Positions 1 to 49,039 of a stretch of 49,039 bases of DNA are shown piece after piece. How positions within the stretch are numbered: the first letter of the stretch is position 1; each line of letters opens with the position of its first letter. The notes beneath the pieces are model-generated. The model did not search any database, had not been told where the DNA came from, and saw nothing but the letters and a program-made list of their open reading frames with translations. The DNA is taken from positions 1 to 49,039 of the forward strand of contig JAESRG010000001.1 of NCBI GenBank assembly GCA_016764785.1. The letters run 5' to 3'. The DNA comes from Paracoccaceae bacterium (GTDB lineage Bacteria > Pseudomonadota > Alphaproteobacteria > Rhodobacterales > Rhodobacteraceae). The position numbers were made by a program, and so were the translations under genes.

Positions 1-224
1 CCATATCAGCTGGATTATTATCAATATGCTCATGCATAATCGCAATATTAAATGCTTCTTTGAGTAGTACTCTAGCTGTAGATATTGATGACCTAGCTAA
101 ACCTTTCTCAATTAAATTATCATGCCATTTTTTTATATGTATTGGCCTGATTTTTGAAGGCATCATTTTATCAAAGTAAGGTATTACATTTTTCTTTAAA
201 ATAGCCTTGTATGTAATAATGCTT
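1..224 (-). mobile_element. Partial tyrosine recombinase (phage-type integrase) gene fragment, core-binding SAM-like domain only; runs off the left edge and its own 5' part is missing
   Basis: Hand translation of the minus strand from nt 220 to 1 gives IITYKAILKKNVIPYFDKMMPSKIRPIHIKKWHDNLIEKGLARSSISTARVLLKEAFNIAIMHEHIDNNPADM. This fits the T..Y...L...I.P.FG...I...I..W...L...GLS.STI...L...F..A...I..NP pattern of integrase N-terminal SAM-like domains. G+C is about 30% (hand count) against about 55% immediately to the right. It is absent from the ORF track because no long Met-initiated ORF fits. Confidence 0.6.
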
Positions 225-1208
225 TTATGTTTCAATGATGTGGCTTTGAATGAATGGCGCACCCTCAGCCGCGCCCTGTTCAGGCGATTTCAGGCAACAT
301 TCCCATTCCAGAACCGCCCAGCTGTCATAGCCATATTGCGCTAGTTTTGAGAAAATGCCTTTGAAATCGACTTGTCCGTCACCCAATGAACGGAAACGTC
401 CCGCGCGATCTGTCCAGCCTGCATAACCAGAATAAACGCCTTGGCGACCAGTCGGATTAAATTCGGCATCTTTAACATGATACGCACTGATGCGGTCATG
501 GTAGATGTCGATAAAGGCAAGGTAATCAAGTTGTTGCAGCACAAAATGCGACGGATCGTAGTTGATCATAGCACGGTTATGGCCGCCAACCGCATCGACG
601 AACATCTCAAATGTGTGGCCGTCAAATACATCTTCGCCGGGGTGGATTTCATAGGCGATATCGCAGCCTGCGTCCTCATAGGCGTTCAAAATCGGTGTCC
701 AGCGGCGGCCCAGTTCTTTAAACGCTTCCTCAACCAAACCCTCAGGGCGTTGTGGCCACGGGTACAGGAACGGAAAAATCAGCGAGCCGGTGAACGACAC
801 CGACACATTAAGCCCAAGCCGTTGGCTGGCTTTCGCGGCTTTGAGCATTTGATCAACGGCCCATTCTTGACGCGCCTTTGGGTTGCCATGCACCGATTTC
901 GGGGCAAAAGCATCAAATGCTTGGTCATAGGCGGGGTTTACCGCAACCAACTGCCCTTGCAGATGGGTTGAAAGTTCGGTGATCACCACACCCGCATCTG
1001 CACAAATACCTATGATTTCGTCGCAATAGGTTTGGCTTTCAGCCGCCTTATCAAGGTCAAACAGGCGTGGATCAAATGTCGGAATTTGCACGCCTTTATA
1101 CCCTAAACCTGCGGCCCATTTGGTGATGTTTTCAAGCGTGTTGAAAGGGGCGTCATCCCCTGCGAATTGTGCCAGAAACAGTGCTGGACCTTTGATTAAA
1201 CCGGCCAT
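225..1208 (-). CDS. Xylose-isomerase-like TIM-barrel protein (sugar phosphate isomerase/epimerase family); C-terminus may be cut short at the composition break
   Basis: 327-aa ORF with ATG at 1208-1206. It has the typical family layout (YEIHPGE, HVKD, LEWECC motifs). It ends ...FIQSHIIET* exactly where G+C drops. Confidence 0.8.
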   Translation of the reverse strand: MAGLIKGPALFLAQFAGDDAPFNTLENITKWAAGLGYKGVQIPTFDPRLFDLDKAAESQTYCDEIIGICADAGVVITELSTHLQGQLVAVNPAYDQAFDAFAPKSVHGNPKARQEWAVDQMLKAAKASQRLGLNVSVSFTGSLIFPFLYPWPQRPEGLVEEAFKELGRRWTPILNAYEDAGCDIAYEIHPGEDVFDGHTFEMFVDAVGGHNRAMINYDPSHFVLQQLDYLAFIDIYHDRISAYHVKDAEFNPTGRQGVYSGYAGWTDRAGRFRSLGDGQVDFKGIFSKLAQYGYDSWAVLEWECCLKSPEQGAAEGAPFIQSHIIET

Positions 1209-1220
1209 GTGATGTGCCCC

Positions 1221-2828
1221 CTATTTAGGAATGTAATTGAAATAGTCGAAATCGGCCGCTTTGGCGCGACCGCTGGTGTCGAACGCTAGCATACCGATAA
1301 ATGCGCCGGTAAAGGAACCATGTTCGCCGCGCCCGCCCTCATCTGAAATGACGCTGGCATCAAGTACTGGCCCGATGGCAACCCAATCGCCGGTGGTGCG
1401 ATAGAAATATTGCAGTTTATCATGGTTAACTTCGGCGGCCAGTTCAACGGTGTCACCGTCAAGTGGCACGTTTTTGTCCATCGGAAATGTAAGCGCCGCG
1501 TCAGGCCAATCACCAACACAGTTCTGAATGGTCAGCACTGGCCCGCCGGTATTAGGGTCAAAGGTTACAACCAGCGCATGGAATTTTGAGCGACTGTAAT
1601 AATGCGTTAACCCCGCTACCTGCTGATAGGTTTCGGGCGCGAATGTAAGCTTGGTCTCGGCACGAAAGGCATAGTCTTCCTGACGCCGTGCCACCAGCGC
1701 TTGTTCAAACCAACTGCCATAGCTTTCGCGGCCAAACAACCGCAGGCTACTGCCGGTCAGTTGGAAAATCCGGTTGGTGTCAGGTGTACGCAGCCATTGA
1801 AATTCGCTGGGTAATTCAGGCCCGTCAAACGTGGTATACACTGCGTCACGCGGCTTGGGCATGATGGTTGGATCAGGCGAAGGTACCTCAACATCGGGCA
1901 CCATGGTGCCGTTTTCCAAGTACAGCCAGTCATCATCGCGCCACACACATTTTTGAATACCGGTTTCGCGGCCCAAAGTGCAAAAGTTTTTGCTGAGACC
2001 GGGCAGAGGGCGGCCCATCAGGTGGGTGTGATAGGCCTCGCCGTTTGGTGTTTCAACATATTGGCCGTGGCCTGCGCGCTGGATGATGTTATCGGGTGCG
2101 TCTTTGGCAGAAATCAGGTGTTTGTTTGGATGGTCCTCATATGGCCCGTCAATATTGCGCGCCCGCGCCATGGTGACGGCGTGGTGATAACCTGTGCCGC
2201 CCTCAGCCGTGGTCAGGTAATAATAGCCGTTTTTCTTAAAGAAATGCGGCCCCTCAACCAGCCCCAAATCGGTGCCAGCATAGATATTTTTGATTGGGCC
2301 GACTAGTTTCTCAGTAACGGCATCATATTCTTGCAACAGAATGCCGTCGAACGCCGGATGCGTGGGCGATCCGCCAATACTGTTGGTGGTATGGCGCCAT
2401 TGCATGTTGGCAAACCATTTTTTGCCGTCATCATCATGGAACAAAGTCGGGTCAAAGCCCGATGAATTGGTATAGACTGGATCAGACCATTCACCGTCAA
2501 TGGTATCACACGTCACGATGTAATTATGCGCATCTTTGAAATTGCCGTCATAGCGTTTCACGTCGGTGTAAACCAACCAGAACTTACCATCTGCATAAGA
2601 CAAACACGGCGCCCAGATGCCGCAGCTGTCGGGGTTGCCGCGCATATCAAGTTGCGATTTCCGGTTCAGCGGACGGGTTATCATCTCCCAATTAACGAGA
2701 TCGCGGGAATGATGGATTTGCACACCGGGGTACCACTCAAACGTGGAAACGGCGATGTAATAATCCTTGCCGACCCGCACGATTGACGGGTCAGCGTTAA
2801 AGCCCGGAAGGACTGGATTGACGATCAT
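1221..2828 (-). CDS. Glycoside hydrolase family 43 beta-xylosidase / alpha-L-arabinofuranosidase
   Basis: 535-aa ORF. The N-terminus NPVLPGFNADPSIVRVGKDYYIAVSTFEWYPGVQIHHSRDLVNW is the canonical GH43 beta-xylosidase start, and the size matches the two-domain XynB/YagH type. Confidence 0.85.
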   Translation of the reverse strand: MIVNPVLPGFNADPSIVRVGKDYYIAVSTFEWYPGVQIHHSRDLVNWEMITRPLNRKSQLDMRGNPDSCGIWAPCLSYADGKFWLVYTDVKRYDGNFKDAHNYIVTCDTIDGEWSDPVYTNSSGFDPTLFHDDDGKKWFANMQWRHTTNSIGGSPTHPAFDGILLQEYDAVTEKLVGPIKNIYAGTDLGLVEGPHFFKKNGYYYLTTAEGGTGYHHAVTMARARNIDGPYEDHPNKHLISAKDAPDNIIQRAGHGQYVETPNGEAYHTHLMGRPLPGLSKNFCTLGRETGIQKCVWRDDDWLYLENGTMVPDVEVPSPDPTIMPKPRDAVYTTFDGPELPSEFQWLRTPDTNRIFQLTGSSLRLFGRESYGSWFEQALVARRQEDYAFRAETKLTFAPETYQQVAGLTHYYSRSKFHALVVTFDPNTGGPVLTIQNCVGDWPDAALTFPMDKNVPLDGDTVELAAEVNHDKLQYFYRTTGDWVAIGPVLDASVISDEGGRGEHGSFTGAFIGMLAFDTSGRAKAADFDYFNYIPK

Positions 2829-2840
2829 TATTTAATTCCT

Positions 2841-3869
2841 TCAGCTGTCGGATGAGCGCGCCCAGAGGTTGATATCTTCCTCGTTCGCGTAAACATCAAT
2901 GTCGGTCAGCTCAGCTGCCGTGAATTCCAGATTATCAACAGCGCCAACGCAGTCAATCACCTGTTGCGGTTTGGACGCGCCGATCAAAGCGGTGGTAATA
3001 CCGCCGTCGCGCAGCACCCATGCCAGCGCCATTTGCGCCAAGCTTTGGCCCCGCGCCGCGGCAATATCGTTCAGCTTGTTGATGTTCTCAATGGCTTTGT
3101 CGCTCAGCATATTCGGGTTCAGCGATTTACCTTGGGTGGCGCGGCTGCCATCGGGCGTGCCTTTCAGGTATTTGTTGGTCAACATGCCCTGTGCCAGTGG
3201 CGTAAACGCGATTGACCCAACGCCCAGTTCTTTCAATGTGTCCTTCAGCCCGTCAGTTTCGACCCAACGATTGATCATATTATAGCTGGGTTGATGGATC
3301 AGGCAGGGAGTACCCAGATCGTTCAGAATTGCCACGGCCTCACGGGTTTTTTCAGAGTTATACGATGAAATGCCTACATAAAGCGCGCGACCTGAGCGCA
3401 CGATATAATCAAGTGCGCCCATGGTTTCTTCAAGAGGGGTGTCAGGGTCAAAGCGGTGCGAATAAAAGATATCGACGTAATCCAACCCCATGCGTTTCAG
3501 CGACTGATCGCATGACGCAATCAGGTATTTGCGGCTGCCCCACTCGCCGTATGGGCCGGGCCACATGTCGTATCCGGCCTTGGACGAAATGATTAGCTCA
3601 TCGCGATAGGGCATCAGATCTTCTTTCAGGATTGACCCGAAAGCGTGTTCTGCGGAACCCGCAGGCGGGCCATAGTTATTGGCCAAATCAAAATGGGTGA
3701 TGCCATTGTCAAACGCAGTTTGGCAGATGTCACGTTTGTTCTGGTGGTTGGAATCACCGCCAAAATTGTGCCAAAGGCCAATGGATATTGCTGGCAGTTT
3801 TAGCCCGCTGTTACCGCAACGGCGGTAAACCATGTTGTCGTAACGTGTGTCGCTTGCTTTATAGGTCAT
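2841..3869 (-). CDS. Aldo/keto reductase (YghZ/Gpr-like subgroup)
   Basis: 342-aa ORF. MVYRRCGNSGLKLPAISIGLWHNFG ... ITHFDLANNYGPPAGSAE is typical of the AKR superfamily. Confidence 0.8.
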   Translation of the reverse strand: MTYKASDTRYDNMVYRRCGNSGLKLPAISIGLWHNFGGDSNHQNKRDICQTAFDNGITHFDLANNYGPPAGSAEHAFGSILKEDLMPYRDELIISSKAGYDMWPGPYGEWGSRKYLIASCDQSLKRMGLDYVDIFYSHRFDPDTPLEETMGALDYIVRSGRALYVGISSYNSEKTREAVAILNDLGTPCLIHQPSYNMINRWVETDGLKDTLKELGVGSIAFTPLAQGMLTNKYLKGTPDGSRATQGKSLNPNMLSDKAIENINKLNDIAAARGQSLAQMALAWVLRDGGITTALIGASKPQQVIDCVGAVDNLEFTAAELTDIDVYANEEDINLWARSSDS

Positions 3870-3882
3870 GTTGGCCTCCCGT

Positions 3883-3918
3883 CAAAAAAGTGTCCCGCAA
3901 GCCGTCGGGCTTGCGGGA
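3883..3918 (-). terminator. Rho-independent terminator or attenuator after the Gfo/Idh/MocA gene
   Basis: 11-bp GC-rich stem (3893-3903 pairs with 3908-3918, core cccgcaagcc/ggcttgcggg) with a 4-nt loop. On the minus strand it is followed by cac then TTTTTT (A-run 3884-3889). Confidence 0.6.
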
Positions 3919-3925
3919 AGATGTT

Positions 3926-5056
3926 TTATCGCAACAATGCAGCGGCCTCGTCGGGGCTTAGATAAGCCGGACGGTCGCAGGTTGTGGTCATGTCAATAAA
4001 GGTGCCGGTTTCGCCGGATTTAATGATCGACGTCATCACGTCAACAGCATGCACAGCCCGATCGAGCGAGCAGCGATGATCGCGCCCCTCAACAATCGCG
4101 CTAACCATATCGGCCAGACCGGCAGTGCGATAATTCGCCATCATCCCGTCGCCATGTTCCTGATTTGGAATGCCAAGCGGGTGATCCCAGCCATCAACTT
4201 CTTTGATGTCTTTATCCTTGCCCGAGTATTCCACGGTGCCACCAAAGAAGTTCGGATCGGGGACATAAATTGTGCCCTCGGTGCCGTACAGTTCCATGTT
4301 GGCGTGGCGGTGGCTCCAAACATCCCAGCTGGTGGAAAGAGTAATGGTCGCGCCATTTTCAAATTCCAGCAGGGCGTGGATGTTGGTCGGGGTTTTAACC
4401 GGAACGGTTTCACCCTCGCGATCACCAGACCCGATAGTGCGGGTGTCGGACACAGCGGTCGCCAGTGCTGCAACCCGTTTCACCGGCCCGATCAGGTTGA
4501 TCAGATTGGCGATATAATACGGCCCGATATCCAGAATTGGCCCTGCCCCGGGCAGGAAGAAAAAGTCGGGGTTTGGATGCCAGCTTTCCATGCCATGCGA
4601 CATGACATGGCACGAGCCAGCGATGATTTTACCCACCAGACCCTCGTCAATTTTCTTGCGCGCCAGCTGATGTGCGCCGCCCAGAATGGTATCAGGGGCT
4701 GACCCAACCCGCAGGTTTTTCTCTGCCGCCAAATCGCGCAAAGACTTGCCCTGTTCTAGCGTCAGCACCAAAGGTTTTTCCGAAAACGCATGTTTTCCGG
4801 CCTCAAGAATGCTTTTTGTTACGCCGTAATGTGCGTCAGGGATGGTCAGGTTAACGATGACGTCGATGTCATCTGACGCCAACAAATCTTCGACCGTGCG
4901 CGCGTCAACGCTGAATTCCTCAGCGCGGGCTTTGGCGGCATCCATGTTCAAATCGGCAACCGCACGGATTTCCAGATTTTTGAACAATTTGCCGAGCTTC
5001 AGGTAAGCCGCAGAAATATTTCCGCAGCCAACAATGCCTACTCCTAGATCACTCAT
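3926..5056 (-). CDS. Gfo/Idh/MocA family NAD(P)-dependent oxidoreductase
   Basis: 376-aa ORF. The N-terminal Rossmann motif is GVGIVGCGNISAAYLK, and the family-typical EKPL motif (FSEKPLVLT) is present. Confidence 0.85.
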   Translation of the reverse strand: MSDLGVGIVGCGNISAAYLKLGKLFKNLEIRAVADLNMDAAKARAEEFSVDARTVEDLLASDDIDVIVNLTIPDAHYGVTKSILEAGKHAFSEKPLVLTLEQGKSLRDLAAEKNLRVGSAPDTILGGAHQLARKKIDEGLVGKIIAGSCHVMSHGMESWHPNPDFFFLPGAGPILDIGPYYIANLINLIGPVKRVAALATAVSDTRTIGSGDREGETVPVKTPTNIHALLEFENGATITLSTSWDVWSHRHANMELYGTEGTIYVPDPNFFGGTVEYSGKDKDIKEVDGWDHPLGIPNQEHGDGMMANYRTAGLADMVSAIVEGRDHRCSLDRAVHAVDVMTSIIKSGETGTFIDMTTTCDRPAYLSPDEAAALLR

Positions 5057-5065
5057 GTTGGTCTC

Positions 5066-5821
5066 CTAATATTTCTTTGCTGCGTCAATCGAGGTTTTTG
5101 CAAACCGCGTCGCGTCATTCGGATTGTCGTGTTCCATCACGTAATACTTCGCAGACGTACCTTTCAGCGCATCCATCAAACCCTGCCAGTCAACGGTGCC
5201 TTCGCCCACGTCGGCCCAGCCGTCCTCATCGACATTTTCACCAGCGGGGGCGATGTCTTTGATATGCACCGCTGAAATCCGGTCGCTGAATTTTTTGATA
5301 TAGGCAAACGGATCGCCGCCACCGCGCACGATCCAGGCAATGTCAGCTTCCCATGTCAAATCAGGGCCGCCCTCTAAGATCAGATCCATCGGGATGGAGC
5401 CGTCTTCAAGCGTCACAAATTCGAAATCGTGGTTGTGCCAGCCAACCGTCAGGCCGGCGTCAATGTAGGGTTGAAACGCGGTTTGCAGCCGTGCGCCAAA
5501 TTCACGCCAGCCGTCAGCGGTTGTCGGGCGATCTTCGGCGGCCAGATGCGGGCAATAAATGGCTTCCATGCCAAGAGTTTTGGCCATAGCCAAATTGGCC
5601 TCAACATTGTTCTCAATCGATTGGAGGCCAACGTGGCCCGATGCCATGTGCAACCCAGCCGCATCCAAATCGGCCTTTAGCGTGTCGATGTCGTCAAGGT
5701 CAGCGTAAAGCGCGCCATAACCTTCGACCTGTTTATAGCCAACCGCGCCAAGCATTTGCAGCGTTGACGACAGCGGCGGGTAATTACGCGAGCTGTAAAG
5801 CTGGTAAGAAAAATCTGTCAT
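5066..5821 (-). CDS. Xylose-isomerase-like TIM-barrel protein (sugar phosphate isomerase/epimerase family)
   Basis: 251-aa ORF with WHNHDFEF, AVHIKD and YYVMEHD motifs typical of the family. It sits 9 nt upstream of the Gfo/Idh/MocA gene. Confidence 0.8.
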   Translation of the reverse strand: MTDFSYQLYSSRNYPPLSSTLQMLGAVGYKQVEGYGALYADLDDIDTLKADLDAAGLHMASGHVGLQSIENNVEANLAMAKTLGMEAIYCPHLAAEDRPTTADGWREFGARLQTAFQPYIDAGLTVGWHNHDFEFVTLEDGSIPMDLILEGGPDLTWEADIAWIVRGGGDPFAYIKKFSDRISAVHIKDIAPAGENVDEDGWADVGEGTVDWQGLMDALKGTSAKYYVMEHDNPNDATRFAKTSIDAAKKY

Positions 5822-5860
5822 GGGTATTCTCCGGGTTGTTTGGCTTAGATCAGCCGGGTG

Positions 5861-8263
5861 TTAGGAATAAGTGGCGCTGTAAAGGTCGCGGACCAATATG
5901 GTTTTCGCGGCGTCCTCAGCGCTGGTATCTTTGGGCTTAAAGGTGATTTTGACGGTCTCGCCGGGTAGTTGCATAAAACAGTTATCCGAGAACCGACCAG
6001 AAACGCCAGCCTCAATTGACACAAACAACGCCAATGCCGAGACAGAGGTTTTGATGATGACTTTGTCACCTGAAACCTCAGTTTCAAAGCTGAGCTTGCT
6101 GTCTTGCAGCTCGAACGATTTATAGGGTTCCGGCGTGTAATGGCCACGTCCGCTTTGGCCGTTTTTGGCCGAAAACGAATAGCCGAGCATCTGCCCTTCG
6201 GGGATTTGATTTTTCGTCAGGGTCAGCAAAGTTTTGGCGGCGTCAGTATTCACCAGAGCACTGGCTGATTGCAATATGGTCGTAGAGCCGTCCAGCGACA
6301 AAAGTACCAGCGTCACCTCGACTTCCTGCGCGTCAAGACAGTCATTGACGGCAACAACCTTCAGATTATCACCATCAGGAATGATCGAGACCGTCACCGG
6401 CTGGAAGAAATTTTTGGCCATGTGGTGCATGGATTTCCAGTCGCCACCGTGGTTCAGGCCCGACCAGCTCATGGTTGGCCACGTGTCATTCAGTTGCCAG
6501 TAAAGCGCGCCCATGCAATGGGGTTTGATGCTGCGCCAGTACTCAACAGCGGTTTGCATCGCCAAGCCCTGCTGGACTTGCGACAGGTAAACGAAATTCT
6601 CGAACCCCTCGGGGAAGCGGAAATACCGAAACATCGTCTCGGCAATTCGCGCGTTGCCACCAGCGTTTTTCTGGTGGCTTTCCATGATTGGGCTGCCGAT
6701 ATTCAGGTCTTTATCATCGGTAAATTTCCGAATGATATTCATCGACGGAAAGGACTGGAAACCAAATTCTGAACAGAAACGCGGGTTGATGTCGCGATAG
6801 TTGTCGAATGATTTACCTTCGTGCCAAACCGCCCAATAGTGCATATCGCCCGAGCTATCGTCGTGCCACGCATCGCCGAAATTCATTGGCCCGGGTGATG
6901 GGCTGGAGGGCCACCAAACGGCGCTCGGGTCGGTTTCTTTCAGGGTATTTTCGATGGAGCGATTCAGGCGGTCATAGCCCACCAGATACCGGTCACGATT
7001 ATTGATCGAGGTTTCAAACCACCCCAGCGCACCAATCAGTTCATTGTCGCCACACCAAAGCGCCAGACAGGCGTGGTGCGACAGACGCGCGACCTGATCG
7101 CGGACCTCAAGGGTTACGTCATCCAGAAATTCTTTGTCAGACGGGTAAAGATTGCACGAGAACATGAAATCCTGCCAGATCATCAGGCCCATTTCGGAAC
7201 ACATGTCATAGAACCAGTCAGCCTCATAACGGCCGCCACCCCAGACGCGGATCATATTCATGTTAACGTTAACAGCAGACTGCAAAAGATCGCGCGTTTC
7301 TTCTTGGGATATCCGTCCCGACAGGGCATCAGCCGGAATCCAGTTGGCGCCGCGCGCAAAAGTCCGGTGCTCGTTGACTTCAAACGTGAATTCAGCACCT
7401 TTGGCGTCTTTTTCGGTCAGTAATTTGATGGTACGCAGCCCGATTTTACGGACCGCCAACTGCGGTCCGACTGTGACTTCAAGATCATACAAAGGTTGTT
7501 CACCTAGCCCGGCAGGCCACCATATTTTAGGCGATTCAATGCAAATTGTGCCTGAGATCGACCCACCCGAAACCTGGCCGGTCAGCGACTGCCCGTCGAT
7601 TTCGATTTTGTAATCCTGCCCGTCAACCACGTTGTCCAGCGACACCGTGATGGTCAGGTCAACCTGACCATCTTCATGCACCTGCCCAACATGGATTTGT
7701 GAAATCCGGTTGTCTGAATGGCCAATGGTAATATCGCCAGCCACCCCGAACGGGGCGAGGGCGATGTTCCAGTCCCAACCAAAATCGCTTTGGCATTTGC
7801 GCAGCATATTCCCGTTTGGGATATCGCAATTGCCCTCATGAAACGGAATTTCATAAGGCTGTGCGGCTTGGCGCTTGTTGGCCTCAGTGGTGTTCGACAG
7901 AAAGTGGATGGCGATGGTATTCTCACCAGCAACCAACAGGTCGGTCACGTTATGGTGGAAAAACCGGAAAGCATTGGCCGCGGTGAACAGCAATTCGCCG
8001 TTCAAACGCACTTCGGCAACGCAATCAAGCCCCGAGATATTCAGCTCATAATTCTCATCATCAGGTGAGAAATTGAACGTCCGCTCGACATCCCAATCAC
8101 GATCCGCAATCCAGCGACTGTCGTATTCGTTTTTGCCCCAATACGGGTCTTCGATCACCCCAGCATTATACAATGCCGAGATAGAATCGCCCGGCAATGT
8201 CATCTCAACATCGTAGTTGCTGGAATCGTCACGCAATGACCATTTTCCCGATAAATTAATCAT
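5861..8263 (-). CDS. Glycoside hydrolase family 2, beta-mannosidase-like
   Basis: 800-aa ORF. The N-terminus GKWSLRD...LPGDSISALYNAGVIEDPYWGKNE and the catalytic region NMIRVWGGGRYEADWFYDMCSEMGLMIWQDFMFSC are characteristic of beta-mannosidases. Confidence 0.8.
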   Translation of the reverse strand: MINLSGKWSLRDDSSNYDVEMTLPGDSISALYNAGVIEDPYWGKNEYDSRWIADRDWDVERTFNFSPDDENYELNISGLDCVAEVRLNGELLFTAANAFRFFHHNVTDLLVAGENTIAIHFLSNTTEANKRQAAQPYEIPFHEGNCDIPNGNMLRKCQSDFGWDWNIALAPFGVAGDITIGHSDNRISQIHVGQVHEDGQVDLTITVSLDNVVDGQDYKIEIDGQSLTGQVSGGSISGTICIESPKIWWPAGLGEQPLYDLEVTVGPQLAVRKIGLRTIKLLTEKDAKGAEFTFEVNEHRTFARGANWIPADALSGRISQEETRDLLQSAVNVNMNMIRVWGGGRYEADWFYDMCSEMGLMIWQDFMFSCNLYPSDKEFLDDVTLEVRDQVARLSHHACLALWCGDNELIGALGWFETSINNRDRYLVGYDRLNRSIENTLKETDPSAVWWPSSPSPGPMNFGDAWHDDSSGDMHYWAVWHEGKSFDNYRDINPRFCSEFGFQSFPSMNIIRKFTDDKDLNIGSPIMESHQKNAGGNARIAETMFRYFRFPEGFENFVYLSQVQQGLAMQTAVEYWRSIKPHCMGALYWQLNDTWPTMSWSGLNHGGDWKSMHHMAKNFFQPVTVSIIPDGDNLKVVAVNDCLDAQEVEVTLVLLSLDGSTTILQSASALVNTDAAKTLLTLTKNQIPEGQMLGYSFSAKNGQSGRGHYTPEPYKSFELQDSKLSFETEVSGDKVIIKTSVSALALFVSIEAGVSGRFSDNCFMQLPGETVKITFKPKDTSAEDAAKTILVRDLYSATYS

Positions 8264-8266
8264 GTG

Positions 8267-9346
8267 TTAAAGGCGCTCCTCGGTCGCGGAATCAAACAAC
8301 GATGCTTTGCCGATGTTGAATTCAAGATGTAACGTCGACCCTTGCTCGTATTTTTCATCCGCGTCTACCAATGCCGAAATCCGTTGGTCTTCGACAATGA
8401 AATACAGCAGGCTTTCTGAGCCAAGGGCTTCAACAAGTTCCAGATTGGCAACGACAGTTTTACCCTCGATGGCCGCGCGGTGAACTGTGGTATGCTCGGG
8501 GCGAAGGCCCAGTTTGACATCCGATGAGGTCGAAGCGGTGTTGTCACCGTCGTATTCGGCAAGCGGAACCGTAACATTTCCAAAAGTAAACGTGCTGCCG
8601 TCGCCAGAGATTTTACCGTCAACAAAGCTCATCCCCGGTGATCCAACAAAACCCGCCACAAACAGGTTGGTCGGGCGATTGTAAACCGTATATGGATCAG
8701 CAAGTTGCTGGATAAATCCGTCACGCATAATGGCGATACGATCCGCAAGGGTCATGGCCTCAATCTGGTCATGGGTCACATAGATCATAGTGTTTTGCAG
8801 GCGGTTATGCAGCTGTTTTAGTTCTACGCGCAGCTCGGTCCGCAACTTGGCGTCGAGGTTCGATAGCGGTTCGTCAAACAGATACACATCCACATCGCGC
8901 ACCAGCGCCCGACCAATGGCCACACGTTGACGTTGCCCACCAGACAGGGCGCCCGGCTTGCGATTAAGCAGGTCTTGAATTTGCAGAATATCAGCAACGC
9001 GGCTGACCCGTTCTTTGATCTCAGCCCGAGAGAATTTCTGGGTTTTCAAGCCGAAAGAAAGATTGCCACGCACCGTCATTTGCGGATACAGCGCGTAAGA
9101 CTGGAACACCATGCCGATGCCGCGGTCTTTTGGTTCAGCCCAGGTTACATTTTTGCCCGAGATATGAATTTGACCGCCTGTGATGTCTAGCAACCCCGCG
9201 ATACAGTTCAGCAAGGTTGATTTGCCACAGCCCGAAGGCCCTAGCAGTACCAGAAACTCGCCTTCTTCGATGTCGATATTAAGATCTTTTAGAACTTGAA
9301 CAGAGCCAAAGCTAAGATCCAGATGTTGTACGGATACACTTGTCAT
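8267..9346 (-). CDS. Carbohydrate ABC transporter ATP-binding protein (MalK/UgpC type)
   Basis: 359-aa ORF with Walker A GPSGCGKST, signature LSGGQRQR, Walker B YLFDEPLS and a C-terminal regulatory/TOBE-like extension. Confidence 0.9.
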   Translation of the reverse strand: MTSVSVQHLDLSFGSVQVLKDLNIDIEEGEFLVLLGPSGCGKSTLLNCIAGLLDITGGQIHISGKNVTWAEPKDRGIGMVFQSYALYPQMTVRGNLSFGLKTQKFSRAEIKERVSRVADILQIQDLLNRKPGALSGGQRQRVAIGRALVRDVDVYLFDEPLSNLDAKLRTELRVELKQLHNRLQNTMIYVTHDQIEAMTLADRIAIMRDGFIQQLADPYTVYNRPTNLFVAGFVGSPGMSFVDGKISGDGSTFTFGNVTVPLAEYDGDNTASTSSDVKLGLRPEHTTVHRAAIEGKTVVANLELVEALGSESLLYFIVEDQRISALVDADEKYEQGSTLHLEFNIGKASLFDSATEERL

Positions 9347-9352
9347 TTTATG

Positions 9353-10270
9353 TCAGCCTTTTACTGCGCCGGCGGCAATGCCCCGAACAAATAGTTTTCC
9401 AGAGAAGAAGTAGATCACCAGCGGTACGATCCCTGTCAGGATGGTTGCCGCCATGTTGACGTTATATTCCTTCACGCCCTGAACCGAGTTCACGATGTTG
9501 TTCAACTGAACAGTCATCGGCCAGTTTCCGGGCTTGGTGTAAATTACCCCGAACAGAAAGTCGTTCCAGATGCCGGTAACTTGCAAGATGATCGCCACCA
9601 CAAAGATTGGCAGAGACATCGGCAGCATGATCTTAAAGAAAATGCCCCAAAAACCGGCCCCGTCAACCCGTGCAGCCTTGAACAGCTCCTCAGGGATTGA
9701 GACAAAATAGTTGCGGAATAGTAGGGTCAAAATGGGCATCCCAAAGATAGTATGCACCACGATCAGACCACCAAGTTTGGTATATAACCCAACCTGTCCA
9801 AGCAAAAGCACGATAGGATAAATCATCACCTGATAGGGGATAAACGCCCCGAAAATCAGAATGGTGAAGAACATGTTGGAGCCCTTAAAGCGCCAGTTTG
9901 CCAAGGCATAGCCATTTACCGATGCAATCGCGATTGAGAGGATTACCGATGGAATCGTGATTATAACCGAGTTCATAAACCCGTCACGAAGCCCACGGCT
10001 TACCGGCCCACAATCATCTCCGGTGCAGCTTGCCCCGTTCCAGGCTTTTCCCCATGCTTCAAAGGTAATGTTGGATGGTAAAGCAAAGATATTGCCAAGC
10101 CGGATTTCCGGCATGCCCTTAAGCGAGGTCACAATCATCACATACAGTGGCAGCAGGTAGTAAGCCGAGATGATAATCAAGGTGCCATACAGAAACAGGT
10201 TCCGCCGCGTGAAGTATTTTTTGGGTTTGGGGCCGCTAGGGCCTTCAAGTGTTACTGTTGCATCAGACAT
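9353..10270 (-). CDS. Carbohydrate ABC transporter permease (second membrane component)
   Basis: Multi-helix hydrophobic ORF with an EAA-like loop (ELFKAARVDGAGFWGIFFKIMLP). I prefer the ATG at 10270 (MSDATV), which has GGAGG 11 nt upstream and an ATGTCTGA overlap with the upstream stop. The track start at 10288 is a TTG. Confidence 0.85.
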   Translation of the reverse strand: MSDATVTLEGPSGPKPKKYFTRRNLFLYGTLIIISAYYLLPLYVMIVTSLKGMPEIRLGNIFALPSNITFEAWGKAWNGASCTGDDCGPVSRGLRDGFMNSVIITIPSVILSIAIASVNGYALANWRFKGSNMFFTILIFGAFIPYQVMIYPIVLLLGQVGLYTKLGGLIVVHTIFGMPILTLLFRNYFVSIPEELFKAARVDGAGFWGIFFKIMLPMSLPIFVVAIILQVTGIWNDFLFGVIYTKPGNWPMTVQLNNIVNSVQGVKEYNVNMAATILTGIVPLVIYFFSGKLFVRGIAAGAVKG

Positions 10271-11261
10271 GATTTTTCTTGCCTCCAAATGCGCGGATAA
10301 TCGACGGGATTATGATGACAACCACAATCACAAACGTGAGCATCATCGTTGACGCTGCCAAGCCTTGCCCAAGATTTTGGGACGCAAACATCAGGTCATA
10401 GACATATTTTGCGGGCACTTCCGACGCAAGGCCGGGGCCACCGCTGGTTTGCGCCACCACAAGATCGTAAAGTTTGACAATGCCCGAGGCGATCAGCACC
10501 AAGGTTGTGGCAAAGATCGGTTTCATCATCGGAATGACAATATAGATATAGGTTTTCCACATCGGAATGCCATCAATGCGCGCGGCTTTCCAGATGTCCT
10601 CGTCAATGCCGCGCAGTCCGGCAAGCATCAGGCACATGATTAGGCCGGTTCCTTGCCAAAGACCCGCAATCAAAATGCCGTACATCACGATGTCAGCATC
10701 ATAGATCGGGTTGAAATTGAAGTTTTCAAAGCCCATATCGCGCACAACTTGTTGCAGGCCGTGATCTTTGTTCAAGATCCACTGCCAGACAAGGCCGGTT
10801 ACGATAAAGCTTAGCGCGAAAGGATATAGAAAAATGGTACGAAAGGTATTCTCAAATCTGATTTTCTGATCCAGCAGCGCGGCCAGAATAAAGCCAAACA
10901 CAAAGGTAAAAACCAGCGAACAGATACCATAAATGGCGATATTCTCGATTGAAAGTAACCAGCGGTCACTGTTCCAAAGGCGCTCATACTGCGCGAGACC
11001 CACAAAGTTTTTGGTTGCGATCCCCGAGATATAGGAGAAATCCAATGACCCATCGCTCAGCCACGAAGGGGTCGGGATCGAGAACAGCTCGGTGGTCTCG
11101 AATATCTTCTTCGGTAGCATTTTTGATTTGGTAAAAGAGTAGACAACCGTCCACCCCGTACAACCAACGAACACCACCAATGTGGTAAAGATCATCGGAA
11201 TGGCGGCAATTTTTGCTGCCATATTGCGGAATAACTGTGAAGGACGCTTGGTGTGCGCCAT
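10263..11261 (-). CDS. Carbohydrate ABC transporter permease (first membrane component)
   Basis: 332-aa hydrophobic ORF with an EAA loop (DIWKAARIDGIPMWKTYIYIVIPMM). ATG at 11261 is preceded by GGGAGAAGG. Confidence 0.85.
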   Translation of the reverse strand: MAHTKRPSQLFRNMAAKIAAIPMIFTTLVVFVGCTGWTVVYSFTKSKMLPKKIFETTELFSIPTPSWLSDGSLDFSYISGIATKNFVGLAQYERLWNSDRWLLSIENIAIYGICSLVFTFVFGFILAALLDQKIRFENTFRTIFLYPFALSFIVTGLVWQWILNKDHGLQQVVRDMGFENFNFNPIYDADIVMYGILIAGLWQGTGLIMCLMLAGLRGIDEDIWKAARIDGIPMWKTYIYIVIPMMKPIFATTLVLIASGIVKLYDLVVAQTSGGPGLASEVPAKYVYDLMFASQNLGQGLAASTMMLTFVIVVVIIIPSIIRAFGGKKNHV

Positions 11262-11350
11262 GGCCTTCTCCCTCGATTGGGTGACTTATAAGGAGTCGTG
11301 GGATATCAAGCATTTGCCTGAAAGAGACTACATGTCGGTGAATTAAAAGA

Positions 11351-11380
11351 CTGTCGACCCGACACAGGTCAGGTCGACAG
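11351..11380 (-). terminator. Stem-loop between the binding-protein gene and the permease genes (possible intra-operon attenuator)
   Basis: 9-bp perfect stem (ctgtcgacc at 11351-11359, ggtcgacag at 11372-11380) with a 12-nt loop. On the minus strand it is followed by tcttttaatt. Confidence 0.4.
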
Positions 11381-11403
11381 CAACTTTAGTCTAAACGCTA
11401 GAC

Positions 11404-12636
11404 CTAGTCAGCGTTTGCAACGATGTCAGCGTAACCGGCCTGAACCTCAGCAACGGTGATGCTGTGGTCGTTCCAGAACGCAGTCATCAGGTCGTTGAAC
11501 TGGTTGTTCGTGTCTTCAGTGAACAACTGAACACCCGATGGCAGAATTGCGCCACTTGCCAGAATTTCCAGACCTTTTTGCATGCAATCATTTGCTGAAG
11601 ACATATCGATGTCACCACGAACAGGCAGCGAGCCTTTTTTCAGGTTAAACGAAACCTGAACTTCGGGAGAGATCATCAAAGATGCCAGACGCAGCTGAGC
11701 AGCAGTGATTTCAGGGTCGTCATTGGTTGGGAAGTAGAACGCGTCACCACCGGTGTCGAGAACCTCATTGTAACCAAGACCTGGCAGGCAGGTATAGTCA
11801 ACGCCAGCAACTTGACCAGCAACCTGGAATTCGCCTTGCGCCCAGTCACCGTGGATCTGTGCAGCAGCAGTGCCCGTGATCACCATGTTGGTGGCCTGGT
11901 TCCAGTCATTTACGTCTGAGCCAACCGACAGTTTACGTGCTGTGTCGAATGCTTCAAATACGCGAGTATATGCAGGGCTACGCGCAACATCAGCATCTTT
12001 GTCAATGTTGACAGCTTCCCAATCTTCGGAAGACGTCAAAGCAACAGCCAACGTGCCGAATGCCAAGTTGGTCTGCCAAGACTGTTGGCCCATTGCCAAC
12101 GGAACGATGCCAGCTTCGCGAAGCGCAGGGCCCGCAGCAACAAATTCGTCCCAGTTTGCTGGAACATCAGTGCCAGCAGCTTCAAAAGCAGCATGGCTCA
12201 TCCAGATCCACTGAGCGGAGTGAATGTTTACAGGAACGCAATAGATGCGGCCGTCAACAGTACAAGCGTCAAGCAGTTTGGTTGGGTTTACAAAGTCAGC
12301 CCAGCCTTCGGCTTCAGCCAAATCAGTTAGGTCCAGCATCAGGCCCGCTTCGATCAGCTCTTCAGCTTGACGACCGGTGTTGAACTGGGTTGCGCCCATT
12401 GGCTCGCCACCAATGATCCGCGAAATCATGATTGGACGTGCAGTGCCGCCACCGCCGGCGATCGCGCCGTCAATCCAAGTGTCGCCACCAGCTTCAAATG
12501 CTTTTGCAAATTCGGCAACCGCTGCCGACTCGCCACCGGATGTCCACCAGTGTGTTACTTCAAGTTCGGTAGCAAATGCGCTTAGCGGCAAAGCCACAGA
12601 TGCAGCAAGTGCTGCAAGGGTCGTACGATAATTCAT
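11404..12636 (-). CDS. ABC transporter extracellular sugar-binding protein
   Basis: ORF with signal peptide MNYRTTLAALAASVALPLSAFA. I prefer the ATG at 12636 (GGAGG 7 nt upstream) over the TTG at 12651 used by the track. Confidence 0.85.
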   Translation of the reverse strand: MNYRTTLAALAASVALPLSAFATELEVTHWWTSGGESAAVAEFAKAFEAGGDTWIDGAIAGGGGTARPIMISRIIGGEPMGATQFNTGRQAEELIEAGLMLDLTDLAEAEGWADFVNPTKLLDACTVDGRIYCVPVNIHSAQWIWMSHAAFEAAGTDVPANWDEFVAAGPALREAGIVPLAMGQQSWQTNLAFGTLAVALTSSEDWEAVNIDKDADVARSPAYTRVFEAFDTARKLSVGSDVNDWNQATNMVITGTAAAQIHGDWAQGEFQVAGQVAGVDYTCLPGLGYNEVLDTGGDAFYFPTNDDPEITAAQLRLASLMISPEVQVSFNLKKGSLPVRGDIDMSSANDCMQKGLEILASGAILPSGVQLFTEDTNNQFNDLMTAFWNDHSITVAEVQAGYADIVANAD

Positions 12637-12652
12637 TTTGGTTCCTCCCAAC

Positions 12653-12664
12653 TGTATCGTTACA
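12653..12664. promoter_or_regulatory. Candidate LacI-family operator half-palindrome in the 5' leader of the binding-protein gene
   Basis: tgtatcgttaca is a CG-centred imperfect palindrome (10 of 12 positions). Its reverse complement tgtaacgataca recurs almost exactly at 12951-12963. Confidence 0.3.
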
Positions 12665-12950
12665 GATTTTTGAGGTTAGGGCAGGAAAAAGGGAAAATCA
12701 ACTTATTATTTTAAATTCTGAATTTAATGAGTTTATGCGTGGAGCTTGTTAAAAATAGAACCCGGTTTTGAGCGGAAAAAATGCGAAATTTTTGGCCGGT
12801 ATTTGGAATTAAGTTTTGTTTACAGTCGCTTACGTTGCGAGTCATCGCGGCACATTCTATCTCAATACGCATATCTTTGATTATTCTGATTTATGAATAT
12901 AATTTGAGGTCGGGAAATGGCAGTCGACAAGCGCTGATTATTCGATAACA

Positions 12951-12963
12951 TGTAACGATAACA
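12951..12963. promoter_or_regulatory. Second candidate LacI-family operator, upstream of the lacI-like gene
   Basis: tgtaacgataaca lies within a local direct repeat cgataaca(12943-12950)/cgataaca(12956-12963), 72 nt upstream of the regulator ATG. Confidence 0.3.
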
Positions 12964-13034
12964 ATAAGACAAATATTTCCATTAGATTCGCAATATTACG
13001 ATTCCAACCACACCCATGATTCGACCCTCAAACT

Positions 13035-14099
13035 ATGACATTAAACAAACAGTTGCCAGATATTGATATCGCGAACGCTGGAAATAAACGCCCGACGCTA
13101 AAGGATATTGCGTATCTCAGCGGGCTAAGTGTGACCACTGTCTCCAAGGCATTGAACGACGCTACTGACATCAGCAGCAAAACCAAATCCCGGGTGCAGT
13201 TGATCGCCAAAAAAGTAGGGTATCGTCCAAACCGAGCAGGCATTCGTTTACGCACAGGCAAGACCAATGTCATCAGCCTTATTCTGTCGACCGAGGTTGG
13301 GGCGATGGGCATGACGTCGCCACTGGTTACAGGCATTTCCGACATCATTGGTGACACCAATTATCATTTGGTTGTAACGCCTTATGACATGAATCAAGAC
13401 CCGCTCGTCCCTGTGAAATATGTTGTTGAAACTGGCGCGGCTGATGGTATTATCCTGTCGCGGACCGAACCCCATGACCCGCGGGTAAAATACTTGCATG
13501 ACGCTGGGTTTCCGTTTGTTACTCACGGGCGCACCCGCATGGGGATCGAACATGCCTTTCATGATTTTGACAACACTGCTTATGCGAAAAAATCGGTCAA
13601 GTTTTTGATAGATCGCGGGCGCAAGCATATCGGATTGATCCCGCCACCTGACACATTGACTTTTGCACAGCACATGAATTCCGGGTTCTTCTCGGAACTT
13701 GATCGGCACGACCTGCAGGAAATGCCGATTCGCAATATTTCAATTGATTCGACCTTTGAAGAAATTGCCGCCGAGATTGAGCGAATCATGCGCTCAAGCC
13801 ACCCCTTGGACGGTATTGTCTGTGGCAGTGCCAACTCGGCTATTTCGGCAATTGCAGGAATTGAAGCGGCGGGTAAAACAACCGCTGCTGACATTGATCT
13901 GGTCGCCAAGGAATCTTTCGAATTTCTAAGCCGTTTCCGCCCCAACCTATTCGTTATTCAGGAAAATTTTCGTGATGCCGGTCAACATTTGATCAAAATG
14001 GTGTTGGGCATGATTGAAGGTGACCGTGCTGAAAAACATCAATTTCTTGAGGCACCAGGCCCTCTCGGTAACACTGAAACCTGTGCCAAAACCGCCTGA
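13035..14099 (+). CDS. LacI family transcriptional regulator
   Basis: 354-aa ORF. The N-terminal HTH is PTLKDIAYLSGLSVTTVSKALND, followed by a periplasmic-binding-protein-like sugar-binding fold. It is divergent from the ABC/GH operon. Confidence 0.9.
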   Translation: MTLNKQLPDIDIANAGNKRPTLKDIAYLSGLSVTTVSKALNDATDISSKTKSRVQLIAKKVGYRPNRAGIRLRTGKTNVISLILSTEVGAMGMTSPLVTGISDIIGDTNYHLVVTPYDMNQDPLVPVKYVVETGAADGIILSRTEPHDPRVKYLHDAGFPFVTHGRTRMGIEHAFHDFDNTAYAKKSVKFLIDRGRKHIGLIPPPDTLTFAQHMNSGFFSELDRHDLQEMPIRNISIDSTFEEIAAEIERIMRSSHPLDGIVCGSANSAISAIAGIEAAGKTTAADIDLVAKESFEFLSRFRPNLFVIQENFRDAGQHLIKMVLGMIEGDRAEKHQFLEAPGPLGNTETCAKTA

Positions 14100-14122
14100 C
14101 CTTTAATACCAAAGGATATACG

Positions 14123-15031
14123 ATGTCTGACGATTTTCTGATACTCGACCCGCGTTTTTCTGACCTTTTGGCAGCAGACGCAAAGATCGAAAAACTGTAT
14201 GAGGGCTGCGGCTGGGCCGAAGGCCCCGTCTGGTTTGGCGATCAGGATGTTTTGATTTGGAGCGATATTCCAAACAACCGCATGCTGCGCTGGTCGGCAG
14301 ATTCCGGCGTGGATACATTCCGCCACGACACCCAGAAATCCAACGGGAATTTTCGCGACCGGCAGGGCCGTCTGGTGACGTGCCTGCATGATGGGCGCAA
14401 GGTTGTTCGCACCGAATATGACGGATCGACCACGGTTATTGCCGACAGTTATCAGGGTAAAAGACTGAATTCGCCCAATGATGTGGTGGTCACATCTGAC
14501 GGTGCGATCTGGTTTACTGACCCCAATTACGGCTTGATGAATAACGACGGTGAGATCGTGATCGACCAAGAACAAGCCGGTTGTTTTGTGTTTCGCGTCT
14601 CGGCAGACCTATCTGAGATCACTTCGATGGTCGAAGATTTTGTCAAACCCAACGGCTTGGCGTTTTCTGCTGATGAGAAAACCCTTTATATTGCTGATTC
14701 CGGTTTCTCGAATGACCCTGACGCCCCGCATCATATCCGCGCCTTTGATCTGGATGCTGACGGCAATCTGACCAATGATCGTATTTTTGCAGACATAACT
14801 CCAGGCCTACCGGATGGGTTTCGGTTTGATACAGCGGGAAATCTTTGGACCAGCGCCAAAGACGGGGTGCAGTGTTTTGCGCCCGACGGTACGTTGATTG
14901 GTAAAATCCTGCTGCCCGAGGTCTGCGCAAATTTGACCTTTGGCGGCCCTGATAAAAACCGGATATTCATGACGGCCAACACTTCACTTTACGTGGTTGA
15001 TGTGGCAATTTCCGGCATTCAAACACCTTAA
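14123..15031 (+). CDS. SMP-30/gluconolactonase/LRE family protein
   Basis: 302-aa ORF with EGPVW, NDVVVTSDGAIWFTDP and PNGLAFS motifs typical of six-bladed propeller lactonases. Confidence 0.8.
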   Translation: MSDDFLILDPRFSDLLAADAKIEKLYEGCGWAEGPVWFGDQDVLIWSDIPNNRMLRWSADSGVDTFRHDTQKSNGNFRDRQGRLVTCLHDGRKVVRTEYDGSTTVIADSYQGKRLNSPNDVVVTSDGAIWFTDPNYGLMNNDGEIVIDQEQAGCFVFRVSADLSEITSMVEDFVKPNGLAFSADEKTLYIADSGFSNDPDAPHHIRAFDLDADGNLTNDRIFADITPGLPDGFRFDTAGNLWTSAKDGVQCFAPDGTLIGKILLPEVCANLTFGGPDKNRIFMTANTSLYVVDVAISGIQTP

Positions 15032-15040
15032 GGAGGCCCC

Positions 15041-15940
15041 ATGGCCAATCCAAAACGCATTCTGTTTACCGGCGGCAGCGGCAAAGCGGGCAAACATGTC
15101 ATCGAATATCTGCTGGCGCAGGGGCATCGGGTGCTGAACGTTGACCTTGTGCCGCTTGATCTGGAGGGTGTTGATAACCTGACCGTCGACATCACCGATT
15201 CCGGCCAGATGTTCAACGCCCTGACTAGCTATGCCAACTTTGATGAACTTGAACCCGGTACCGGCGTGCCAAAATTCGATGCTGTGGTGCATTTTGCAGC
15301 GGTGCCGCGCATTCTGCTGGTGCCGGATAACGAGACATTTCGCGTTAACACTATCGGTACTTATAACGTGATTGAGGCGGCCTCTAAGCTGGGAATTAAA
15401 AAGATCATCGTGGCCTCATCCGAGACCACCTACGGCGTTTGTTTTTCAGATGGCGAAACCAATCCGGACTATCTTCCGGTGGATGAGGATTACGACGTGA
15501 ACCCGATGGATAGCTATGGTCTGTCAAAGGTTGTGAACGAGAATACCTGTCGCGCTTTTCAGCGTCGTTTTGGCCACGATATTTACGCCTTGCGGATCGG
15601 CAATGTGATTGAACCCCATGAATACAGCAACTTCCCCGGGTATTTCGAAAACCCTGCGGTGCGTCGCCGCAATATCTTTTGCTATATTGATGCCCGTGAT
15701 CTGGGCCAGATTGTGGATCGCTGCCTGTCAACTGATGGCCTTGGCTATCAGGTGTTTAACGCGGGTAATGACACAAATTCGGCCAATATTCCGTCAAAAG
15801 AACTGGCTGAACGGTTCTTTGCAGGGGTGCCTGTCAAAGACGATTTGGGCGAACATGAAGCCCTGTTTTCCAACCGCAAAATCCGCGAAGTTTTGGGGTT
15901 TGTTGAGGAACATGACTGGCGGAAGTACGTTTCCGGCTGA
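15041..15940 (+). CDS. NAD-dependent epimerase/dehydratase family protein
   Basis: 299-aa ORF with Rossmann motif ILFTGGSGKAGKHV and Y..SK catalytic motif (YGLSKVV). AAGGAGG lies upstream of the ATG. Confidence 0.8.
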   Translation: MANPKRILFTGGSGKAGKHVIEYLLAQGHRVLNVDLVPLDLEGVDNLTVDITDSGQMFNALTSYANFDELEPGTGVPKFDAVVHFAAVPRILLVPDNETFRVNTIGTYNVIEAASKLGIKKIIVASSETTYGVCFSDGETNPDYLPVDEDYDVNPMDSYGLSKVVNENTCRAFQRRFGHDIYALRIGNVIEPHEYSNFPGYFENPAVRRRNIFCYIDARDLGQIVDRCLSTDGLGYQVFNAGNDTNSANIPSKELAERFFAGVPVKDDLGEHEALFSNRKIREVLGFVEEHDWRKYVSG

Positions 15941-16060
15941 GAGCCCGACCCTAACCCTCCCCTGAGACGGGAGAGAATTGGTTCCGCATCCTTGAACACA
16001 TTCTCCTTGATGAATGTAAGTCTCTGTGAGAGGATAAACCCTCAATTCAGAGGTTTACTT

Positions 16061-16966
16061 ATGAAAATTCTTGTTTCTCTGGCCGTATTGCTTGGTGGTG
16101 CGCTGCCGGCCGTGGCGCTCGATATTCATCACGTCGCTGAAAATACCTATGCGCTGGTGGGGTCACTTGACCAACGCGCCCCCGAAAACCTTGGCAACAA
16201 TGCCACGTTTGGCGTGGTTGTCACCTCGGAAGGGGTGGTGTTGATCGATGCGGGCGGCAGCTGGCTGGGGGCGATGGAAATTGACGCTTTGATCGACGAA
16301 ATCACCGACCAGCCGGTAGTGATTGTGATCAATTCCGGCGGACAGGACCATCGCTGGATCAGCAATGACTATTGGCAGCAGCAGGGCGCGCAGATTATTG
16401 CTTCAACTGCGGCGGTGGCTGACCAACAGGCGCGCGGGTCACTGCAAATGACAGTTCTGAACGCGCTGATCGGCGATAAGCTGGCGGGCACCAGCCCCGT
16501 TTATGCCGATACGACCTTTGACTCTGATTACGATTTTACACTGGGCGGGGTTGATTTTGAAATCCGCCATATTGCCCAAGCCCACACCCCCGGCGACAGT
16601 TTCATCTGGCTGCCCGCCACCCGTACCGTTTTCACCGGCGATATTGTCTATGTTGACCGAATTCTGGGCATTGGCGACCAATCCCATTCCGGCACGTGGA
16701 TCGATGTTTTTGAGGAAATCGCAGCCCTCAACCCTATCCACCTCGTACCCGGCCACGGTCCCGCTACCACTATGGAACATGCCACGGCAGACACATATGA
16801 TTATCTCGTCAATCTGCGTGCCAAAATGGGTGCCTATATCGACGACGGTGGCGACATCATTGATTCCGTCAATGTTGACCAATCCGCGTTTTCGTATCTG
16901 GCGAATTTTGACAGGCTGGCCAAGCGCAACGCCCAGCAGGTTTTTACCGAGATGGAATGGGAATAG
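16061..16966 (+). CDS. Exported metallo-beta-lactamase-fold protein with an atypical metal motif
   Basis: ATG at 16061 gives signal peptide MKILVSLAVLLGGALPAVA. MBL motifs AHTPGD, FTGDIVY and PGHGP are present. The position of the canonical HxHxDH motif reads SGGQDH (VINSGGQDHRW). Confidence 0.7.
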   Translation: MKILVSLAVLLGGALPAVALDIHHVAENTYALVGSLDQRAPENLGNNATFGVVVTSEGVVLIDAGGSWLGAMEIDALIDEITDQPVVIVINSGGQDHRWISNDYWQQQGAQIIASTAAVADQQARGSLQMTVLNALIGDKLAGTSPVYADTTFDSDYDFTLGGVDFEIRHIAQAHTPGDSFIWLPATRTVFTGDIVYVDRILGIGDQSHSGTWIDVFEEIAALNPIHLVPGHGPATTMEHATADTYDYLVNLRAKMGAYIDDGGDIIDSVNVDQSAFSYLANFDRLAKRNAQQVFTEMEWE

Positions 16967-16969
16967 CGG

Positions 16970-17488
16970 TTACTGACGAATCCAGTTTTCAACGATTACC
17001 CCGTCGTTATCCGCCTGAAAACTTAAGTTGTTTCCAGAGCAGGTATAGGTGCCGGTTACGCCGCCGCCCATCGGGGCAGTCTCGTCGGTAAACGGCGTAT
17101 CGATGAACATCGGCTCGTCGCCCCCTAAGTAGAGTTCAGCCGAGACGCTAAACTCGTATTCGCCCAAATCGAAGTCAAAGGTGCCGCCATCTGCGATCAC
17201 CGAAAAGTCACTGGTTCCGCTCATGGTAATAACAGTGCGGGGTGCTCCGGGATTCTGGACATCCACAATCATGTCATTGATGAGATAGCTGCCGCTGTCA
17301 TCGGTAAATATCATCAAGATTTCGCCAGTGATTTCAACGTTCTCGGCCCCCGGTATTGTGTTGAACTGATCGGTAAATTCCTCCATATCTGGAGACCAAC
17401 TGCCGGTTAGGCAGGAATCAATTGCTAAAACCGGCGTCGCGACCAGTGTCACAGCCAATGTAGAAAGAATTTTTGGAAAACGCTTCAT
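16970..17488 (-). CDS. Secreted hypothetical protein
   Basis: 172-aa ORF with Sec-type signal MKRFPKILSTLAVTLVATPVLA. I recognised no family. It is convergent with the MBL gene, with only 3 nt between the stops. Confidence 0.6.
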   Translation of the reverse strand: MKRFPKILSTLAVTLVATPVLAIDSCLTGSWSPDMEEFTDQFNTIPGAENVEITGEILMIFTDDSGSYLINDMIVDVQNPGAPRTVITMSGTSDFSVIADGGTFDFDLGEYEFSVSAELYLGGDEPMFIDTPFTDETAPMGGGVTGTYTCSGNNLSFQADNDGVIVENWIRQ

Positions 17489-17542
17489 AATATGCTCCGT
17501 ATTTTGATATAATTAAGTCGGATTCTCCACATTAATGGCGCC

Positions 17543-17556
17543 TTATCCAGTGATAG
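17543..17556. promoter_or_regulatory. Dyad TTATC-N4-GATAG upstream of soeA
   Basis: ttatccagtgatag. A near-identical dyad, ttatcaaccgataa, lies upstream of dsrA at 25703-25716. Confidence 0.25.
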
Positions 17557-17575
17557 TTTTCAACCCAGCGAAGTG

Positions 17576-17590
17576 TTGCCCAATGGGCAA
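17576..17590. promoter_or_regulatory. Palindrome TTGCCCA-N1-TGGGCAA upstream of soeA
   Basis: ttgcccaatgggcaa has 7-bp perfect arms and lies about 100 nt upstream of the soeA ATG. Confidence 0.3.
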
Positions 17591-17644
17591 GTGAAATAGC
17601 AGTGCTGGTTGTGACATTTATATAGATTAGGTTATTCGAATGTG

Positions 17645-17673
17645 TTAGGCATTCCGGTTAATGCGCTTAAGAT
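17645..17673 (+). promoter_or_regulatory. Weak sigma70-like promoter candidate for soeABC
   Basis: TTAGGC (17645-17650), a 17-nt spacer, then TAAGAT (17668-17673), 15 nt before the soeA ATG. Confidence 0.2.
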
Positions 17674-17687
17674 AATACGGGGATTAT

Positions 17688-20525
17688 ATGACCAAACATC
17701 ACCAGCCAGCGTTGGATACTTCGCCAGCCGTCAGCGACGAAATTCGTCAGACCACTTGTTATATGTGCGCCTGTCGTTGTGGAATTGATGTTCATATGAA
17801 AGACGGCAAAGTCAAATATATTGAGGGAAATAAAGACCATCCGGTCAACAAAGGCGTGTTATGCGCCAAGGGTTCTGCCGGTATAATGCAGCATTACGCG
17901 CCCTCACGTTTGCGCAACCCGATGAAGCGGGTGGGTGAACGCGGCGAAGGCAAGTTTGAAGATATTTCATGGGATGAAGCGTTTGAGATCGCAGCGGGCT
18001 GGTTGAAACCCATTCGTGAAACCGCCCCTGAAAAGCTAGCGTTTTTCACGGGGCGGGACCAATCACAAAGCATGACCAGCTGGTGGGCGCAGGCGTTTGG
18101 CACTCCGAATTACGCGGCGCATGGTGGGTTTTGTTCGGTCAATATGGCGGCTGGCGGCATCTATACAATGGGCGGGGCGTTCTGGGAATTTGGCACACCA
18201 GACTGGGATCGCACCAAGCTGTTTATGATCTTTGGTGTGGCCGAGGATCACGATTCAAACCCCATTAAAATTGGTCTTGGTAAGCTGAAAGCACGCGGGG
18301 CCAAGGTGATTGGGGTCAACCCTGTGCGCTCGGGCTATAATGCCATTGCCGATGAATGGGTGGGCATTACGCCGGGAACAGATGGGTTGTTTATTCTGGC
18401 GATGGTGCATGAATTATTGCGTGCTGGTAAGGTCGATCTGGATTATCTGATCCGCTATACCAACCTGCCATTTTTGGTGAACACTGATGAGACCAGTGAC
18501 GAATCCGGCCTGATGATCCGCGACGCGGATGGCAAAGAAATGGTGTGGGATCGGGTGAACGGCAAAGCCGTGCCGTGGGATACCAAAGGCGTAAAACCGG
18601 CGCTGCACGGCCCGCAATCTGTTGATGGTGTGACCTGCAAACCCGCGTTTGAGATCATGGCCGATAAATACATGACCGATGAATACACCCCCGAGGCGGT
18701 CGCTGATCGTTGCGGTATTTCCGCTGATCGCATTCGCAAAATCGCCGCTGAACTGGCGCAGGTCGCATTTGAAGAAGAAATCATCCTCGACATCCCTTGG
18801 ACCGACTTTAAGGGCGAAAAGCACGACAAGATGATCGGCCGCCCTGTCAGTTTTCATGCGATGCGCGGAATCTCGGCGCACTCCAACGGTTTTCAGACCG
18901 CGCGCGCGTTGCATATGCTGCAAATTCTGCTGGGCTCGGTTGAGGTTCCCGGCGGCATGCGTTTCAAACCGCCATACCCAAAACCGGTTGAGGGCCACCC
19001 GAAACCGCATCACACTGTCACCCCCGGCAAGCCGTTGAACGGCCCGCATTTGGGGTATCCGCGTGGGCCAGAAGACTTGTGTATTGACGCAGACGGCAAG
19101 GCCAAACGCATTGATAAGGCCTTCACGTGGGAGAACCCGTTATCGGCGCATGGCATGATGCATATGGTGATTTCCAACGCCCATGCCGGTGATCCATACA
19201 AAATTGACACGTTGTTTATGTACATGGCGAACATGTCGTGGAATAGTTCAATGAACACCGGCGGTGTAATGGATATGCTGCGTGACAAGGATGCAAACGG
19301 CGAATATGTAATTCCGCATATCATTTATTCCGACGCTTATAGCTCTGAAATGGTGGCGTTCGCCGATCTTATTTTCCCCGATACGACCTATTTGGAGCGG
19401 CACGATTGCATCAGCATGTTGGACCGCCCGATTTCCGAGGCTGACGCAATGGCCGACAGTATTCGCTGGCCAGTGGTTGAGCCTGACCGTGATGTGCGCG
19501 GCTTTCAAACGGCGCTGATTCAGCTGGGCGTAAAACTTGGCTTGCCCGGAATGGTTGATGAAAATGGCGCGGCGATCTATGAAGATTACGCCGATTATAT
19601 CACCAACCACCAGCGCCGCCCGGGCATTGGACCATTGGCCGGTTTTCGGGGTGCTGATGGTAAAGGCAAGGGGCGCGGTGACCCTAACCCAACCCAAATT
19701 CAGGCCTATATTGATAACGGTGGCTTCTGGATCGACCATATCGACCCGGAAAACGCCTATTTCAAACCGTGGAATAAGGGTTATCAGGAATGGGCGGTCA
19801 AGCGCGGTATTTTCGATGTTGAAATGCCGTATGTGTTTACCGTCTATCAAGAAATCTTGCAGAAATTCCGTAACGCTGCCGATGGTAAAGGCGCGCTTCA
19901 GCCGCCCGACCATCTGCGCGCGCAGCTTTCAGCAACGATGGACCCTTTGCCAATTTGGTATGAACCATTTGAGCAAACTATAATAAATCAAGACGAATAT
20001 CCGATCCATGCCCTGACCCAGCGGCCAATGGCGATGTATCATTCGTGGGGGTCACAAAATGCGTGGTTGCGCCAGATCCACGGCACCAACCCATTGTTTG
20101 TATCGGGAGAGCTGTGGGAACAACATGGCTTTACTGACGGCGATTGGGCTGTCGTGACCTCGATCCACGGCGAAATTCAGGTACCGGCGGTGCGCATGGA
20201 CGCCCTGAACGGCAAAACCATCTGGACATGGAACGCGATTGGCAAACGTAAAGGCGCATGGGCACTGTCGGAAGACGCGCCCGAGGTCACCAAAGGTTTT
20301 TTGCTTAACCATCTCATTCACGAATTATTGCCACCAAAGGGTGACGGGTTGCGCTGGGCGAATTCTGATCCAATCACGGGGCAAGCGGCGTGGTTTGACC
20401 TGCGGGTTAAAATAAAACGTATACCAAAGCCCGATCACATCCAGACAAAACCTGATTTTGCCGCGCAGAATTCTCCGGTTGGGCAAGGCCCGAAAAACGT
20501 CTCCTACGGGAAGGAATGGACATGA
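17688..20525 (+). CDS. soeA: Molybdopterin (bis-MGD) oxidoreductase catalytic subunit without export signal; best fit is sulfite:quinone oxidoreductase SoeA
   Basis: 945-aa ORF with N-terminal FeS motif CYMCACRC...LCAKG (C-x2-C-x3-C-x27-C). There is no twin-arginine signal. It is followed by overlapping 4-cluster ferredoxin and membrane-anchor genes and sits next to dsr genes. Confidence 0.7.
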   Translation: MTKHHQPALDTSPAVSDEIRQTTCYMCACRCGIDVHMKDGKVKYIEGNKDHPVNKGVLCAKGSAGIMQHYAPSRLRNPMKRVGERGEGKFEDISWDEAFEIAAGWLKPIRETAPEKLAFFTGRDQSQSMTSWWAQAFGTPNYAAHGGFCSVNMAAGGIYTMGGAFWEFGTPDWDRTKLFMIFGVAEDHDSNPIKIGLGKLKARGAKVIGVNPVRSGYNAIADEWVGITPGTDGLFILAMVHELLRAGKVDLDYLIRYTNLPFLVNTDETSDESGLMIRDADGKEMVWDRVNGKAVPWDTKGVKPALHGPQSVDGVTCKPAFEIMADKYMTDEYTPEAVADRCGISADRIRKIAAELAQVAFEEEIILDIPWTDFKGEKHDKMIGRPVSFHAMRGISAHSNGFQTARALHMLQILLGSVEVPGGMRFKPPYPKPVEGHPKPHHTVTPGKPLNGPHLGYPRGPEDLCIDADGKAKRIDKAFTWENPLSAHGMMHMVISNAHAGDPYKIDTLFMYMANMSWNSSMNTGGVMDMLRDKDANGEYVIPHIIYSDAYSSEMVAFADLIFPDTTYLERHDCISMLDRPISEADAMADSIRWPVVEPDRDVRGFQTALIQLGVKLGLPGMVDENGAAIYEDYADYITNHQRRPGIGPLAGFRGADGKGKGRGDPNPTQIQAYIDNGGFWIDHIDPENAYFKPWNKGYQEWAVKRGIFDVEMPYVFTVYQEILQKFRNAADGKGALQPPDHLRAQLSATMDPLPIWYEPFEQTIINQDEYPIHALTQRPMAMYHSWGSQNAWLRQIHGTNPLFVSGELWEQHGFTDGDWAVVTSIHGEIQVPAVRMDALNGKTIWTWNAIGKRKGAWALSEDAPEVTKGFLLNHLIHELLPPKGDGLRWANSDPITGQAAWFDLRVKIKRIPKPDHIQTKPDFAAQNSPVGQGPKNVSYGKEWT

Positions 20526-21268
20526 CGCAGCTTCCCGCATCCACAAAGAAAAAACTGGGGTTGGTAATTGATCTAGACACCTGCGTGGGCTGTCATGCCT
20601 GCGTGATTTCCTGCAAGGAATGGAACACCACAAGTTACGGCGCGCCGCTTTCAGACGTTGACGCATATGGCGCTGACCCCGTGGGCACTTTCCTGAACCG
20701 TGTCCACACATTTGAGGCCAAACAAGAAGGCTGTTCAGCCCAAACTGTGCATTTTCCGAAATCCTGCCTGCATTGCGAAGACGCGCCCTGCGTCACCGTT
20801 TGCCCCACAGGCGCCAGCTATAAACGCGAGGAAGACGGCATTGTATTGGTGAATGAGGACCACTGCATCGGCTGTGGTCTGTGCGCGTGGGCCTGCCCAT
20901 ATGGGGCGCGTGAACTCGACAAAGTTGAAGGGGTTATGAAAAAATGCACCCTGTGCGTTGACCGGATTTATAACGAGAATATCCCCGAAGAAGACCGCAT
21001 TCCAAGTTGCGTAAAAACCTGCCCCGCAGGTGCGCGGCATTTTGGGGATTTCAACGACCCAAATTCAAATGTGTCAATTCTGAGCGCCGCACGTGGCGGC
21101 ATGGATTTGATGCCGGAACAGGGCACTAAACCGGTCAACAAATACCTACCGCCCCGCCCCAAGGCTGACATTGTCCCTGAACTGGATGTTCTGGGGCCAT
21201 TGCTTGCACAAAACGAAAAAACCGGCGGATTTTTGGGTTGGTTAGACCGCACATTGGAGAAATTGTAA
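20516..21268 (+). CDS. soeB: 4x[4Fe-4S] ferredoxin-type electron-transfer subunit (SoeB-like)
   Basis: 250-aa ORF with four Cys clusters (CVGCHACVISC, CLHCEDAPCVTVCP, CIGCGLCAWACP, CTLC...CVKTCP). Its start overlaps the soeA stop (ATG 20516 or 20522). Confidence 0.7.
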   Translation: MDMTQLPASTKKKLGLVIDLDTCVGCHACVISCKEWNTTSYGAPLSDVDAYGADPVGTFLNRVHTFEAKQEGCSAQTVHFPKSCLHCEDAPCVTVCPTGASYKREEDGIVLVNEDHCIGCGLCAWACPYGARELDKVEGVMKKCTLCVDRIYNENIPEEDRIPSCVKTCPAGARHFGDFNDPNSNVSILSAARGGMDLMPEQGTKPVNKYLPPRPKADIVPELDVLGPLLAQNEKTGGFLGWLDRTLEKL

Positions 21269-22143
21269 TGCATCCGGCACCCTCGGTAATTATCTTCACT
21301 GCCCTGTCGGGGCTTGGGTTTGGCTTGATGTTCTGGATGGGCCTCGGCCTGCCAGCAGTTGAGGGCACAACAGCCGCGATTTTTGCGGTTTTGGCAATGG
21401 GATTGGCCACGATTGGACTATTGTCCTCAATGTTTCACCTTGGCAATCCGCAACGGTTTTTGCGTGCGCTGACCCAATGGAAAACCTCGTGGTTATCGCG
21501 TGAGGGCATTTTGTCTATTGCGACGCTCGGGGTATTTTTTATCTATGCCTGCCTGTGGGCATTCTTGGATAATCGCGTTGTTTTACTGGGGTATTTGTCG
21601 TCAGTAATGGCGATGGGGACGGTGTTTTTTACCGCGATGATCTATGCGCAGATGAAAACCGTGCCGCGCTGGAATGCGATGAGCACACCGCTGTTATTCT
21701 TGCTCTATGCTGCTGGCGGTGGAGCGCTTTTGGCCGCTCAAATGACCGAAGCCATGCTGTTGCTGGCCGTGTTGGCTGTCGTGCAGGCAGGAGCGTGGAT
21801 CCAAGGGGACGGGGCCTTTGCAAAGTCTGGATCAACCATTGAAACAGCCACCGGATTGGGGGCGCTTGGCAAGGTGCGTTTGCTCGAAAAACCCCATTCC
21901 GGCACCAATTATTTGATGACCGAAATGATCCATGTGATCGGGCGGAAACATGTGACGAAATTACGGGTTATTTCGATCTCGCTTATGGCGGTTCTGCCGG
22001 TTGTTCTTATTTTGCTAACCGACGTCGGCCACATGGTTGGCGGGCTTTTAATCTTGCTGCATCTGGTCGGGTTATTTACAGCTCGCTGGCTGTTTTTTGC
22101 AGAAGCCGAGCATGTGGTCGGTTTGTATTACGACAAACGTTAA
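21268..22143 (+). CDS. soeC: Polytopic membrane anchor subunit (SoeC-like, DmsC/NrfD-type)
   Basis: Hydrophobic ORF. ATG at 21268 forms a TAATG overlap with the soeB stop (MHPAPSVIIFTALSGLGFG...). The track start at 21238 is a non-ATG start inside soeB. Confidence 0.65.
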   Translation: MHPAPSVIIFTALSGLGFGLMFWMGLGLPAVEGTTAAIFAVLAMGLATIGLLSSMFHLGNPQRFLRALTQWKTSWLSREGILSIATLGVFFIYACLWAFLDNRVVLLGYLSSVMAMGTVFFTAMIYAQMKTVPRWNAMSTPLLFLLYAAGGGALLAAQMTEAMLLLAVLAVVQAGAWIQGDGAFAKSGSTIETATGLGALGKVRLLEKPHSGTNYLMTEMIHVIGRKHVTKLRVISISLMAVLPVVLILLTDVGHMVGGLLILLHLVGLFTARWLFFAEAEHVVGLYYDKR

Positions 22144-22243
22144 CATCGATAAACCAGTTGCCTAAGGCCAGCTCAGACGGTATCGCTGGGTCAGCCATAA
22201 TGTGATATTCAGCCAATATAGCAATTTCCCCCATGAGGTTCCC

Positions 22244-22741
22244 ATGTCGCTTTCCCCCGCCATTTCAAAAGCTTTAAACGAACAAATTAACCACGAGATG
22301 AGCGCGTCTTATCATTATCTGGCCATGTCGAGCTACTTCGAAGCGCGCGACTTGAAGAAATTCGCGGCACTGTTTCGCGAGCAGTCGGCCGAGGAAACTC
22401 AGCATGCGATGAAAATATATGACTATGTTTTCACCCGCGGCGGCGAGGTGCGTCTAGGCAATATTGATGCTTTGGTGGTCAACTTTCAGACCGCTGAGGA
22501 AGTGATCCGAACCGCGCTGAAAATGGAACAGGGCGTGACCGCGCAGATTAACGCGATCCATGCGCTCGCCGTTAAGGAAATGGATGTTGCAACGCAGGTT
22601 CTGATGAACTGGTTTGTTGATGAACAGGTTGAGGAAGAAGACAAGTTCCAGACCCTGATCACCAAAGTCGCCGCCGCTGGCGAGGACGACTGGCGGTTGC
22701 TGATCTTGGAAGACGCGCTTGATTTGGGTGTTGCGGAATAA
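22244..22741 (+). CDS. ftn: Ferritin (non-haem, FtnA-like)
   Basis: MSLSPAISKALNEQINHEMSASYHY...EETQHAM...MEQ...WFVDEQVEEE aligns by eye with E. coli FtnA ferroxidase-centre residues. ATG at 22244 has GAGG upstream; the track start at 22202 is a GTG. Confidence 0.8.
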   Translation: MSLSPAISKALNEQINHEMSASYHYLAMSSYFEARDLKKFAALFREQSAEETQHAMKIYDYVFTRGGEVRLGNIDALVVNFQTAEEVIRTALKMEQGVTAQINAIHALAVKEMDVATQVLMNWFVDEQVEEEDKFQTLITKVAAAGEDDWRLLILEDALDLGVAE

Positions 22742-24181
22742 TTAGAGCGTATCTTGAGCGTGTAAGGTCATCTGGTGATGGGCTTTATCGCTTTCGGTAA
22801 ACCACTTAAGGTCATCGCGCAGGCTGACGACCGATCCGATGATAATCAGCGCTGGGCCTTTGATGCCCGAATCCAAAACCTTGTCATGGATATCGCCAAT
22901 GGTGCCTGTCACAACCTGCTGGTTGGAGCGGGTGCCATTATCGATCACCGCAGCAGGGGTTGCGGGGTTTAGCCCGTGTTTGACAAATTGTTCCGACAGG
23001 GTGCCAAGGCTGGACAGGCCCATATAAACCACGACGGTTTGAGAGGGGTTGATCAGTGTTGGCCAATCCAGATCCAGCACGCCGTCTTTGCCATGCGCGG
23101 TGATCAGCACGCAAGATTGCGCGTGGTCACGATGGGTCAACGGAATGCCCGCATACGACGCGCAGCCTGACGCCGCCGTAATGCCGGGGATCACCTGAAA
23201 CGGGATGTCATGCTTGGCCAATTCTTCAAGTTCCTCGCCGCCACGGCCAAAGATAAACGGGTCGCCGCCTTTTAGGCGCAACACCCGTTTGCCTTGTTTG
23301 GCAAGGCTGACCATCAGTTGGGTGATGTCTTCTTGCACCATCGTGTGTTGCTGGGGCATTTTTCCAACATTCACCCGTTCAGCGTCACGCCGCACGAGGG
23401 TCATGATTTCATCGCTGACCAGCCTGTCGTACAGCACGACATCGGCGCGTTGCATCAGGCGCAGGGCCTTGAATGTCAGCAGGTCGGGGTCGCCAGGGCC
23501 AGCACCGACCAGATAAACCTCGCCCATCTGCGGGGTGTCGGCGGCTGTGGCGGCGATGTTGAGGTCTTCCAGCAGGCGTTTGCCTGCGGCCTCGGCGTCT
23601 CCGGCCAGAAAGAAGTCACCGACTTGGCCCTCGATGGTGTTTTCCCAGAAATGACGGCGTTGATCAGTTGACGTCAACTTATCCATCACCGCGTCGCGAA
23701 ATCCGCCGACAAATTTGGTCAGACGACCGTAAGCGGCGGGCAGCATGACCTCAATTCTGGCGCGCAGAATACGGGCGATGATGGGCGCGTTACCCCCCGA
23801 TGAAACAGCAACAATTAGCGGAGATCGATCCACCACTGACGGGGTGATAAAATCGCAATATTTGGTTACATCGGCGATGTTAACCAACACGCCCGCCTGT
23901 TTAGCCATACGGTGCAGGGCTTCGTCACGGGCATCGTTTTCGGTCGCGCCATAGGCAACGATGCATCCGTCAAAGTCGGCTTGTTCAGGGGCGCGAGGAA
24001 AATATGTCAGGCTTGGATGGCTGAGGAGTTTGTCGAATTCCGGCGACAGGTTCGGGCAGAACACAAAGACATTGGCGCCAGCGGTCAACGCCCGCTCAGC
24101 CCGCCGCGCGGCGGGGGTGCCCCCCCCGTCGATGATGATTTTCTTGGCTTTAACGTCAAGGAATATCGGCAGATGATCCAT
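22742..24181 (-). CDS. cysG: Siroheme synthase (precorrin-2 dehydrogenase/ferrochelatase fused to uroporphyrinogen-III C-methyltransferase)
   Basis: 479-aa ORF. The N-terminus is MDHLPIFLDVKAKKIIIDGGG and the C-terminal SUMT domain carries VYLVGAGPGDPDLLTFKALRLMQRADVVLYDRLV. Its stop abuts the ferritin stop with 0 nt between them. Confidence 0.9.
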   Translation of the reverse strand: MDHLPIFLDVKAKKIIIDGGGTPAARRAERALTAGANVFVFCPNLSPEFDKLLSHPSLTYFPRAPEQADFDGCIVAYGATENDARDEALHRMAKQAGVLVNIADVTKYCDFITPSVVDRSPLIVAVSSGGNAPIIARILRARIEVMLPAAYGRLTKFVGGFRDAVMDKLTSTDQRRHFWENTIEGQVGDFFLAGDAEAAGKRLLEDLNIAATAADTPQMGEVYLVGAGPGDPDLLTFKALRLMQRADVVLYDRLVSDEIMTLVRRDAERVNVGKMPQQHTMVQEDITQLMVSLAKQGKRVLRLKGGDPFIFGRGGEELEELAKHDIPFQVIPGITAASGCASYAGIPLTHRDHAQSCVLITAHGKDGVLDLDWPTLINPSQTVVVYMGLSSLGTLSEQFVKHGLNPATPAAVIDNGTRSNQQVVTGTIGDIHDKVLDSGIKGPALIIIGSVVSLRDDLKWFTESDKAHHQMTLHAQDTL

Positions 24182-24384
24182 TATTGTTTTGCCGCCCAGT
24201 CGATCAGGCTTTGGCTGATGGCCGCTGCACTGTCGCGGTCAATGTCGATGGCGGTAATGCGATTACCCTCACGGAAAGTCAGGCGCAGCAGGTGCATGCC
24301 GCTTTCGAATTCATGGTTTTGAATCGACAGTTTGCGCATATACGGCAGCTCATAATCCTCAATCGGAGTCATTTTACCGGTCAT
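24181..24384 (-). CDS. Small hypothetical protein (67 aa, or 63 aa from the ATG at 24372), no cysteine, family unknown
   Basis: The ORF is coupled to cysG by a TAATG overlap at 24181 and overlaps, or directly follows, the upstream 66-aa ORF. Sequence: MTGKMTPIEDYELPYMRKLSIQNHEFESGMHLLRLTFREGNRITAIDIDRDSAAAISQSLIDWAAKQ. Confidence 0.55.
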   Translation of the reverse strand: MTGKMTPIEDYELPYMRKLSIQNHEFESGMHLLRLTFREGNRITAIDIDRDSAAAISQSLIDWAAKQ

Positions 24385-24574
24385 AACGCGTGCCCCTTGT
24401 GAACACAGCCTCTAGCCGCCATTCCCATTTTTTCGGGGTATCGCGATAGTCTGGTTTGACGTCAAATTCGATAAACATATGGCCGGATTCGCCTGCGTTG
24501 GCGACCAGCCGTTCGAGCTCCTCAAAGCTGGCGACATCGGGATTACCGATGATAAGATCTGATAGCTTGGCCAT
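24374..24574 (-). CDS. Small hypothetical protein (66 aa), no cysteine, family unknown
   Basis: ATG at 24574 is preceded by AGGGGG and lies 3 nt after the TauD-like stop. Sequence: MAKLSDLIIGNPDVASFEELERLVANAGESGHMFIEFDVKPDYRDTPKKWEWRLEAVFTRGTRYDR. Confidence 0.55.
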   Translation of the reverse strand: MAKLSDLIIGNPDVASFEELERLVANAGESGHMFIEFDVKPDYRDTPKKWEWRLEAVFTRGTRYDR

Positions 24575-24577
24575 TTT

Positions 24578-25501
24578 TTACCCCCTGATAAGTCTGTTAT
24601 GGAACCTGATGCGATACATCAAGCGTTGGCTTGCGCCGGTTTGCGCGCTGGGGTCGAACCCGGCGCGATTGTGGAGCGCGTTATTTGACAGCACCCCTTG
24701 CCCGGCTTTTAGCGTAATCTGGTGCATATGCCCGGTTTCGGTTTCAAGAATATGTTGCAGGGCTTTGGCCGCTGGCGCTGCTTGAGCTGACCACGTGATG
24801 CTGCGGGTGCGGGCTGTATAGCGCATGATCAAATTGCCATTTTCAACGGCAAAAACCGGGCCAATGCTGACCGGACGGATGGATCCATCGGATTCAGTAT
24901 TGGGCGGAATGCTCATGGCATCAGGCCGCATCAGGGCTGCGATAAAATCAGGGTTTAGGTCGCGCAACCGGATATATGCAATCTCAGGGTCGATGATCTG
25001 GTTCTGCCCACCTTGATCAGCGGGCCGCGCGCAATGCAGCACAAAACTGCGGATTTGGTCGTTGGCCGCGTTGTAATATCCATCAGTGTGCCAGTTCATG
25101 GCTTTGCGCGAATACGGAATGAATCCGCGCTGATTTTCCTGTTCAGACACCCGCAGCGCCACCACGCCGTGGTCGCCAGCCGAGCGGTGGGTCTCAGCGA
25201 TTTTCAGGTTAAAATGTTTGGTGAACCGGCGCAGAGCCTTGGCAATTTCAGCGTCATCCTTGGGTTGGTTCTGAACAGCATACAGCGCAAAATTAGTTTT
25301 GCTGCATTGCGTCAGAATCAAATTACGCTCGGTTGACGTCGGGTTGGCCAAATCGGCAATTTTAATGAAATCCAGCGATTTTGAGGCGGTTGCCGCGGCC
25401 AATTTTTGGCTTCTCCAGCTATTATACATAACAGAATTGTTTAATTGCCAGTAGCCTTCGGTAACACCAGAAAACGCATCATTATTGATATTATCGTTCA
25501 T
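24578..25501 (-). CDS. TauD/TfdA-family Fe(II)/2-oxoglutarate-dependent dioxygenase-like protein
   Basis: It has the HxD facial-triad motif in NWHTDGYY, then LHCARPADQGGQNQIID, and a distal His in SNNALHNRAGF. I prefer the ATG at 25501 (MNDNINN; GGAAAGG upstream); the track start at 25507 is a TTG. Confidence 0.65.
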   Translation of the reverse strand: MNDNINNDAFSGVTEGYWQLNNSVMYNSWRSQKLAAATASKSLDFIKIADLANPTSTERNLILTQCSKTNFALYAVQNQPKDDAEIAKALRRFTKHFNLKIAETHRSAGDHGVVALRVSEQENQRGFIPYSRKAMNWHTDGYYNAANDQIRSFVLHCARPADQGGQNQIIDPEIAYIRLRDLNPDFIAALMRPDAMSIPPNTESDGSIRPVSIGPVFAVENGNLIMRYTARTRSITWSAQAAPAAKALQHILETETGHMHQITLKAGQGVLSNNALHNRAGFDPSAQTGASQRLMYRIRFHNRLIRG

Positions 25502-25581
25502 TATCAATGGCCTTTCCGGGGCTGGATCGAAAATCTGGCAGGCGGTTTTGCAAGGCTCGGGCGGCTTTGCCGGAATTTTAC

Positions 25582-25610
25582 TTTACATTCCATTATTGTA
25601 ATATATAAAT
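25582..25610 (+). promoter_or_regulatory. Sigma70-like promoter candidate for the dsr operon
   Basis: TTTACA (25582-25587), a 17-nt spacer, then ATAAAT (25605-25610), in the AT-rich part of the 238-nt divergent region. Confidence 0.25.
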
Positions 25611-25702
25611 TTAACAGAGGAATATGCAATCGGTTTTACAGATTGTCTTATGGCTTAACCGGCCCGCACTGGGTTTGACCATAAAGCAAGCAGTCGGGAG
25701 AG

Positions 25703-25716
25703 TTATCAACCGATAA
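25703..25716. promoter_or_regulatory. Perfect dyad TTATC-N4-GATAA 24 nt upstream of the dsrA ATG
   Basis: ttatcaaccgataa. It resembles ttatccagtgatag upstream of soeA (17543-17556). Confidence 0.3.
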
Positions 25717-25739
25717 GCAAGCATAATAGGGAGAAGGCC

Positions 25740-27014
25740 ATGAAAGACGGCGATCAAGTCAAGAATCCAACACCGATGCTGGACCAGTTGGAGGACGGCC
25801 CGTGGCCGAGCTTTGTCACCGGTCTGAAACGTCTGCGCGACACCGAGGGCGCGCAATATGCGCCGATGATGAATGACCTTCTGGGGCAGCTCAACAAATC
25901 CTATGAGACCCGCACCGGGTACTGGAAGGGTGGCACGCTGTCGGTTTTTGGCTATGGCGGCGGAATTATCCCGCGTTTTTCCGAAGTGGCCAGCGAATTT
26001 CCTGCGTCAAAAGAATTCCACACGCTGCGGATTATGCCGCCGGCTGGATTCCATTACACCACCGACTTGCTGCGCAAGCTTTGCGATATCTGGGAAAAGC
26101 ATGGCTCGGGTCTGATTGCGTTTCACGGCCAGTCTGGCGACATTATGTTTCAGGGCTGTACATCTGAAAATGCACAAAAAGCCTTTGACGAACTGAACGA
26201 GCTTGGCTTTGACCTTGGCGGAGCGGGGCCAGCCTTGCGGACTGCAATGTCTTGCGTGGGACATGCGCGCTGCGAACAGTCTTGCTTTGATGGGGCGAAA
26301 GCCCATCGCGGGATCATCAACAAGTTCCTTGATGAAATGCACCGGCCATCGCTGCCCTATAAGTTCAAATTCAAGTTTTCAGGTTGTGGCAATGACTGCG
26401 TGAACGCGATTCACCGTGCCGACTTTGCGGTGATTGGCACGTGGCGTGACGATATCAAGATTGATCAGGAAAAGGTCAAGGAACATATCGCTGAAAAAGG
26501 CCGAAAATATACCATTGATACGGTGATTTCCATGTGTCCAACCCGCGCGATTTCGCTGAATGACGATGATACATTTGACATCGACAACAAGTCCTGTGTG
26601 CGCTGCATGCACTGCATTAACGTGATGACCAAAGCCCTGTCGCCCGGCGATGACCGTGGCGCATCAATCATGATTGGGGGCAAACGATCATTAAAAGTTG
26701 GTGACCTGATGGGCACCATGATCAAGCCGTTTATCAAGCTGGAAACCGAAGAAGATTTCCAGGAGTTGGAGGATTTCGCCGAGGCCTGCATCGAGTTCTT
26801 TGCCGAAAACGCTCTGGAGCATGAACGCATCGGTGAAACCATCGACCGGATCGGGGTTCCGGCCTTTTTGGAGGCGCTGGATATCGACGCTGACCCGAAT
26901 ATGGTCAACCACCCGACCACCTCCAGCTATGTGCGCACCGACGATTTTGACGAAGAATCGGCAAAATGGTTCGAACGCAAAGCCGCGGAAAAAGGGTTGG
27001 TTGTTGACGCTTAA
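25740..27014 (+). CDS. dsrA: Dissimilatory sulfite reductase alpha subunit, oxidative (reverse) type
   Basis: 424-aa ORF. It is collinear by eye with Allochromatium vinosum DsrA (TPMLDQLEDGPWPSFVTGLKRLRD, YWKGGTLSVFGYGGGIIPRFSEV, KFKFSGCGNDCVNAI, CVRCMHCINVM). Confidence 0.95.
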   Translation: MKDGDQVKNPTPMLDQLEDGPWPSFVTGLKRLRDTEGAQYAPMMNDLLGQLNKSYETRTGYWKGGTLSVFGYGGGIIPRFSEVASEFPASKEFHTLRIMPPAGFHYTTDLLRKLCDIWEKHGSGLIAFHGQSGDIMFQGCTSENAQKAFDELNELGFDLGGAGPALRTAMSCVGHARCEQSCFDGAKAHRGIINKFLDEMHRPSLPYKFKFKFSGCGNDCVNAIHRADFAVIGTWRDDIKIDQEKVKEHIAEKGRKYTIDTVISMCPTRAISLNDDDTFDIDNKSCVRCMHCINVMTKALSPGDDRGASIMIGGKRSLKVGDLMGTMIKPFIKLETEEDFQELEDFAEACIEFFAENALEHERIGETIDRIGVPAFLEALDIDADPNMVNHPTTSSYVRTDDFDEESAKWFERKAAEKGLVVDA

Positions 27015-27020
27015 GGGGGC

Positions 27021-27039
27021 GGTGGGGTGAAACCCCACC
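27021..27039 (+). other. GC-rich stem-loop in the dsrA-dsrB spacer
   Basis: ggtgggg (27021-27027), loop tgaaa, ccccacc (27033-27039). No T-tract follows. Confidence 0.5.
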
Positions 27040-27078
27040 CTACGAATTTCGCCGTTATGCGGCTAGGGAGATGATATT

Positions 27079-28161
27079 ATGAACGAGATGAGTAAAAAAC
27101 CACGGACGCCAGACGAAGTCGGTGTTCCTGACCCGAAGCCATTCATGCATCCGTTGAGTATCAAGAATTACGGCACATGGGATTATCACGACCGCCCGCG
27201 CACCGGCGTTTTGCGCCATGTGGCCAAATCGGGTGATGAACTGTGGACAGTGCGCGCAGGCACTCAGCGTCAGATGGACGTTTATACCATTCGCAAGCTT
27301 TGCGATATTGGCGATAATTTTGCCGACGGCTTTGTGCGTTTTACCACCCGTTCGAACATCGAATTTATGGTTGCTGACGAAGCCAAGGTAGCCCCGCTGA
27401 TCGAGGAACTGACAGCCAGTGGTTTCCCGGTTGGCGGGACTGGCGCCTCGGTGTCGATGATTTCGCACACCCAAGGTTGGCTGCATTGTGACATTCCGGG
27501 GACCGATGCGTCTGGCGTTGTCAAAGGCCTGATGGACATGCTGCACAGCGAGTTCATTCAGGAAAAAATGCCGAACCGGGTGCGGATTACCACGTCTTGT
27601 TGTCAGATTAACTGTGGCGGGCAGGGCGATATTGCGATCAATGTGCAGTATACCAAACCCCCGAAAATCAACCATGATCTGGTGGCAAATGTCTGTGAGC
27701 GCCCCGCCGTTGTGGCCCGTTGCCCTGTGGCAGCGATCCGGCCTGCAATGGTCAACGGCAAGCCAAGTCTTGAGATCGACGAGAAGAAATGTATCTGCTG
27801 TGGCGCGTGTTATCCGCCGTGCCCGCCGATGCAAATCAACAGTGCCGAAAGCACCAAGATCGCGATCTGGGTTGGGGGCAAGCACTCGAATGCACGCTCG
27901 AAACCGACGTTTCATAAGCTTGTTGTGGCTAACCTGCCAAACAATGCGCCGCATTGGCCCGAGGTTAACGCGATCGTTCTGCGCATCGTCAAAGCCTATA
28001 AAAAGGATGCGAAACATTGGGAGCGCATGGGCGAATGGATTGAACGCATCGGCTGGAGCCGGTTTTTCGAGATGACCGAACTAGCGTTCACTAAGCACCA
28101 TATTGATACATGGACGGGCGCACGCAAAACCATGAACGCCTCGGCGCATGTGCATTTCTAG
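27079..28161 (+). CDS. dsrB: Dissimilatory sulfite reductase beta subunit
   Basis: 360-aa ORF directly after dsrA, with AGGGAG upstream. It has a ferredoxin-like insert (CICCGACYPPCP) and sulfite-reductase cluster-binding Cys motifs. Confidence 0.95.
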   Translation: MNEMSKKPRTPDEVGVPDPKPFMHPLSIKNYGTWDYHDRPRTGVLRHVAKSGDELWTVRAGTQRQMDVYTIRKLCDIGDNFADGFVRFTTRSNIEFMVADEAKVAPLIEELTASGFPVGGTGASVSMISHTQGWLHCDIPGTDASGVVKGLMDMLHSEFIQEKMPNRVRITTSCCQINCGGQGDIAINVQYTKPPKINHDLVANVCERPAVVARCPVAAIRPAMVNGKPSLEIDEKKCICCGACYPPCPPMQINSAESTKIAIWVGGKHSNARSKPTFHKLVVANLPNNAPHWPEVNAIVLRIVKAYKKDAKHWERMGEWIERIGWSRFFEMTELAFTKHHIDTWTGARKTMNASAHVHF

Positions 28162-28170
28162 GGGTCTGAA

Positions 28171-28563
28171 ATGAAGTTTGGAATTGTCGTAAGCGAAGGG
28201 CCATACACGCATCAAGCGTCTGACTCGGCTTATAATTTTGTCAAAGCTGCGCTGGCCAAAGGCCATGAAATTGCGCGAGTTTTCTTTTACCACGACGGGG
28301 TCAATGTGGGCACACGCCTGTCGATTCCGCCCCAAGATGACCGTCAAATTCAAAAGCAGTGGACAGCACTTGCGGCTGAACACAAACTTGATTTGGTGAT
28401 CTGCATTGCCGCTGCACAGCGTCGCGGTTTGCTGGACGAAAACGAGGCCACGCGCCAAGGCAAAGACGCCAATAACATCGCTGAGGGGTTCCGGATTTCC
28501 GGCCTTGGCCAATTGATCGAGATGGGCATCCAGTGTGACCGCACCATCACTTTTGGCGATTAG
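28171..28563 (+). CDS. dsrE: Sulfur relay protein DsrE
   Basis: 130-aa ORF. MKFGIVVSEGPYTHQAS... carries the active-site Cys in DLVICIAAAQRRG. Confidence 0.9.
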   Translation: MKFGIVVSEGPYTHQASDSAYNFVKAALAKGHEIARVFFYHDGVNVGTRLSIPPQDDRQIQKQWTALAAEHKLDLVICIAAAQRRGLLDENEATRQGKDANNIAEGFRISGLGQLIEMGIQCDRTITFGD

Positions 28564-28572
28564 GGGAAGACC

Positions 28573-28983
28573 ATGAGCGAAATCATTAAAAAATTCCTCT
28601 ATGTGAATCGCAAGGCGCCGTACGGCACGATTTACGCGCAGGAAAGTCTTGAGGTGGTGCTGATTGGCGCGGCGTTTGACCAAGATGTATCAGTGGCATT
28701 TCTGGACGACGGCGTGTTTCAACTGACCAAAGGCCAAGACACCACGGCGGCTGGCTTAAAGAATTTCTCGCCGACTTTTCGTGCGTTGGGCGATTATGAA
28801 GTCACCAAACTTTATGTCGAACAAGAAAGCCTTGATGAGCGGGGCCTGACCTTGGATGACCTGCAAGACATTCAATATGAAGACGAAGATGATGATTATG
28901 CTGAAAAGCCGTCGATCATCGTGGTGTCACGCGCCGAAATGGCTGACGTGATGGCCGATCAAGACGTCATTTTGAGCTTTTAG
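28573..28983 (+). CDS. dsrF: Sulfur relay protein DsrF
   Basis: 136-aa DsrE-fold ORF in the canonical position between dsrE and dsrH. Confidence 0.85.
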   Translation: MSEIIKKFLYVNRKAPYGTIYAQESLEVVLIGAAFDQDVSVAFLDDGVFQLTKGQDTTAAGLKNFSPTFRALGDYEVTKLYVEQESLDERGLTLDDLQDIQYEDEDDDYAEKPSIIVVSRAEMADVMADQDVILSF

Positions 28984-28992
28984 GGGGAAATC

Positions 28993-29301
28993 ATGGCAAC
29001 TTTACACACAGTTAATAAATCTCCGTTTCAGAACCAAACGCTGATCAGCTGCTTGGGTCATACCAAAGCTGGCGACGCGGTTCTGATGTTTGAAGACGGC
29101 GTTTATGGCGCAACCAAAGGCACCGCATTATCGGATGCGGTGGCCGGTTTGGGCGCTGACGTGAAACTATATGCCCTTGGCCCAGACCTTGCGGCACGGG
29201 GGATTGATGCGGGTCGGCTTGCCGACGGTATCACCCTGATTGATTACGATGGTTTTGTAGACTTGGTCGCCGAAAACGACCGCACGCAAAACTGGCTATA
29301 A
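28993..29301 (+). CDS. dsrH: Sulfur relay protein DsrH
   Basis: 102-aa ORF. MATLHTVNKSPFQNQTLISCLGH carries the conserved N-terminal Cys. Confidence 0.85.
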   Translation: MATLHTVNKSPFQNQTLISCLGHTKAGDAVLMFEDGVYGATKGTALSDAVAGLGADVKLYALGPDLAARGIDAGRLADGITLIDYDGFVDLVAENDRTQNWL

Positions 29302-29340
29302 ATATACCCCGACGGGGAAAGCAACCAAAAGGAATACACT

Positions 29341-29673
29341 ATGTCATACGACGTAAACGGCGCCACGATTGAACACGACGAAGAAGGCTACATTACCAAT
29401 CTGTCCGAATGGTCCAAAGAATTGGCCGGCATCATCGCGGTCGCCGAAGACATCGACATGGGCGAAGAACACTGGGCTGTGGTCAACTTTCTGCGTGAAT
29501 ATTACGAGGAGTATCAGATTGCACCGGCGGTGCGGGTGCTGATTAAATCGATCAAAAAATCGATGGGTCCAGAAGTTGGCAACAACAAATACATGTATGA
29601 ACTGTTCCCATACGGCCCAGCGAAACAGGCATGTAAAATCGCCGGTCTGCCTAAGCCAACGGGCTGCGTTTAA
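29341..29673 (+). CDS. dsrC: DsrC, sulfur-carrier substrate protein of DsrAB
   Basis: 110-aa ORF ending FPYGPAKQACKIAGLPKPTGCV. Both conserved cysteines of the flexible C-terminal arm are present, and INFLREYYEEYQIAPAVRVL is conserved. Confidence 0.95.
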   Translation: MSYDVNGATIEHDEEGYITNLSEWSKELAGIIAVAEDIDMGEEHWAVVNFLREYYEEYQIAPAVRVLIKSIKKSMGPEVGNNKYMYELFPYGPAKQACKIAGLPKPTGCV

Positions 29674-29721
29674 GGCGTTTTCAACGCTTAAACGGTTCAA
29701 ATTTTAACGGGAGGGTAAATC

Positions 29722-30477
29722 GTGGTTTCTACGGTATATGCAGTGCTGTTCTATATCGCGACCCTGGTTTTGGTTGTCGGGGTTGTGATGCGAGTTATCA
29801 ATTACGCGCGCACGCCTGTCCCGTTGAAAATCGTGGTGTCACCCGCGCCGCGCACCCGCAAGGGCGTGTGGTTTCGCATGTTCCGCGAGGTGACGTTGTT
29901 TGAAAGCCTGTTCAAATCCAACAAGTGGATTTGGCTGTTCGGATACCTGTTTCACTTTGGTATGTTGCTGGTATTGCTGCGGCATTTCCGGTATTTTCAA
30001 CGTGACGTCTGGGGATGGGTAGAAATTATTCAACCCTTTGGCATTTATGCCGGTTTCGCGATGGTCGCGGGGCTTGCTGGGCTGCTGTTTCGCCGGATAT
30101 TCCAGCAACGGATCCGGTATATTTCTGACCCGTCAGATTACCTGATGTTGCTGCTGTTTCTAGGCATTGCCGGCAGTGGATTGATGATGAAATTCGTCAA
30201 CCACGTTGATATTATCGCCGTGAAAGCATTCATGCTGGGGCTGATGCGGTTCCAGATTGGCGAGATGCCACGCGACCCGATTTTGATGATTCACCTCGGT
30301 TCGGTCGTGTCGTTGATGCTGATTTTTCCGATTTCGAAACTGATGCACGCACCCGGAGTATTCTTTTCGCCCAGCCGCACGCAGGTCGATAATGCCCGTG
30401 AAAAACGCCATATTTCAAAATGGGCTGCTGAGCTTCCCGACTTGCCCGAGGGCATTCCCGAAAAGAAGGAGGGCTAG
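29722..30477 (+). CDS. dsrM: DsrM, membrane dihaem cytochrome b (NarI-like)
   Basis: 251-aa hydrophobic ORF with a GTG start preceded by GGGAGGG, in the canonical position. Confidence 0.85.
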   Translation: MVSTVYAVLFYIATLVLVVGVVMRVINYARTPVPLKIVVSPAPRTRKGVWFRMFREVTLFESLFKSNKWIWLFGYLFHFGMLLVLLRHFRYFQRDVWGWVEIIQPFGIYAGFAMVAGLAGLLFRRIFQQRIRYISDPSDYLMLLLFLGIAGSGLMMKFVNHVDIIAVKAFMLGLMRFQIGEMPRDPILMIHLGSVVSLMLIFPISKLMHAPGVFFSPSRTQVDNAREKRHISKWAAELPDLPEGIPEKKEG

Positions 30478-30480
30478 GCG

Positions 30481-32025
30481 ATGGCATCACTTGACATGGA
30501 CGCCAAGGGCGGCCCGAAATTTGTTGGCGATCCGCTAAAAATTCCGCAAATTGAGTGCGGCGCGATGGCTGATAGCAAAACATTTGCGGCGTATCCGGTG
30601 CACAACGAGGATCTCGGGTTTCCGGGTGAATTGCTGGACAACTGGAAAGAGGTCGCGATTGCCAAAATCGGTGAGCTGGCCGACAAAAACCGCGCCTTCA
30701 AGGTTTACCTTGATGCCTGCGTGAAATGCGGCGCTTGCACCGATAAATGCCATTACTTTTTGGGCACTGGTGACCCGAAAAACATGCCGGTTGCGCGCCA
30801 AGACCTGCTGCGATCTGTTTATCGGCGTTACTACACATTTGCCGGAAAATATTTCCCGTGGCTGGTGGGCGCGCGCGACATGACCCGCGAGGTTCTGGAC
30901 GAGTGGTACACCTATTACCACCAATGTTCGCAGTGCCGGCGGTGCTCGGTTGCTTGCCCTTATGGTATTGATACCGCCGAGATTTCCATGGCAGCGCGTG
31001 ACATTCTTGACAGCGTCGGGGTGGGGCAAAAATATTGCAACGAGATCATCGCCAAGCTGAAGAAAACTGGCAATAATCTGGGCCTGAACCCCAAAGCACT
31101 GCGCGCTACGCTGGAGGATCTTGAGGAAGATCTGGAAGAAGAAACCGGCATTGCAGTCAAGTTGCCGCTGGATGTTCAGGGCGCAGATATTTTGCTGATT
31201 ACCCCCTCGGCCGACTTTTTTGCCGAACCGCATATCGAAGGATTGCTGGGCTATGCCAAGGTGTTTCACGCATCGGGGGTTAGCTGGACGATCAGTTCCT
31301 ATGCTTCTGAGGCGGCGAATTTTGGCATGTTCATCGGCAGTTATGAAAACATGCGCGAGGTGTCGTGGCGCATCCGGCAAGCGGCCAAGGATTTGGGCGT
31401 TAAACGGATTGTGTTTGGCGAATGTGGCCATGCGTGGCGGGTTGGATATTCGTTCCTGAATACTCTTGCCGGGCCGTTTGATTTTCTGGATCAGAATTAT
31501 CCAATTCCGCAGCACATTATGGAATTCACCAGCGATGCCATCGACGACGGGCTTTTGAAAATCGACAAGTCACGCAACGATGAATTTGTGATGACCTATC
31601 ACGACAGTTGCAACGTGGCGCGCGGGTCTAGCATGGGCCGCAAACAAGGCGGGCAGTTTGATCTGCCACGCAAGGTTATCAAGGCCGTGTGTAATCATTT
31701 TTATGAAATGGAACGCGACACAATCCGCGAAAACACCTTTTGCTGCGGCGGGGGTGGCGGCTTGCTGACTGATGATCTGATGGACCTTCGGATCAAGGGT
31801 GCCAAGCCCAGAATGACCGCGCTGCAACAAGTGACCGAAGATCACGGCGTAACCCATATGGCGGCGATTTGCGCCATTTGTAAAACCCAGTTTTCCAAGG
31901 TGATGCCGAAATACGGCTATGAAATGGACAACGTTATGTCTGTGCATCAACTGGTCGCGAATGCCGTCATTCTGGACGGTCAGGAAACCGAGGCCGATGT
32001 GGCCACAGCGGAGGATACCCCATGA
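30481..32025 (+). CDS. dsrK: DsrK, HdrD-like iron-sulfur catalytic subunit
   Basis: 514-aa ORF with two 4Fe-4S motifs (CVKCGACTDKC, CSQCRRCSVACP) and a CCG domain (FCCGGGGG). Confidence 0.9.
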   Translation: MASLDMDAKGGPKFVGDPLKIPQIECGAMADSKTFAAYPVHNEDLGFPGELLDNWKEVAIAKIGELADKNRAFKVYLDACVKCGACTDKCHYFLGTGDPKNMPVARQDLLRSVYRRYYTFAGKYFPWLVGARDMTREVLDEWYTYYHQCSQCRRCSVACPYGIDTAEISMAARDILDSVGVGQKYCNEIIAKLKKTGNNLGLNPKALRATLEDLEEDLEEETGIAVKLPLDVQGADILLITPSADFFAEPHIEGLLGYAKVFHASGVSWTISSYASEAANFGMFIGSYENMREVSWRIRQAAKDLGVKRIVFGECGHAWRVGYSFLNTLAGPFDFLDQNYPIPQHIMEFTSDAIDDGLLKIDKSRNDEFVMTYHDSCNVARGSSMGRKQGGQFDLPRKVIKAVCNHFYEMERDTIRENTFCCGGGGGLLTDDLMDLRIKGAKPRMTALQQVTEDHGVTHMAAICAICKTQFSKVMPKYGYEMDNVMSVHQLVANAVILDGQETEADVATAEDTP

Positions 32026-33956
32026 ATAACCAAGTGACTCATCGCCGTTATACCGAGGGCGAAACCGAGGCGGATTGGGATCTTGAGGACAAGATTTTTC
32101 AGCAGGACACATCGTATAAATGTCCGACTTACATCCAGAAAACCGCGCCTTGTTCGGGGTCTTGCCCGTCGGGTCACGATATTCGCGGCTGGCTGGCGAT
32201 TGCGCGCGGTATGGACAAGCCTCCGGTTGAGGGCATGGCGTGGCAGGAATATGCGTTTCAAAGCATGGCCGAGGCCAACCCGTTTCCAGCCACGATGGGT
32301 CGGGTTTGCCCCGCGCCCTGCGAAAGCGGCTGTAACCGTAACGAGGTCGACGACTATGTCGGCATCAACGCGGTTGAACAATATGTCGGTGACTGGGCCA
32401 ATGAGAATGGCGTGAAACTGGCGACATGCGCCGCAGATACCGGCAAGAAAATTGCCATCATCGGGGGTGGCCCGGGTGGCTTGGCCGCGGCGTATTTTCT
32501 GCGCCGCAAAGGCCACGGCGTCACCGTTTTTGAATCGCATTCGGAACTGGGCGGCATGATGCGCTTTGGCATTCCGGGGTACCGAACGCCGCGCGGGATG
32601 CTCGACACTGAAATTGGCCGGATTGTTGATCTGGGCGTGGAAATCAAGCTGAATACCCATGTCGGACAGGATGTCTCGGTTGAGCAGCTTGAAGCGGATT
32701 ACGACGCGATATTCTGGGCCATTGGCGCCCAAACGGGCCGACCTTTGCCGATTCCGGGTTGGGAAGGCACTGAAAACTGCATCAACGGCATTGAATTTCT
32801 AGACGCCTTTAATAATGGTTATGTTCTGGGTACCGCAAAACGGGTTGTTGTTGTGGGCGGTGGCGATACGTCAATTGACGTGGCCTCGGTGGCGCGGCGT
32901 TTGGGCAGCATCACCAATGTGGCTGAAACCCAGCATGCTGACGGTACGGTGATTGATTTTACCGCCAAAGACGCGGCGGGTGTTTTGACCCGTGAGGGCA
33001 TGCAGGCAACGCTGACCTCGCTGTTTCCGATTGAACAAATGACCGCCGCCGAGCATGAGCGCGAAGACGCCAAACGCGAAGGCGTTGACCTTCAGGGCAG
33101 CGTGATGCCGCTTGAGGTTATAACCGACGACGCGGGCCGTGCGATTGCGCTGAAAGTCTGCGATTGTGTGATGAAAGGCAACGCGCCCGAAGCCGTTGAA
33201 GGCACCGAGCGTGAAATTCCGTGTGACATCATAATCTCGGCCATTGGCCAGATGGGCAACTTTGCCGGTGTTGAAACGATGGATAGCGGCAATGGTTTTA
33301 TCGCCGTCGAACCGAGTTACAAAGTCAAAGGCAAAGACAAGCATTTTGCTGGTGGTGACATTTTAAAACCACATTTGTTGACCACAGCGATCGGCCATGG
33401 CCGTGTTGCAGCGGCCACCATTGATGATTTTCTTGATGACGGTGAAATTGCTAAACGCCCGACCATCGACATCCATCAGTTCAACCTGCTGAACGAGCTG
33501 AATGTGCGTGGCCATGGGTTGGCTGAATTTGACCACTTGGCAGCGCGCGGCACCGACGAAGCTGCATATGCGGTGCATAATTTTGAAGATCGCTCGGCAA
33601 GCCAAATCATCAAACATGGAGAATTGTTCAAAGGTCATTTCGATTTTGTGAAACGCGAGGTTCGCGACGAAGTTCGCATTGAGGGCGAAGACGTGTTGGG
33701 TAACTTTGAAGAACGCATTATCGCGTATTCTGAGGAACAGGCCCAAAAAGAGGGCGAACGCTGCATGTCCTGTGGCATGTGTTTCGAGTGCGACAACTGC
33801 GTGATTTATTGCCCGCAGGACGCTGTTAGCCGCGTGAAAAAATCAGACCGCACTTTGGGCCGTTATGTTGAGACTGATTATTCCAAATGTATCGGCTGTC
33901 ATATCTGCGCTGATGTGTGCCCGACCGGTTACATTAAAATGGGTTTGGGGGGCTAA
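32022..33956 (+). CDS. dsrL: DsrL, NAD(P)H-dependent iron-sulfur flavoprotein (glutamate synthase small-subunit-like with C-terminal ferredoxin domain)
   Basis: 644-aa ORF with an ATGA overlap with dsrK. It has the FAD/NAD motif IAIIGGGPGGLAAAYFL and C-terminal CMSCGMCFECDNCVIYCP and CIGCHICADVCP motifs. Confidence 0.9.
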   Translation: MNNQVTHRRYTEGETEADWDLEDKIFQQDTSYKCPTYIQKTAPCSGSCPSGHDIRGWLAIARGMDKPPVEGMAWQEYAFQSMAEANPFPATMGRVCPAPCESGCNRNEVDDYVGINAVEQYVGDWANENGVKLATCAADTGKKIAIIGGGPGGLAAAYFLRRKGHGVTVFESHSELGGMMRFGIPGYRTPRGMLDTEIGRIVDLGVEIKLNTHVGQDVSVEQLEADYDAIFWAIGAQTGRPLPIPGWEGTENCINGIEFLDAFNNGYVLGTAKRVVVVGGGDTSIDVASVARRLGSITNVAETQHADGTVIDFTAKDAAGVLTREGMQATLTSLFPIEQMTAAEHEREDAKREGVDLQGSVMPLEVITDDAGRAIALKVCDCVMKGNAPEAVEGTEREIPCDIIISAIGQMGNFAGVETMDSGNGFIAVEPSYKVKGKDKHFAGGDILKPHLLTTAIGHGRVAAATIDDFLDDGEIAKRPTIDIHQFNLLNELNVRGHGLAEFDHLAARGTDEAAYAVHNFEDRSASQIIKHGELFKGHFDFVKREVRDEVRIEGEDVLGNFEERIIAYSEEQAQKEGERCMSCGMCFECDNCVIYCPQDAVSRVKKSDRTLGRYVETDYSKCIGCHICADVCPTGYIKMGLGG

Positions 33957-33962
33957 GCCACG

Positions 33963-34382
33963 ATGCGGATTCTTGTGTTGATTGCGATTTTGTTGGCGGG
34001 GGGCGTTTCGGCGCAAGACTTGTTTCCAACCGTGCCGCAAGCGCGGTTTGACCTCAGCACGCCGCACCCTGACGACATCCGTATTAACCATATTGATTAC
34101 CTGCGCCATGACCGCGATGCGACCATGCGTTTGGGCGACCGAGACATTGAATTCAGCCTGAAAGACTGCGTTGATTGTCACGCGGTGCGCGGGCCGGATG
34201 CCGGTTTTGTCACCGTCGAAAGCGAACAGCATTTTTGCCGCGCCTGCCATGAATATGCAGCGGTACAGATTGACTGTTTCCAGTGTCATAATTCCTTGCC
34301 CGAGGTCGATCTGGATCAGGCAGGGTTGATTTCTGACGATGAAATGGCAGCGCTCAGCGCTTATCTGGAGGGGCTGAATTAA
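33963..34382 (+). CDS. dsrJ: DsrJ, periplasmic trihaem cytochrome c
   Basis: 139-aa ORF with signal/anchor MRILVLIAILLAGGVSA and exactly three CxxCH motifs (CVDCH, CRACH, CFQCH). It contains no other cysteine. Confidence 0.85.
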   Translation: MRILVLIAILLAGGVSAQDLFPTVPQARFDLSTPHPDDIRINHIDYLRHDRDATMRLGDRDIEFSLKDCVDCHAVRGPDAGFVTVESEQHFCRACHEYAAVQIDCFQCHNSLPEVDLDQAGLISDDEMAALSAYLEGLN

Positions 34383-35140
34383 TGAAACTTCCGATGCTCA
34401 ATACCAAAAAGGTTGACCCCGTCGACATCGGTCGCCGCCAGTTTTTGCGCAGCGGCGCGGCGGCAGTTACCGTGACCTTGGCACCGGGCGTGACCATCAT
34501 GGCATATGGTGGCGCGGCGGCGGCGGGGGCCAATCCGGCGACCCGTTGGGGGCTGCTGATTGATGTGAATAAATGCGCCAGTGATTGTAATGCCTGCGTG
34601 ACGGCTTGTTCGACGGAAAATGGCTGGGAAGACACAGGCAACCCTGAAACCGACCCGCAGTGGATTCGCAAAATTGACCTGCACAACCCCGAAACTGGGT
34701 TGGACCAGTCGTTGCCAATGATGTGCCAGCACTGCGAAGACCCACCTTGCGTGGACGTCTGCCCAACCGGCGCGTCGTTCAAGCGGCCCGACGGTATTGT
34801 GCTGGTCGACAAACATACCTGTATCGGCTGTCGGTATTGCATAATGGCCTGTCCGTACAAAGCACGCTCATTTGTGCATGCTCCGTTGACGGGCCAAAAG
34901 GCGCACGCGCCGCGCGGGCAGGGTACGGTTGAAAGCTGCACAATGTGCGTGCATCGGGTGGACGAGGGCGGCCAACCTGCCTGCGTTGAGGCCTGCGGCA
35001 CAACCGGTAACGGTGCAATGCTTTTTGGCAATCTGAATGACCCCGAAAGCGAGATCGCGCAGCGATTGGCGACCTATGCGTCCAGTGCTGTGCGGGCTGA
35101 TTTGAACCTCAATCCGGGTGTTCGGTATACTAACCTATAG
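34382..35140 (+). CDS. dsrO: DsrO, periplasmic 4Fe-4S ferredoxin-like subunit
   Basis: 252-aa ORF with a TAATG overlap with dsrJ. It has the twin-arginine signal GRRQFLRSGAAAV and multiple CxxCxxC clusters. Confidence 0.9.
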   Translation: MKLPMLNTKKVDPVDIGRRQFLRSGAAAVTVTLAPGVTIMAYGGAAAAGANPATRWGLLIDVNKCASDCNACVTACSTENGWEDTGNPETDPQWIRKIDLHNPETGLDQSLPMMCQHCEDPPCVDVCPTGASFKRPDGIVLVDKHTCIGCRYCIMACPYKARSFVHAPLTGQKAHAPRGQGTVESCTMCVHRVDEGGQPACVEACGTTGNGAMLFGNLNDPESEIAQRLATYASSAVRADLNLNPGVRYTNL

Positions 35141-35149
35141 GGGCTGAAA

Positions 35150-36361
35150 ATGGAACGGATCGTTTATCGCGAACTAAAATCTACCCCGCAGGTCTGGGGC
35201 ATGCTGGCGTTGCTGGCTGGGTTTATCGGCGCAGCTGCGGCCTCGGTTTTGTATGTTGAACATCACGGTCATATCGTGACCGGCATGACCAATCAGATTG
35301 TCTGGGGCTTGCCACATGTGTTTGCGATTTTCCTGATTGTTGCCGCGTCGGGCGCGTTGAATGTGTCGTCGATCGGCTCGGTTTTTGGCAAGACAGCGTA
35401 CAAACCTGTGGCACGGCTTTCCAGCCTTTTGGCGATGGCGTTATTGATGGGCGGCTTGGCGGTGCTGGTGCTTGACCTTGGGCGGCCTGACCGTTTGATC
35501 GTGGCGATGACCAAGTATAATTTCCGGTCAATCTTTGCGTGGAACGTGCTGCTTTATACCGGCTTTCTGGCTGTTGTTGGCGTTTATCTTTACGCACAAA
35601 TGGCGCGGGGTGTGCATAGCTTTGCGCTTCGCACCGCCGGCACGGTTGCGTTCCTGTGGCGGTTGGCACTGACCACTGGCACCGGCTCAATTTTTGGCTG
35701 GCTGGTGGCACGACCGGGCTATGATGCGGCGATCATGGCCCCGATGTTTATCGCCATGTCTTTTGCGTTCGGCCTCGCGTTTTTCCTGATCGTGATGACT
35801 TGGACTTGCCGCATGACCACGCGGGTTTTCAGCCCCGAGCTGCGCACCCGTCAGGCACGCCTTTTGGGCGTGTTTGTGGCCGTGGTGGTTTACTTTACGA
35901 TCATCCAGCACCTGTCGAATATCTATGTCGCTGAGCACACGGGTTATGAGCGGTTTATCCTGCTGGAGGGCGGTCTTTATACATGGCTTTTCTGGGGGGC
36001 GCAGATCGGGCTGGGCAGCATCGTGCCGATGATCCTGCTGTTTCACCCCAAGTTGGACACCAAATTTGGCTATGTCATTCTGGCGGCGCTTTTGGTGGTG
36101 CTGGGCGGGTTTGCCCAATTATACGTGATTATCGTCGGCGGGCAGGCTTACCCGATGGACATGTTCCCCGGGCTCGAGGTTTCAAGCAGTTTTTACGACG
36201 GAGTAGTCAGCCAATATTCCCCCAGCATTTATGAATGGGCGCTGGGCATCGGTGGCGTTGCTCTGACTCTGTTTGTAACCGGATTGGGCATGAAGTTCTT
36301 GCGCATTCTGCCCGACAACCTTACCGATGAGAACATCGATCCTTCAACACTTGCAGGTTAA
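35150..36361 (+). CDS. dsrP: DsrP, NrfD-like integral membrane subunit
   Basis: 403-aa polytopic membrane ORF in the canonical position after dsrO. Confidence 0.85.
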   Translation: MERIVYRELKSTPQVWGMLALLAGFIGAAAASVLYVEHHGHIVTGMTNQIVWGLPHVFAIFLIVAASGALNVSSIGSVFGKTAYKPVARLSSLLAMALLMGGLAVLVLDLGRPDRLIVAMTKYNFRSIFAWNVLLYTGFLAVVGVYLYAQMARGVHSFALRTAGTVAFLWRLALTTGTGSIFGWLVARPGYDAAIMAPMFIAMSFAFGLAFFLIVMTWTCRMTTRVFSPELRTRQARLLGVFVAVVVYFTIIQHLSNIYVAEHTGYERFILLEGGLYTWLFWGAQIGLGSIVPMILLFHPKLDTKFGYVILAALLVVLGGFAQLYVIIVGGQAYPMDMFPGLEVSSSFYDGVVSQYSPSIYEWALGIGGVALTLFVTGLGMKFLRILPDNLTDENIDPSTLAG

Positions 36362-36362
36362 A

Positions 36363-37370
36363 ATGCTTACAGAACCCCATCCATTTGCCAAATTTGTCGC
36401 GATCCTTGGTCGCGGAAAAACCAAACAACGCCATCTGACGATTGAAGAAGCGTCGGAATCTATGGCGATGATTTTGCGCGGTGAGGCCCGCCCCGAACAG
36501 ATCGGTGCGTTCCTGATGTTGCTGCGCTTGAAAGAGGAATCGCCGGGTGAAATCGCTGGCTTTACCCTTGGCACCCGGGCGGTTCTGAAACTGCCCGGTG
36601 TGATCCCCGAGGTTGATATCGACTGGTCGTCATATGCGGGCAAACGCCGGCAATTGCCGTGGTTTTTGCTGTCGGTGATCCTGCTGTCGCAAAACGGCGT
36701 TCGGGTGATGATGCATGGCTCGGGCGAGCACACGCCGGGCCGGATCTATACCGCTAGCACGCTAGAATATCTGGGGTATCCGGTGGCCACAACCCTTGCT
36801 GAGGCGGCTGAGCAAATCGCCGAACGGAACCTCGGGTTTATCGCGTTGGAACATCTTTGTCCGCCGCTGCAAGACCTGATGGAGCTAAAACCCATTTTAG
36901 GATTGCGCTCACCCGTGAACAGTTTTTCGCGGATGATTAACCCGTTTAATGCACCGGTGATGATGCAAGGAATTTTTCATCGTGGCTTTATGGATATCCA
37001 TGCGGGCGCCGGAATTTTGCTGGGTCAGCCAGTGACAACCGTGTTCCGTGGCGAGGGCGGCGAGATTGAACGTCGGCCAAATAAACCCACCGTCGCTGGA
37101 ACCGCGCGGGATGGTAAAATCACCACCGAAAGCTGGCCGCAATTGCTGGAAGACGGCCACGCGGCCGCGGACCTTGAGATGGATCTAGGCAATCTGGTGG
37201 CGGTTTGGCAGGGCAAAAAGGTCAGCGAATATGCCACGGCCTCAATCACCGGAACCTTGGCGATTACGCTGAAATCATTGGGCAAAGCTGACACGGTTGA
37301 GGCCGCGCAGGCCATAGCAAACGACATGTGGGACGCGCGCAATAAAGCCTTGTTGCCGCTGGTCGGCTAA
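36363..37370 (+). CDS. TrpD2/YbiB-family protein (anthranilate phosphoribosyltransferase fold without the PRPP motif)
   Basis: ATG at 36363 lies 1 nt after the dsrP stop. FAKFVAILGRGKTKQRHLTIEEASESMAMILRGEARPEQIGAFLMLLRLKEESPGEIAGF aligns by eye with E. coli YbiB. SSYAGKRRQ replaces the TrpD GTGGD motif, matching YbiB PSYNGARKQ. The track start at 36327 lies inside dsrP. Confidence 0.7.
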   Translation: MLTEPHPFAKFVAILGRGKTKQRHLTIEEASESMAMILRGEARPEQIGAFLMLLRLKEESPGEIAGFTLGTRAVLKLPGVIPEVDIDWSSYAGKRRQLPWFLLSVILLSQNGVRVMMHGSGEHTPGRIYTASTLEYLGYPVATTLAEAAEQIAERNLGFIALEHLCPPLQDLMELKPILGLRSPVNSFSRMINPFNAPVMMQGIFHRGFMDIHAGAGILLGQPVTTVFRGEGGEIERRPNKPTVAGTARDGKITTESWPQLLEDGHAAADLEMDLGNLVAVWQGKKVSEYATASITGTLAITLKSLGKADTVEAAQAIANDMWDARNKALLPLVG

Positions 37371-37374
37371 CCCG

Positions 37375-38712
37375 ATGTCGCGGATATTTATTGCGGCGGC
37401 GCATAAATCATCCGGCAAAACGGTGATTTCCACCGGCATAACTGCAGCGTTGCGGGCGCGAGGATCAACCGTTCAGACCTTCAAGAAAGGCCCCGATTAT
37501 ATCGACCCGATGTGGCTGTCTGAGGCCAGCGGCGCGCCGTGTTATAATCTCGATTTCAATACCATGAGCCATGCGGAATTGCTGCGTCTATTTGGTCAGC
37601 GTGCTACCGCAGATATTGCGTTGATCGAGGCCAATAAAGGCCTGTTCGACGGCGTTGACCTTAAGGGCTGCGATTCAAACGCGGCCTTGGCGAAACTGCT
37701 CAAAGCGCCGGTGGTGCTGGTGATCGACACGGTTGGTATGACACGGGGTATTGCGCCGCTGATGCTAGGCTATCAAAATTTTGATCCCGAGATTGAGATC
37801 GCGGGGGTGATCCTGAACAAAGTTGGCGGCCCGCGCCACGAGGGAAAACTGCGCGCGGCGATGCAGGCATATTGCGATATTCCGGTGCTTGGCGCGGTCG
37901 GGCGCACGGCGGATTTGGAAATCGGAGAGCGTCATCTAGGGCTGACCACGCCCGCTGAAACCGGCGAATTTCCGGCGATGATTTCGCGGATAGCGCGGAT
38001 CATTGATGGTTCGGTCGATTTGGACAAGCTGATCGAAATCGCAGGTAATGCACAGGCGTTGCCAGCGGTTTCTGCCCGTGTTTCGACAACCCGCAGCAAG
38101 GACGTCCGTATCGGCATTCCGCGCGATACAGCGTTCGGATTTTATTACCCTGATGACCTTGAGGCGATGGAAAACGCCGGTGCCGAGCTGGTGTTTTTTG
38201 ACACGCTTCGCGATGCCAAATTGCCCGACATTGACGGGCTGTTTATCGGCGGCGGTTTTCCCGAAACCCAAATGGTGGCACTGGCCGAGAATGTCTCGAT
38301 GCGGGCCAACATTCGCCATGCAATCAAATCGGGTATGCCCGCTTATGCAGAATGCGGCGGGCTGATGTATCTTTGCAAGTCACTGTCGTGGCAGGGCAAA
38401 CGGTTTGACATGGTCGGGGCGATTGCAGGCGATGCGGTGATGAACGCGCGACCACAGGGGCGGGGCTATGCGCGGTTGCGCGGAAAAACCGAATTTCCGG
38501 CGCATGAATTCCATTACGCGCGAATTGACAACCTGCCTAAGGACACCAAATTCGCCTATGAGGTACTGCGTGGTCACGGCATCGACGGGCAGCATGACGG
38601 GGTGATGTTGAACAACCTCACCGCCGGATTTTGTCACCTGCGCCATACCAAATCCAACCCTTGGGCTAGCCAGTTTGTCGACACGGTGCGCGCAAAAAAA
38701 ATGCCCCGCTAA
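37375..38712 (+). CDS. dsrN: DsrN, cobyrinate a,c-diamide synthase homologue (siroheme amidase)
   Basis: 445-aa ORF with CobB/CbiA-type N-terminus IFIAAAHKSSGKTVISTGITAAL...KKGPDYIDP and a C-terminal glutamine amidotransferase domain (YAECGGLMYL). Confidence 0.85.
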   Translation: MSRIFIAAAHKSSGKTVISTGITAALRARGSTVQTFKKGPDYIDPMWLSEASGAPCYNLDFNTMSHAELLRLFGQRATADIALIEANKGLFDGVDLKGCDSNAALAKLLKAPVVLVIDTVGMTRGIAPLMLGYQNFDPEIEIAGVILNKVGGPRHEGKLRAAMQAYCDIPVLGAVGRTADLEIGERHLGLTTPAETGEFPAMISRIARIIDGSVDLDKLIEIAGNAQALPAVSARVSTTRSKDVRIGIPRDTAFGFYYPDDLEAMENAGAELVFFDTLRDAKLPDIDGLFIGGGFPETQMVALAENVSMRANIRHAIKSGMPAYAECGGLMYLCKSLSWQGKRFDMVGAIAGDAVMNARPQGRGYARLRGKTEFPAHEFHYARIDNLPKDTKFAYEVLRGHGIDGQHDGVMLNNLTAGFCHLRHTKSNPWASQFVDTVRAKKMPR

Positions 38713-38742
38713 CAGCGAGGCATTCCTTGGGAGCATCCAAAA

Positions 38743-38967
38743 TCAGTTCTTTTTGATCTCAAATGTATAGATATTACCTTCGGTTCCTGAGGAAAGCAGG
38801 CTGTTGCCGGTCTGATTACAGAACGCGGCAAAGTCGGCCACGGAACCAGGATCGGTTGAGCGAACCTCAAGGGTCTGTCCAGCCTCCATGCCTTTCAGGG
38901 TTTTTTTTGCTTTGATGATCGGCAGTGGGCAATTCAGCCCTTCTACGTTCAGAGTTTGGTCAGCCAT
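38743..38967 (-). CDS. tusA: TusA-family sulfurtransferase
   Basis: 74-aa ORF with the CPxP active-site motif (LNVEGLNCPLPIIKAKK). Confidence 0.9.
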   Translation of the reverse strand: MADQTLNVEGLNCPLPIIKAKKTLKGMEAGQTLEVRSTDPGSVADFAAFCNQTGNSLLSSGTEGNIYTFEIKKN

Positions 38968-39073
38968 CGTGGTATTCCTCAGTTTCGGTTGGTCATATTG
39001 ATTACTTATGAATTGAAAATCGCCCTAAGTGTGGGCGAATTCCAATAGGGGATGTTAGAGGCATCAAAATGCC

Positions 39074-39586
39074 CTAAATAAACAGATTAATGTCAGAGCG
39101 GGTTGCCACGTCGATATAGGTCGCCGCGCCGCCAAGCTCGATGCCGTCAATCATGTCCTTTGTGTCCATTTCAAACAGATCAAGGGTCATCTGGCAGGCG
39201 ATCATCCGTACGTCGGATTCAATCGCCGCCTCGCGCAGTTCCTCAATCGAGGCCACGCCTTTTTTCTTGAACAGATTTTTCATCATCGTGGTGGCACCCC
39301 GGTCAACCCCCGGCATGGCCGCGATGATATTTGGCATCGCCATATGCATGCCCATCATTGGCATTTTCATCGCTGGATTGCCCAGTGTGGTCATTTTCAG
39401 GTCCAGCTTTTTGTTCAAAAGCGGCAGGCCGTAAAATGTGAAAAACATGGTCACTTCAAGGTCCATTGCCGCAGCGGTGGTGCCCAGAATAAACGGCGGA
39501 TAGGCCCAGTCGAGCGAGCCTTTAGTGACGATAATCGACATGCTTTTGGCGTTTTCAAAACCGCCGGACTTGTTGTCGTCGGACAT
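39074..39586 (-). CDS. dsrE2: DsrE2-like protein (DsrE/DsrF/DrsH-like family)
   Basis: 170-aa ORF with MSIIVTKGSLDWAYPPFILGTTAAAMDLEVTMFFTFYGL, a Met-rich loop, and the single conserved Cys in RMIACQMTLDLF. Confidence 0.8.
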   Translation of the reverse strand: MSDDNKSGGFENAKSMSIIVTKGSLDWAYPPFILGTTAAAMDLEVTMFFTFYGLPLLNKKLDLKMTTLGNPAMKMPMMGMHMAMPNIIAAMPGVDRGATTMMKNLFKKKGVASIEELREAAIESDVRMIACQMTLDLFEMDTKDMIDGIELGGAATYIDVATRSDINLFI

Positions 39587-39609
39587 TGACGAACCCTCCC
39601 AGATTTTAC

Positions 39610-39621
39610 GTATTATAATAC
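39610..39621. promoter_or_regulatory. Perfect 12-bp palindrome in the dsrE2/yeeE divergent region
   Basis: gtattataatac equals its own reverse complement and lies 24 nt upstream of the dsrE2 ATG. Confidence 0.35.
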
Positions 39622-39670
39622 ATTGCGATTATTGAATACCATGAGGGGCGCGGAGTCAAGAAAACCAAGC

Positions 39671-39696
39671 ATATTACGCTGAATCAGGCGTAATAT
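39671..39696. promoter_or_regulatory. 9-bp inverted repeat in the dsrE2/yeeE divergent region
   Basis: atattacgc (39671-39679), 8-nt loop tgaatcag, gcgtaatat (39688-39696). Confidence 0.3.
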
Positions 39697-39796
39697 TTGG
39701 CTGATGAAAATAAATGCTACCCATACAATCATATATACACTAATTTGAATGAATAACACGCAGCCGGAACGGCGCTGAAGGTTTTGGGAGAAGACG

Positions 39797-40891
39797 ATGC
39801 TAGATAGCTGGAGAGACATAATCATTGAATCGCCGGATTTTTACATCGGCTATGGCGGGCTTTTGATTGGTACCGTGTTCGGATTTATCGTGTTCTGGAC
39901 TAATTTTTGCACCATGGGGTCGATTTCGGATTTCATGAACTTTGGCGATTTTCGCCGGTTTCGGGCGTGGATGCTGGCAGGGTTGGTCGCCATTCTGGGT
40001 GTCTATGGATTGCAGAAAGCTGGGGTGATGAACCCCGCGGATTCGATGTATTTGACCGTTAATTTTGGCTGGCTTGGCAATGTTATCGGCGGTATTTTGT
40101 TTGGTGTTGGTATGGTGCTGTCCGGCGGCTGTGTTAGTCGGAACCTGGTGCGCGCGGGCGGTGGAGACCTGCGCTCACTACTGCTACTATTCGTGATTGG
40201 CGTGTTTGGATACATGACAATTGGCGGTATTTTAGGGCCCTTGCGGGTGTCTTGGTTTGCGATTGGCACGGTTAATTTGGCTGATAGCGGCATGCAAAGC
40301 CAAAGTGTCGGTGCGTTTCTGGCGCACCTAACAGGCATGGATGAGGCACGGGCTGAATCGGTTGCACTTTGGGTGATCGTTGCATTAATGGCGGCGTTTA
40401 TCTTGTACTCCAAAAGTTTTCTTAAATCACCGTTACTGCTGGCATCGGGCATTGGCATCGGGCTCTGCGTGGTCGCGGGCTGGATGCTGACCGGCTTGGC
40501 GCAAGATGATTTTGCCGATGTTCCGGTGGCGCTGGCATCGCTGACCTATGTGCGACCAACGGGTGATATGATGGATTACCTGATGCGCCAAACCGCGCTG
40601 GGCGCGCCGAGCTTTGCGGTCGTGACCACCTTTGGCGCGCTGCTGGGTGGGTTCCTTGGGGCGTTGGTCAAGCGTGACCTGCGGCTAAAAACCTTTGCGA
40701 ATAACAGCGACACGGTACGCAATATTTTTGGTGCCGCGATTATGGGGATCGGCGGCGTGTTGGCGCTGGGGTGCACAGTAGGGCAAGCAGTGACGGGCGT
40801 TTCTACACTGGCGCTGGGGTCGTTTATTACGTTTGCCTGTATTGTGCTGGGCGGAATGATTGCAATGAAAGTTATGGAGTGGTTGGCCTAA
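39797..40891 (+). CDS. yeeE: YeeE/YedE-family sulfur-compound (thiosulfate) transporter
   Basis: 364-aa polytopic ORF with the three conserved Cys motifs (NFCTMGS, SGGCVSRN, ALGCTVGQ). GGGAGAAG lies upstream of the ATG. Confidence 0.85.
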   Translation: MLDSWRDIIIESPDFYIGYGGLLIGTVFGFIVFWTNFCTMGSISDFMNFGDFRRFRAWMLAGLVAILGVYGLQKAGVMNPADSMYLTVNFGWLGNVIGGILFGVGMVLSGGCVSRNLVRAGGGDLRSLLLLFVIGVFGYMTIGGILGPLRVSWFAIGTVNLADSGMQSQSVGAFLAHLTGMDEARAESVALWVIVALMAAFILYSKSFLKSPLLLASGIGIGLCVVAGWMLTGLAQDDFADVPVALASLTYVRPTGDMMDYLMRQTALGAPSFAVVTTFGALLGGFLGALVKRDLRLKTFANNSDTVRNIFGAAIMGIGGVLALGCTVGQAVTGVSTLALGSFITFACIVLGGMIAMKVMEWLA

Positions 40892-40963
40892 GCTGGCAGA
40901 CTAATTGCTGCCTTGCCTTCTTTGTTGCCTAAATACTCACCTCCCGAGCCGCAGGCGAGGCCA

Positions 40964-41010
40964 CGCCCAACTGTTCGCGCCCGGCTAGGCGTGTGGCAAA
41001 CAGTTGGGCG
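40964..41010. repeat. 12-bp perfect inverted repeat between the convergent yeeE and apbC genes
   Basis: cgcccaactgtt (40964-40975) and aacagttgggcg (40999-41010) are separated by a 23-nt GC-rich loop, followed by ccctcctttta. Confidence 0.5.
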
Positions 41011-41088
41011 CCCTCCTTTTACCGGCAAAAATCCTCCCGCAGTCCGGCGGCATCTTTGCTGGGCAAAGGCCCCTTTCTTTGGGCTGGG

Positions 41089-42198
41089 TTAGCCCTCGTC
41101 TTTATCGGGGTTGAGTTGCGCGGCGATCGCTAAGGCGATGGCCTGATAGGCTTTGGCGTGGACGCTTTCTGGCTCGGACGCCACAATCGGGGTGCCTGTG
41201 TCGGAATGCTTGCGGATGTCCATATGCAGCGGAATTTCCCCGAGGAACGGAATTTTCAATTTTGCGGCTTCTTCGCGCGCGCCACCGTGGCCAAAAATGT
41301 CGGATTGTTCACCGCATTTCGGGCAGATGAACGTGCTCATGTTTTCAATAATGCCAAAGATCGGCACGTCAACATTCTGGAACATTTTTAGACCTTTGCG
41401 CGCGTCAATCAGGGCCAGATCTTGCGGTGTTGAGACAATCACCGCACCCGCTACCGGCACTTGTTGCGCAAGGGTCAGCTGGATGTCACCGGTACCCGGC
41501 GGCATGTCAAGGACCAGCACGTCGAGTTCGCCCCATGCGACTTCGTTGAGCAGTTGCATCAGGGCTGACACGATCATCGGGCCGCGCCAAATCACCGGAT
41601 TGTTTTCTTCCATCAGAAAACCCATCGACATGATTTTAATGCCGAACTTTTCCATCGGAATAACGGATTCGTCGCGAATTTCCGGCCGTTCGCCCGCCAT
41701 ACCCGCAAGCCGTGGCACCGAGGGGCCATAGATGTCAGCATCCAGCAGTCCAACCTTAAGGCCGAGCGCGTGCAGGCCAAGTGCGATGTTGATCGCGGTG
41801 GTCGATTTGCCAACCCCGCCTTTGCCCGAGGCAATGGCCAAAATCGACGTTACCCCCGGAATGGCCCCGGCTTTGGGGCGCATGTCTGGCCCCACCGGGC
41901 GTTCTTTGCGGGCTTTTAGTTTGGGCGGTTCCGCCACCACCGGTGCGGCGCGGTCAGCGGTCAGGGCGATCAGCACTTTGTCAACGCCATCCAACGCCCA
42001 GACAACCTCTTCGGCTTTGCGTTGCAGCTTGACGGGGTCACCGCGAAAATCCTCGGGGACGGTGATCGAGAACACCACTTTATTGCCAGTAATGATGATA
42101 TCGGACACCAGATTGGCTGAGATGATGTTTCCCTCAAGCCCGCGCGTTTCAACGCTTTTTAAGGCATCAATAATTTTATCTTGTGTGACTTCGGCCAT
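41089..42198 (-). CDS. apbC: Mrp/NBP35/ApbC-family iron-sulfur cluster carrier ATPase
   Basis: 369-aa ORF with an N-terminal DUF59-like domain, a deviant Walker A AIASGKGGVGKST, and a CxxC motif (FICPKCGEQ). Confidence 0.9.
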   Translation of the reverse strand: MAEVTQDKIIDALKSVETRGLEGNIISANLVSDIIITGNKVVFSITVPEDFRGDPVKLQRKAEEVVWALDGVDKVLIALTADRAAPVVAEPPKLKARKERPVGPDMRPKAGAIPGVTSILAIASGKGGVGKSTTAINIALGLHALGLKVGLLDADIYGPSVPRLAGMAGERPEIRDESVIPMEKFGIKIMSMGFLMEENNPVIWRGPMIVSALMQLLNEVAWGELDVLVLDMPPGTGDIQLTLAQQVPVAGAVIVSTPQDLALIDARKGLKMFQNVDVPIFGIIENMSTFICPKCGEQSDIFGHGGAREEAAKLKIPFLGEIPLHMDIRKHSDTGTPIVASEPESVHAKAYQAIALAIAAQLNPDKDEG

Positions 42199-42216
42199 TT
42201 GTGCCCCCCCTTATTA

Positions 42217-42237
42217 TTGACCCCTTATCAAGGTCAA
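42217..42237. promoter_or_regulatory. Dyad TTGACC-N9-GGTCAA upstream of apbC
   Basis: ttgaccccttatcaaggtcaa lies 19 nt upstream of the apbC ATG. A second inverted repeat, acatatta-N6-taatatgt, is at 42245-42266. Confidence 0.3.
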
Positions 42238-42312
42238 GTAATACACATATTAAAAATGTAATATGTTATCAAAAGGGGGAGCCGTCAATAAGCCAGCGCA
42301 AAATAACTGAAA

Positions 42313-42915
42313 TTAACCGTCAACCCACAGGTCGATTGCTTCGCGATTTAGGGCGTCGTCTTGGGGCCACTTAGATTGGTAAATGATGGTGATTCCAAGT
42401 TCTGGCAAGTATTTTGATTTCGTAACACCAAAGCCGTTCTCAGCCATGATATAGGTCTGATAAAAATCAAACGCGACGTATTCGCAATCACCGATCATCA
42501 CGTTTTCACTGGCGTGAACGGAATAAGAATAGGTCGCGGGCTCTACAAAATCGGGTTCGACTAAGGTCTGAATGCCGCCGCCAACCATACCTTCCACCAG
42601 TGGAAATACCGCTGCTATGTCAAAGTCGTATTCAAGATTGAAATCTCCGGTTGGGGTCCATGTTCCGGCTGTCCGCTCAAGAAAGTTGGTTTCGAAAATA
42701 CCGTTGACCATGTGATTTTGCCACGTTGTTTCCCGTTCAGCGTTATCGGTTCCGTTTTGAATGATAATCCCCGATTCACCCTGCCGGAAGTTTTCGGTAT
42801 CGCCAGAGCTGAACAAGACAGAAATGCCGGTGGTCATATCGGCCAATGTTGGGCATTGGGCAAAAACACCTGTTGGTACGGCAAGTAAAGAAATCATGGC
42901 GAAAGGGCGAAACAT
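42313..42915 (-). CDS. Secreted hypothetical protein
   Basis: ATG at 42915 gives signal peptide MFRPFAMISLLAVPTGVFAQ. I recognised no family. Confidence 0.55.
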   Translation of the reverse strand: MFRPFAMISLLAVPTGVFAQCPTLADMTTGISVLFSSGDTENFRQGESGIIIQNGTDNAERETTWQNHMVNGIFETNFLERTAGTWTPTGDFNLEYDFDIAAVFPLVEGMVGGGIQTLVEPDFVEPATYSYSVHASENVMIGDCEYVAFDFYQTYIMAENGFGVTKSKYLPELGITIIYQSKWPQDDALNREAIDLWVDG

Positions 42916-43103
42916 AGCTATATCCTTTTGAAATCGGTCAATGACGAGAACATAAGCCAATTATTCAATCAAGCAAAGACCCAGTTCACCCGTTTGCAAT
43001 TTTTGCAAAGCTGCAAAATTTCGATTTGTCATGATTGTTTGGCTTGACCTCGGTCAGTGAGATGCTAGGAAGCGGACGGCCCCCATCGTCGCGTCTGCGA
43101 TTG

Positions 43104-43112
43104 TGGTATACT
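43104..43112 (+). promoter_or_regulatory. Extended -10 promoter candidate for zwf
   Basis: TGgTATACT lies about 43 nt upstream of the zwf ATG. A TTGCAA-N3-TTGCAA repeat is at 42994-43008. Confidence 0.3.
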
Positions 43113-43154
43113 ATCCTAAAGGACGACATCGTCACATTTAAGGAAGGGCCTTGC

Positions 43155-44606
43155 ATGGTTTCTCGCGTTATTCCCGTTAGTCCGTTTGATCTGGTCATAT
43201 TTGGCGCGACAGGTGATCTGTCTCGACGTAAAATTTTGCCTGCCCTGTTTCGGCGGATGCGGGCGGGGCAAATGCCTGAAAACTCTCGTATTATTGGCGC
43301 GGCGCGAACTAAAATGGACAGCGCTGGGTTTCGCGATTTTGTACGCGAATCTATGGCGGAGTTTGAGCCAACGGCCAAAGATACCCCTGAGGTTCTGGAG
43401 ACCTTTATTGCTGCGCTTGAGTACACGCCGATTGACGCAATGGGTGATGCTGGCTGGAAACCGCTGAAAAAGCTGATCCGCAAAGATACTGTGCAGGCGT
43501 TTTATCTGTCGGTTGGGCCAAGTCTGTTTGGTGAAATCGCGCATCGTTTGCATGTGCATGGCATTGCCACGCCCGAAAGCCGGATCGTAGTTGAAAAACC
43601 GCTTGGGCATGATCTGGCCTCGGCCAAGGACTTGAACAAGCGTCTGGGTGAGTGCTTTGAGGAGCATCAGATTTATCGCATTGACCATTATTTAGGCAAA
43701 GAAACCGTGCAAAATCTGATGGCAATCCGGTTTGCTAATGCGCTGTTTGAACCGTTGTGGAACTCAAAATACGTTGATCATGTGCAAATCACTGTGGCCG
43801 AAAGCATCGGGGTTGAGGGGCGCGGCGGCTATTACGATAAATCGGGCGCGTTGCGTGACATGGTTCAGAACCATATGATGCAGTTGCTGTGCCTGACCGC
43901 GATGGAACCGCCCGCCAAGTTCAACGCTGATTTTGTGCGCGACGAAAAGCTGAAGGTTATTCGCGCGCTTGACCCACTAAAGGTTTCTGACACGGTGCGC
44001 GGCCAATATCGGGCTGGCGGTGGCGAGGCAAGTTACATCGAGCATGCCGAAAATCCTGACAGCCATACCGAAAGTTTTGTGGCATTAAAGGTTAATATTT
44101 CAAACTGGCGTTGGGCTGGCACGCCGTTTTATTTGCGCACCGGCAAACGGTTGCGGGCGCGGATGTCGGAAATTGCGGTGGTGTTCAAAGACCCACCCCA
44201 TTCCATTTTCGAAGAATCTAACCATCGCAAAGGCAATACCTTGATCATTCGGTTGCAACCGGATGAGGGGATCACCCTGCGCATGACCATCAAGGAACCG
44301 GGGCCGGGCGGCATGCGTCTGACCGAGGTGCCGCTGGACATGAGCTTTGCTGACGCGCTAGGCCCCGATGCGATTGTCACTGATGCGTATGAACGGTTGA
44401 TCATGGATGTGATCCGTGGCGATCAAACATTGTTCATGCGCGGTGACGAAGTTGAAGAAGCCTGGGCGTGGATCGACCCGCTGATTGCCGCGTGGGAGGC
44501 AGATTCAAGCAAACCCGCACCTTATGACGCTGGCAGTTCCGGCCCAGAAGATGCCTTGGCGTTGCTGCACCGTGATGGCCGTCGTTGGAGAGAAATTGAT
44601 GTCTAA
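43155..44606 (+). CDS. zwf: Glucose-6-phosphate 1-dehydrogenase
   Basis: ATG at 43155 is preceded by AAGGAAGGG. Motifs FGATGDLSRRKILPAL and RIDHYLGKE are present. The track start at 43035 is an upstream extension. Confidence 0.95.
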   Translation: MVSRVIPVSPFDLVIFGATGDLSRRKILPALFRRMRAGQMPENSRIIGAARTKMDSAGFRDFVRESMAEFEPTAKDTPEVLETFIAALEYTPIDAMGDAGWKPLKKLIRKDTVQAFYLSVGPSLFGEIAHRLHVHGIATPESRIVVEKPLGHDLASAKDLNKRLGECFEEHQIYRIDHYLGKETVQNLMAIRFANALFEPLWNSKYVDHVQITVAESIGVEGRGGYYDKSGALRDMVQNHMMQLLCLTAMEPPAKFNADFVRDEKLKVIRALDPLKVSDTVRGQYRAGGGEASYIEHAENPDSHTESFVALKVNISNWRWAGTPFYLRTGKRLRARMSEIAVVFKDPPHSIFEESNHRKGNTLIIRLQPDEGITLRMTIKEPGPGGMRLTEVPLDMSFADALGPDAIVTDAYERLIMDVIRGDQTLFMRGDEVEEAWAWIDPLIAAWEADSSKPAPYDAGSSGPEDALALLHRDGRRWREIDV

Positions 44607-45282
44607 CTTTATAGAATATCCTGATCGCACCGTGTTGGCCGTTGATCTGGCTGAAATCGTCGCCGAGCAACTGCAAGACGCGATTAACCTGAACGGCAAG
44701 GCCAGTCTGGCCGTGCCGGGCGGAACAACGCCAGCGGCGTTTTTGACAGCGCTGTCAGGGGCTGATATTAACTGGACCAAGGTTAGCGTCATGCTGACCG
44801 ATGAACGCTTCGTGCCGGAAAGTTCTGAACGCTCAAACACGCGATTGTTACGCGGCACTTTGTTGCAAGGCAAGGCCGCAGCGGCAACCATGATCCCGTT
44901 TTATGCCAAGGCTGACAAGCCCGAGGACGTGTTGGAACAGTTGACGGTGGGGTTGAACCCCACCCTACCTTTGGACGTCTGCGTTTTGGGCATGGGGGCG
45001 GATATGCACACCGCCAGCATTTTTCCGGGGGCTGATTTACTTGACGAGGCCCTGTCAGACGACGCGCCGATCTTGTTGCCGATGCGGGCGCCAAACGCGC
45101 CAGAGCCTCGGTTAACCCTAACGGCGCCAGTGCTGCGCGCCGCCAAACATATTCATATTCTGATCGCTGGCGCGGATAAGAAAACGGCGCTTGAATCAGC
45201 GTTGATCGAGGGGCCGGCAACCGAAGCGCCGATCCGAATTATTCTTTCCCTTCCCCACAGCGACATCCATTTTGCGGAGTAA
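44599..45282 (+). CDS. pgl: 6-phosphogluconolactonase
   Basis: ATG at 44599 overlaps the zwf stop. The LAVPGGTTP motif is present. The track start at 44485 lies inside zwf. Confidence 0.9.
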   Translation: MSNFIEYPDRTVLAVDLAEIVAEQLQDAINLNGKASLAVPGGTTPAAFLTALSGADINWTKVSVMLTDERFVPESSERSNTRLLRGTLLQGKAAAATMIPFYAKADKPEDVLEQLTVGLNPTLPLDVCVLGMGADMHTASIFPGADLLDEALSDDAPILLPMRAPNAPEPRLTLTAPVLRAAKHIHILIAGADKKTALESALIEGPATEAPIRIILSLPHSDIHFAE

Positions 45283-45287
45283 GCCCC

Positions 45288-47090
45288 ATGCAACTGAACG
45301 ACACAATCAAGCGTGTAACCGACCGGATCATTAGCCGCTCGGAAACGGTGAGAACAGACTATATGGCCCGTTGCGAGCGGGCCGCTGAAGAAGGGCCAAG
45401 ACGTGCCCATCTGACATGCGGCAATCAGGCCCATGCCTTTGCAGCATCTGGCGAGGATCAAGACCCGTTGGTCACTGGTATTGGCGGTAATCTGGGGATT
45501 ATCACTGCCTATAACGATATGCTGTCTGCCCATCAGCCGTTTGAAAAGTTCCCTGAACTGATCCGCGCGGCGGCTCGGAAAATAGGGGGTACTGCGCAGG
45601 TTGCTGGCGGGGTTCCGGCGATGTGTGACGGGGTCACGCAGGGGCAGCCCGGTATGGAGCTGAGCCTGTTTTCACGCGATATTATTGCGATGGCAGCCGG
45701 AATTGGCTTGTCGCATAACGTGTTTGACAGCTCGGTTTATTTGGGCGTTTGCGATAAGATTGTGCCGGGTTTGGTGATTGCTGCGGCGACATTCGGACAT
45801 TTACCAGCGGTGTTTTTACCTGCTGGGCCGATGACAACTGGGCTGTCGAATGATGACAAAGTCAAAGTGCGGCAGCAGTTCGCTTTGGGCGAAGTGGATC
45901 GCGAAGCCTTGATGGCCGCCGAGATCGCCAGTTACCACGGCCCCGGCACCTGCACGTTTTATGGCACTGCCAACACCAACCAGATGTTGATGGAGTTCAT
46001 GGGGCTGCACCTGCCCGGTGCCTCATTTGTGAACCCCAACACGCCGTTGCGCGATGCGCTAACCATCGCCGGGGCCAAGCGGGCTTTGGCAATTTCGGCG
46101 TTGGGCAATGAATATACCCCTGTGTGTGAGGTTCTGGACGCCAAGGCGTTTGTGAACGGCATCGTTGGTTTGAACGCCACTGGCGGGTCAACCAACCTGT
46201 TGATTCATCTGTTGGCGATGGCCAAAGCAGCGGGGATCGTGCTGGATTGGGAAGACTTTGCTGACCTGTCTGACGTGGTGCCGCTGATTGCGCGGGTCTA
46301 TCCAAACGGGCTGGCAGACGTGAACCATTTTCACGCGGCGGGCGGTTTGGGGTACATGATCGGTGAGTTGTTGAACAACGGTTTGTTGCACGATGACACC
46401 CGCACCATTGTTGGCCAAGGGTTGGAGCATTACACCCAAGAGCCAAAATTAAAAGATGGCGAGGTCGTCTGGGAAGGCGGCGCGCGTAAGTCGTTGAATG
46501 ACAAGATTTTGAAACCGGTTTCGGACCCATTTCAACCAAATGGCGGCGTTAAACGGCTGATTGGTAATCTTGGGCAGGGGGTTATGAAAATCTCGGCTGT
46601 GGCTGAAGATCGGCGGATTATTGAGGCGCCGGTGCGGATATTCCACGATCAGGAAGATGTGAAAGTGGCGTTCAAGGCCGGTGATTTGGACCAAGATGTG
46701 GTTGTCGTCGTGCGTTTTCAGGGGCCAAAGGCGAATGGTATGCCAGAGCTGCATTCACTAACGCCGCTGTTGACCATTCTGCAAGGGCGTGGCCACAAGG
46801 TTGCGCTGGTGACGGATGGACGGATGTCGGGCGCGTCGGGCAAGGTGCCGTCAGCGATCCATGTGTCGCCCGAAGCCTTGGACGGCGGACCCTTGGCGCG
46901 ACTGATTGACGGCGACATTGTGCGCGTTGATGCGGTGGCGGGCACGCTGGATGTGCTGGATGAGGCTGCGCTGGAACGGCCCTTGGCGACAGCTGATTTG
47001 TCGGCCAATTCGGTTGGCACCGGGCGCGAATTGTTCGAGATATTCCGCAAGTTTGTTGGCCCTGCAGAAACGGGAGCCAGCGTTTTATGA
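45288..47090 (+). CDS. edd: Phosphogluconate dehydratase (Entner-Doudoroff)
   Basis: 600-aa IlvD/Edd family ORF with the Edd-type N-terminus MQLNDTIKRVTDRIISRSETVR and CDKIVPG. Confidence 0.9.
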   Translation: MQLNDTIKRVTDRIISRSETVRTDYMARCERAAEEGPRRAHLTCGNQAHAFAASGEDQDPLVTGIGGNLGIITAYNDMLSAHQPFEKFPELIRAAARKIGGTAQVAGGVPAMCDGVTQGQPGMELSLFSRDIIAMAAGIGLSHNVFDSSVYLGVCDKIVPGLVIAAATFGHLPAVFLPAGPMTTGLSNDDKVKVRQQFALGEVDREALMAAEIASYHGPGTCTFYGTANTNQMLMEFMGLHLPGASFVNPNTPLRDALTIAGAKRALAISALGNEYTPVCEVLDAKAFVNGIVGLNATGGSTNLLIHLLAMAKAAGIVLDWEDFADLSDVVPLIARVYPNGLADVNHFHAAGGLGYMIGELLNNGLLHDDTRTIVGQGLEHYTQEPKLKDGEVVWEGGARKSLNDKILKPVSDPFQPNGGVKRLIGNLGQGVMKISAVAEDRRIIEAPVRIFHDQEDVKVAFKAGDLDQDVVVVVRFQGPKANGMPELHSLTPLLTILQGRGHKVALVTDGRMSGASGKVPSAIHVSPEALDGGPLARLIDGDIVRVDAVAGTLDVLDEAALERPLATADLSANSVGTGRELFEIFRKFVGPAETGASVL

Positions 47091-47683
47091 TCGAAACAAT
47101 TGAGCAACTAGAGGCGCTTTACGGCACACCAAAACCACCTTCATTGGTGAAGGTGGTGGATCATATTACCGCTGAATACGGGGCGTTTATCAAGCTGTCT
47201 CCGTTTGTGGCGCTGAGCACTGTTGGCCCCGAGGGTCTGGATTGCAGCCCGCGCGGCGACGATGGGCAGGTGGTGTTTATCGAGGATGATAAAACGCTGG
47301 TGCTGCCTGATCGGCGCGGCAACGACCGGATTGATAGCCTACGGAACATCGTGCGCGACCCTAGGGTTTCGCTGATGTTTCTGGTGCCCGGGTCCAGCAT
47401 GGTTGTGCGGGTTAATGGCACAGGCCGGATTTCCGCAGCGCCGGATCTTTTGCAGCGGTATAGTAAATCCGGCAAGGACCCTCGGTCGGTTATTTTGATA
47501 ACGGTGCAGGAGATTTACTTTCAATGTGCGCGCGCCATCATGCGGGCGGACTTGTGGAACGGGCCGGTTGAGGCGAATTTGCCGACGGCTGGAGAGATCC
47601 TTTCCAGTATAACAGACGGTGCCGTTGGTGGCGCCGATTATGATAAAACCTGGCCCGAACGGGCCGCAAAAACGATGTGGTGA
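47087..47683 (+). CDS. Pyridoxamine 5'-phosphate oxidase (PPOX)-family FMN-binding protein
   Basis: 198-aa ORF with an ATGA overlap with edd. LDCSPRGDDGQVVFIEDDKTLVLPDRRGNDRIDSLRNIVRDPRVSLMFLVPG is typical of the split-barrel flavoprotein family. Confidence 0.75.
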   Translation: MIETIEQLEALYGTPKPPSLVKVVDHITAEYGAFIKLSPFVALSTVGPEGLDCSPRGDDGQVVFIEDDKTLVLPDRRGNDRIDSLRNIVRDPRVSLMFLVPGSSMVVRVNGTGRISAAPDLLQRYSKSGKDPRSVILITVQEIYFQCARAIMRADLWNGPVEANLPTAGEILSSITDGAVGGADYDKTWPERAAKTMW

Positions 47684-47687
47684 TAAT

Positions 47688-48284
47688 ATGAAAATTTCTG
47701 CTCAAGATGCGTGTAAAGCCAACCGTGAGGTGTGCGGACGCGCCCCGATTGTGCCGGTTCTGGTGATCAAAGACGCAGCCACTGCGCGGCCATTGGCCGA
47801 AGCGTTGGTCGCGGGCGGATTACCTGCGTTAGAGGTAACATTGCGCACCCCCGCAGCGTTGGATGCAATCAAAGCCATGGCGGAAGTGCCCGGCGGTATC
47901 GTTGGTGCGGGAACGCTAATCACACGTCAGGACGTGCAAAATGCCGTAGACGCGGGGGCCAAGTTTGGCGTGTCGCCCGGGGCCACTGATGAGCTGATCG
48001 CGGCTTGCGAAGAACTGGGTCTGCCCTTGCTGGCTGGCGCTGCCACCGCGACGGAGGCCATGCAAATGTTGGCGCGCGGCTATGATTTGTTGAAATTCTT
48101 TCCTGCTGAGGCCTCGGGTGGGGCGCCTGCGTTGAAAGCCATTGGCGCGCCGTTGCCGCAGATTACTTTTTGCCCGACTGGGGGCGTTAGCCTTGCCAAC
48201 GCCAATGATTATCTGAGCTTGCCAAATGTGATTTGTGCGGGCGGTAGCTGGGTTGCGCCAGCAGATAAAGTTGTGGCTGGCCAA
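47688..48284 (+). pseudogene. eda: KDPG/KHG aldolase, 3'-truncated by roughly 15-20 codons
   Basis: From the ATG at 47688 the sequence is Eda-like through VICAGGSWVAPADKVVAGQ. The frame then reads on without a stop to 48560 through the antisense of a phage gene. E. coli Eda has about 16 more residues after the equivalent point. Confidence 0.75.
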
Positions 48285-48569
48285 ATCCTGCGCCTTCTGG
48301 TCGAGCGATTTTTCGCGGTCATCCAGCTCACGCGACCGGGCCTGCAAGTCGGCCCGCGCCTGATCTACGATCTGCTGCACTTCACGGGTGTCCACTTTGC
48401 CAATGATGACCGCGTGGCCCTCATCGAGCTTGGCAGCATTGCCGACCATCACCGCGACCTTGCCCTTGCCCTCGCAAAGCTTCTTGGCCACATCAGGCTC
48501 AAAAGCAGCGGTGTCGTCCTTGTTGTAGCGGGAATATCCTTGGGTGAATTTCACCAGTAGTCGTGCCAT
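48285..48569 (-). pseudogene. Small phage gene downstream of the major capsid gene, lacking its native 3' end
   Basis: ATG at 48569 has GGAGG upstream. About 95 codons are plausible (MARLLVKFTQGYSRYNKDD...coiled-coil QARADLQARSRELDDREKSLDQKAQDL). The frame then runs into the antisense of eda with no stop until 47916. Confidence 0.55.
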
Positions 48570-48594
48570 GATCTGGCCTCCGTCAATTGAGAAT

Positions 48595-48621
48595 GGAAAA
48601 GGGCGGCCTGTCAGGCCGCCC
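48595..48621 (-). terminator. Rho-independent terminator after the major capsid gene
   Basis: 9-bp GC stem (gggcggcct at 48601-48609, aggccgccc at 48613-48621) with a 3-nt loop. On the minus strand it is followed by TTTTCC. Confidence 0.7.
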
Positions 48622-48638
48622 GTATCAGGCCGGGGTTA

Positions 48639-49039
48639 TTACAAACCCCAACTGGTGCCGGTGATGACCGCGATCGCTTCATCATGGGCTGGTGCCAGAT
48701 CATGACGAGACACCGCCCGCATCAGTGTCAGGTCTCGCTGAAATGCCGAAATGGTATCGCCACTGGTATCGACAAAGGACGCCTCAGAGGACGAAGCGAT
48801 GCGAATGGCCTGGTCGTCGCCAATCATAATCTCCGAGAAATCCGCAAAGGTGATCTCGGTATCATTGCCATCGCCCAGGTTGTTTGGCACCTGCGACGTC
48901 GTCTCAACCGGATAACCAAACAGGGTATTGCTGGCCTCGATCGACGGGAACATCTTGGTTCCAGCCGCATTGATCAGGCTGGCCAAGAAATTCTTGGTTG
49001 CACCGCGCATGATCCAACCGCACCGCATCATCGGCACGT
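48639..49039 (-). CDS. Phage major capsid protein, HK97 family (C-terminal part; N-terminus beyond the right edge)
   Basis: The C-terminal region NTLFGYPVETTSQVP...ITFADFSEIMIGDDQAIRIASSSEASFVDTSGDTISAFQRDLTLMRAVSRHDLAPAHDEAIAVITG follows the HK97 gp5 C-terminal pattern (LxGxPV..., F..D.T..R...R.D). Confidence 0.75.
   Translation of the reverse strand, partial: VPMMRCGWIMRGATKNFLASLINAAGTKMFPSIEASNTLFGYPVETTSQVPNNLGDGNDTEITFADFSEIMIGDDQAIRIASSSEASFVDTSGDTISAFQRDLTLMRAVSRHDLAPAHDEAIAVITGTSWGL

Follow-up and report, generated by a model that had tools for sequence, protein, structure and literature searches.

What does a gene for an oxygen-dependent enzyme do head to head with dsrA? Reverse-Dsr is a main bacterial sulfur-oxidation route in sediments and low-oxygen waters, and current schemes of it assign dsrQ no role, yet hundreds of species from three proteobacterial classes carry this oxygenase gene joined to dsrA. 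Lenk et al. 2012 (ISME J 6:2178) gave the name dsrQ to the tauD-like gene divergent from dsrA, according to the passages citing them in PMC7596348, PMC9371685 and bioRxiv 10.1101/197269. By definition it is the tauD-like gene that sulfur oxidisers carry immediately upstream of dsrA and read in the opposite direction; it is reported from (facultatively) aerobic chemotrophs (PMC7596348).

Here we analyse such a gene in a stretch of 49,039 nucleotides of a Paracoccaceae genome, hereafter the window. An earlier note, made from the sequence, described an uncharacterised module of a TauD-like dioxygenase and two mini-proteins coupled to cysG, and placed the enzyme outside the described dsr gene set. 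This last claim fails, the gene having already been named dsrQ, as the three papers report: its coordinates fit the definition, equal arrangements occur in Jhaorihella, Maritimibacter and Ruegeria, and, like the dsrQ of the literature passages, it is a TauD-superfamily gene divergent from dsrA in a Roseobacter-clade type dsr cluster. Since the passages on dsrQ in these papers mention neither the coupled mini-proteins nor the cysG link, both may be new detail.

Operon and control region

Four tightly packed minus-strand genes, dsrQ, mini66, a DUF6967 gene and cysG, lie head to head with dsrA; all coordinates and junctions given previously for this set were confirmed on re-checking. dsrQ (24578..25501, minus strand) encodes 307 aa from the ATG at 25501, a start in agreement with homologues that begin with MNDN, and is a PF02668 member with a divergent sequence, an Fe(II)/2-oxoglutarate oxygenase of the TauD/clavaminate-synthase fold. 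After a 3-nt gap its stop is followed by mini66 (24374..24574, minus strand), which has AGGGGG placed 8 nt upstream of its start and encodes an acidic, cysteine-free protein of 66 aa from an unnamed family. The DUF6967 gene (24181..24384, minus strand; PF22295) encodes a likewise acidic and cysteine-free protein of 67 aa and shares 11 nt with mini66 and 1 nt with cysG; retention of the N-terminal MT.KMT in close homologues favours its upstream ATG over the alternative start. The operon ends with cysG (22742..24181, minus strand), joined by a TAATG overlap to the DUF6967 gene. It encodes a trifunctional siroheme synthase, which matches NF007922 (593 bits, cut-off 400) and in which Pfam finds all of NAD_binding_7, Sirohm_synth_M, CysG_dimeriser and TP_methylase.

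On the other side, dsrA and dsrB (25740..28161, plus strand), with NIR_SIR and NIR_SIR_ferr domains, open the divergent dsrABEFHCMKLJOP...N cluster; their products show 74-89% identity to those of related alphaproteobacterial loci and 61-75% to those of gamma- and betaproteobacterial loci. The cluster includes dsrN, a siroheme amidase homologue. The control region between dsrQ and dsrA (25502..25739, no strand) spans 238 nt, ends before the dsrA ATG at 25740 and is, as had been proposed, common to the operon and dsrA.

Within it lies an operator-like imperfect palindrome, TTACATTCCATTATTGTAATATATA (25583..25607, plus strand), which overlaps promoter-like hexamers of both strands. Virtually every Paracoccaceae locus has the same ACATTC-N8-nAATGT block, 87-133 nt ahead of the start of dsrQ, in a spacer that has otherwise diverged, and the palindrome block is the sole zero-mismatch match within the window. 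The promoter-like hexamers on both strands (25575-25611) belong to a set of matches whose number in the region is at chance level, and promoter and terminator scans of the locus gave no excess over chance. The conserved palindrome suggests co-regulation by a putative operator common to dsrQ and dsrAB, an addition to what was described for dsrQ. The four genes very probably represent the Rhodobacterales form of the dsrQ operon, divergent from dsrAB and served by a single control region with a conserved palindromic operator.

Conservation of the small genes and gene order

Both ORFs are short, one belongs to no family and the promoter and terminator scans stay at chance level, all of which would fit ORFs that are not genes or that sit here by accident. 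Coding signature and synteny refute this reading and leave it a negligible probability. Substitutions are highest at the third codon position in both genes (4755/3471/11559 over the three positions for mini66, 449/358/969 for the DUF6967 gene), and conservation extends across classes, with length and motifs kept: mini66 occurs in alpha- and gammaproteobacteria plus a few unclassified bins, and the DUF6967 protein mainly in many alpha- and betaproteobacterial lineages. That both small proteins are products of real genes is a further addition made here. Word matching retrieved 183 mini66 homologues, and HMMER, run exhaustively on 1.84 billion representatives, gave 106 clusters at 50% identity; residues S5, F17, L20, D38, P41, D45, P47, W50, E55 and F58 are invariant in the homologue alignment. 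The earlier view that neither protein can be assigned stands for mini66, which has no family in Pfam or NCBIfam, and falls for the 67-aa protein, which matches DUF6967 over residues 4-65 of 67 (73.7 bits, cut-off 27, E=1.1e-20). Its statement that neither contains cysteine is correct, and none is conserved in relatives either.

At least about 600 species-level genomes, from sulfur oxidisers among the alpha-, beta- and gammaproteobacteria, encode DsrQ; the best 80 of these are all proteobacterial sulfur oxidisers except two bins labelled Bacteroidota and Spirochaetia. dsrA is divergent from dsrQ within 1.5 kb in 46 of the 62 loci with sufficient flank, and in all 58 mini66-anchored metagenome loci (58/58). 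In 80 independently anchored metagenome loci, collected by means of mini66, the order dsrQ, mini66, DUF6967, cysG is nearly invariant, which again speaks against accidental adjacency, and DUF6967 is directly downstream of mini66 in 70/70. Starting from DsrQ, a hand tally of the per-locus table places mini66 close behind dsrQ in alpha- and gammaproteobacteria in 52 of 80 species-level loci; the distance is mostly 0-31 nt and up to about 425 nt in a few, values that are approximate as they use longest-ORF starts. The module described earlier is genuine and conserved, and it is tied to dsrAB. Co-occurrence is not constant, dsrQ and mini66 being separable in some lineages: betaproteobacterial and Thiotrichaceae DsrQ occur without mini66, in betaproteobacterial loci DUF6967 adjoins dsrA without mini66, and the UBA5972 lineage, in which no dsrQ could be traced, has kept mini66, DUF6967 and cysG.

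The emphasis formerly placed on cysG is borne out in Rhodobacterales-type loci, where the gene follows DUF6967 in 57 of 61 and joins the roseobacter set to a dedicated siroheme synthase, also an addition of this work. It does not hold as a general rule, cysG being in the operon in 19 of 65 species-level loci overall and missing from most gamma- and betaproteobacterial ones. The cysG link is mainly alphaproteobacterial and the general link is dsrA. Gamma- and betaproteobacterial versions of the operon carry other genes, encoding a cysteine-less DsrC-like RspA protein and a Cas6-family protein. Where DsrQ is encoded at a distance from dsr, its neighbours are a hemerythrin plus DUF2249, or a pair of U32 (UbiU/V-like) genes.

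DsrQ compared with TauD and other oxygenases

DsrQ matches PF02668 with E=3.8e-17 (Pfam HMM search; 63.5 bits, cut-off 27), which places it in the TauD/TfdA superfamily. Its iron triad H138, D140 and H277 is at least 95% conserved in an alignment of 82 sequences and aligns with the metal ligands of TmpA, and its AF2 model has a pLDDT of 85. From the intact triad and the confident fold model we infer that DsrQ is able to catalyse Fe(II)/2-oxoglutarate-dependent oxygenation.

Superfamily membership, together with soeABC located 2 kb away in the window, agrees with a proposal from the literature (PMC7596348, PMC9371685) that DsrQ is a sulfonate dioxygenase, which would split sulfite off organosulfonates inside or around the cell, or off sulfite adducts, and pass it to SoeABC. 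The organosulfonate-to-sulfite hypothesis of the earlier note is the same speculation, and beyond the superfamily nothing found here supports it. E. coli TauD shares with DsrQ the PF02668 family, the double-stranded beta-helix fold and the HxD...H iron triad, but differs in its tauABC linkage, its genomic logic and its sequence beyond NWHTD, the only common stretch (BLASTP E=0.28 over 5 residues; hhalign probability 6.5%), and TauD is not found among the top 50 Foldseek matches of DsrQ. DsrQ was therefore rejected as a TauD orthologue. The sulfonate-binding residues of E. coli TauD are His70, Val102 and Arg270; the two proteins are alignable at the iron motif only, so that these positions have no aligned counterpart in DsrQ. 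Neither tauABC nor another sulfonate transporter is present in the 49-kb window, and across 160 related loci it is dsr, cysG and sulfur-relay genes that recur as conserved neighbours. A sulfonate dioxygenase would moreover leave the head-to-head linkage to dsrA across three classes and the coupled mini-proteins unexplained. We consider this role quite improbable and the popular label "taurine dioxygenase" unfounded; the module survives the comparison, its enzyme being no ordinary TauD. Were it a sulfonate scavenger after all, its interest would be modest.

The nearest PDB folds are TmpA, TtnM, OrfP, AsnO and BBOX (Foldseek, 12-18% identity). The best matches in sequence and structure belong to the clade of TmpA, gamma-butyrobetaine hydroxylase (BBOX) and trimethyllysine hydroxylase (6npb, E=4e-4 by profile and 2.5e-12 by Foldseek; BBOX, TM 0.64), and DsrQ also gives a weak TIGR02410 match. 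Members of this clade have 377-386 aa, whereas the 307 aa of DsrQ comprise the catalytic domain only, the Pfam HMM search having matched no second domain, and it is not obvious what part their quaternary-amine substrate would play in sulfur oxidation. Among the top 50 Foldseek matches are only small-molecule hydroxylases and proteins of unassigned function, and no protein hydroxylase, be it of PHD, FIH or JmjC type. For the modelled fold this lowers the case for DsrQ belonging to that class; the substrate may still be a protein.

Siroheme as a possible substrate

An alternative reading is that the operon matures the DsrAB cofactor, with DsrQ tailoring siroheme or a precursor in an oxygen-dependent manner and the mini-proteins serving as carriers or insertion chaperones. 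Tetrapyrrole biosynthesis elsewhere has aerobic/anaerobic enzyme pairs, which such a system would parallel. It would account for cysG being co-operonic and translationally coupled in the window and linked in 57/61 related loci, and for dsrN in the same cluster. DsrQ is basic (pI 9.5), and among its conserved residues Arg is the most frequent, at 8 of the 50 most conserved positions, which fits a polyanionic ligand such as siroheme or its precursors with their eight carboxylates. There is also a precedent in dsrV/dsrW, siroheme biosynthesis genes inside the dsr clusters of green sulfur bacteria (bioRxiv 10.1101/197269). Like these, the cysG of the window is a dedicated siroheme gene tied to dsr; it differs as a single fused gene in a divergent operon, restricted to certain lineages and coupled to dsrQ and the mini-proteins. 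The absence of cysG from most gamma- and betaproteobacterial operons argues against the cofactor, as does amidation being the sole DsrAB cofactor modification reported (PMC10504309), with no oxygen-dependent one known. Anaerobic rDsr organisms would need an alternative enzyme, and the structural neighbours of DsrQ bind small zwitterions, not tetrapyrroles. On balance we regard maturation of the cofactor as unlikely.

A tentative role in oxygen-exposed sulfur oxidation

The dsrQ operon would best be explained as an accessory operon reserved for the oxidative DsrAB of oxygen-exposed sulfur oxidisers and regulated together with it. That DsrQ carries out an oxygen-dependent modification in it, with mini66 as partner, is our tentative proposal. 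CysG would, by homology, supply extra siroheme to DsrAB. The target of DsrQ would be a component of the Dsr system, be it a side chain of a protein or a small anionic molecule or cofactor, rather than an imported sulfonate, because dsrA synteny is near-obligate, TauD-specific similarity is lacking and there are no transporters. By O2-dependent hydroxylation DsrQ might, again tentatively, tie the state of the Dsr system to how much oxygen is available.

The acidic mini66 (pI 5.0), made in step with the basic DsrQ, could be its adaptor, or its substrate by way of the invariant flexible loop D-x-K-P-x-Y-x-D-T-P-x-x-W. This loop is the most conserved segment of the protein and is predicted to be poorly ordered in an otherwise three-helix model. 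Synteny and charge are what point to either role, since the model is of moderate quality (pLDDT 68) and matches no known fold, searches having returned structures for DsrQ and none of significance in the PDB for mini66; we propose it tentatively. The small-molecule hydroxylases around the modelled DsrQ count against a protein substrate, DsrQ and mini66 each occurring alone counts against their partnership, and the operon link of cysG fits a cofactor role equally well. The DUF6967 protein may be a second small Dsr-linked factor, associated with dsrA rather than with DsrQ.

In a stronger form, which we consider unlikely, DsrQ and mini66, perhaps with DUF6967, would be a hitherto unrecognised oxygen-sensing or oxygen-conditioning device of reverse-Dsr: the oxygenase would hydroxylate the small dedicated protein, or through it a Dsr protein or cofactor, and so set DsrAB activity or expression. 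If true, this would explain both dsrQ in aerobic sulfur oxidisers and the operation of rDsr only at low oxygen in roseobacters. Thiosulfate elicits a response of the Ruegeria dsr operon only at 2% O2 (bioRxiv 10.1101/2024.06.14.599071), a dependence that could stem entirely from unrelated regulators. The dsr-distant DsrQ copies beside hemerythrin and DUF2249 or U32 genes suggest the same oxygen theme, and the RspA and Cas6-family proteins of the gamma- and betaproteobacterial operons suggest a regulatory flavour; we count both for the accessory operon. In organisms that now have genetic tools, the three small genes offer a concrete target for asking how oxygen controls rDsr or how rDsr has adapted to it.

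Relation to DsrD, DsrC and RspA

The mini-proteins might also act apart from DsrQ, as DsrD-like effectors or assembly factors of oxidative DsrAB that are merely co-transcribed with it. DsrD is an allosteric activator of reductive DsrAB (PMC8794893). Like the mini-proteins it is small (~70 aa), acidic, cysteine-free and encoded beside dsrAB; its gene, however, lies downstream of dsrB in sulfate reducers, whereas theirs are divergent from dsrA in sulfur oxidisers. DsrD is not known from sulfur oxidisers, both mini-proteins stay with cysG and dsrAB where dsrQ has been lost, and in betaproteobacterial loci DUF6967 lies next to dsrA with no adjacent DsrQ. Neither mini-protein has sequence similarity to DsrD, with no Pfam DsrD match even at E<=1, and the model of mini66, which shows no winged helix, matched no DsrD structure. 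Where both genes exist, mini66 is always immediately 3' of dsrQ, suggesting a closer tie than co-transcription. Independent effectors thus appear a rather poor prospect compared with the accessory operon in which mini66 serves DsrQ.

RspA is encoded in the same dsrQ operon in gamma- and betaproteobacterial and some Hyphomicrobiales loci (MHY1_00075), and no RspA gene is present in the window. mini66 was rejected as a DsrC/TusE/RspA protein (PF04358), having no Pfam match and an hhalign probability of 0.5% against the DsrC/RspA profile, and is not homologous to them; besides cysteine it lacks their ...AGLP... C-terminal arm. Some NCBI records wrongly name mini66 homologues "DsrC".

Gene organization

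The four minus-strand genes that the earlier note described as packed almost without spacers, divergent from dsrA, are real, and their coordinates and junctions were confirmed. The tauD-like oxygenase gene dsrQ (24578-25501, minus strand, 307 aa) starts at the ATG at 25501 and its homologues start with MNDN. It is followed, 3 nt past its stop, by an ORF of 66 aa preceded by AGGGGG (mini66; 24374-24574, minus strand), and then by an ORF of 67 aa (24181-24384, minus strand) that overlaps mini66 by 11 nt. The N-terminal MT.KMT, which is kept in the 67-aa protein's close homologues, favours this upstream, overlapping start. A TAATG overlap leads into cysG (22742-24181, minus strand), the product of which evidently supplies siroheme. 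The divergent spacer between dsrQ and dsrA, whose ATG is at 25740, measures 238 nt.

The surrounding region is a sulfur-oxidation island. soeABC (17688-22143) is separated from cysG by a ferritin-family gene (22202-22741, plus strand) that is convergent with cysG; related loci have in its place a globin (Jhaorihella) or a YeeE-type sulfur transporter. The module is followed by dsrABEFHCMKLJOP and, beyond a gene with a Glycos_trans_3N domain, by dsrN, tusA and dsrE2; the island also includes genes for a YeeE-type transporter and an ApbC-like protein. The Glycos_trans_3N gene (36327-37370, plus strand, 347 aa, anthranilate phosphoribosyltransferase-like), placed between dsrP and dsrN, is unexpected inside a dsr cluster and falls outside the usual gene list. 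At the island edges, two ORFs (172 aa, 16970-17488; 215 aa, 42313-42960; both minus strand) have no Pfam family, and Rfam gave 0 matches in the whole window.

The oxygenase DsrQ

The oxygenase had been regarded as lying outside the described dsr gene set, yet it already has a name in the literature. According to a passage in Löffler et al. (PMC7596348), dsrQ was coined by Lenk et al. 2012 for a tauD-like gene; the gene beside dsrAB is labelled "TauD/DsrQ" in a paper on Methylovirgula thiovorans (PMC9371685), and in Hausmann et al. DsrQ appears under "unknown functions" (bioRxiv 10.1101/197269). The window is a further example of this described arrangement. The module is, on strong evidence, a dsrQ operon.

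The HxD...H triad of DsrQ is intact (H138, D140, H277) and aligns with the ligands of TmpA, hence we rejected that it is a pseudo-enzyme. AF2 gave a confident model (pLDDT 85), whose closest solved structures, TmpA, TtnM, OrfP, AsnO, BBOX, VioC and CarC, are roughly equidistant (12-18% identity, TM 0.55-0.64). TauD is absent from the top 50 structural matches, and in a direct comparison the E. coli enzyme TauD aligns over NWHTD alone (BLASTP E=0.28; hhalign probability 6.5%). The sole published functional idea for DsrQ is the release of sulfite from sulfonates (PMC7596348, PMC9371685), which we consider quite improbable. No sulfonate transporter is encoded in the window, where the one ABC system, of the sugar type, adjoins glycoside hydrolases. 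With the alignment and the structural ranking, this led us to reject the identification of DsrQ as TauD, a label that appears to lack support. Altogether DsrQ is strongly predicted to be a competent oxygenase other than TauD. The protein is basic (pI 9.5) and its commonest conserved residue is arginine.

Two small protein families

For mini66, 183 word-matched homologues with 73-88% identity were found, and gammaproteobacterial members of the family remain recognisable at identities as low as about 35%. An exhaustive HMMER search of 1.84 billion representative proteins yielded a closed family of 106 clusters, the members of which are nearly all stand-alone proteins of 60-100 aa, without informative domain fusions. 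Residues S5, F17, L20, D38, P41, D45, P47, W50, E55 and F58 are invariant. The statement that neither small protein fits a family holds for mini66 only, as the 67-aa protein is Pfam DUF6967 (PF22295; 73.7 bits), for which our literature search found nothing. Both proteins are acidic. The absence of cysteine was correctly noted, and no cysteine is conserved in their relatives, for which reason a role as sulfur carriers was rejected. Across loci substitutions are in excess at the third codon position (4755/3471/11559 in mini66, 449/358/969 in DUF6967), and judged by this coding signature both ORFs are real genes.

Profiles of both proteins gave nothing below E=0.009 in a PDB sequence search, the matches being short spurious stretches. 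The mini66 structure model, which rests on a shallow alignment and is only moderate, gave a best Foldseek E of 3.2. hhalign comparisons of the two with each other, DsrC, RspA (a cysteine-less DsrC-like protein), DsrQ and the Cas6-like, c7, c9, c16, rhodanese and double-TusA proteins of related operons did not exceed 1% probability; at profile level, then, mini66 and DUF6967 have no relation to one another or to any other related-operon protein found. Some records of mini66 homologues P0126, P0196 and P0222 carry the NCBI name "sulfur relay protein DsrC". Since the profile-profile probability of mini66 against genuine DsrC and RspA is only 0.5%, this name is a misannotation. The idea of mini66 as a truncated DsrC was also rejected.

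Distribution and operon variants

Among 80 metagenome loci of the window's clade, anchored on mini66, DsrQ is encoded directly upstream in 77/78 and DUF6967 directly downstream in 70/70, whereas cysG comes next after DUF6967 in 57/61; dsrA is divergent in all 58 of 58. The two small conserved proteins appear integral to the dsrQ operon. An exception is the Rhodobacteraceae UBA5972 lineage, which keeps the operator of the spacer, mini66, DUF6967 and cysG beside dsrA but has no dsrQ; no remnant of that gene is detectable in its loci (L004, L005, L006, L007, L092). That the small proteins are effectors independent of DsrQ, comparable to DsrD, the allosteric activator of reductive DsrAB, has in our view a low probability.

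A DsrQ scan using one genome per species confirmed at least 596 relatives. The best 80 of these belong to alpha-, beta- and gammaproteobacterial sulfur oxidisers, except for two bins labelled Bacteroidota and Spirochaetia, and include Paracoccaceae, Hyphomicrobiales, Rhodomicrobium, Magnetospirillum, Sulfuricella, Gallionella, Acidiferrobacterales, Thiohalobacter, Thiomargarita, Sedimenticola and Chromatiaceae. Where upstream flank sufficed, dsrA was divergent and within 1.5 kb of dsrQ in 46 of 62 loci and present anywhere in 53 of 62. By hand count from the per-locus table mini66 occurs in 52/80, its start usually ~30 nt or less from the dsrQ stop. DUF6967 occurs in 37 of the 76 loci whose downstream flank reaches 700 nt or more. 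The operon is, on strong evidence, specific to bacteria with the oxidative Dsr pathway (rDsr). The coupling to cysG, reported as part of the module, holds within the window's clade but not overall (cysG within 2 kb of DsrQ in 19/65 loci), and so appears clade-specific.

The typical gammaproteobacterial operon encodes DsrQ, mini66, a 242-aa unknown, a Cas6-family protein, RspA and a rhodanese, while the betaproteobacterial version has DUF6967, the Cas6-like protein and RspA adjoining dsrA, with dsrQ further downstream. The Cas6-family protein (PF09559, E=1e-60; for example L042:10028-10717) lacks CRISPR context and is carried by related loci L030, L041-L048, L053, L054, L061, L062, L071, L074, L078 and L085. 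The RspA beside it has no cysteine and ends in ...RKGGY, and several recurring proteins of these operons (242, 198 and 125 aa) have no Pfam family. DsrQ copies not beside dsr genes (L033:7913-10004, L067, L058:7801-9895, L086:8443-9900) form two sub-clades, one of Thiotrichaceae/Thiomargarita/Sedimenticola and one Sulfuricella-like. They directly follow genes for a hemerythrin, a DUF2249 protein and a membrane protein in Sulfuricella-like genomes, two Peptidase_U32 (UbiU/UbiV-like) genes in a Thiotrichales-like genome, and an HDOD signalling protein gene in Sedimenticola.

Possible function

In the mechanism that we prefer, and propose tentatively, DsrQ would couple oxygen to the Dsr system through hydroxylation, with mini66 acting as adaptor or substrate. 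This is consistent with the report of dsrQ from aerobes (PMC7596348), the confinement of Ruegeria dsr expression to low oxygen (bioRxiv 10.1101/2024.06.14.599071), the oxygen-related neighbours of DsrQ copies away from dsr, the tight coupling and complementary charges of the dsrQ/mini66 pair and the regulatory-looking genes in gamma and beta operon versions. Against it stand the structural neighbours of DsrQ, all small-molecule hydroxylases, the occurrence of DsrQ and mini66 each without the other, and the mini66 model, which is no more than moderate and has no match among known folds. The presence of cysG and the arginine-rich DsrQ could instead point to a cofactor role for the operon, which seems rather unlikely. 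The function of the operon is testable in strains for which genetic tools now exist.

Control region

Paracoccaceae dsrQ/dsrA spacers have diverged except for a block, ACATTC-N8-nAATGT, common to essentially all loci and situated 87-133 nt upstream of dsrQ (about 90-130 nt in related loci L001-L024). In the window this imperfect palindrome lies at 25583-25607 (plus strand), the sole zero-mismatch match, and coincides with promoter-like hexamers on both strands. It appears to be a conserved operator common to the dsrQ operon and dsrA, which are evidently positioned for co-regulation of the former with dsrAB. A generic promoter and terminator scan gave matches at chance level, and intergenic short repeats proved uninformative.

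A perfect version of the block would include ATTC-N8-GAAT, the deduced site of SqrR, a repressor that senses persulfide (PMC9774250). Such an exact SqrR-type box, within the perfect palindrome ACATTC-TCCTTGAT-GAATGT, is found at 15998-16017. Because it is the window's only match to the SqrR-type palindrome at up to 1 mismatch, it could represent a second site within one regulon. The resemblance of the spacer block to the SqrR site, together with this exact palindrome, suggests as a lead that one persulfide-responsive repressor could govern both dsrQ/dsrA and a second operon. The palindrome is located about 45 nt upstream of the ATG at 16061, which opens a gene for a protein with a metallo-beta-lactamase fold and a signal-peptide-like N-terminus.

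What the first reader, a model, noticed from the sequence alone, without database searches (positions are those of the whole stretch)
36363..37370. YbiB/TrpD2-family gene inserted between dsrP and dsrN
A 335-aa protein with the anthranilate-phosphoribosyltransferase fold lies inside the dsr operon. It has YbiB-type substitutions (SSYAGKRRQ instead of GTGGD). Its ATG is 1 nt after the dsrP stop, and dsrN starts 4 nt after its own stop. The characterised member of this family, E. coli YbiB, binds nucleic acids and has no known catalytic role. I know of no such gene in the described dsr sets. The whole ~27-kb island lacks any recognisable regulator. A nucleic-acid-binding or ligand-sensing role, or a role with DsrN in siroheme amide formation, is therefore worth testing.
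Basis: partly seen in the sequence, partly recalled or inferred. Interest (0 to 1): 0.7.

Follow-up and report, generated by a model that had tools for sequence, protein, structure and literature searches.

The report
Siroheme-linked TrpD2-like gene in dsr operon
A conserved gene of unknown function, built on the tryptophan-enzyme TrpD fold but without its catalytic motifs, sits between dsrP and dsrN; across bacteria it travels with, and is sometimes fused to, the genes that make or use the cofactor siroheme, so it probably helps to handle siroheme and is not a DNA-binding regulator.

Summary
A 335-aa ORF (36363-37370, +) starts 1 nt after the dsrP stop and ends 4 nt before the dsrN ATG. It has the TrpD/YbiB fold (AF2 pLDDT 93; TM ~0.8 to both) and carries SSYAGKRRQ where TrpD has GTGGD.

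The interpretation needs revising:
- It is not a one-off insertion. Of 120 distinct relatives, 98 fit dsrP-X-dsrN, in Alpha-, Beta- and Gammaproteobacteria. The gene is under purifying selection (dN/dS ~0.1).
- It is not universal. Six of seven gammaproteobacterial dsrN loci sampled independently of X join dsrP directly to dsrN, as in A. vinosum.
- It is not a YbiB orthologue. It passes NCBIfam NF006564 (368 bits, cutoff 257) and fails the YbiB model (116, cutoff 185). The family is acidic (median pI 6.0).

Outside dsr, the same family lies next to cysG, inside nirB-nirD-nasA-X-cysG operons, and is fused to the uroporphyrinogen-III methyltransferase domain in Gallionella. Siroheme is the common link.

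Best reading: an accessory factor for siroheme handling, probably binding a tetrapyrrole. The association is well supported. The mechanism is inferred. I found no description of it in the searchable literature.

The parts
36363..37370 (+). Gene X: 335-aa TrpD2-like protein of NCBIfam family NF006564/PRK09071, annotated in public records as 'glycosyl transferase family protein'.
   Evidence: ORF and junctions. NF006564 368 bits against cutoff 257. AF2 pLDDT 93.1. Foldseek TM ~0.8 to TrpD and YbiB. dN/dS 0.10-0.14 against close relatives.
36627..36653 (+). Codons for residues 89-97, SSYAGKRRQ. This family-defining loop replaces the PRPP-binding GTGGD loop of TrpD. D87, W88, Y91, A92 and K/R94 are conserved across dsr-, cysG- and nas-linked members and the SUMT fusions.
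   Evidence: Alignments.
37050..37079 (+). Codons for residues 230-239, GEGGEIERRP. This conserved acidic motif lies at the position of the Mg2+-binding acidic pair of TrpD. It is invariant in the dsr-, cysG- and SUMT-linked clades and has diverged in the HTH-fusion subfamily.
35150..36361 (+). dsrP (NrfD-type membrane subunit of DsrMKJOP). Its stop codon is 1 nt before the ATG of X.
   Evidence: Pfam NrfD 170 bits; position after DsrO and DsrJ.
37375..38712 (+). dsrN (CobB/CbiA-type glutamine amidotransferase, the presumed siroheme amidase). Its ATG is 4 nt after the stop of X.
   Evidence: NCBIfam CobB 413 bits, CfbB 424 bits; Pfam CbiA plus GATase_3. Role as described in PMC3368242.
25740..35140 (+). 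dsrABEFHCMKLJO, the upstream part of the same co-directional gene string.
   Evidence: ORF list and Pfam/NCBIfam hits. tblastn synteny with 40+ loci.
22742..24181 (-). cysG, a full-length siroheme synthase, divergent from the dsr operon in the same island. cysG is the gene most often next to X in loci that lack dsr.
   Evidence: Pfam NAD_binding_7, Sirohm_synth_M, CysG_dimeriser and TP_methylase. cysG-X adjacency elsewhere.

Best explanation
X belongs to NF006564/PRK09071, an uncharacterised sister family of YbiB/TrpD2. I read this family as an accessory component of siroheme-dependent pathways.

Proposed role in this window: X is translated together with DsrP and DsrN from tightly packed, probably coupled genes. 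It works on the cofactor side of the Dsr system.

Most likely mechanism: X binds siroheme or an octacarboxylate precursor (precorrin-2 or sirohydrochlorin) in the inter-domain cleft, where TrpD binds PRPP and anthranilate. Binding would use the conserved Arg/Lys/His/Glu cluster. X would then act as a carrier or regulatory partner that links siroheme synthase (CysG, encoded 12 kb upstream) to DsrN and to apo-DsrAB. In other bacteria it would do the same for NirB.

Shown here:
- family membership;
- loss of the TrpD catalytic motifs;
- purifying selection;
- conserved gene order;
- recurrent linkage and fusion to siroheme genes.

Inferred, not shown:
- that the ligand is a tetrapyrrole;
- that the protein acts by hand-off or allosteric control and not by catalysis.
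For: 1. Conserved position. Of 120 distinct X loci, 84 are dsrP-X-dsrN and 14 more are consistent but cut at a contig end. They include Rhodobacterales, Hyphomicrobiales, Rhodobiaceae, Sulfuricellaceae and a Solemya symbiont.

2. cysG adjacency outside dsr. X lies next to full-length cysG in at least 8 loci, in divergent and co-directional layouts. One locus is cysG<->X-dsrN with no other dsr genes (L029).

3. Same orthologous group. cysG-linked X proteins are scattered among dsr-linked ones in the tree.

4. Annotated genomes of cultured bacteria:
- nirB-nirD-nasA-X-cysG operons in Ponticoccus and Sulfitobacter;
- X in nas/nirB/cobA clusters in Skermanella and Catenovulum;
- X-cysG beside a nasA-nirDB cluster in Thiobacillus.

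5. Natural fusions of X to the SUMT domain. P0245 has 10 members from independent Gallionella assemblies, and P0265 is a second cluster. The X half passes the NF006564 cutoff (380 and 336 bits). The other half matches TIGR01469 (308 bits) and CysG residues 198-449. X therefore sits where CysG has its dehydrogenase/chelatase module.

6. A LysR-HTH plus X-like subfamily lies in iron-chelate and TonB uptake loci. The fold is used there as a ligand-sensing domain.

7. About 60 invariant positions in 64 sequences, many of them Arg, Lys, His or Glu, fall on loops homologous to the TrpD active site. R95 and R127 match YbiB R92 and R123, which bind a carboxylate and DNA phosphate (PMC10123104).

8. 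dN/dS is 0.10-0.14, like DsrP and DsrN.
Against: - There is no biochemical or genetic evidence of any kind. All of the evidence is contextual.
- X is dispensable for Dsr function in many organisms. It is absent from A. vinosum and from 6 of 7 gammaproteobacterial dsrN loci sampled independently of X.
- Fourteen of the 120 loci, and A. baumannii, have X in unrelated contexts such as purD, malate synthase, DnaJ, Bax1-I and NAD kinase.
- The census of 120 loci was retrieved through X itself and is limited to relatives at least 46% identical. It therefore overstates how common X is in dsr clusters.
- X usually coexists with a complete CysG, so no missing step in siroheme synthesis obviously needs it.
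- The tools return no model coordinates, so I could not check that the conserved residues line one pocket.
Confidence: 0.55

Rival explanations
1. X is a YbiB-like protein that binds nucleic acids without sequence specificity, or a regulator that controls the dsr operon.
For: YbiB is the best PDB sequence hit (7y3p, E 9e-19). The S-Y-x-G-x-R-x-Q loop and the two Arg residues that YbiB uses for DNA binding are conserved. No regulator is recognisable in the soe-dsr island of the window.
Against: - X fails the YbiB model (115.9 bits, cutoff 185).
- The family is acidic: median pI 6.0, against pI 9.2 for the aligned YbiB fragment.
- There is no LexA or dinG context. The contexts are cysG, nirBD and SUMT fusions.
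- Family members in regulatory roles carry a separate LysR HTH.
- Gammaproteobacterial dsr clusters with X (L048, L149) keep the same GAF-kinase/GerE pair as those without it.
Confidence: 0.1
2. X is an enzyme that acts on siroheme or a precursor. One option is an alternative sirohydrochlorin ferrochelatase or iron-delivery step that replaces or complements the N-terminal module of CysG. Another is an undescribed modification of siroheme that works with the DsrN amidation.
For: In the Gallionella fusions X takes the place of the CysG dehydrogenase/chelatase module, N-terminal to SUMT. Invariant His (6, 118, 206, 213) and Glu/Asp (58, 59, 63, 87, 234, 236) could bind a metal. Conservation is high in the way typical of active sites. 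Iron-related genes lie nearby: bacterioferritin and Mrp/ApbC in the window, and Mrp next to the fusion gene.
Against: X usually sits beside a full-length CysG that carries all its Pfam modules. There is no recognisable cofactor or nucleotide motif. The PRPP loop is lost. No step in siroheme synthesis or amidation is known to lack an enzyme. The HTH-fusion relatives suggest a binding domain more than a catalytic one.
Confidence: 0.25
3. X is a true TrpD paralogue (anthranilate phosphoribosyltransferase), or another phosphoribosyl or nucleoside transferase, that ended up in the operon by chance.
For: Same fold, with TM ~0.8 to TrpD. The H-G of KHGN, the G-x-R of the anthranilate site (R182), the N-P motif and an acidic cluster are kept.
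Against: - TIGR01245 scores 64.9 bits against a cutoff of 199.
- GTGGD is replaced by SSYAGKRR, and the following N-x-S-T by P-W-F-L.
- KHGN is replaced by MHGS.
- No trp genes lie nearby.
- The position is conserved in about 100 loci, and the gene is fused to SUMT.
Confidence: 0.03

Closest known systems
E. coli / Salmonella YbiB (TrpD2 family; NCBIfam NF006005; PDB 4MUO, 8BFR, 7Y3P)
   Same: Whole-chain PRT-III fold (TM 0.79-0.85). The GTGGD and KHGN motifs of TrpD are lost. The S-Y-x-G-x-R-x-Q loop and the H-G...R motif are shared, with X R95 and R127 matching YbiB R92 and R123. About 22% identity.
   Different: X scores below the YbiB family cutoff (116 against 185 bits) and belongs to a separate NCBIfam model. 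It is acidic where YbiB is basic. It has additional invariant motifs (N-terminal H-P-F, D-W-S-S-Y-A-G-K-R, G-E-G-G-E-x-E-R-x-P, and C-terminal W...R). Its genomic context is dsr, cysG and nirBD, not the LexA-controlled dinG-ybiB operon.
TrpD, anthranilate phosphoribosyltransferase (TIGR01245; e.g. PDB 1O17, 1KHD, 4HKM)
   Same: Two-domain fold with TM ~0.8. The helical N-domain is recognised by Pfam PF02885. G-x-R (R182), N-P (193-194) and an acidic cluster are retained.
   Different: The PRPP-binding loop and the KHGN motif are absent. The HMM score is far below the cutoff (65 against 199). There is no trp context.
NCBIfam NF006564 / PRK09071 'glycosyl transferase family protein' (uncharacterised)
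   Same: X is a member: 368 bits against a cutoff of 257, aligned end to end over 4-329 of 335 residues. The nas-, cysG- and SUMT-linked and stand-alone homologues tested are also members.
   Different: The family has no assigned function and its name is generic. The link to siroheme genes reported here is not part of its annotation.
CysG siroheme synthase (N-terminal dehydrogenase/ferrochelatase module plus C-terminal SUMT)
   Same: The Gallionella X-SUMT fusion copies the CysG two-module layout, with X in the N-terminal position. X is encoded next to cysG in many genomes.
   Different: X has no sequence or fold relationship to the N-terminal Rossmann-type module of CysG. Nothing shows that X has dehydrogenase or chelatase activity.

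Membership tests
TrpD (anthranilate phosphoribosyltransferase) | Two-domain PRT class III fold | tested here: met
   AF2 pLDDT 93.1. Foldseek TM 0.78-0.81 to 4hkm, 1khd and 1o17.
TrpD (anthranilate phosphoribosyltransferase) | PRPP-binding GTGGD loop followed by N-x-S-T, and the KHGN motif | tested here: not met
   X has W-S-S-Y-A-G-K-R-R, then P-W-F-L, and M-H-G-S at the aligned positions.
TrpD (anthranilate phosphoribosyltransferase) | Score above the curated TIGR01245 cutoff | tested here: not met
   64.9 bits against a cutoff of 199.05.
TrpD (anthranilate phosphoribosyltransferase) | Anthranilate PRT activity | not testable with these tools
   Needs an enzyme assay or trpD complementation.
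YbiB / TrpD2 (NF006005) | TrpD fold without the TrpD catalytic motifs, with the conserved S-Y-x-G-x-R-x-Q loop and the two conserved Arg residues (YbiB R92, R123) | tested here: met
   X SSYAGKRRQ against YbiB PSYNGARKQ. R95 and R127 are invariant in 64 family members.
YbiB / TrpD2 (NF006005) | Score above the curated NF006005 cutoff | tested here: not met
   115.9 bits against a cutoff of 185. The alignment covers only residues 7-234.
YbiB / TrpD2 (NF006005) | Basic protein with positively charged grooves that bind nucleic acid | tested here: inconclusive
   Net charge is -2.7 for X and the family median is -5.8 (pI 6.0), against pI 9.2 for the aligned YbiB fragment. Local surface charge and actual binding could not be examined.
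YbiB / TrpD2 (NF006005) | SOS/LexA-regulated context with the dinG helicase | tested here: not met
   None of about 150 loci examined has a helicase neighbour. Contexts are dsr, cysG and nas. The YbiB context is described in PMC5445326 and PMC10123104.
NCBIfam NF006564 (PRK09071) | Score above the curated cutoff over the full length | tested here: met
   368 bits against a cutoff of 257; residues 4-329 aligned to model positions 9-332 of 335.
Oxidative-type dsr operon (accessory gene) | Conserved, co-directional, tightly spaced position inside dsr clusters of several lineages | tested here: met
   84 of 120 loci are dsrP-X-dsrN and 14 more are partial. The gaps to the flanking genes are typically under 60 bp. 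Alpha-, Beta- and Gammaproteobacteria are represented.
Oxidative-type dsr operon (accessory gene) | Present in all dsr clusters (core component) | tested here: not met
   Absent from A. vinosum and from 6 of 7 gammaproteobacterial dsrN contexts sampled independently of X.
Siroheme biosynthesis/handling module (proposed) | Recurrent gene linkage or fusion with siroheme synthase genes and siroheme enzymes, independent of dsr | tested here: met
   cysG adjacency. nirB-nirD-nasA-X-cysG operons. X-SUMT fusions in Gallionella.
Siroheme biosynthesis/handling module (proposed) | Binds or transforms siroheme or a precursor | not testable with these tools
   Needs protein biochemistry.

The most novel reading that the evidence does not exclude
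NF006564 proteins are a missing, widespread component of siroheme metabolism. They would be either a dedicated siroheme carrier or insertase that delivers the cofactor from CysG to DsrN/DsrAB and NirB, or a new catalytic module (for example an alternative chelatase or iron-loading step) that replaces the N-terminal half of CysG in Gallionella. The TrpD2 fold would then be a general binding scaffold for iron-tetrapyrroles and iron chelates, also used as the sensor domain of a class of LysR-type regulators of iron uptake.
Probability: 0.4. Interest if true: 0.8.

Novelty: new variant of a known kind. Interest (0 to 1): 0.66.

Why it matters
How siroheme gets from its synthase into sulfite and nitrite reductases is not known. 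It is also unclear how DsrN gains access to siroheme for amidation. No dedicated siroheme carrier or maturation factor has been described, as far as I could find.

Here is a conserved gene under purifying selection. It sits inside dsr and nas operons and is fused to the first siroheme enzyme in one lineage. That makes it a concrete and testable candidate.

It would also give a first functional handle on the TrpD2 superfamily, whose only studied member, YbiB, has no established role. It would add an accessory gene to the oxidative Dsr gene set that synteny surveys restricted to known Dsr proteins have passed over.

For annotation, the label 'glycosyl transferase family protein' or 'anthranilate phosphoribosyltransferase' on these genes is misleading.

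Tried and rejected
- Start codon. The upstream in-frame ATG at 36327 was rejected, because homologue N-termini align with 36363.
- True TrpD. Rejected on motifs and HMM score.
- YbiB orthologue. Rejected on HMM cutoff, charge and context.
- Neutral or selfish insertion, or pseudogene. Rejected: dN/dS is 0.10-0.14 and the gene order is conserved. The one apparently disrupted copy (L043) is a scaffold gap of Ns.
- X as a substitute for a missing regulator. Rejected, because gammaproteobacterial clusters with X keep their two-component pair.
- DsrN on plasmids. The search returned only cobalamin CobB genes of Thermus and gave no information.
- Literature. Ten searches and several full-text look-ups found no mention of a TrpD-like gene in dsr or nas clusters. 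One query was wasted because 'dsrN' matched 'dsRNA'. Schneider et al. 2015, the paper that defined TrpD2, is not in the library, so I could not check whether it describes subgroups.
- Promoters and terminators. The scan around X found nothing above shuffled expectation inside the gene string.
- Structure. The tools give no coordinates or PAE, so I could not map conserved residues onto a pocket or model a complex of X with DsrN or CysG.
Full report
**1. The observation**

The window has an ORF at 36363-37370 (+) of 335 codons. The dsrP stop (TAA, 36359-36361) is followed by one base and then the ATG. The ORF's own TAA (37368-37370) is followed by CCCG and the dsrN ATG at 37375. A longer reading frame from an ATG at 36327 is possible, but the N-termini of homologues all begin a few residues before an invariant H-P-F. 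That matches the start at 36363.

- an NrfD-type membrane protein after DsrO (NF045797, 312 bits) and DsrJ;
- a CobB/CbiA-type amidotransferase, DsrN, downstream.

The full string is dsrABEFHCMKLJOP-X-N, 25740-38712.

**2. What kind of protein it is**

Pfam recognises the helical N-domain of the TrpD family (PF02885, 56 bits). The α/β domain is found only just below threshold (PF00591, 23.3 against 27 bits).

An AlphaFold2 model built from 64 homologues is confident (pLDDT 93.1, pTM 0.91). It superposes equally well on TrpD and YbiB structures (TM 0.78-0.85, 19-23% identity).

At residue level:
- X has W-S-S-Y-A-G-K-R-R-Q where TrpD has the PRPP loop GTGGD and YbiB has P-S-Y-N-G-A-R-K-Q.
- X has M-H-G-S-G-E-H-T-P-G-R where TrpD has K-H-G-N-R and YbiB has V-H-G-V-S-E-D-P-T-R.

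The two arginines that YbiB uses to bind DNA and a glutamate of ObgE (R92 and R123; PMC10123104) are invariant here as R95 and R127.

NCBI's curated models nevertheless separate X from YbiB:

| Model | X score (bits) | Cutoff (bits) |
|---|---|---|
| NF006564 / PRK09071, 'glycosyl transferase family protein' | 368 | 257 |
| NF006005, YbiB | 115.9 | 185 |
| TIGR01245, TrpD | 64.9 | 199 |

An exhaustive HMMER search of 1.84 billion representatives found 169 clusters (50% identity) at E<=1e-30. The YbiB boundary appears near E~1e-33.

The family is acidic (median pI 6.0, net charge -5.8). The aligned part of YbiB is basic (pI 9.2).

**3. Not a local insertion: a conserved accessory gene, but not a universal one**

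A scan of one genome per GTDB species gave 46 loci. A metagenome scan gave 80 more. I classified the neighbours by tblastn with the window's own Dsr proteins, plus CysG and NirB probes. Results for 120 non-identical X loci:

| Context | Loci |
|---|---|
| dsrP-X-dsrN, both sides seen | 84 |
| Consistent with dsrP-X-dsrN, one side cut by a contig end | 14 |
| Next to cysG | 8 |
| Elsewhere | 14 |

The dsrP-X-dsrN loci come from Rhodobacterales/Paracoccaceae, Hyphomicrobiales, Rhodobiaceae and Sulfuricellaceae (Betaproteobacteria). A gammaproteobacterial Solemya gill symbiont has the same order. Cultured carriers include Ruegeria marisrubri, Ruegeria aquimaris and Tropicimonas.

Against close relatives, dN/dS for X is 0.10-0.14. 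DsrP and DsrN give 0.10-0.19 (dS is saturated, so these values are approximate).

This census was retrieved through X, so it overstates how often dsr clusters contain X. As a check that does not depend on X, I searched with the Solemya symbiont DsrN and inspected seven homologues on long contigs. Six have dsrP followed directly by dsrN. One has X. A. vinosum also has no room for X: 15 locus tags for 15 named genes (PMC3368242).

X is therefore lineage-variable. It is common in the alphaproteobacterial clusters sampled and patchy in the gammaproteobacterial ones.

**4. What the other contexts say**

Every recurrent non-dsr context involves siroheme.

- *cysG adjacency.* In Thiobacillus, X is followed by a full-length cysG and lies beside a nasA-nirD-nirB-nasT-nasS cluster. 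In several Rhodobacterales MAGs and in Meinhardsimonia, cysG is divergent from X. One locus is cysG<->X-dsrN with no other dsr gene. In an NJ tree these cysG-linked proteins are scattered among the dsr-linked ones, so they belong to the same orthologous group.
- *nas operons in PGAP-annotated replicons of cultured bacteria.* Ponticoccus alexandrii and Sulfitobacter sp. OXR-159 carry nirB-nirD-nitrate reductase-X-cysG with overlapping stop and start codons. In Skermanella sp. TT6, X is divergent from nirB-nasA-transporter. In Catenovulum adriaticum the order is nasA-X, with cobA-nirB-nirD about 3.4 kb downstream.
- *Fusions.* Two clusters of about 585-aa proteins fuse X to a uroporphyrinogen-III C-methyltransferase domain. 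One has 10 members from independent Gallionella assemblies, on contigs up to 435 kb. Both halves pass their curated cutoffs (NF006564 380 bits; TIGR01469 308 bits). The methylase half aligns to CysG residues 198-449. X therefore stands where CysG has its dehydrogenase/ferrochelatase module.
- *The window itself.* It encodes cysG (22742-24181, -) in the same island as dsr. It also has a bacterioferritin, a soeABC-like operon and an Mrp/ApbC Fe-S carrier.

A more divergent subfamily (27-32% identity) adds an N-terminal LysR helix-turn-helix. It lies next to siderophore or iron-chelate ABC transporters and TonB receptors in Cereibacter, Agrobacterium and Pannonibacter. Tianweitania carries the same fusion; I did not examine its genomic context. 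In these proteins the fold evidently serves as the effector-binding domain of a transcription factor.

**5. Mechanism**

*Shown:*
- The TrpD catalytic apparatus is gone.
- A different set of polar residues is almost invariant across dsr-, cysG- and nas-linked members and the SUMT fusions: D87, W88, Y91, K/R94, R96, H118, R182, R190, N193, H206, E234, E236, W282, W323, R326.
- The gene is selected for.
- It travels with siroheme genes.

*Inferred:* the cleft binds an anionic ligand shared by all these contexts. The obvious candidate is siroheme or its octacarboxylate precursors. The YbiB-equivalent arginines would suit carboxylate binding.

I consider a carrier or regulatory-partner role the most likely (CysG to X, then to DsrN/DsrAB or NirB). 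X normally coexists with a complete CysG, and its relatives are used as sensor domains.

A catalytic role, such as an alternative chelatase or iron-loading step, is the main rival. The architecture of the fusion and the conserved His and Glu residues keep it alive.

A YbiB-like nucleic-acid-binding or regulator role is unlikely, for four reasons:
- the protein is acidic;
- it has enzyme-type contexts;
- family members that bind DNA carry an added HTH;
- gammaproteobacterial dsr clusters with X keep the same GAF-kinase/GerE regulator pair as those without it.

**6. Novelty**

The family is catalogued (NF006564) but has no function, and its name is generic. None of ten full-text searches or the papers I read mentions a TrpD-like gene in dsr or nas clusters. 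The largest Dsr synteny survey tracked only known Dsr proteins (PMC10504309). The Methylovirgula paper lists dsrABEFHCMKLJOPN without comment (PMC9371685). The paper that defined TrpD2 could not be read.

I rate this as a new functional variant of a known fold family. The link to siroheme is well supported. The mechanism is open.

**7. Caveats**

- All functional evidence is comparative.
- The 120-locus census is biased towards relatives of X.
- 14 of those loci, and A. baumannii, show no siroheme neighbour. This is expected for a stand-alone housekeeping accessory gene, but it does not help the argument.
- dS is saturated.

Noticed in passing
window 17688-24181: Immediately upstream of dsr lie a soeABC-like sulfite-oxidising molybdoenzyme operon (17688-22143), a bacterioferritin (22202-22741) and a full-length cysG on the minus strand (22742-24181). 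Siroheme synthesis and iron storage genes are thus packaged with the sulfur-oxidation island.
   Followed up: partly
window 41089-42198 (-); L133 9843-10937: An Mrp/ApbC (NUBPL-type) Fe-S cluster carrier lies three genes after dsrN in the window. A gene of the same family directly follows the Gallionella X-SUMT fusion gene. This may reflect joint maturation of the siroheme-[4Fe-4S] centre, or it may be coincidence.
   Followed up: no
window 24578-25507 (-); L143 8418-9350: A TauD/TfdA-family dioxygenase sits between cysG and dsrA in the window. Another TauD-family gene lies just downstream of a gammaproteobacterial dsr cluster. Its role is unknown.
   Followed up: no
L135 8033-9739; L051 5179-6882: A bifunctional PP2C phosphatase / Ser-Thr kinase is co-directional with X, 22 bp downstream, in Skermanella. 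The same type of kinase sits inside the Thiobacillus nas cluster beside X-cysG. This raises the possibility that siroheme or nitrate-assimilation enzymes are controlled by phosphorylation.
   Followed up: no
L140 6527-8047; L141 6545-7993; L142 6551-8044; P0377: A subfamily of about 480-506-aa proteins fuses a LysR-type HTH to an X-like domain in place of the usual LysR effector domain. In Cereibacter, Agrobacterium and Pannonibacter it lies next to siderophore or iron-chelate ABC transporters and TonB receptors; a heme oxygenase lies nearby in Cereibacter. Tianweitania (P0377) has the same fusion, but its context was not examined. This looks like an undescribed class of regulator.
   Followed up: partly
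L048 9823-12161; L144-L149: Gammaproteobacterial dsr clusters are followed by dsrR-like, GAF-HisKA_3 sensor kinase and GerE-type response regulator genes, whether or not X is present. The alphaproteobacterial window has no counterpart.
   Followed up: partly
L039 3614-7547: One Rhodobacterales MAG has two tandem dsrL-like genes, 56% and 78% identical to the window's DsrL, between dsrK and dsrJ.
   Followed up: no
L043 10202-10300: The only X copy that looked disrupted is interrupted by a run of N (a scaffold gap or masked stretch). It is not a pseudogene.
   Followed up: yes
P0313 / P0404 (Neomegalonema): X homologues in Neomegalonema carry a 145-residue N-terminal extension with no Pfam match.
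   Followed up: no
window 39074-40891: Downstream of dsrN lie a DsrE2 sulfur-carrier gene (minus strand; NF047629, 224 bits) and a YeeE/TsuA-like thiosulfate or sulfur transporter gene. This pair is syntenic in most alphaproteobacterial loci.
   Followed up: partly
window 43035-47090: A zwf-pgl-edd (Entner-Doudoroff) gene set borders the sulfur island on the right. On the left (about 8.3-16.9 kb) are a LacI regulator and sugar ABC-transporter genes.
   Followed up: no
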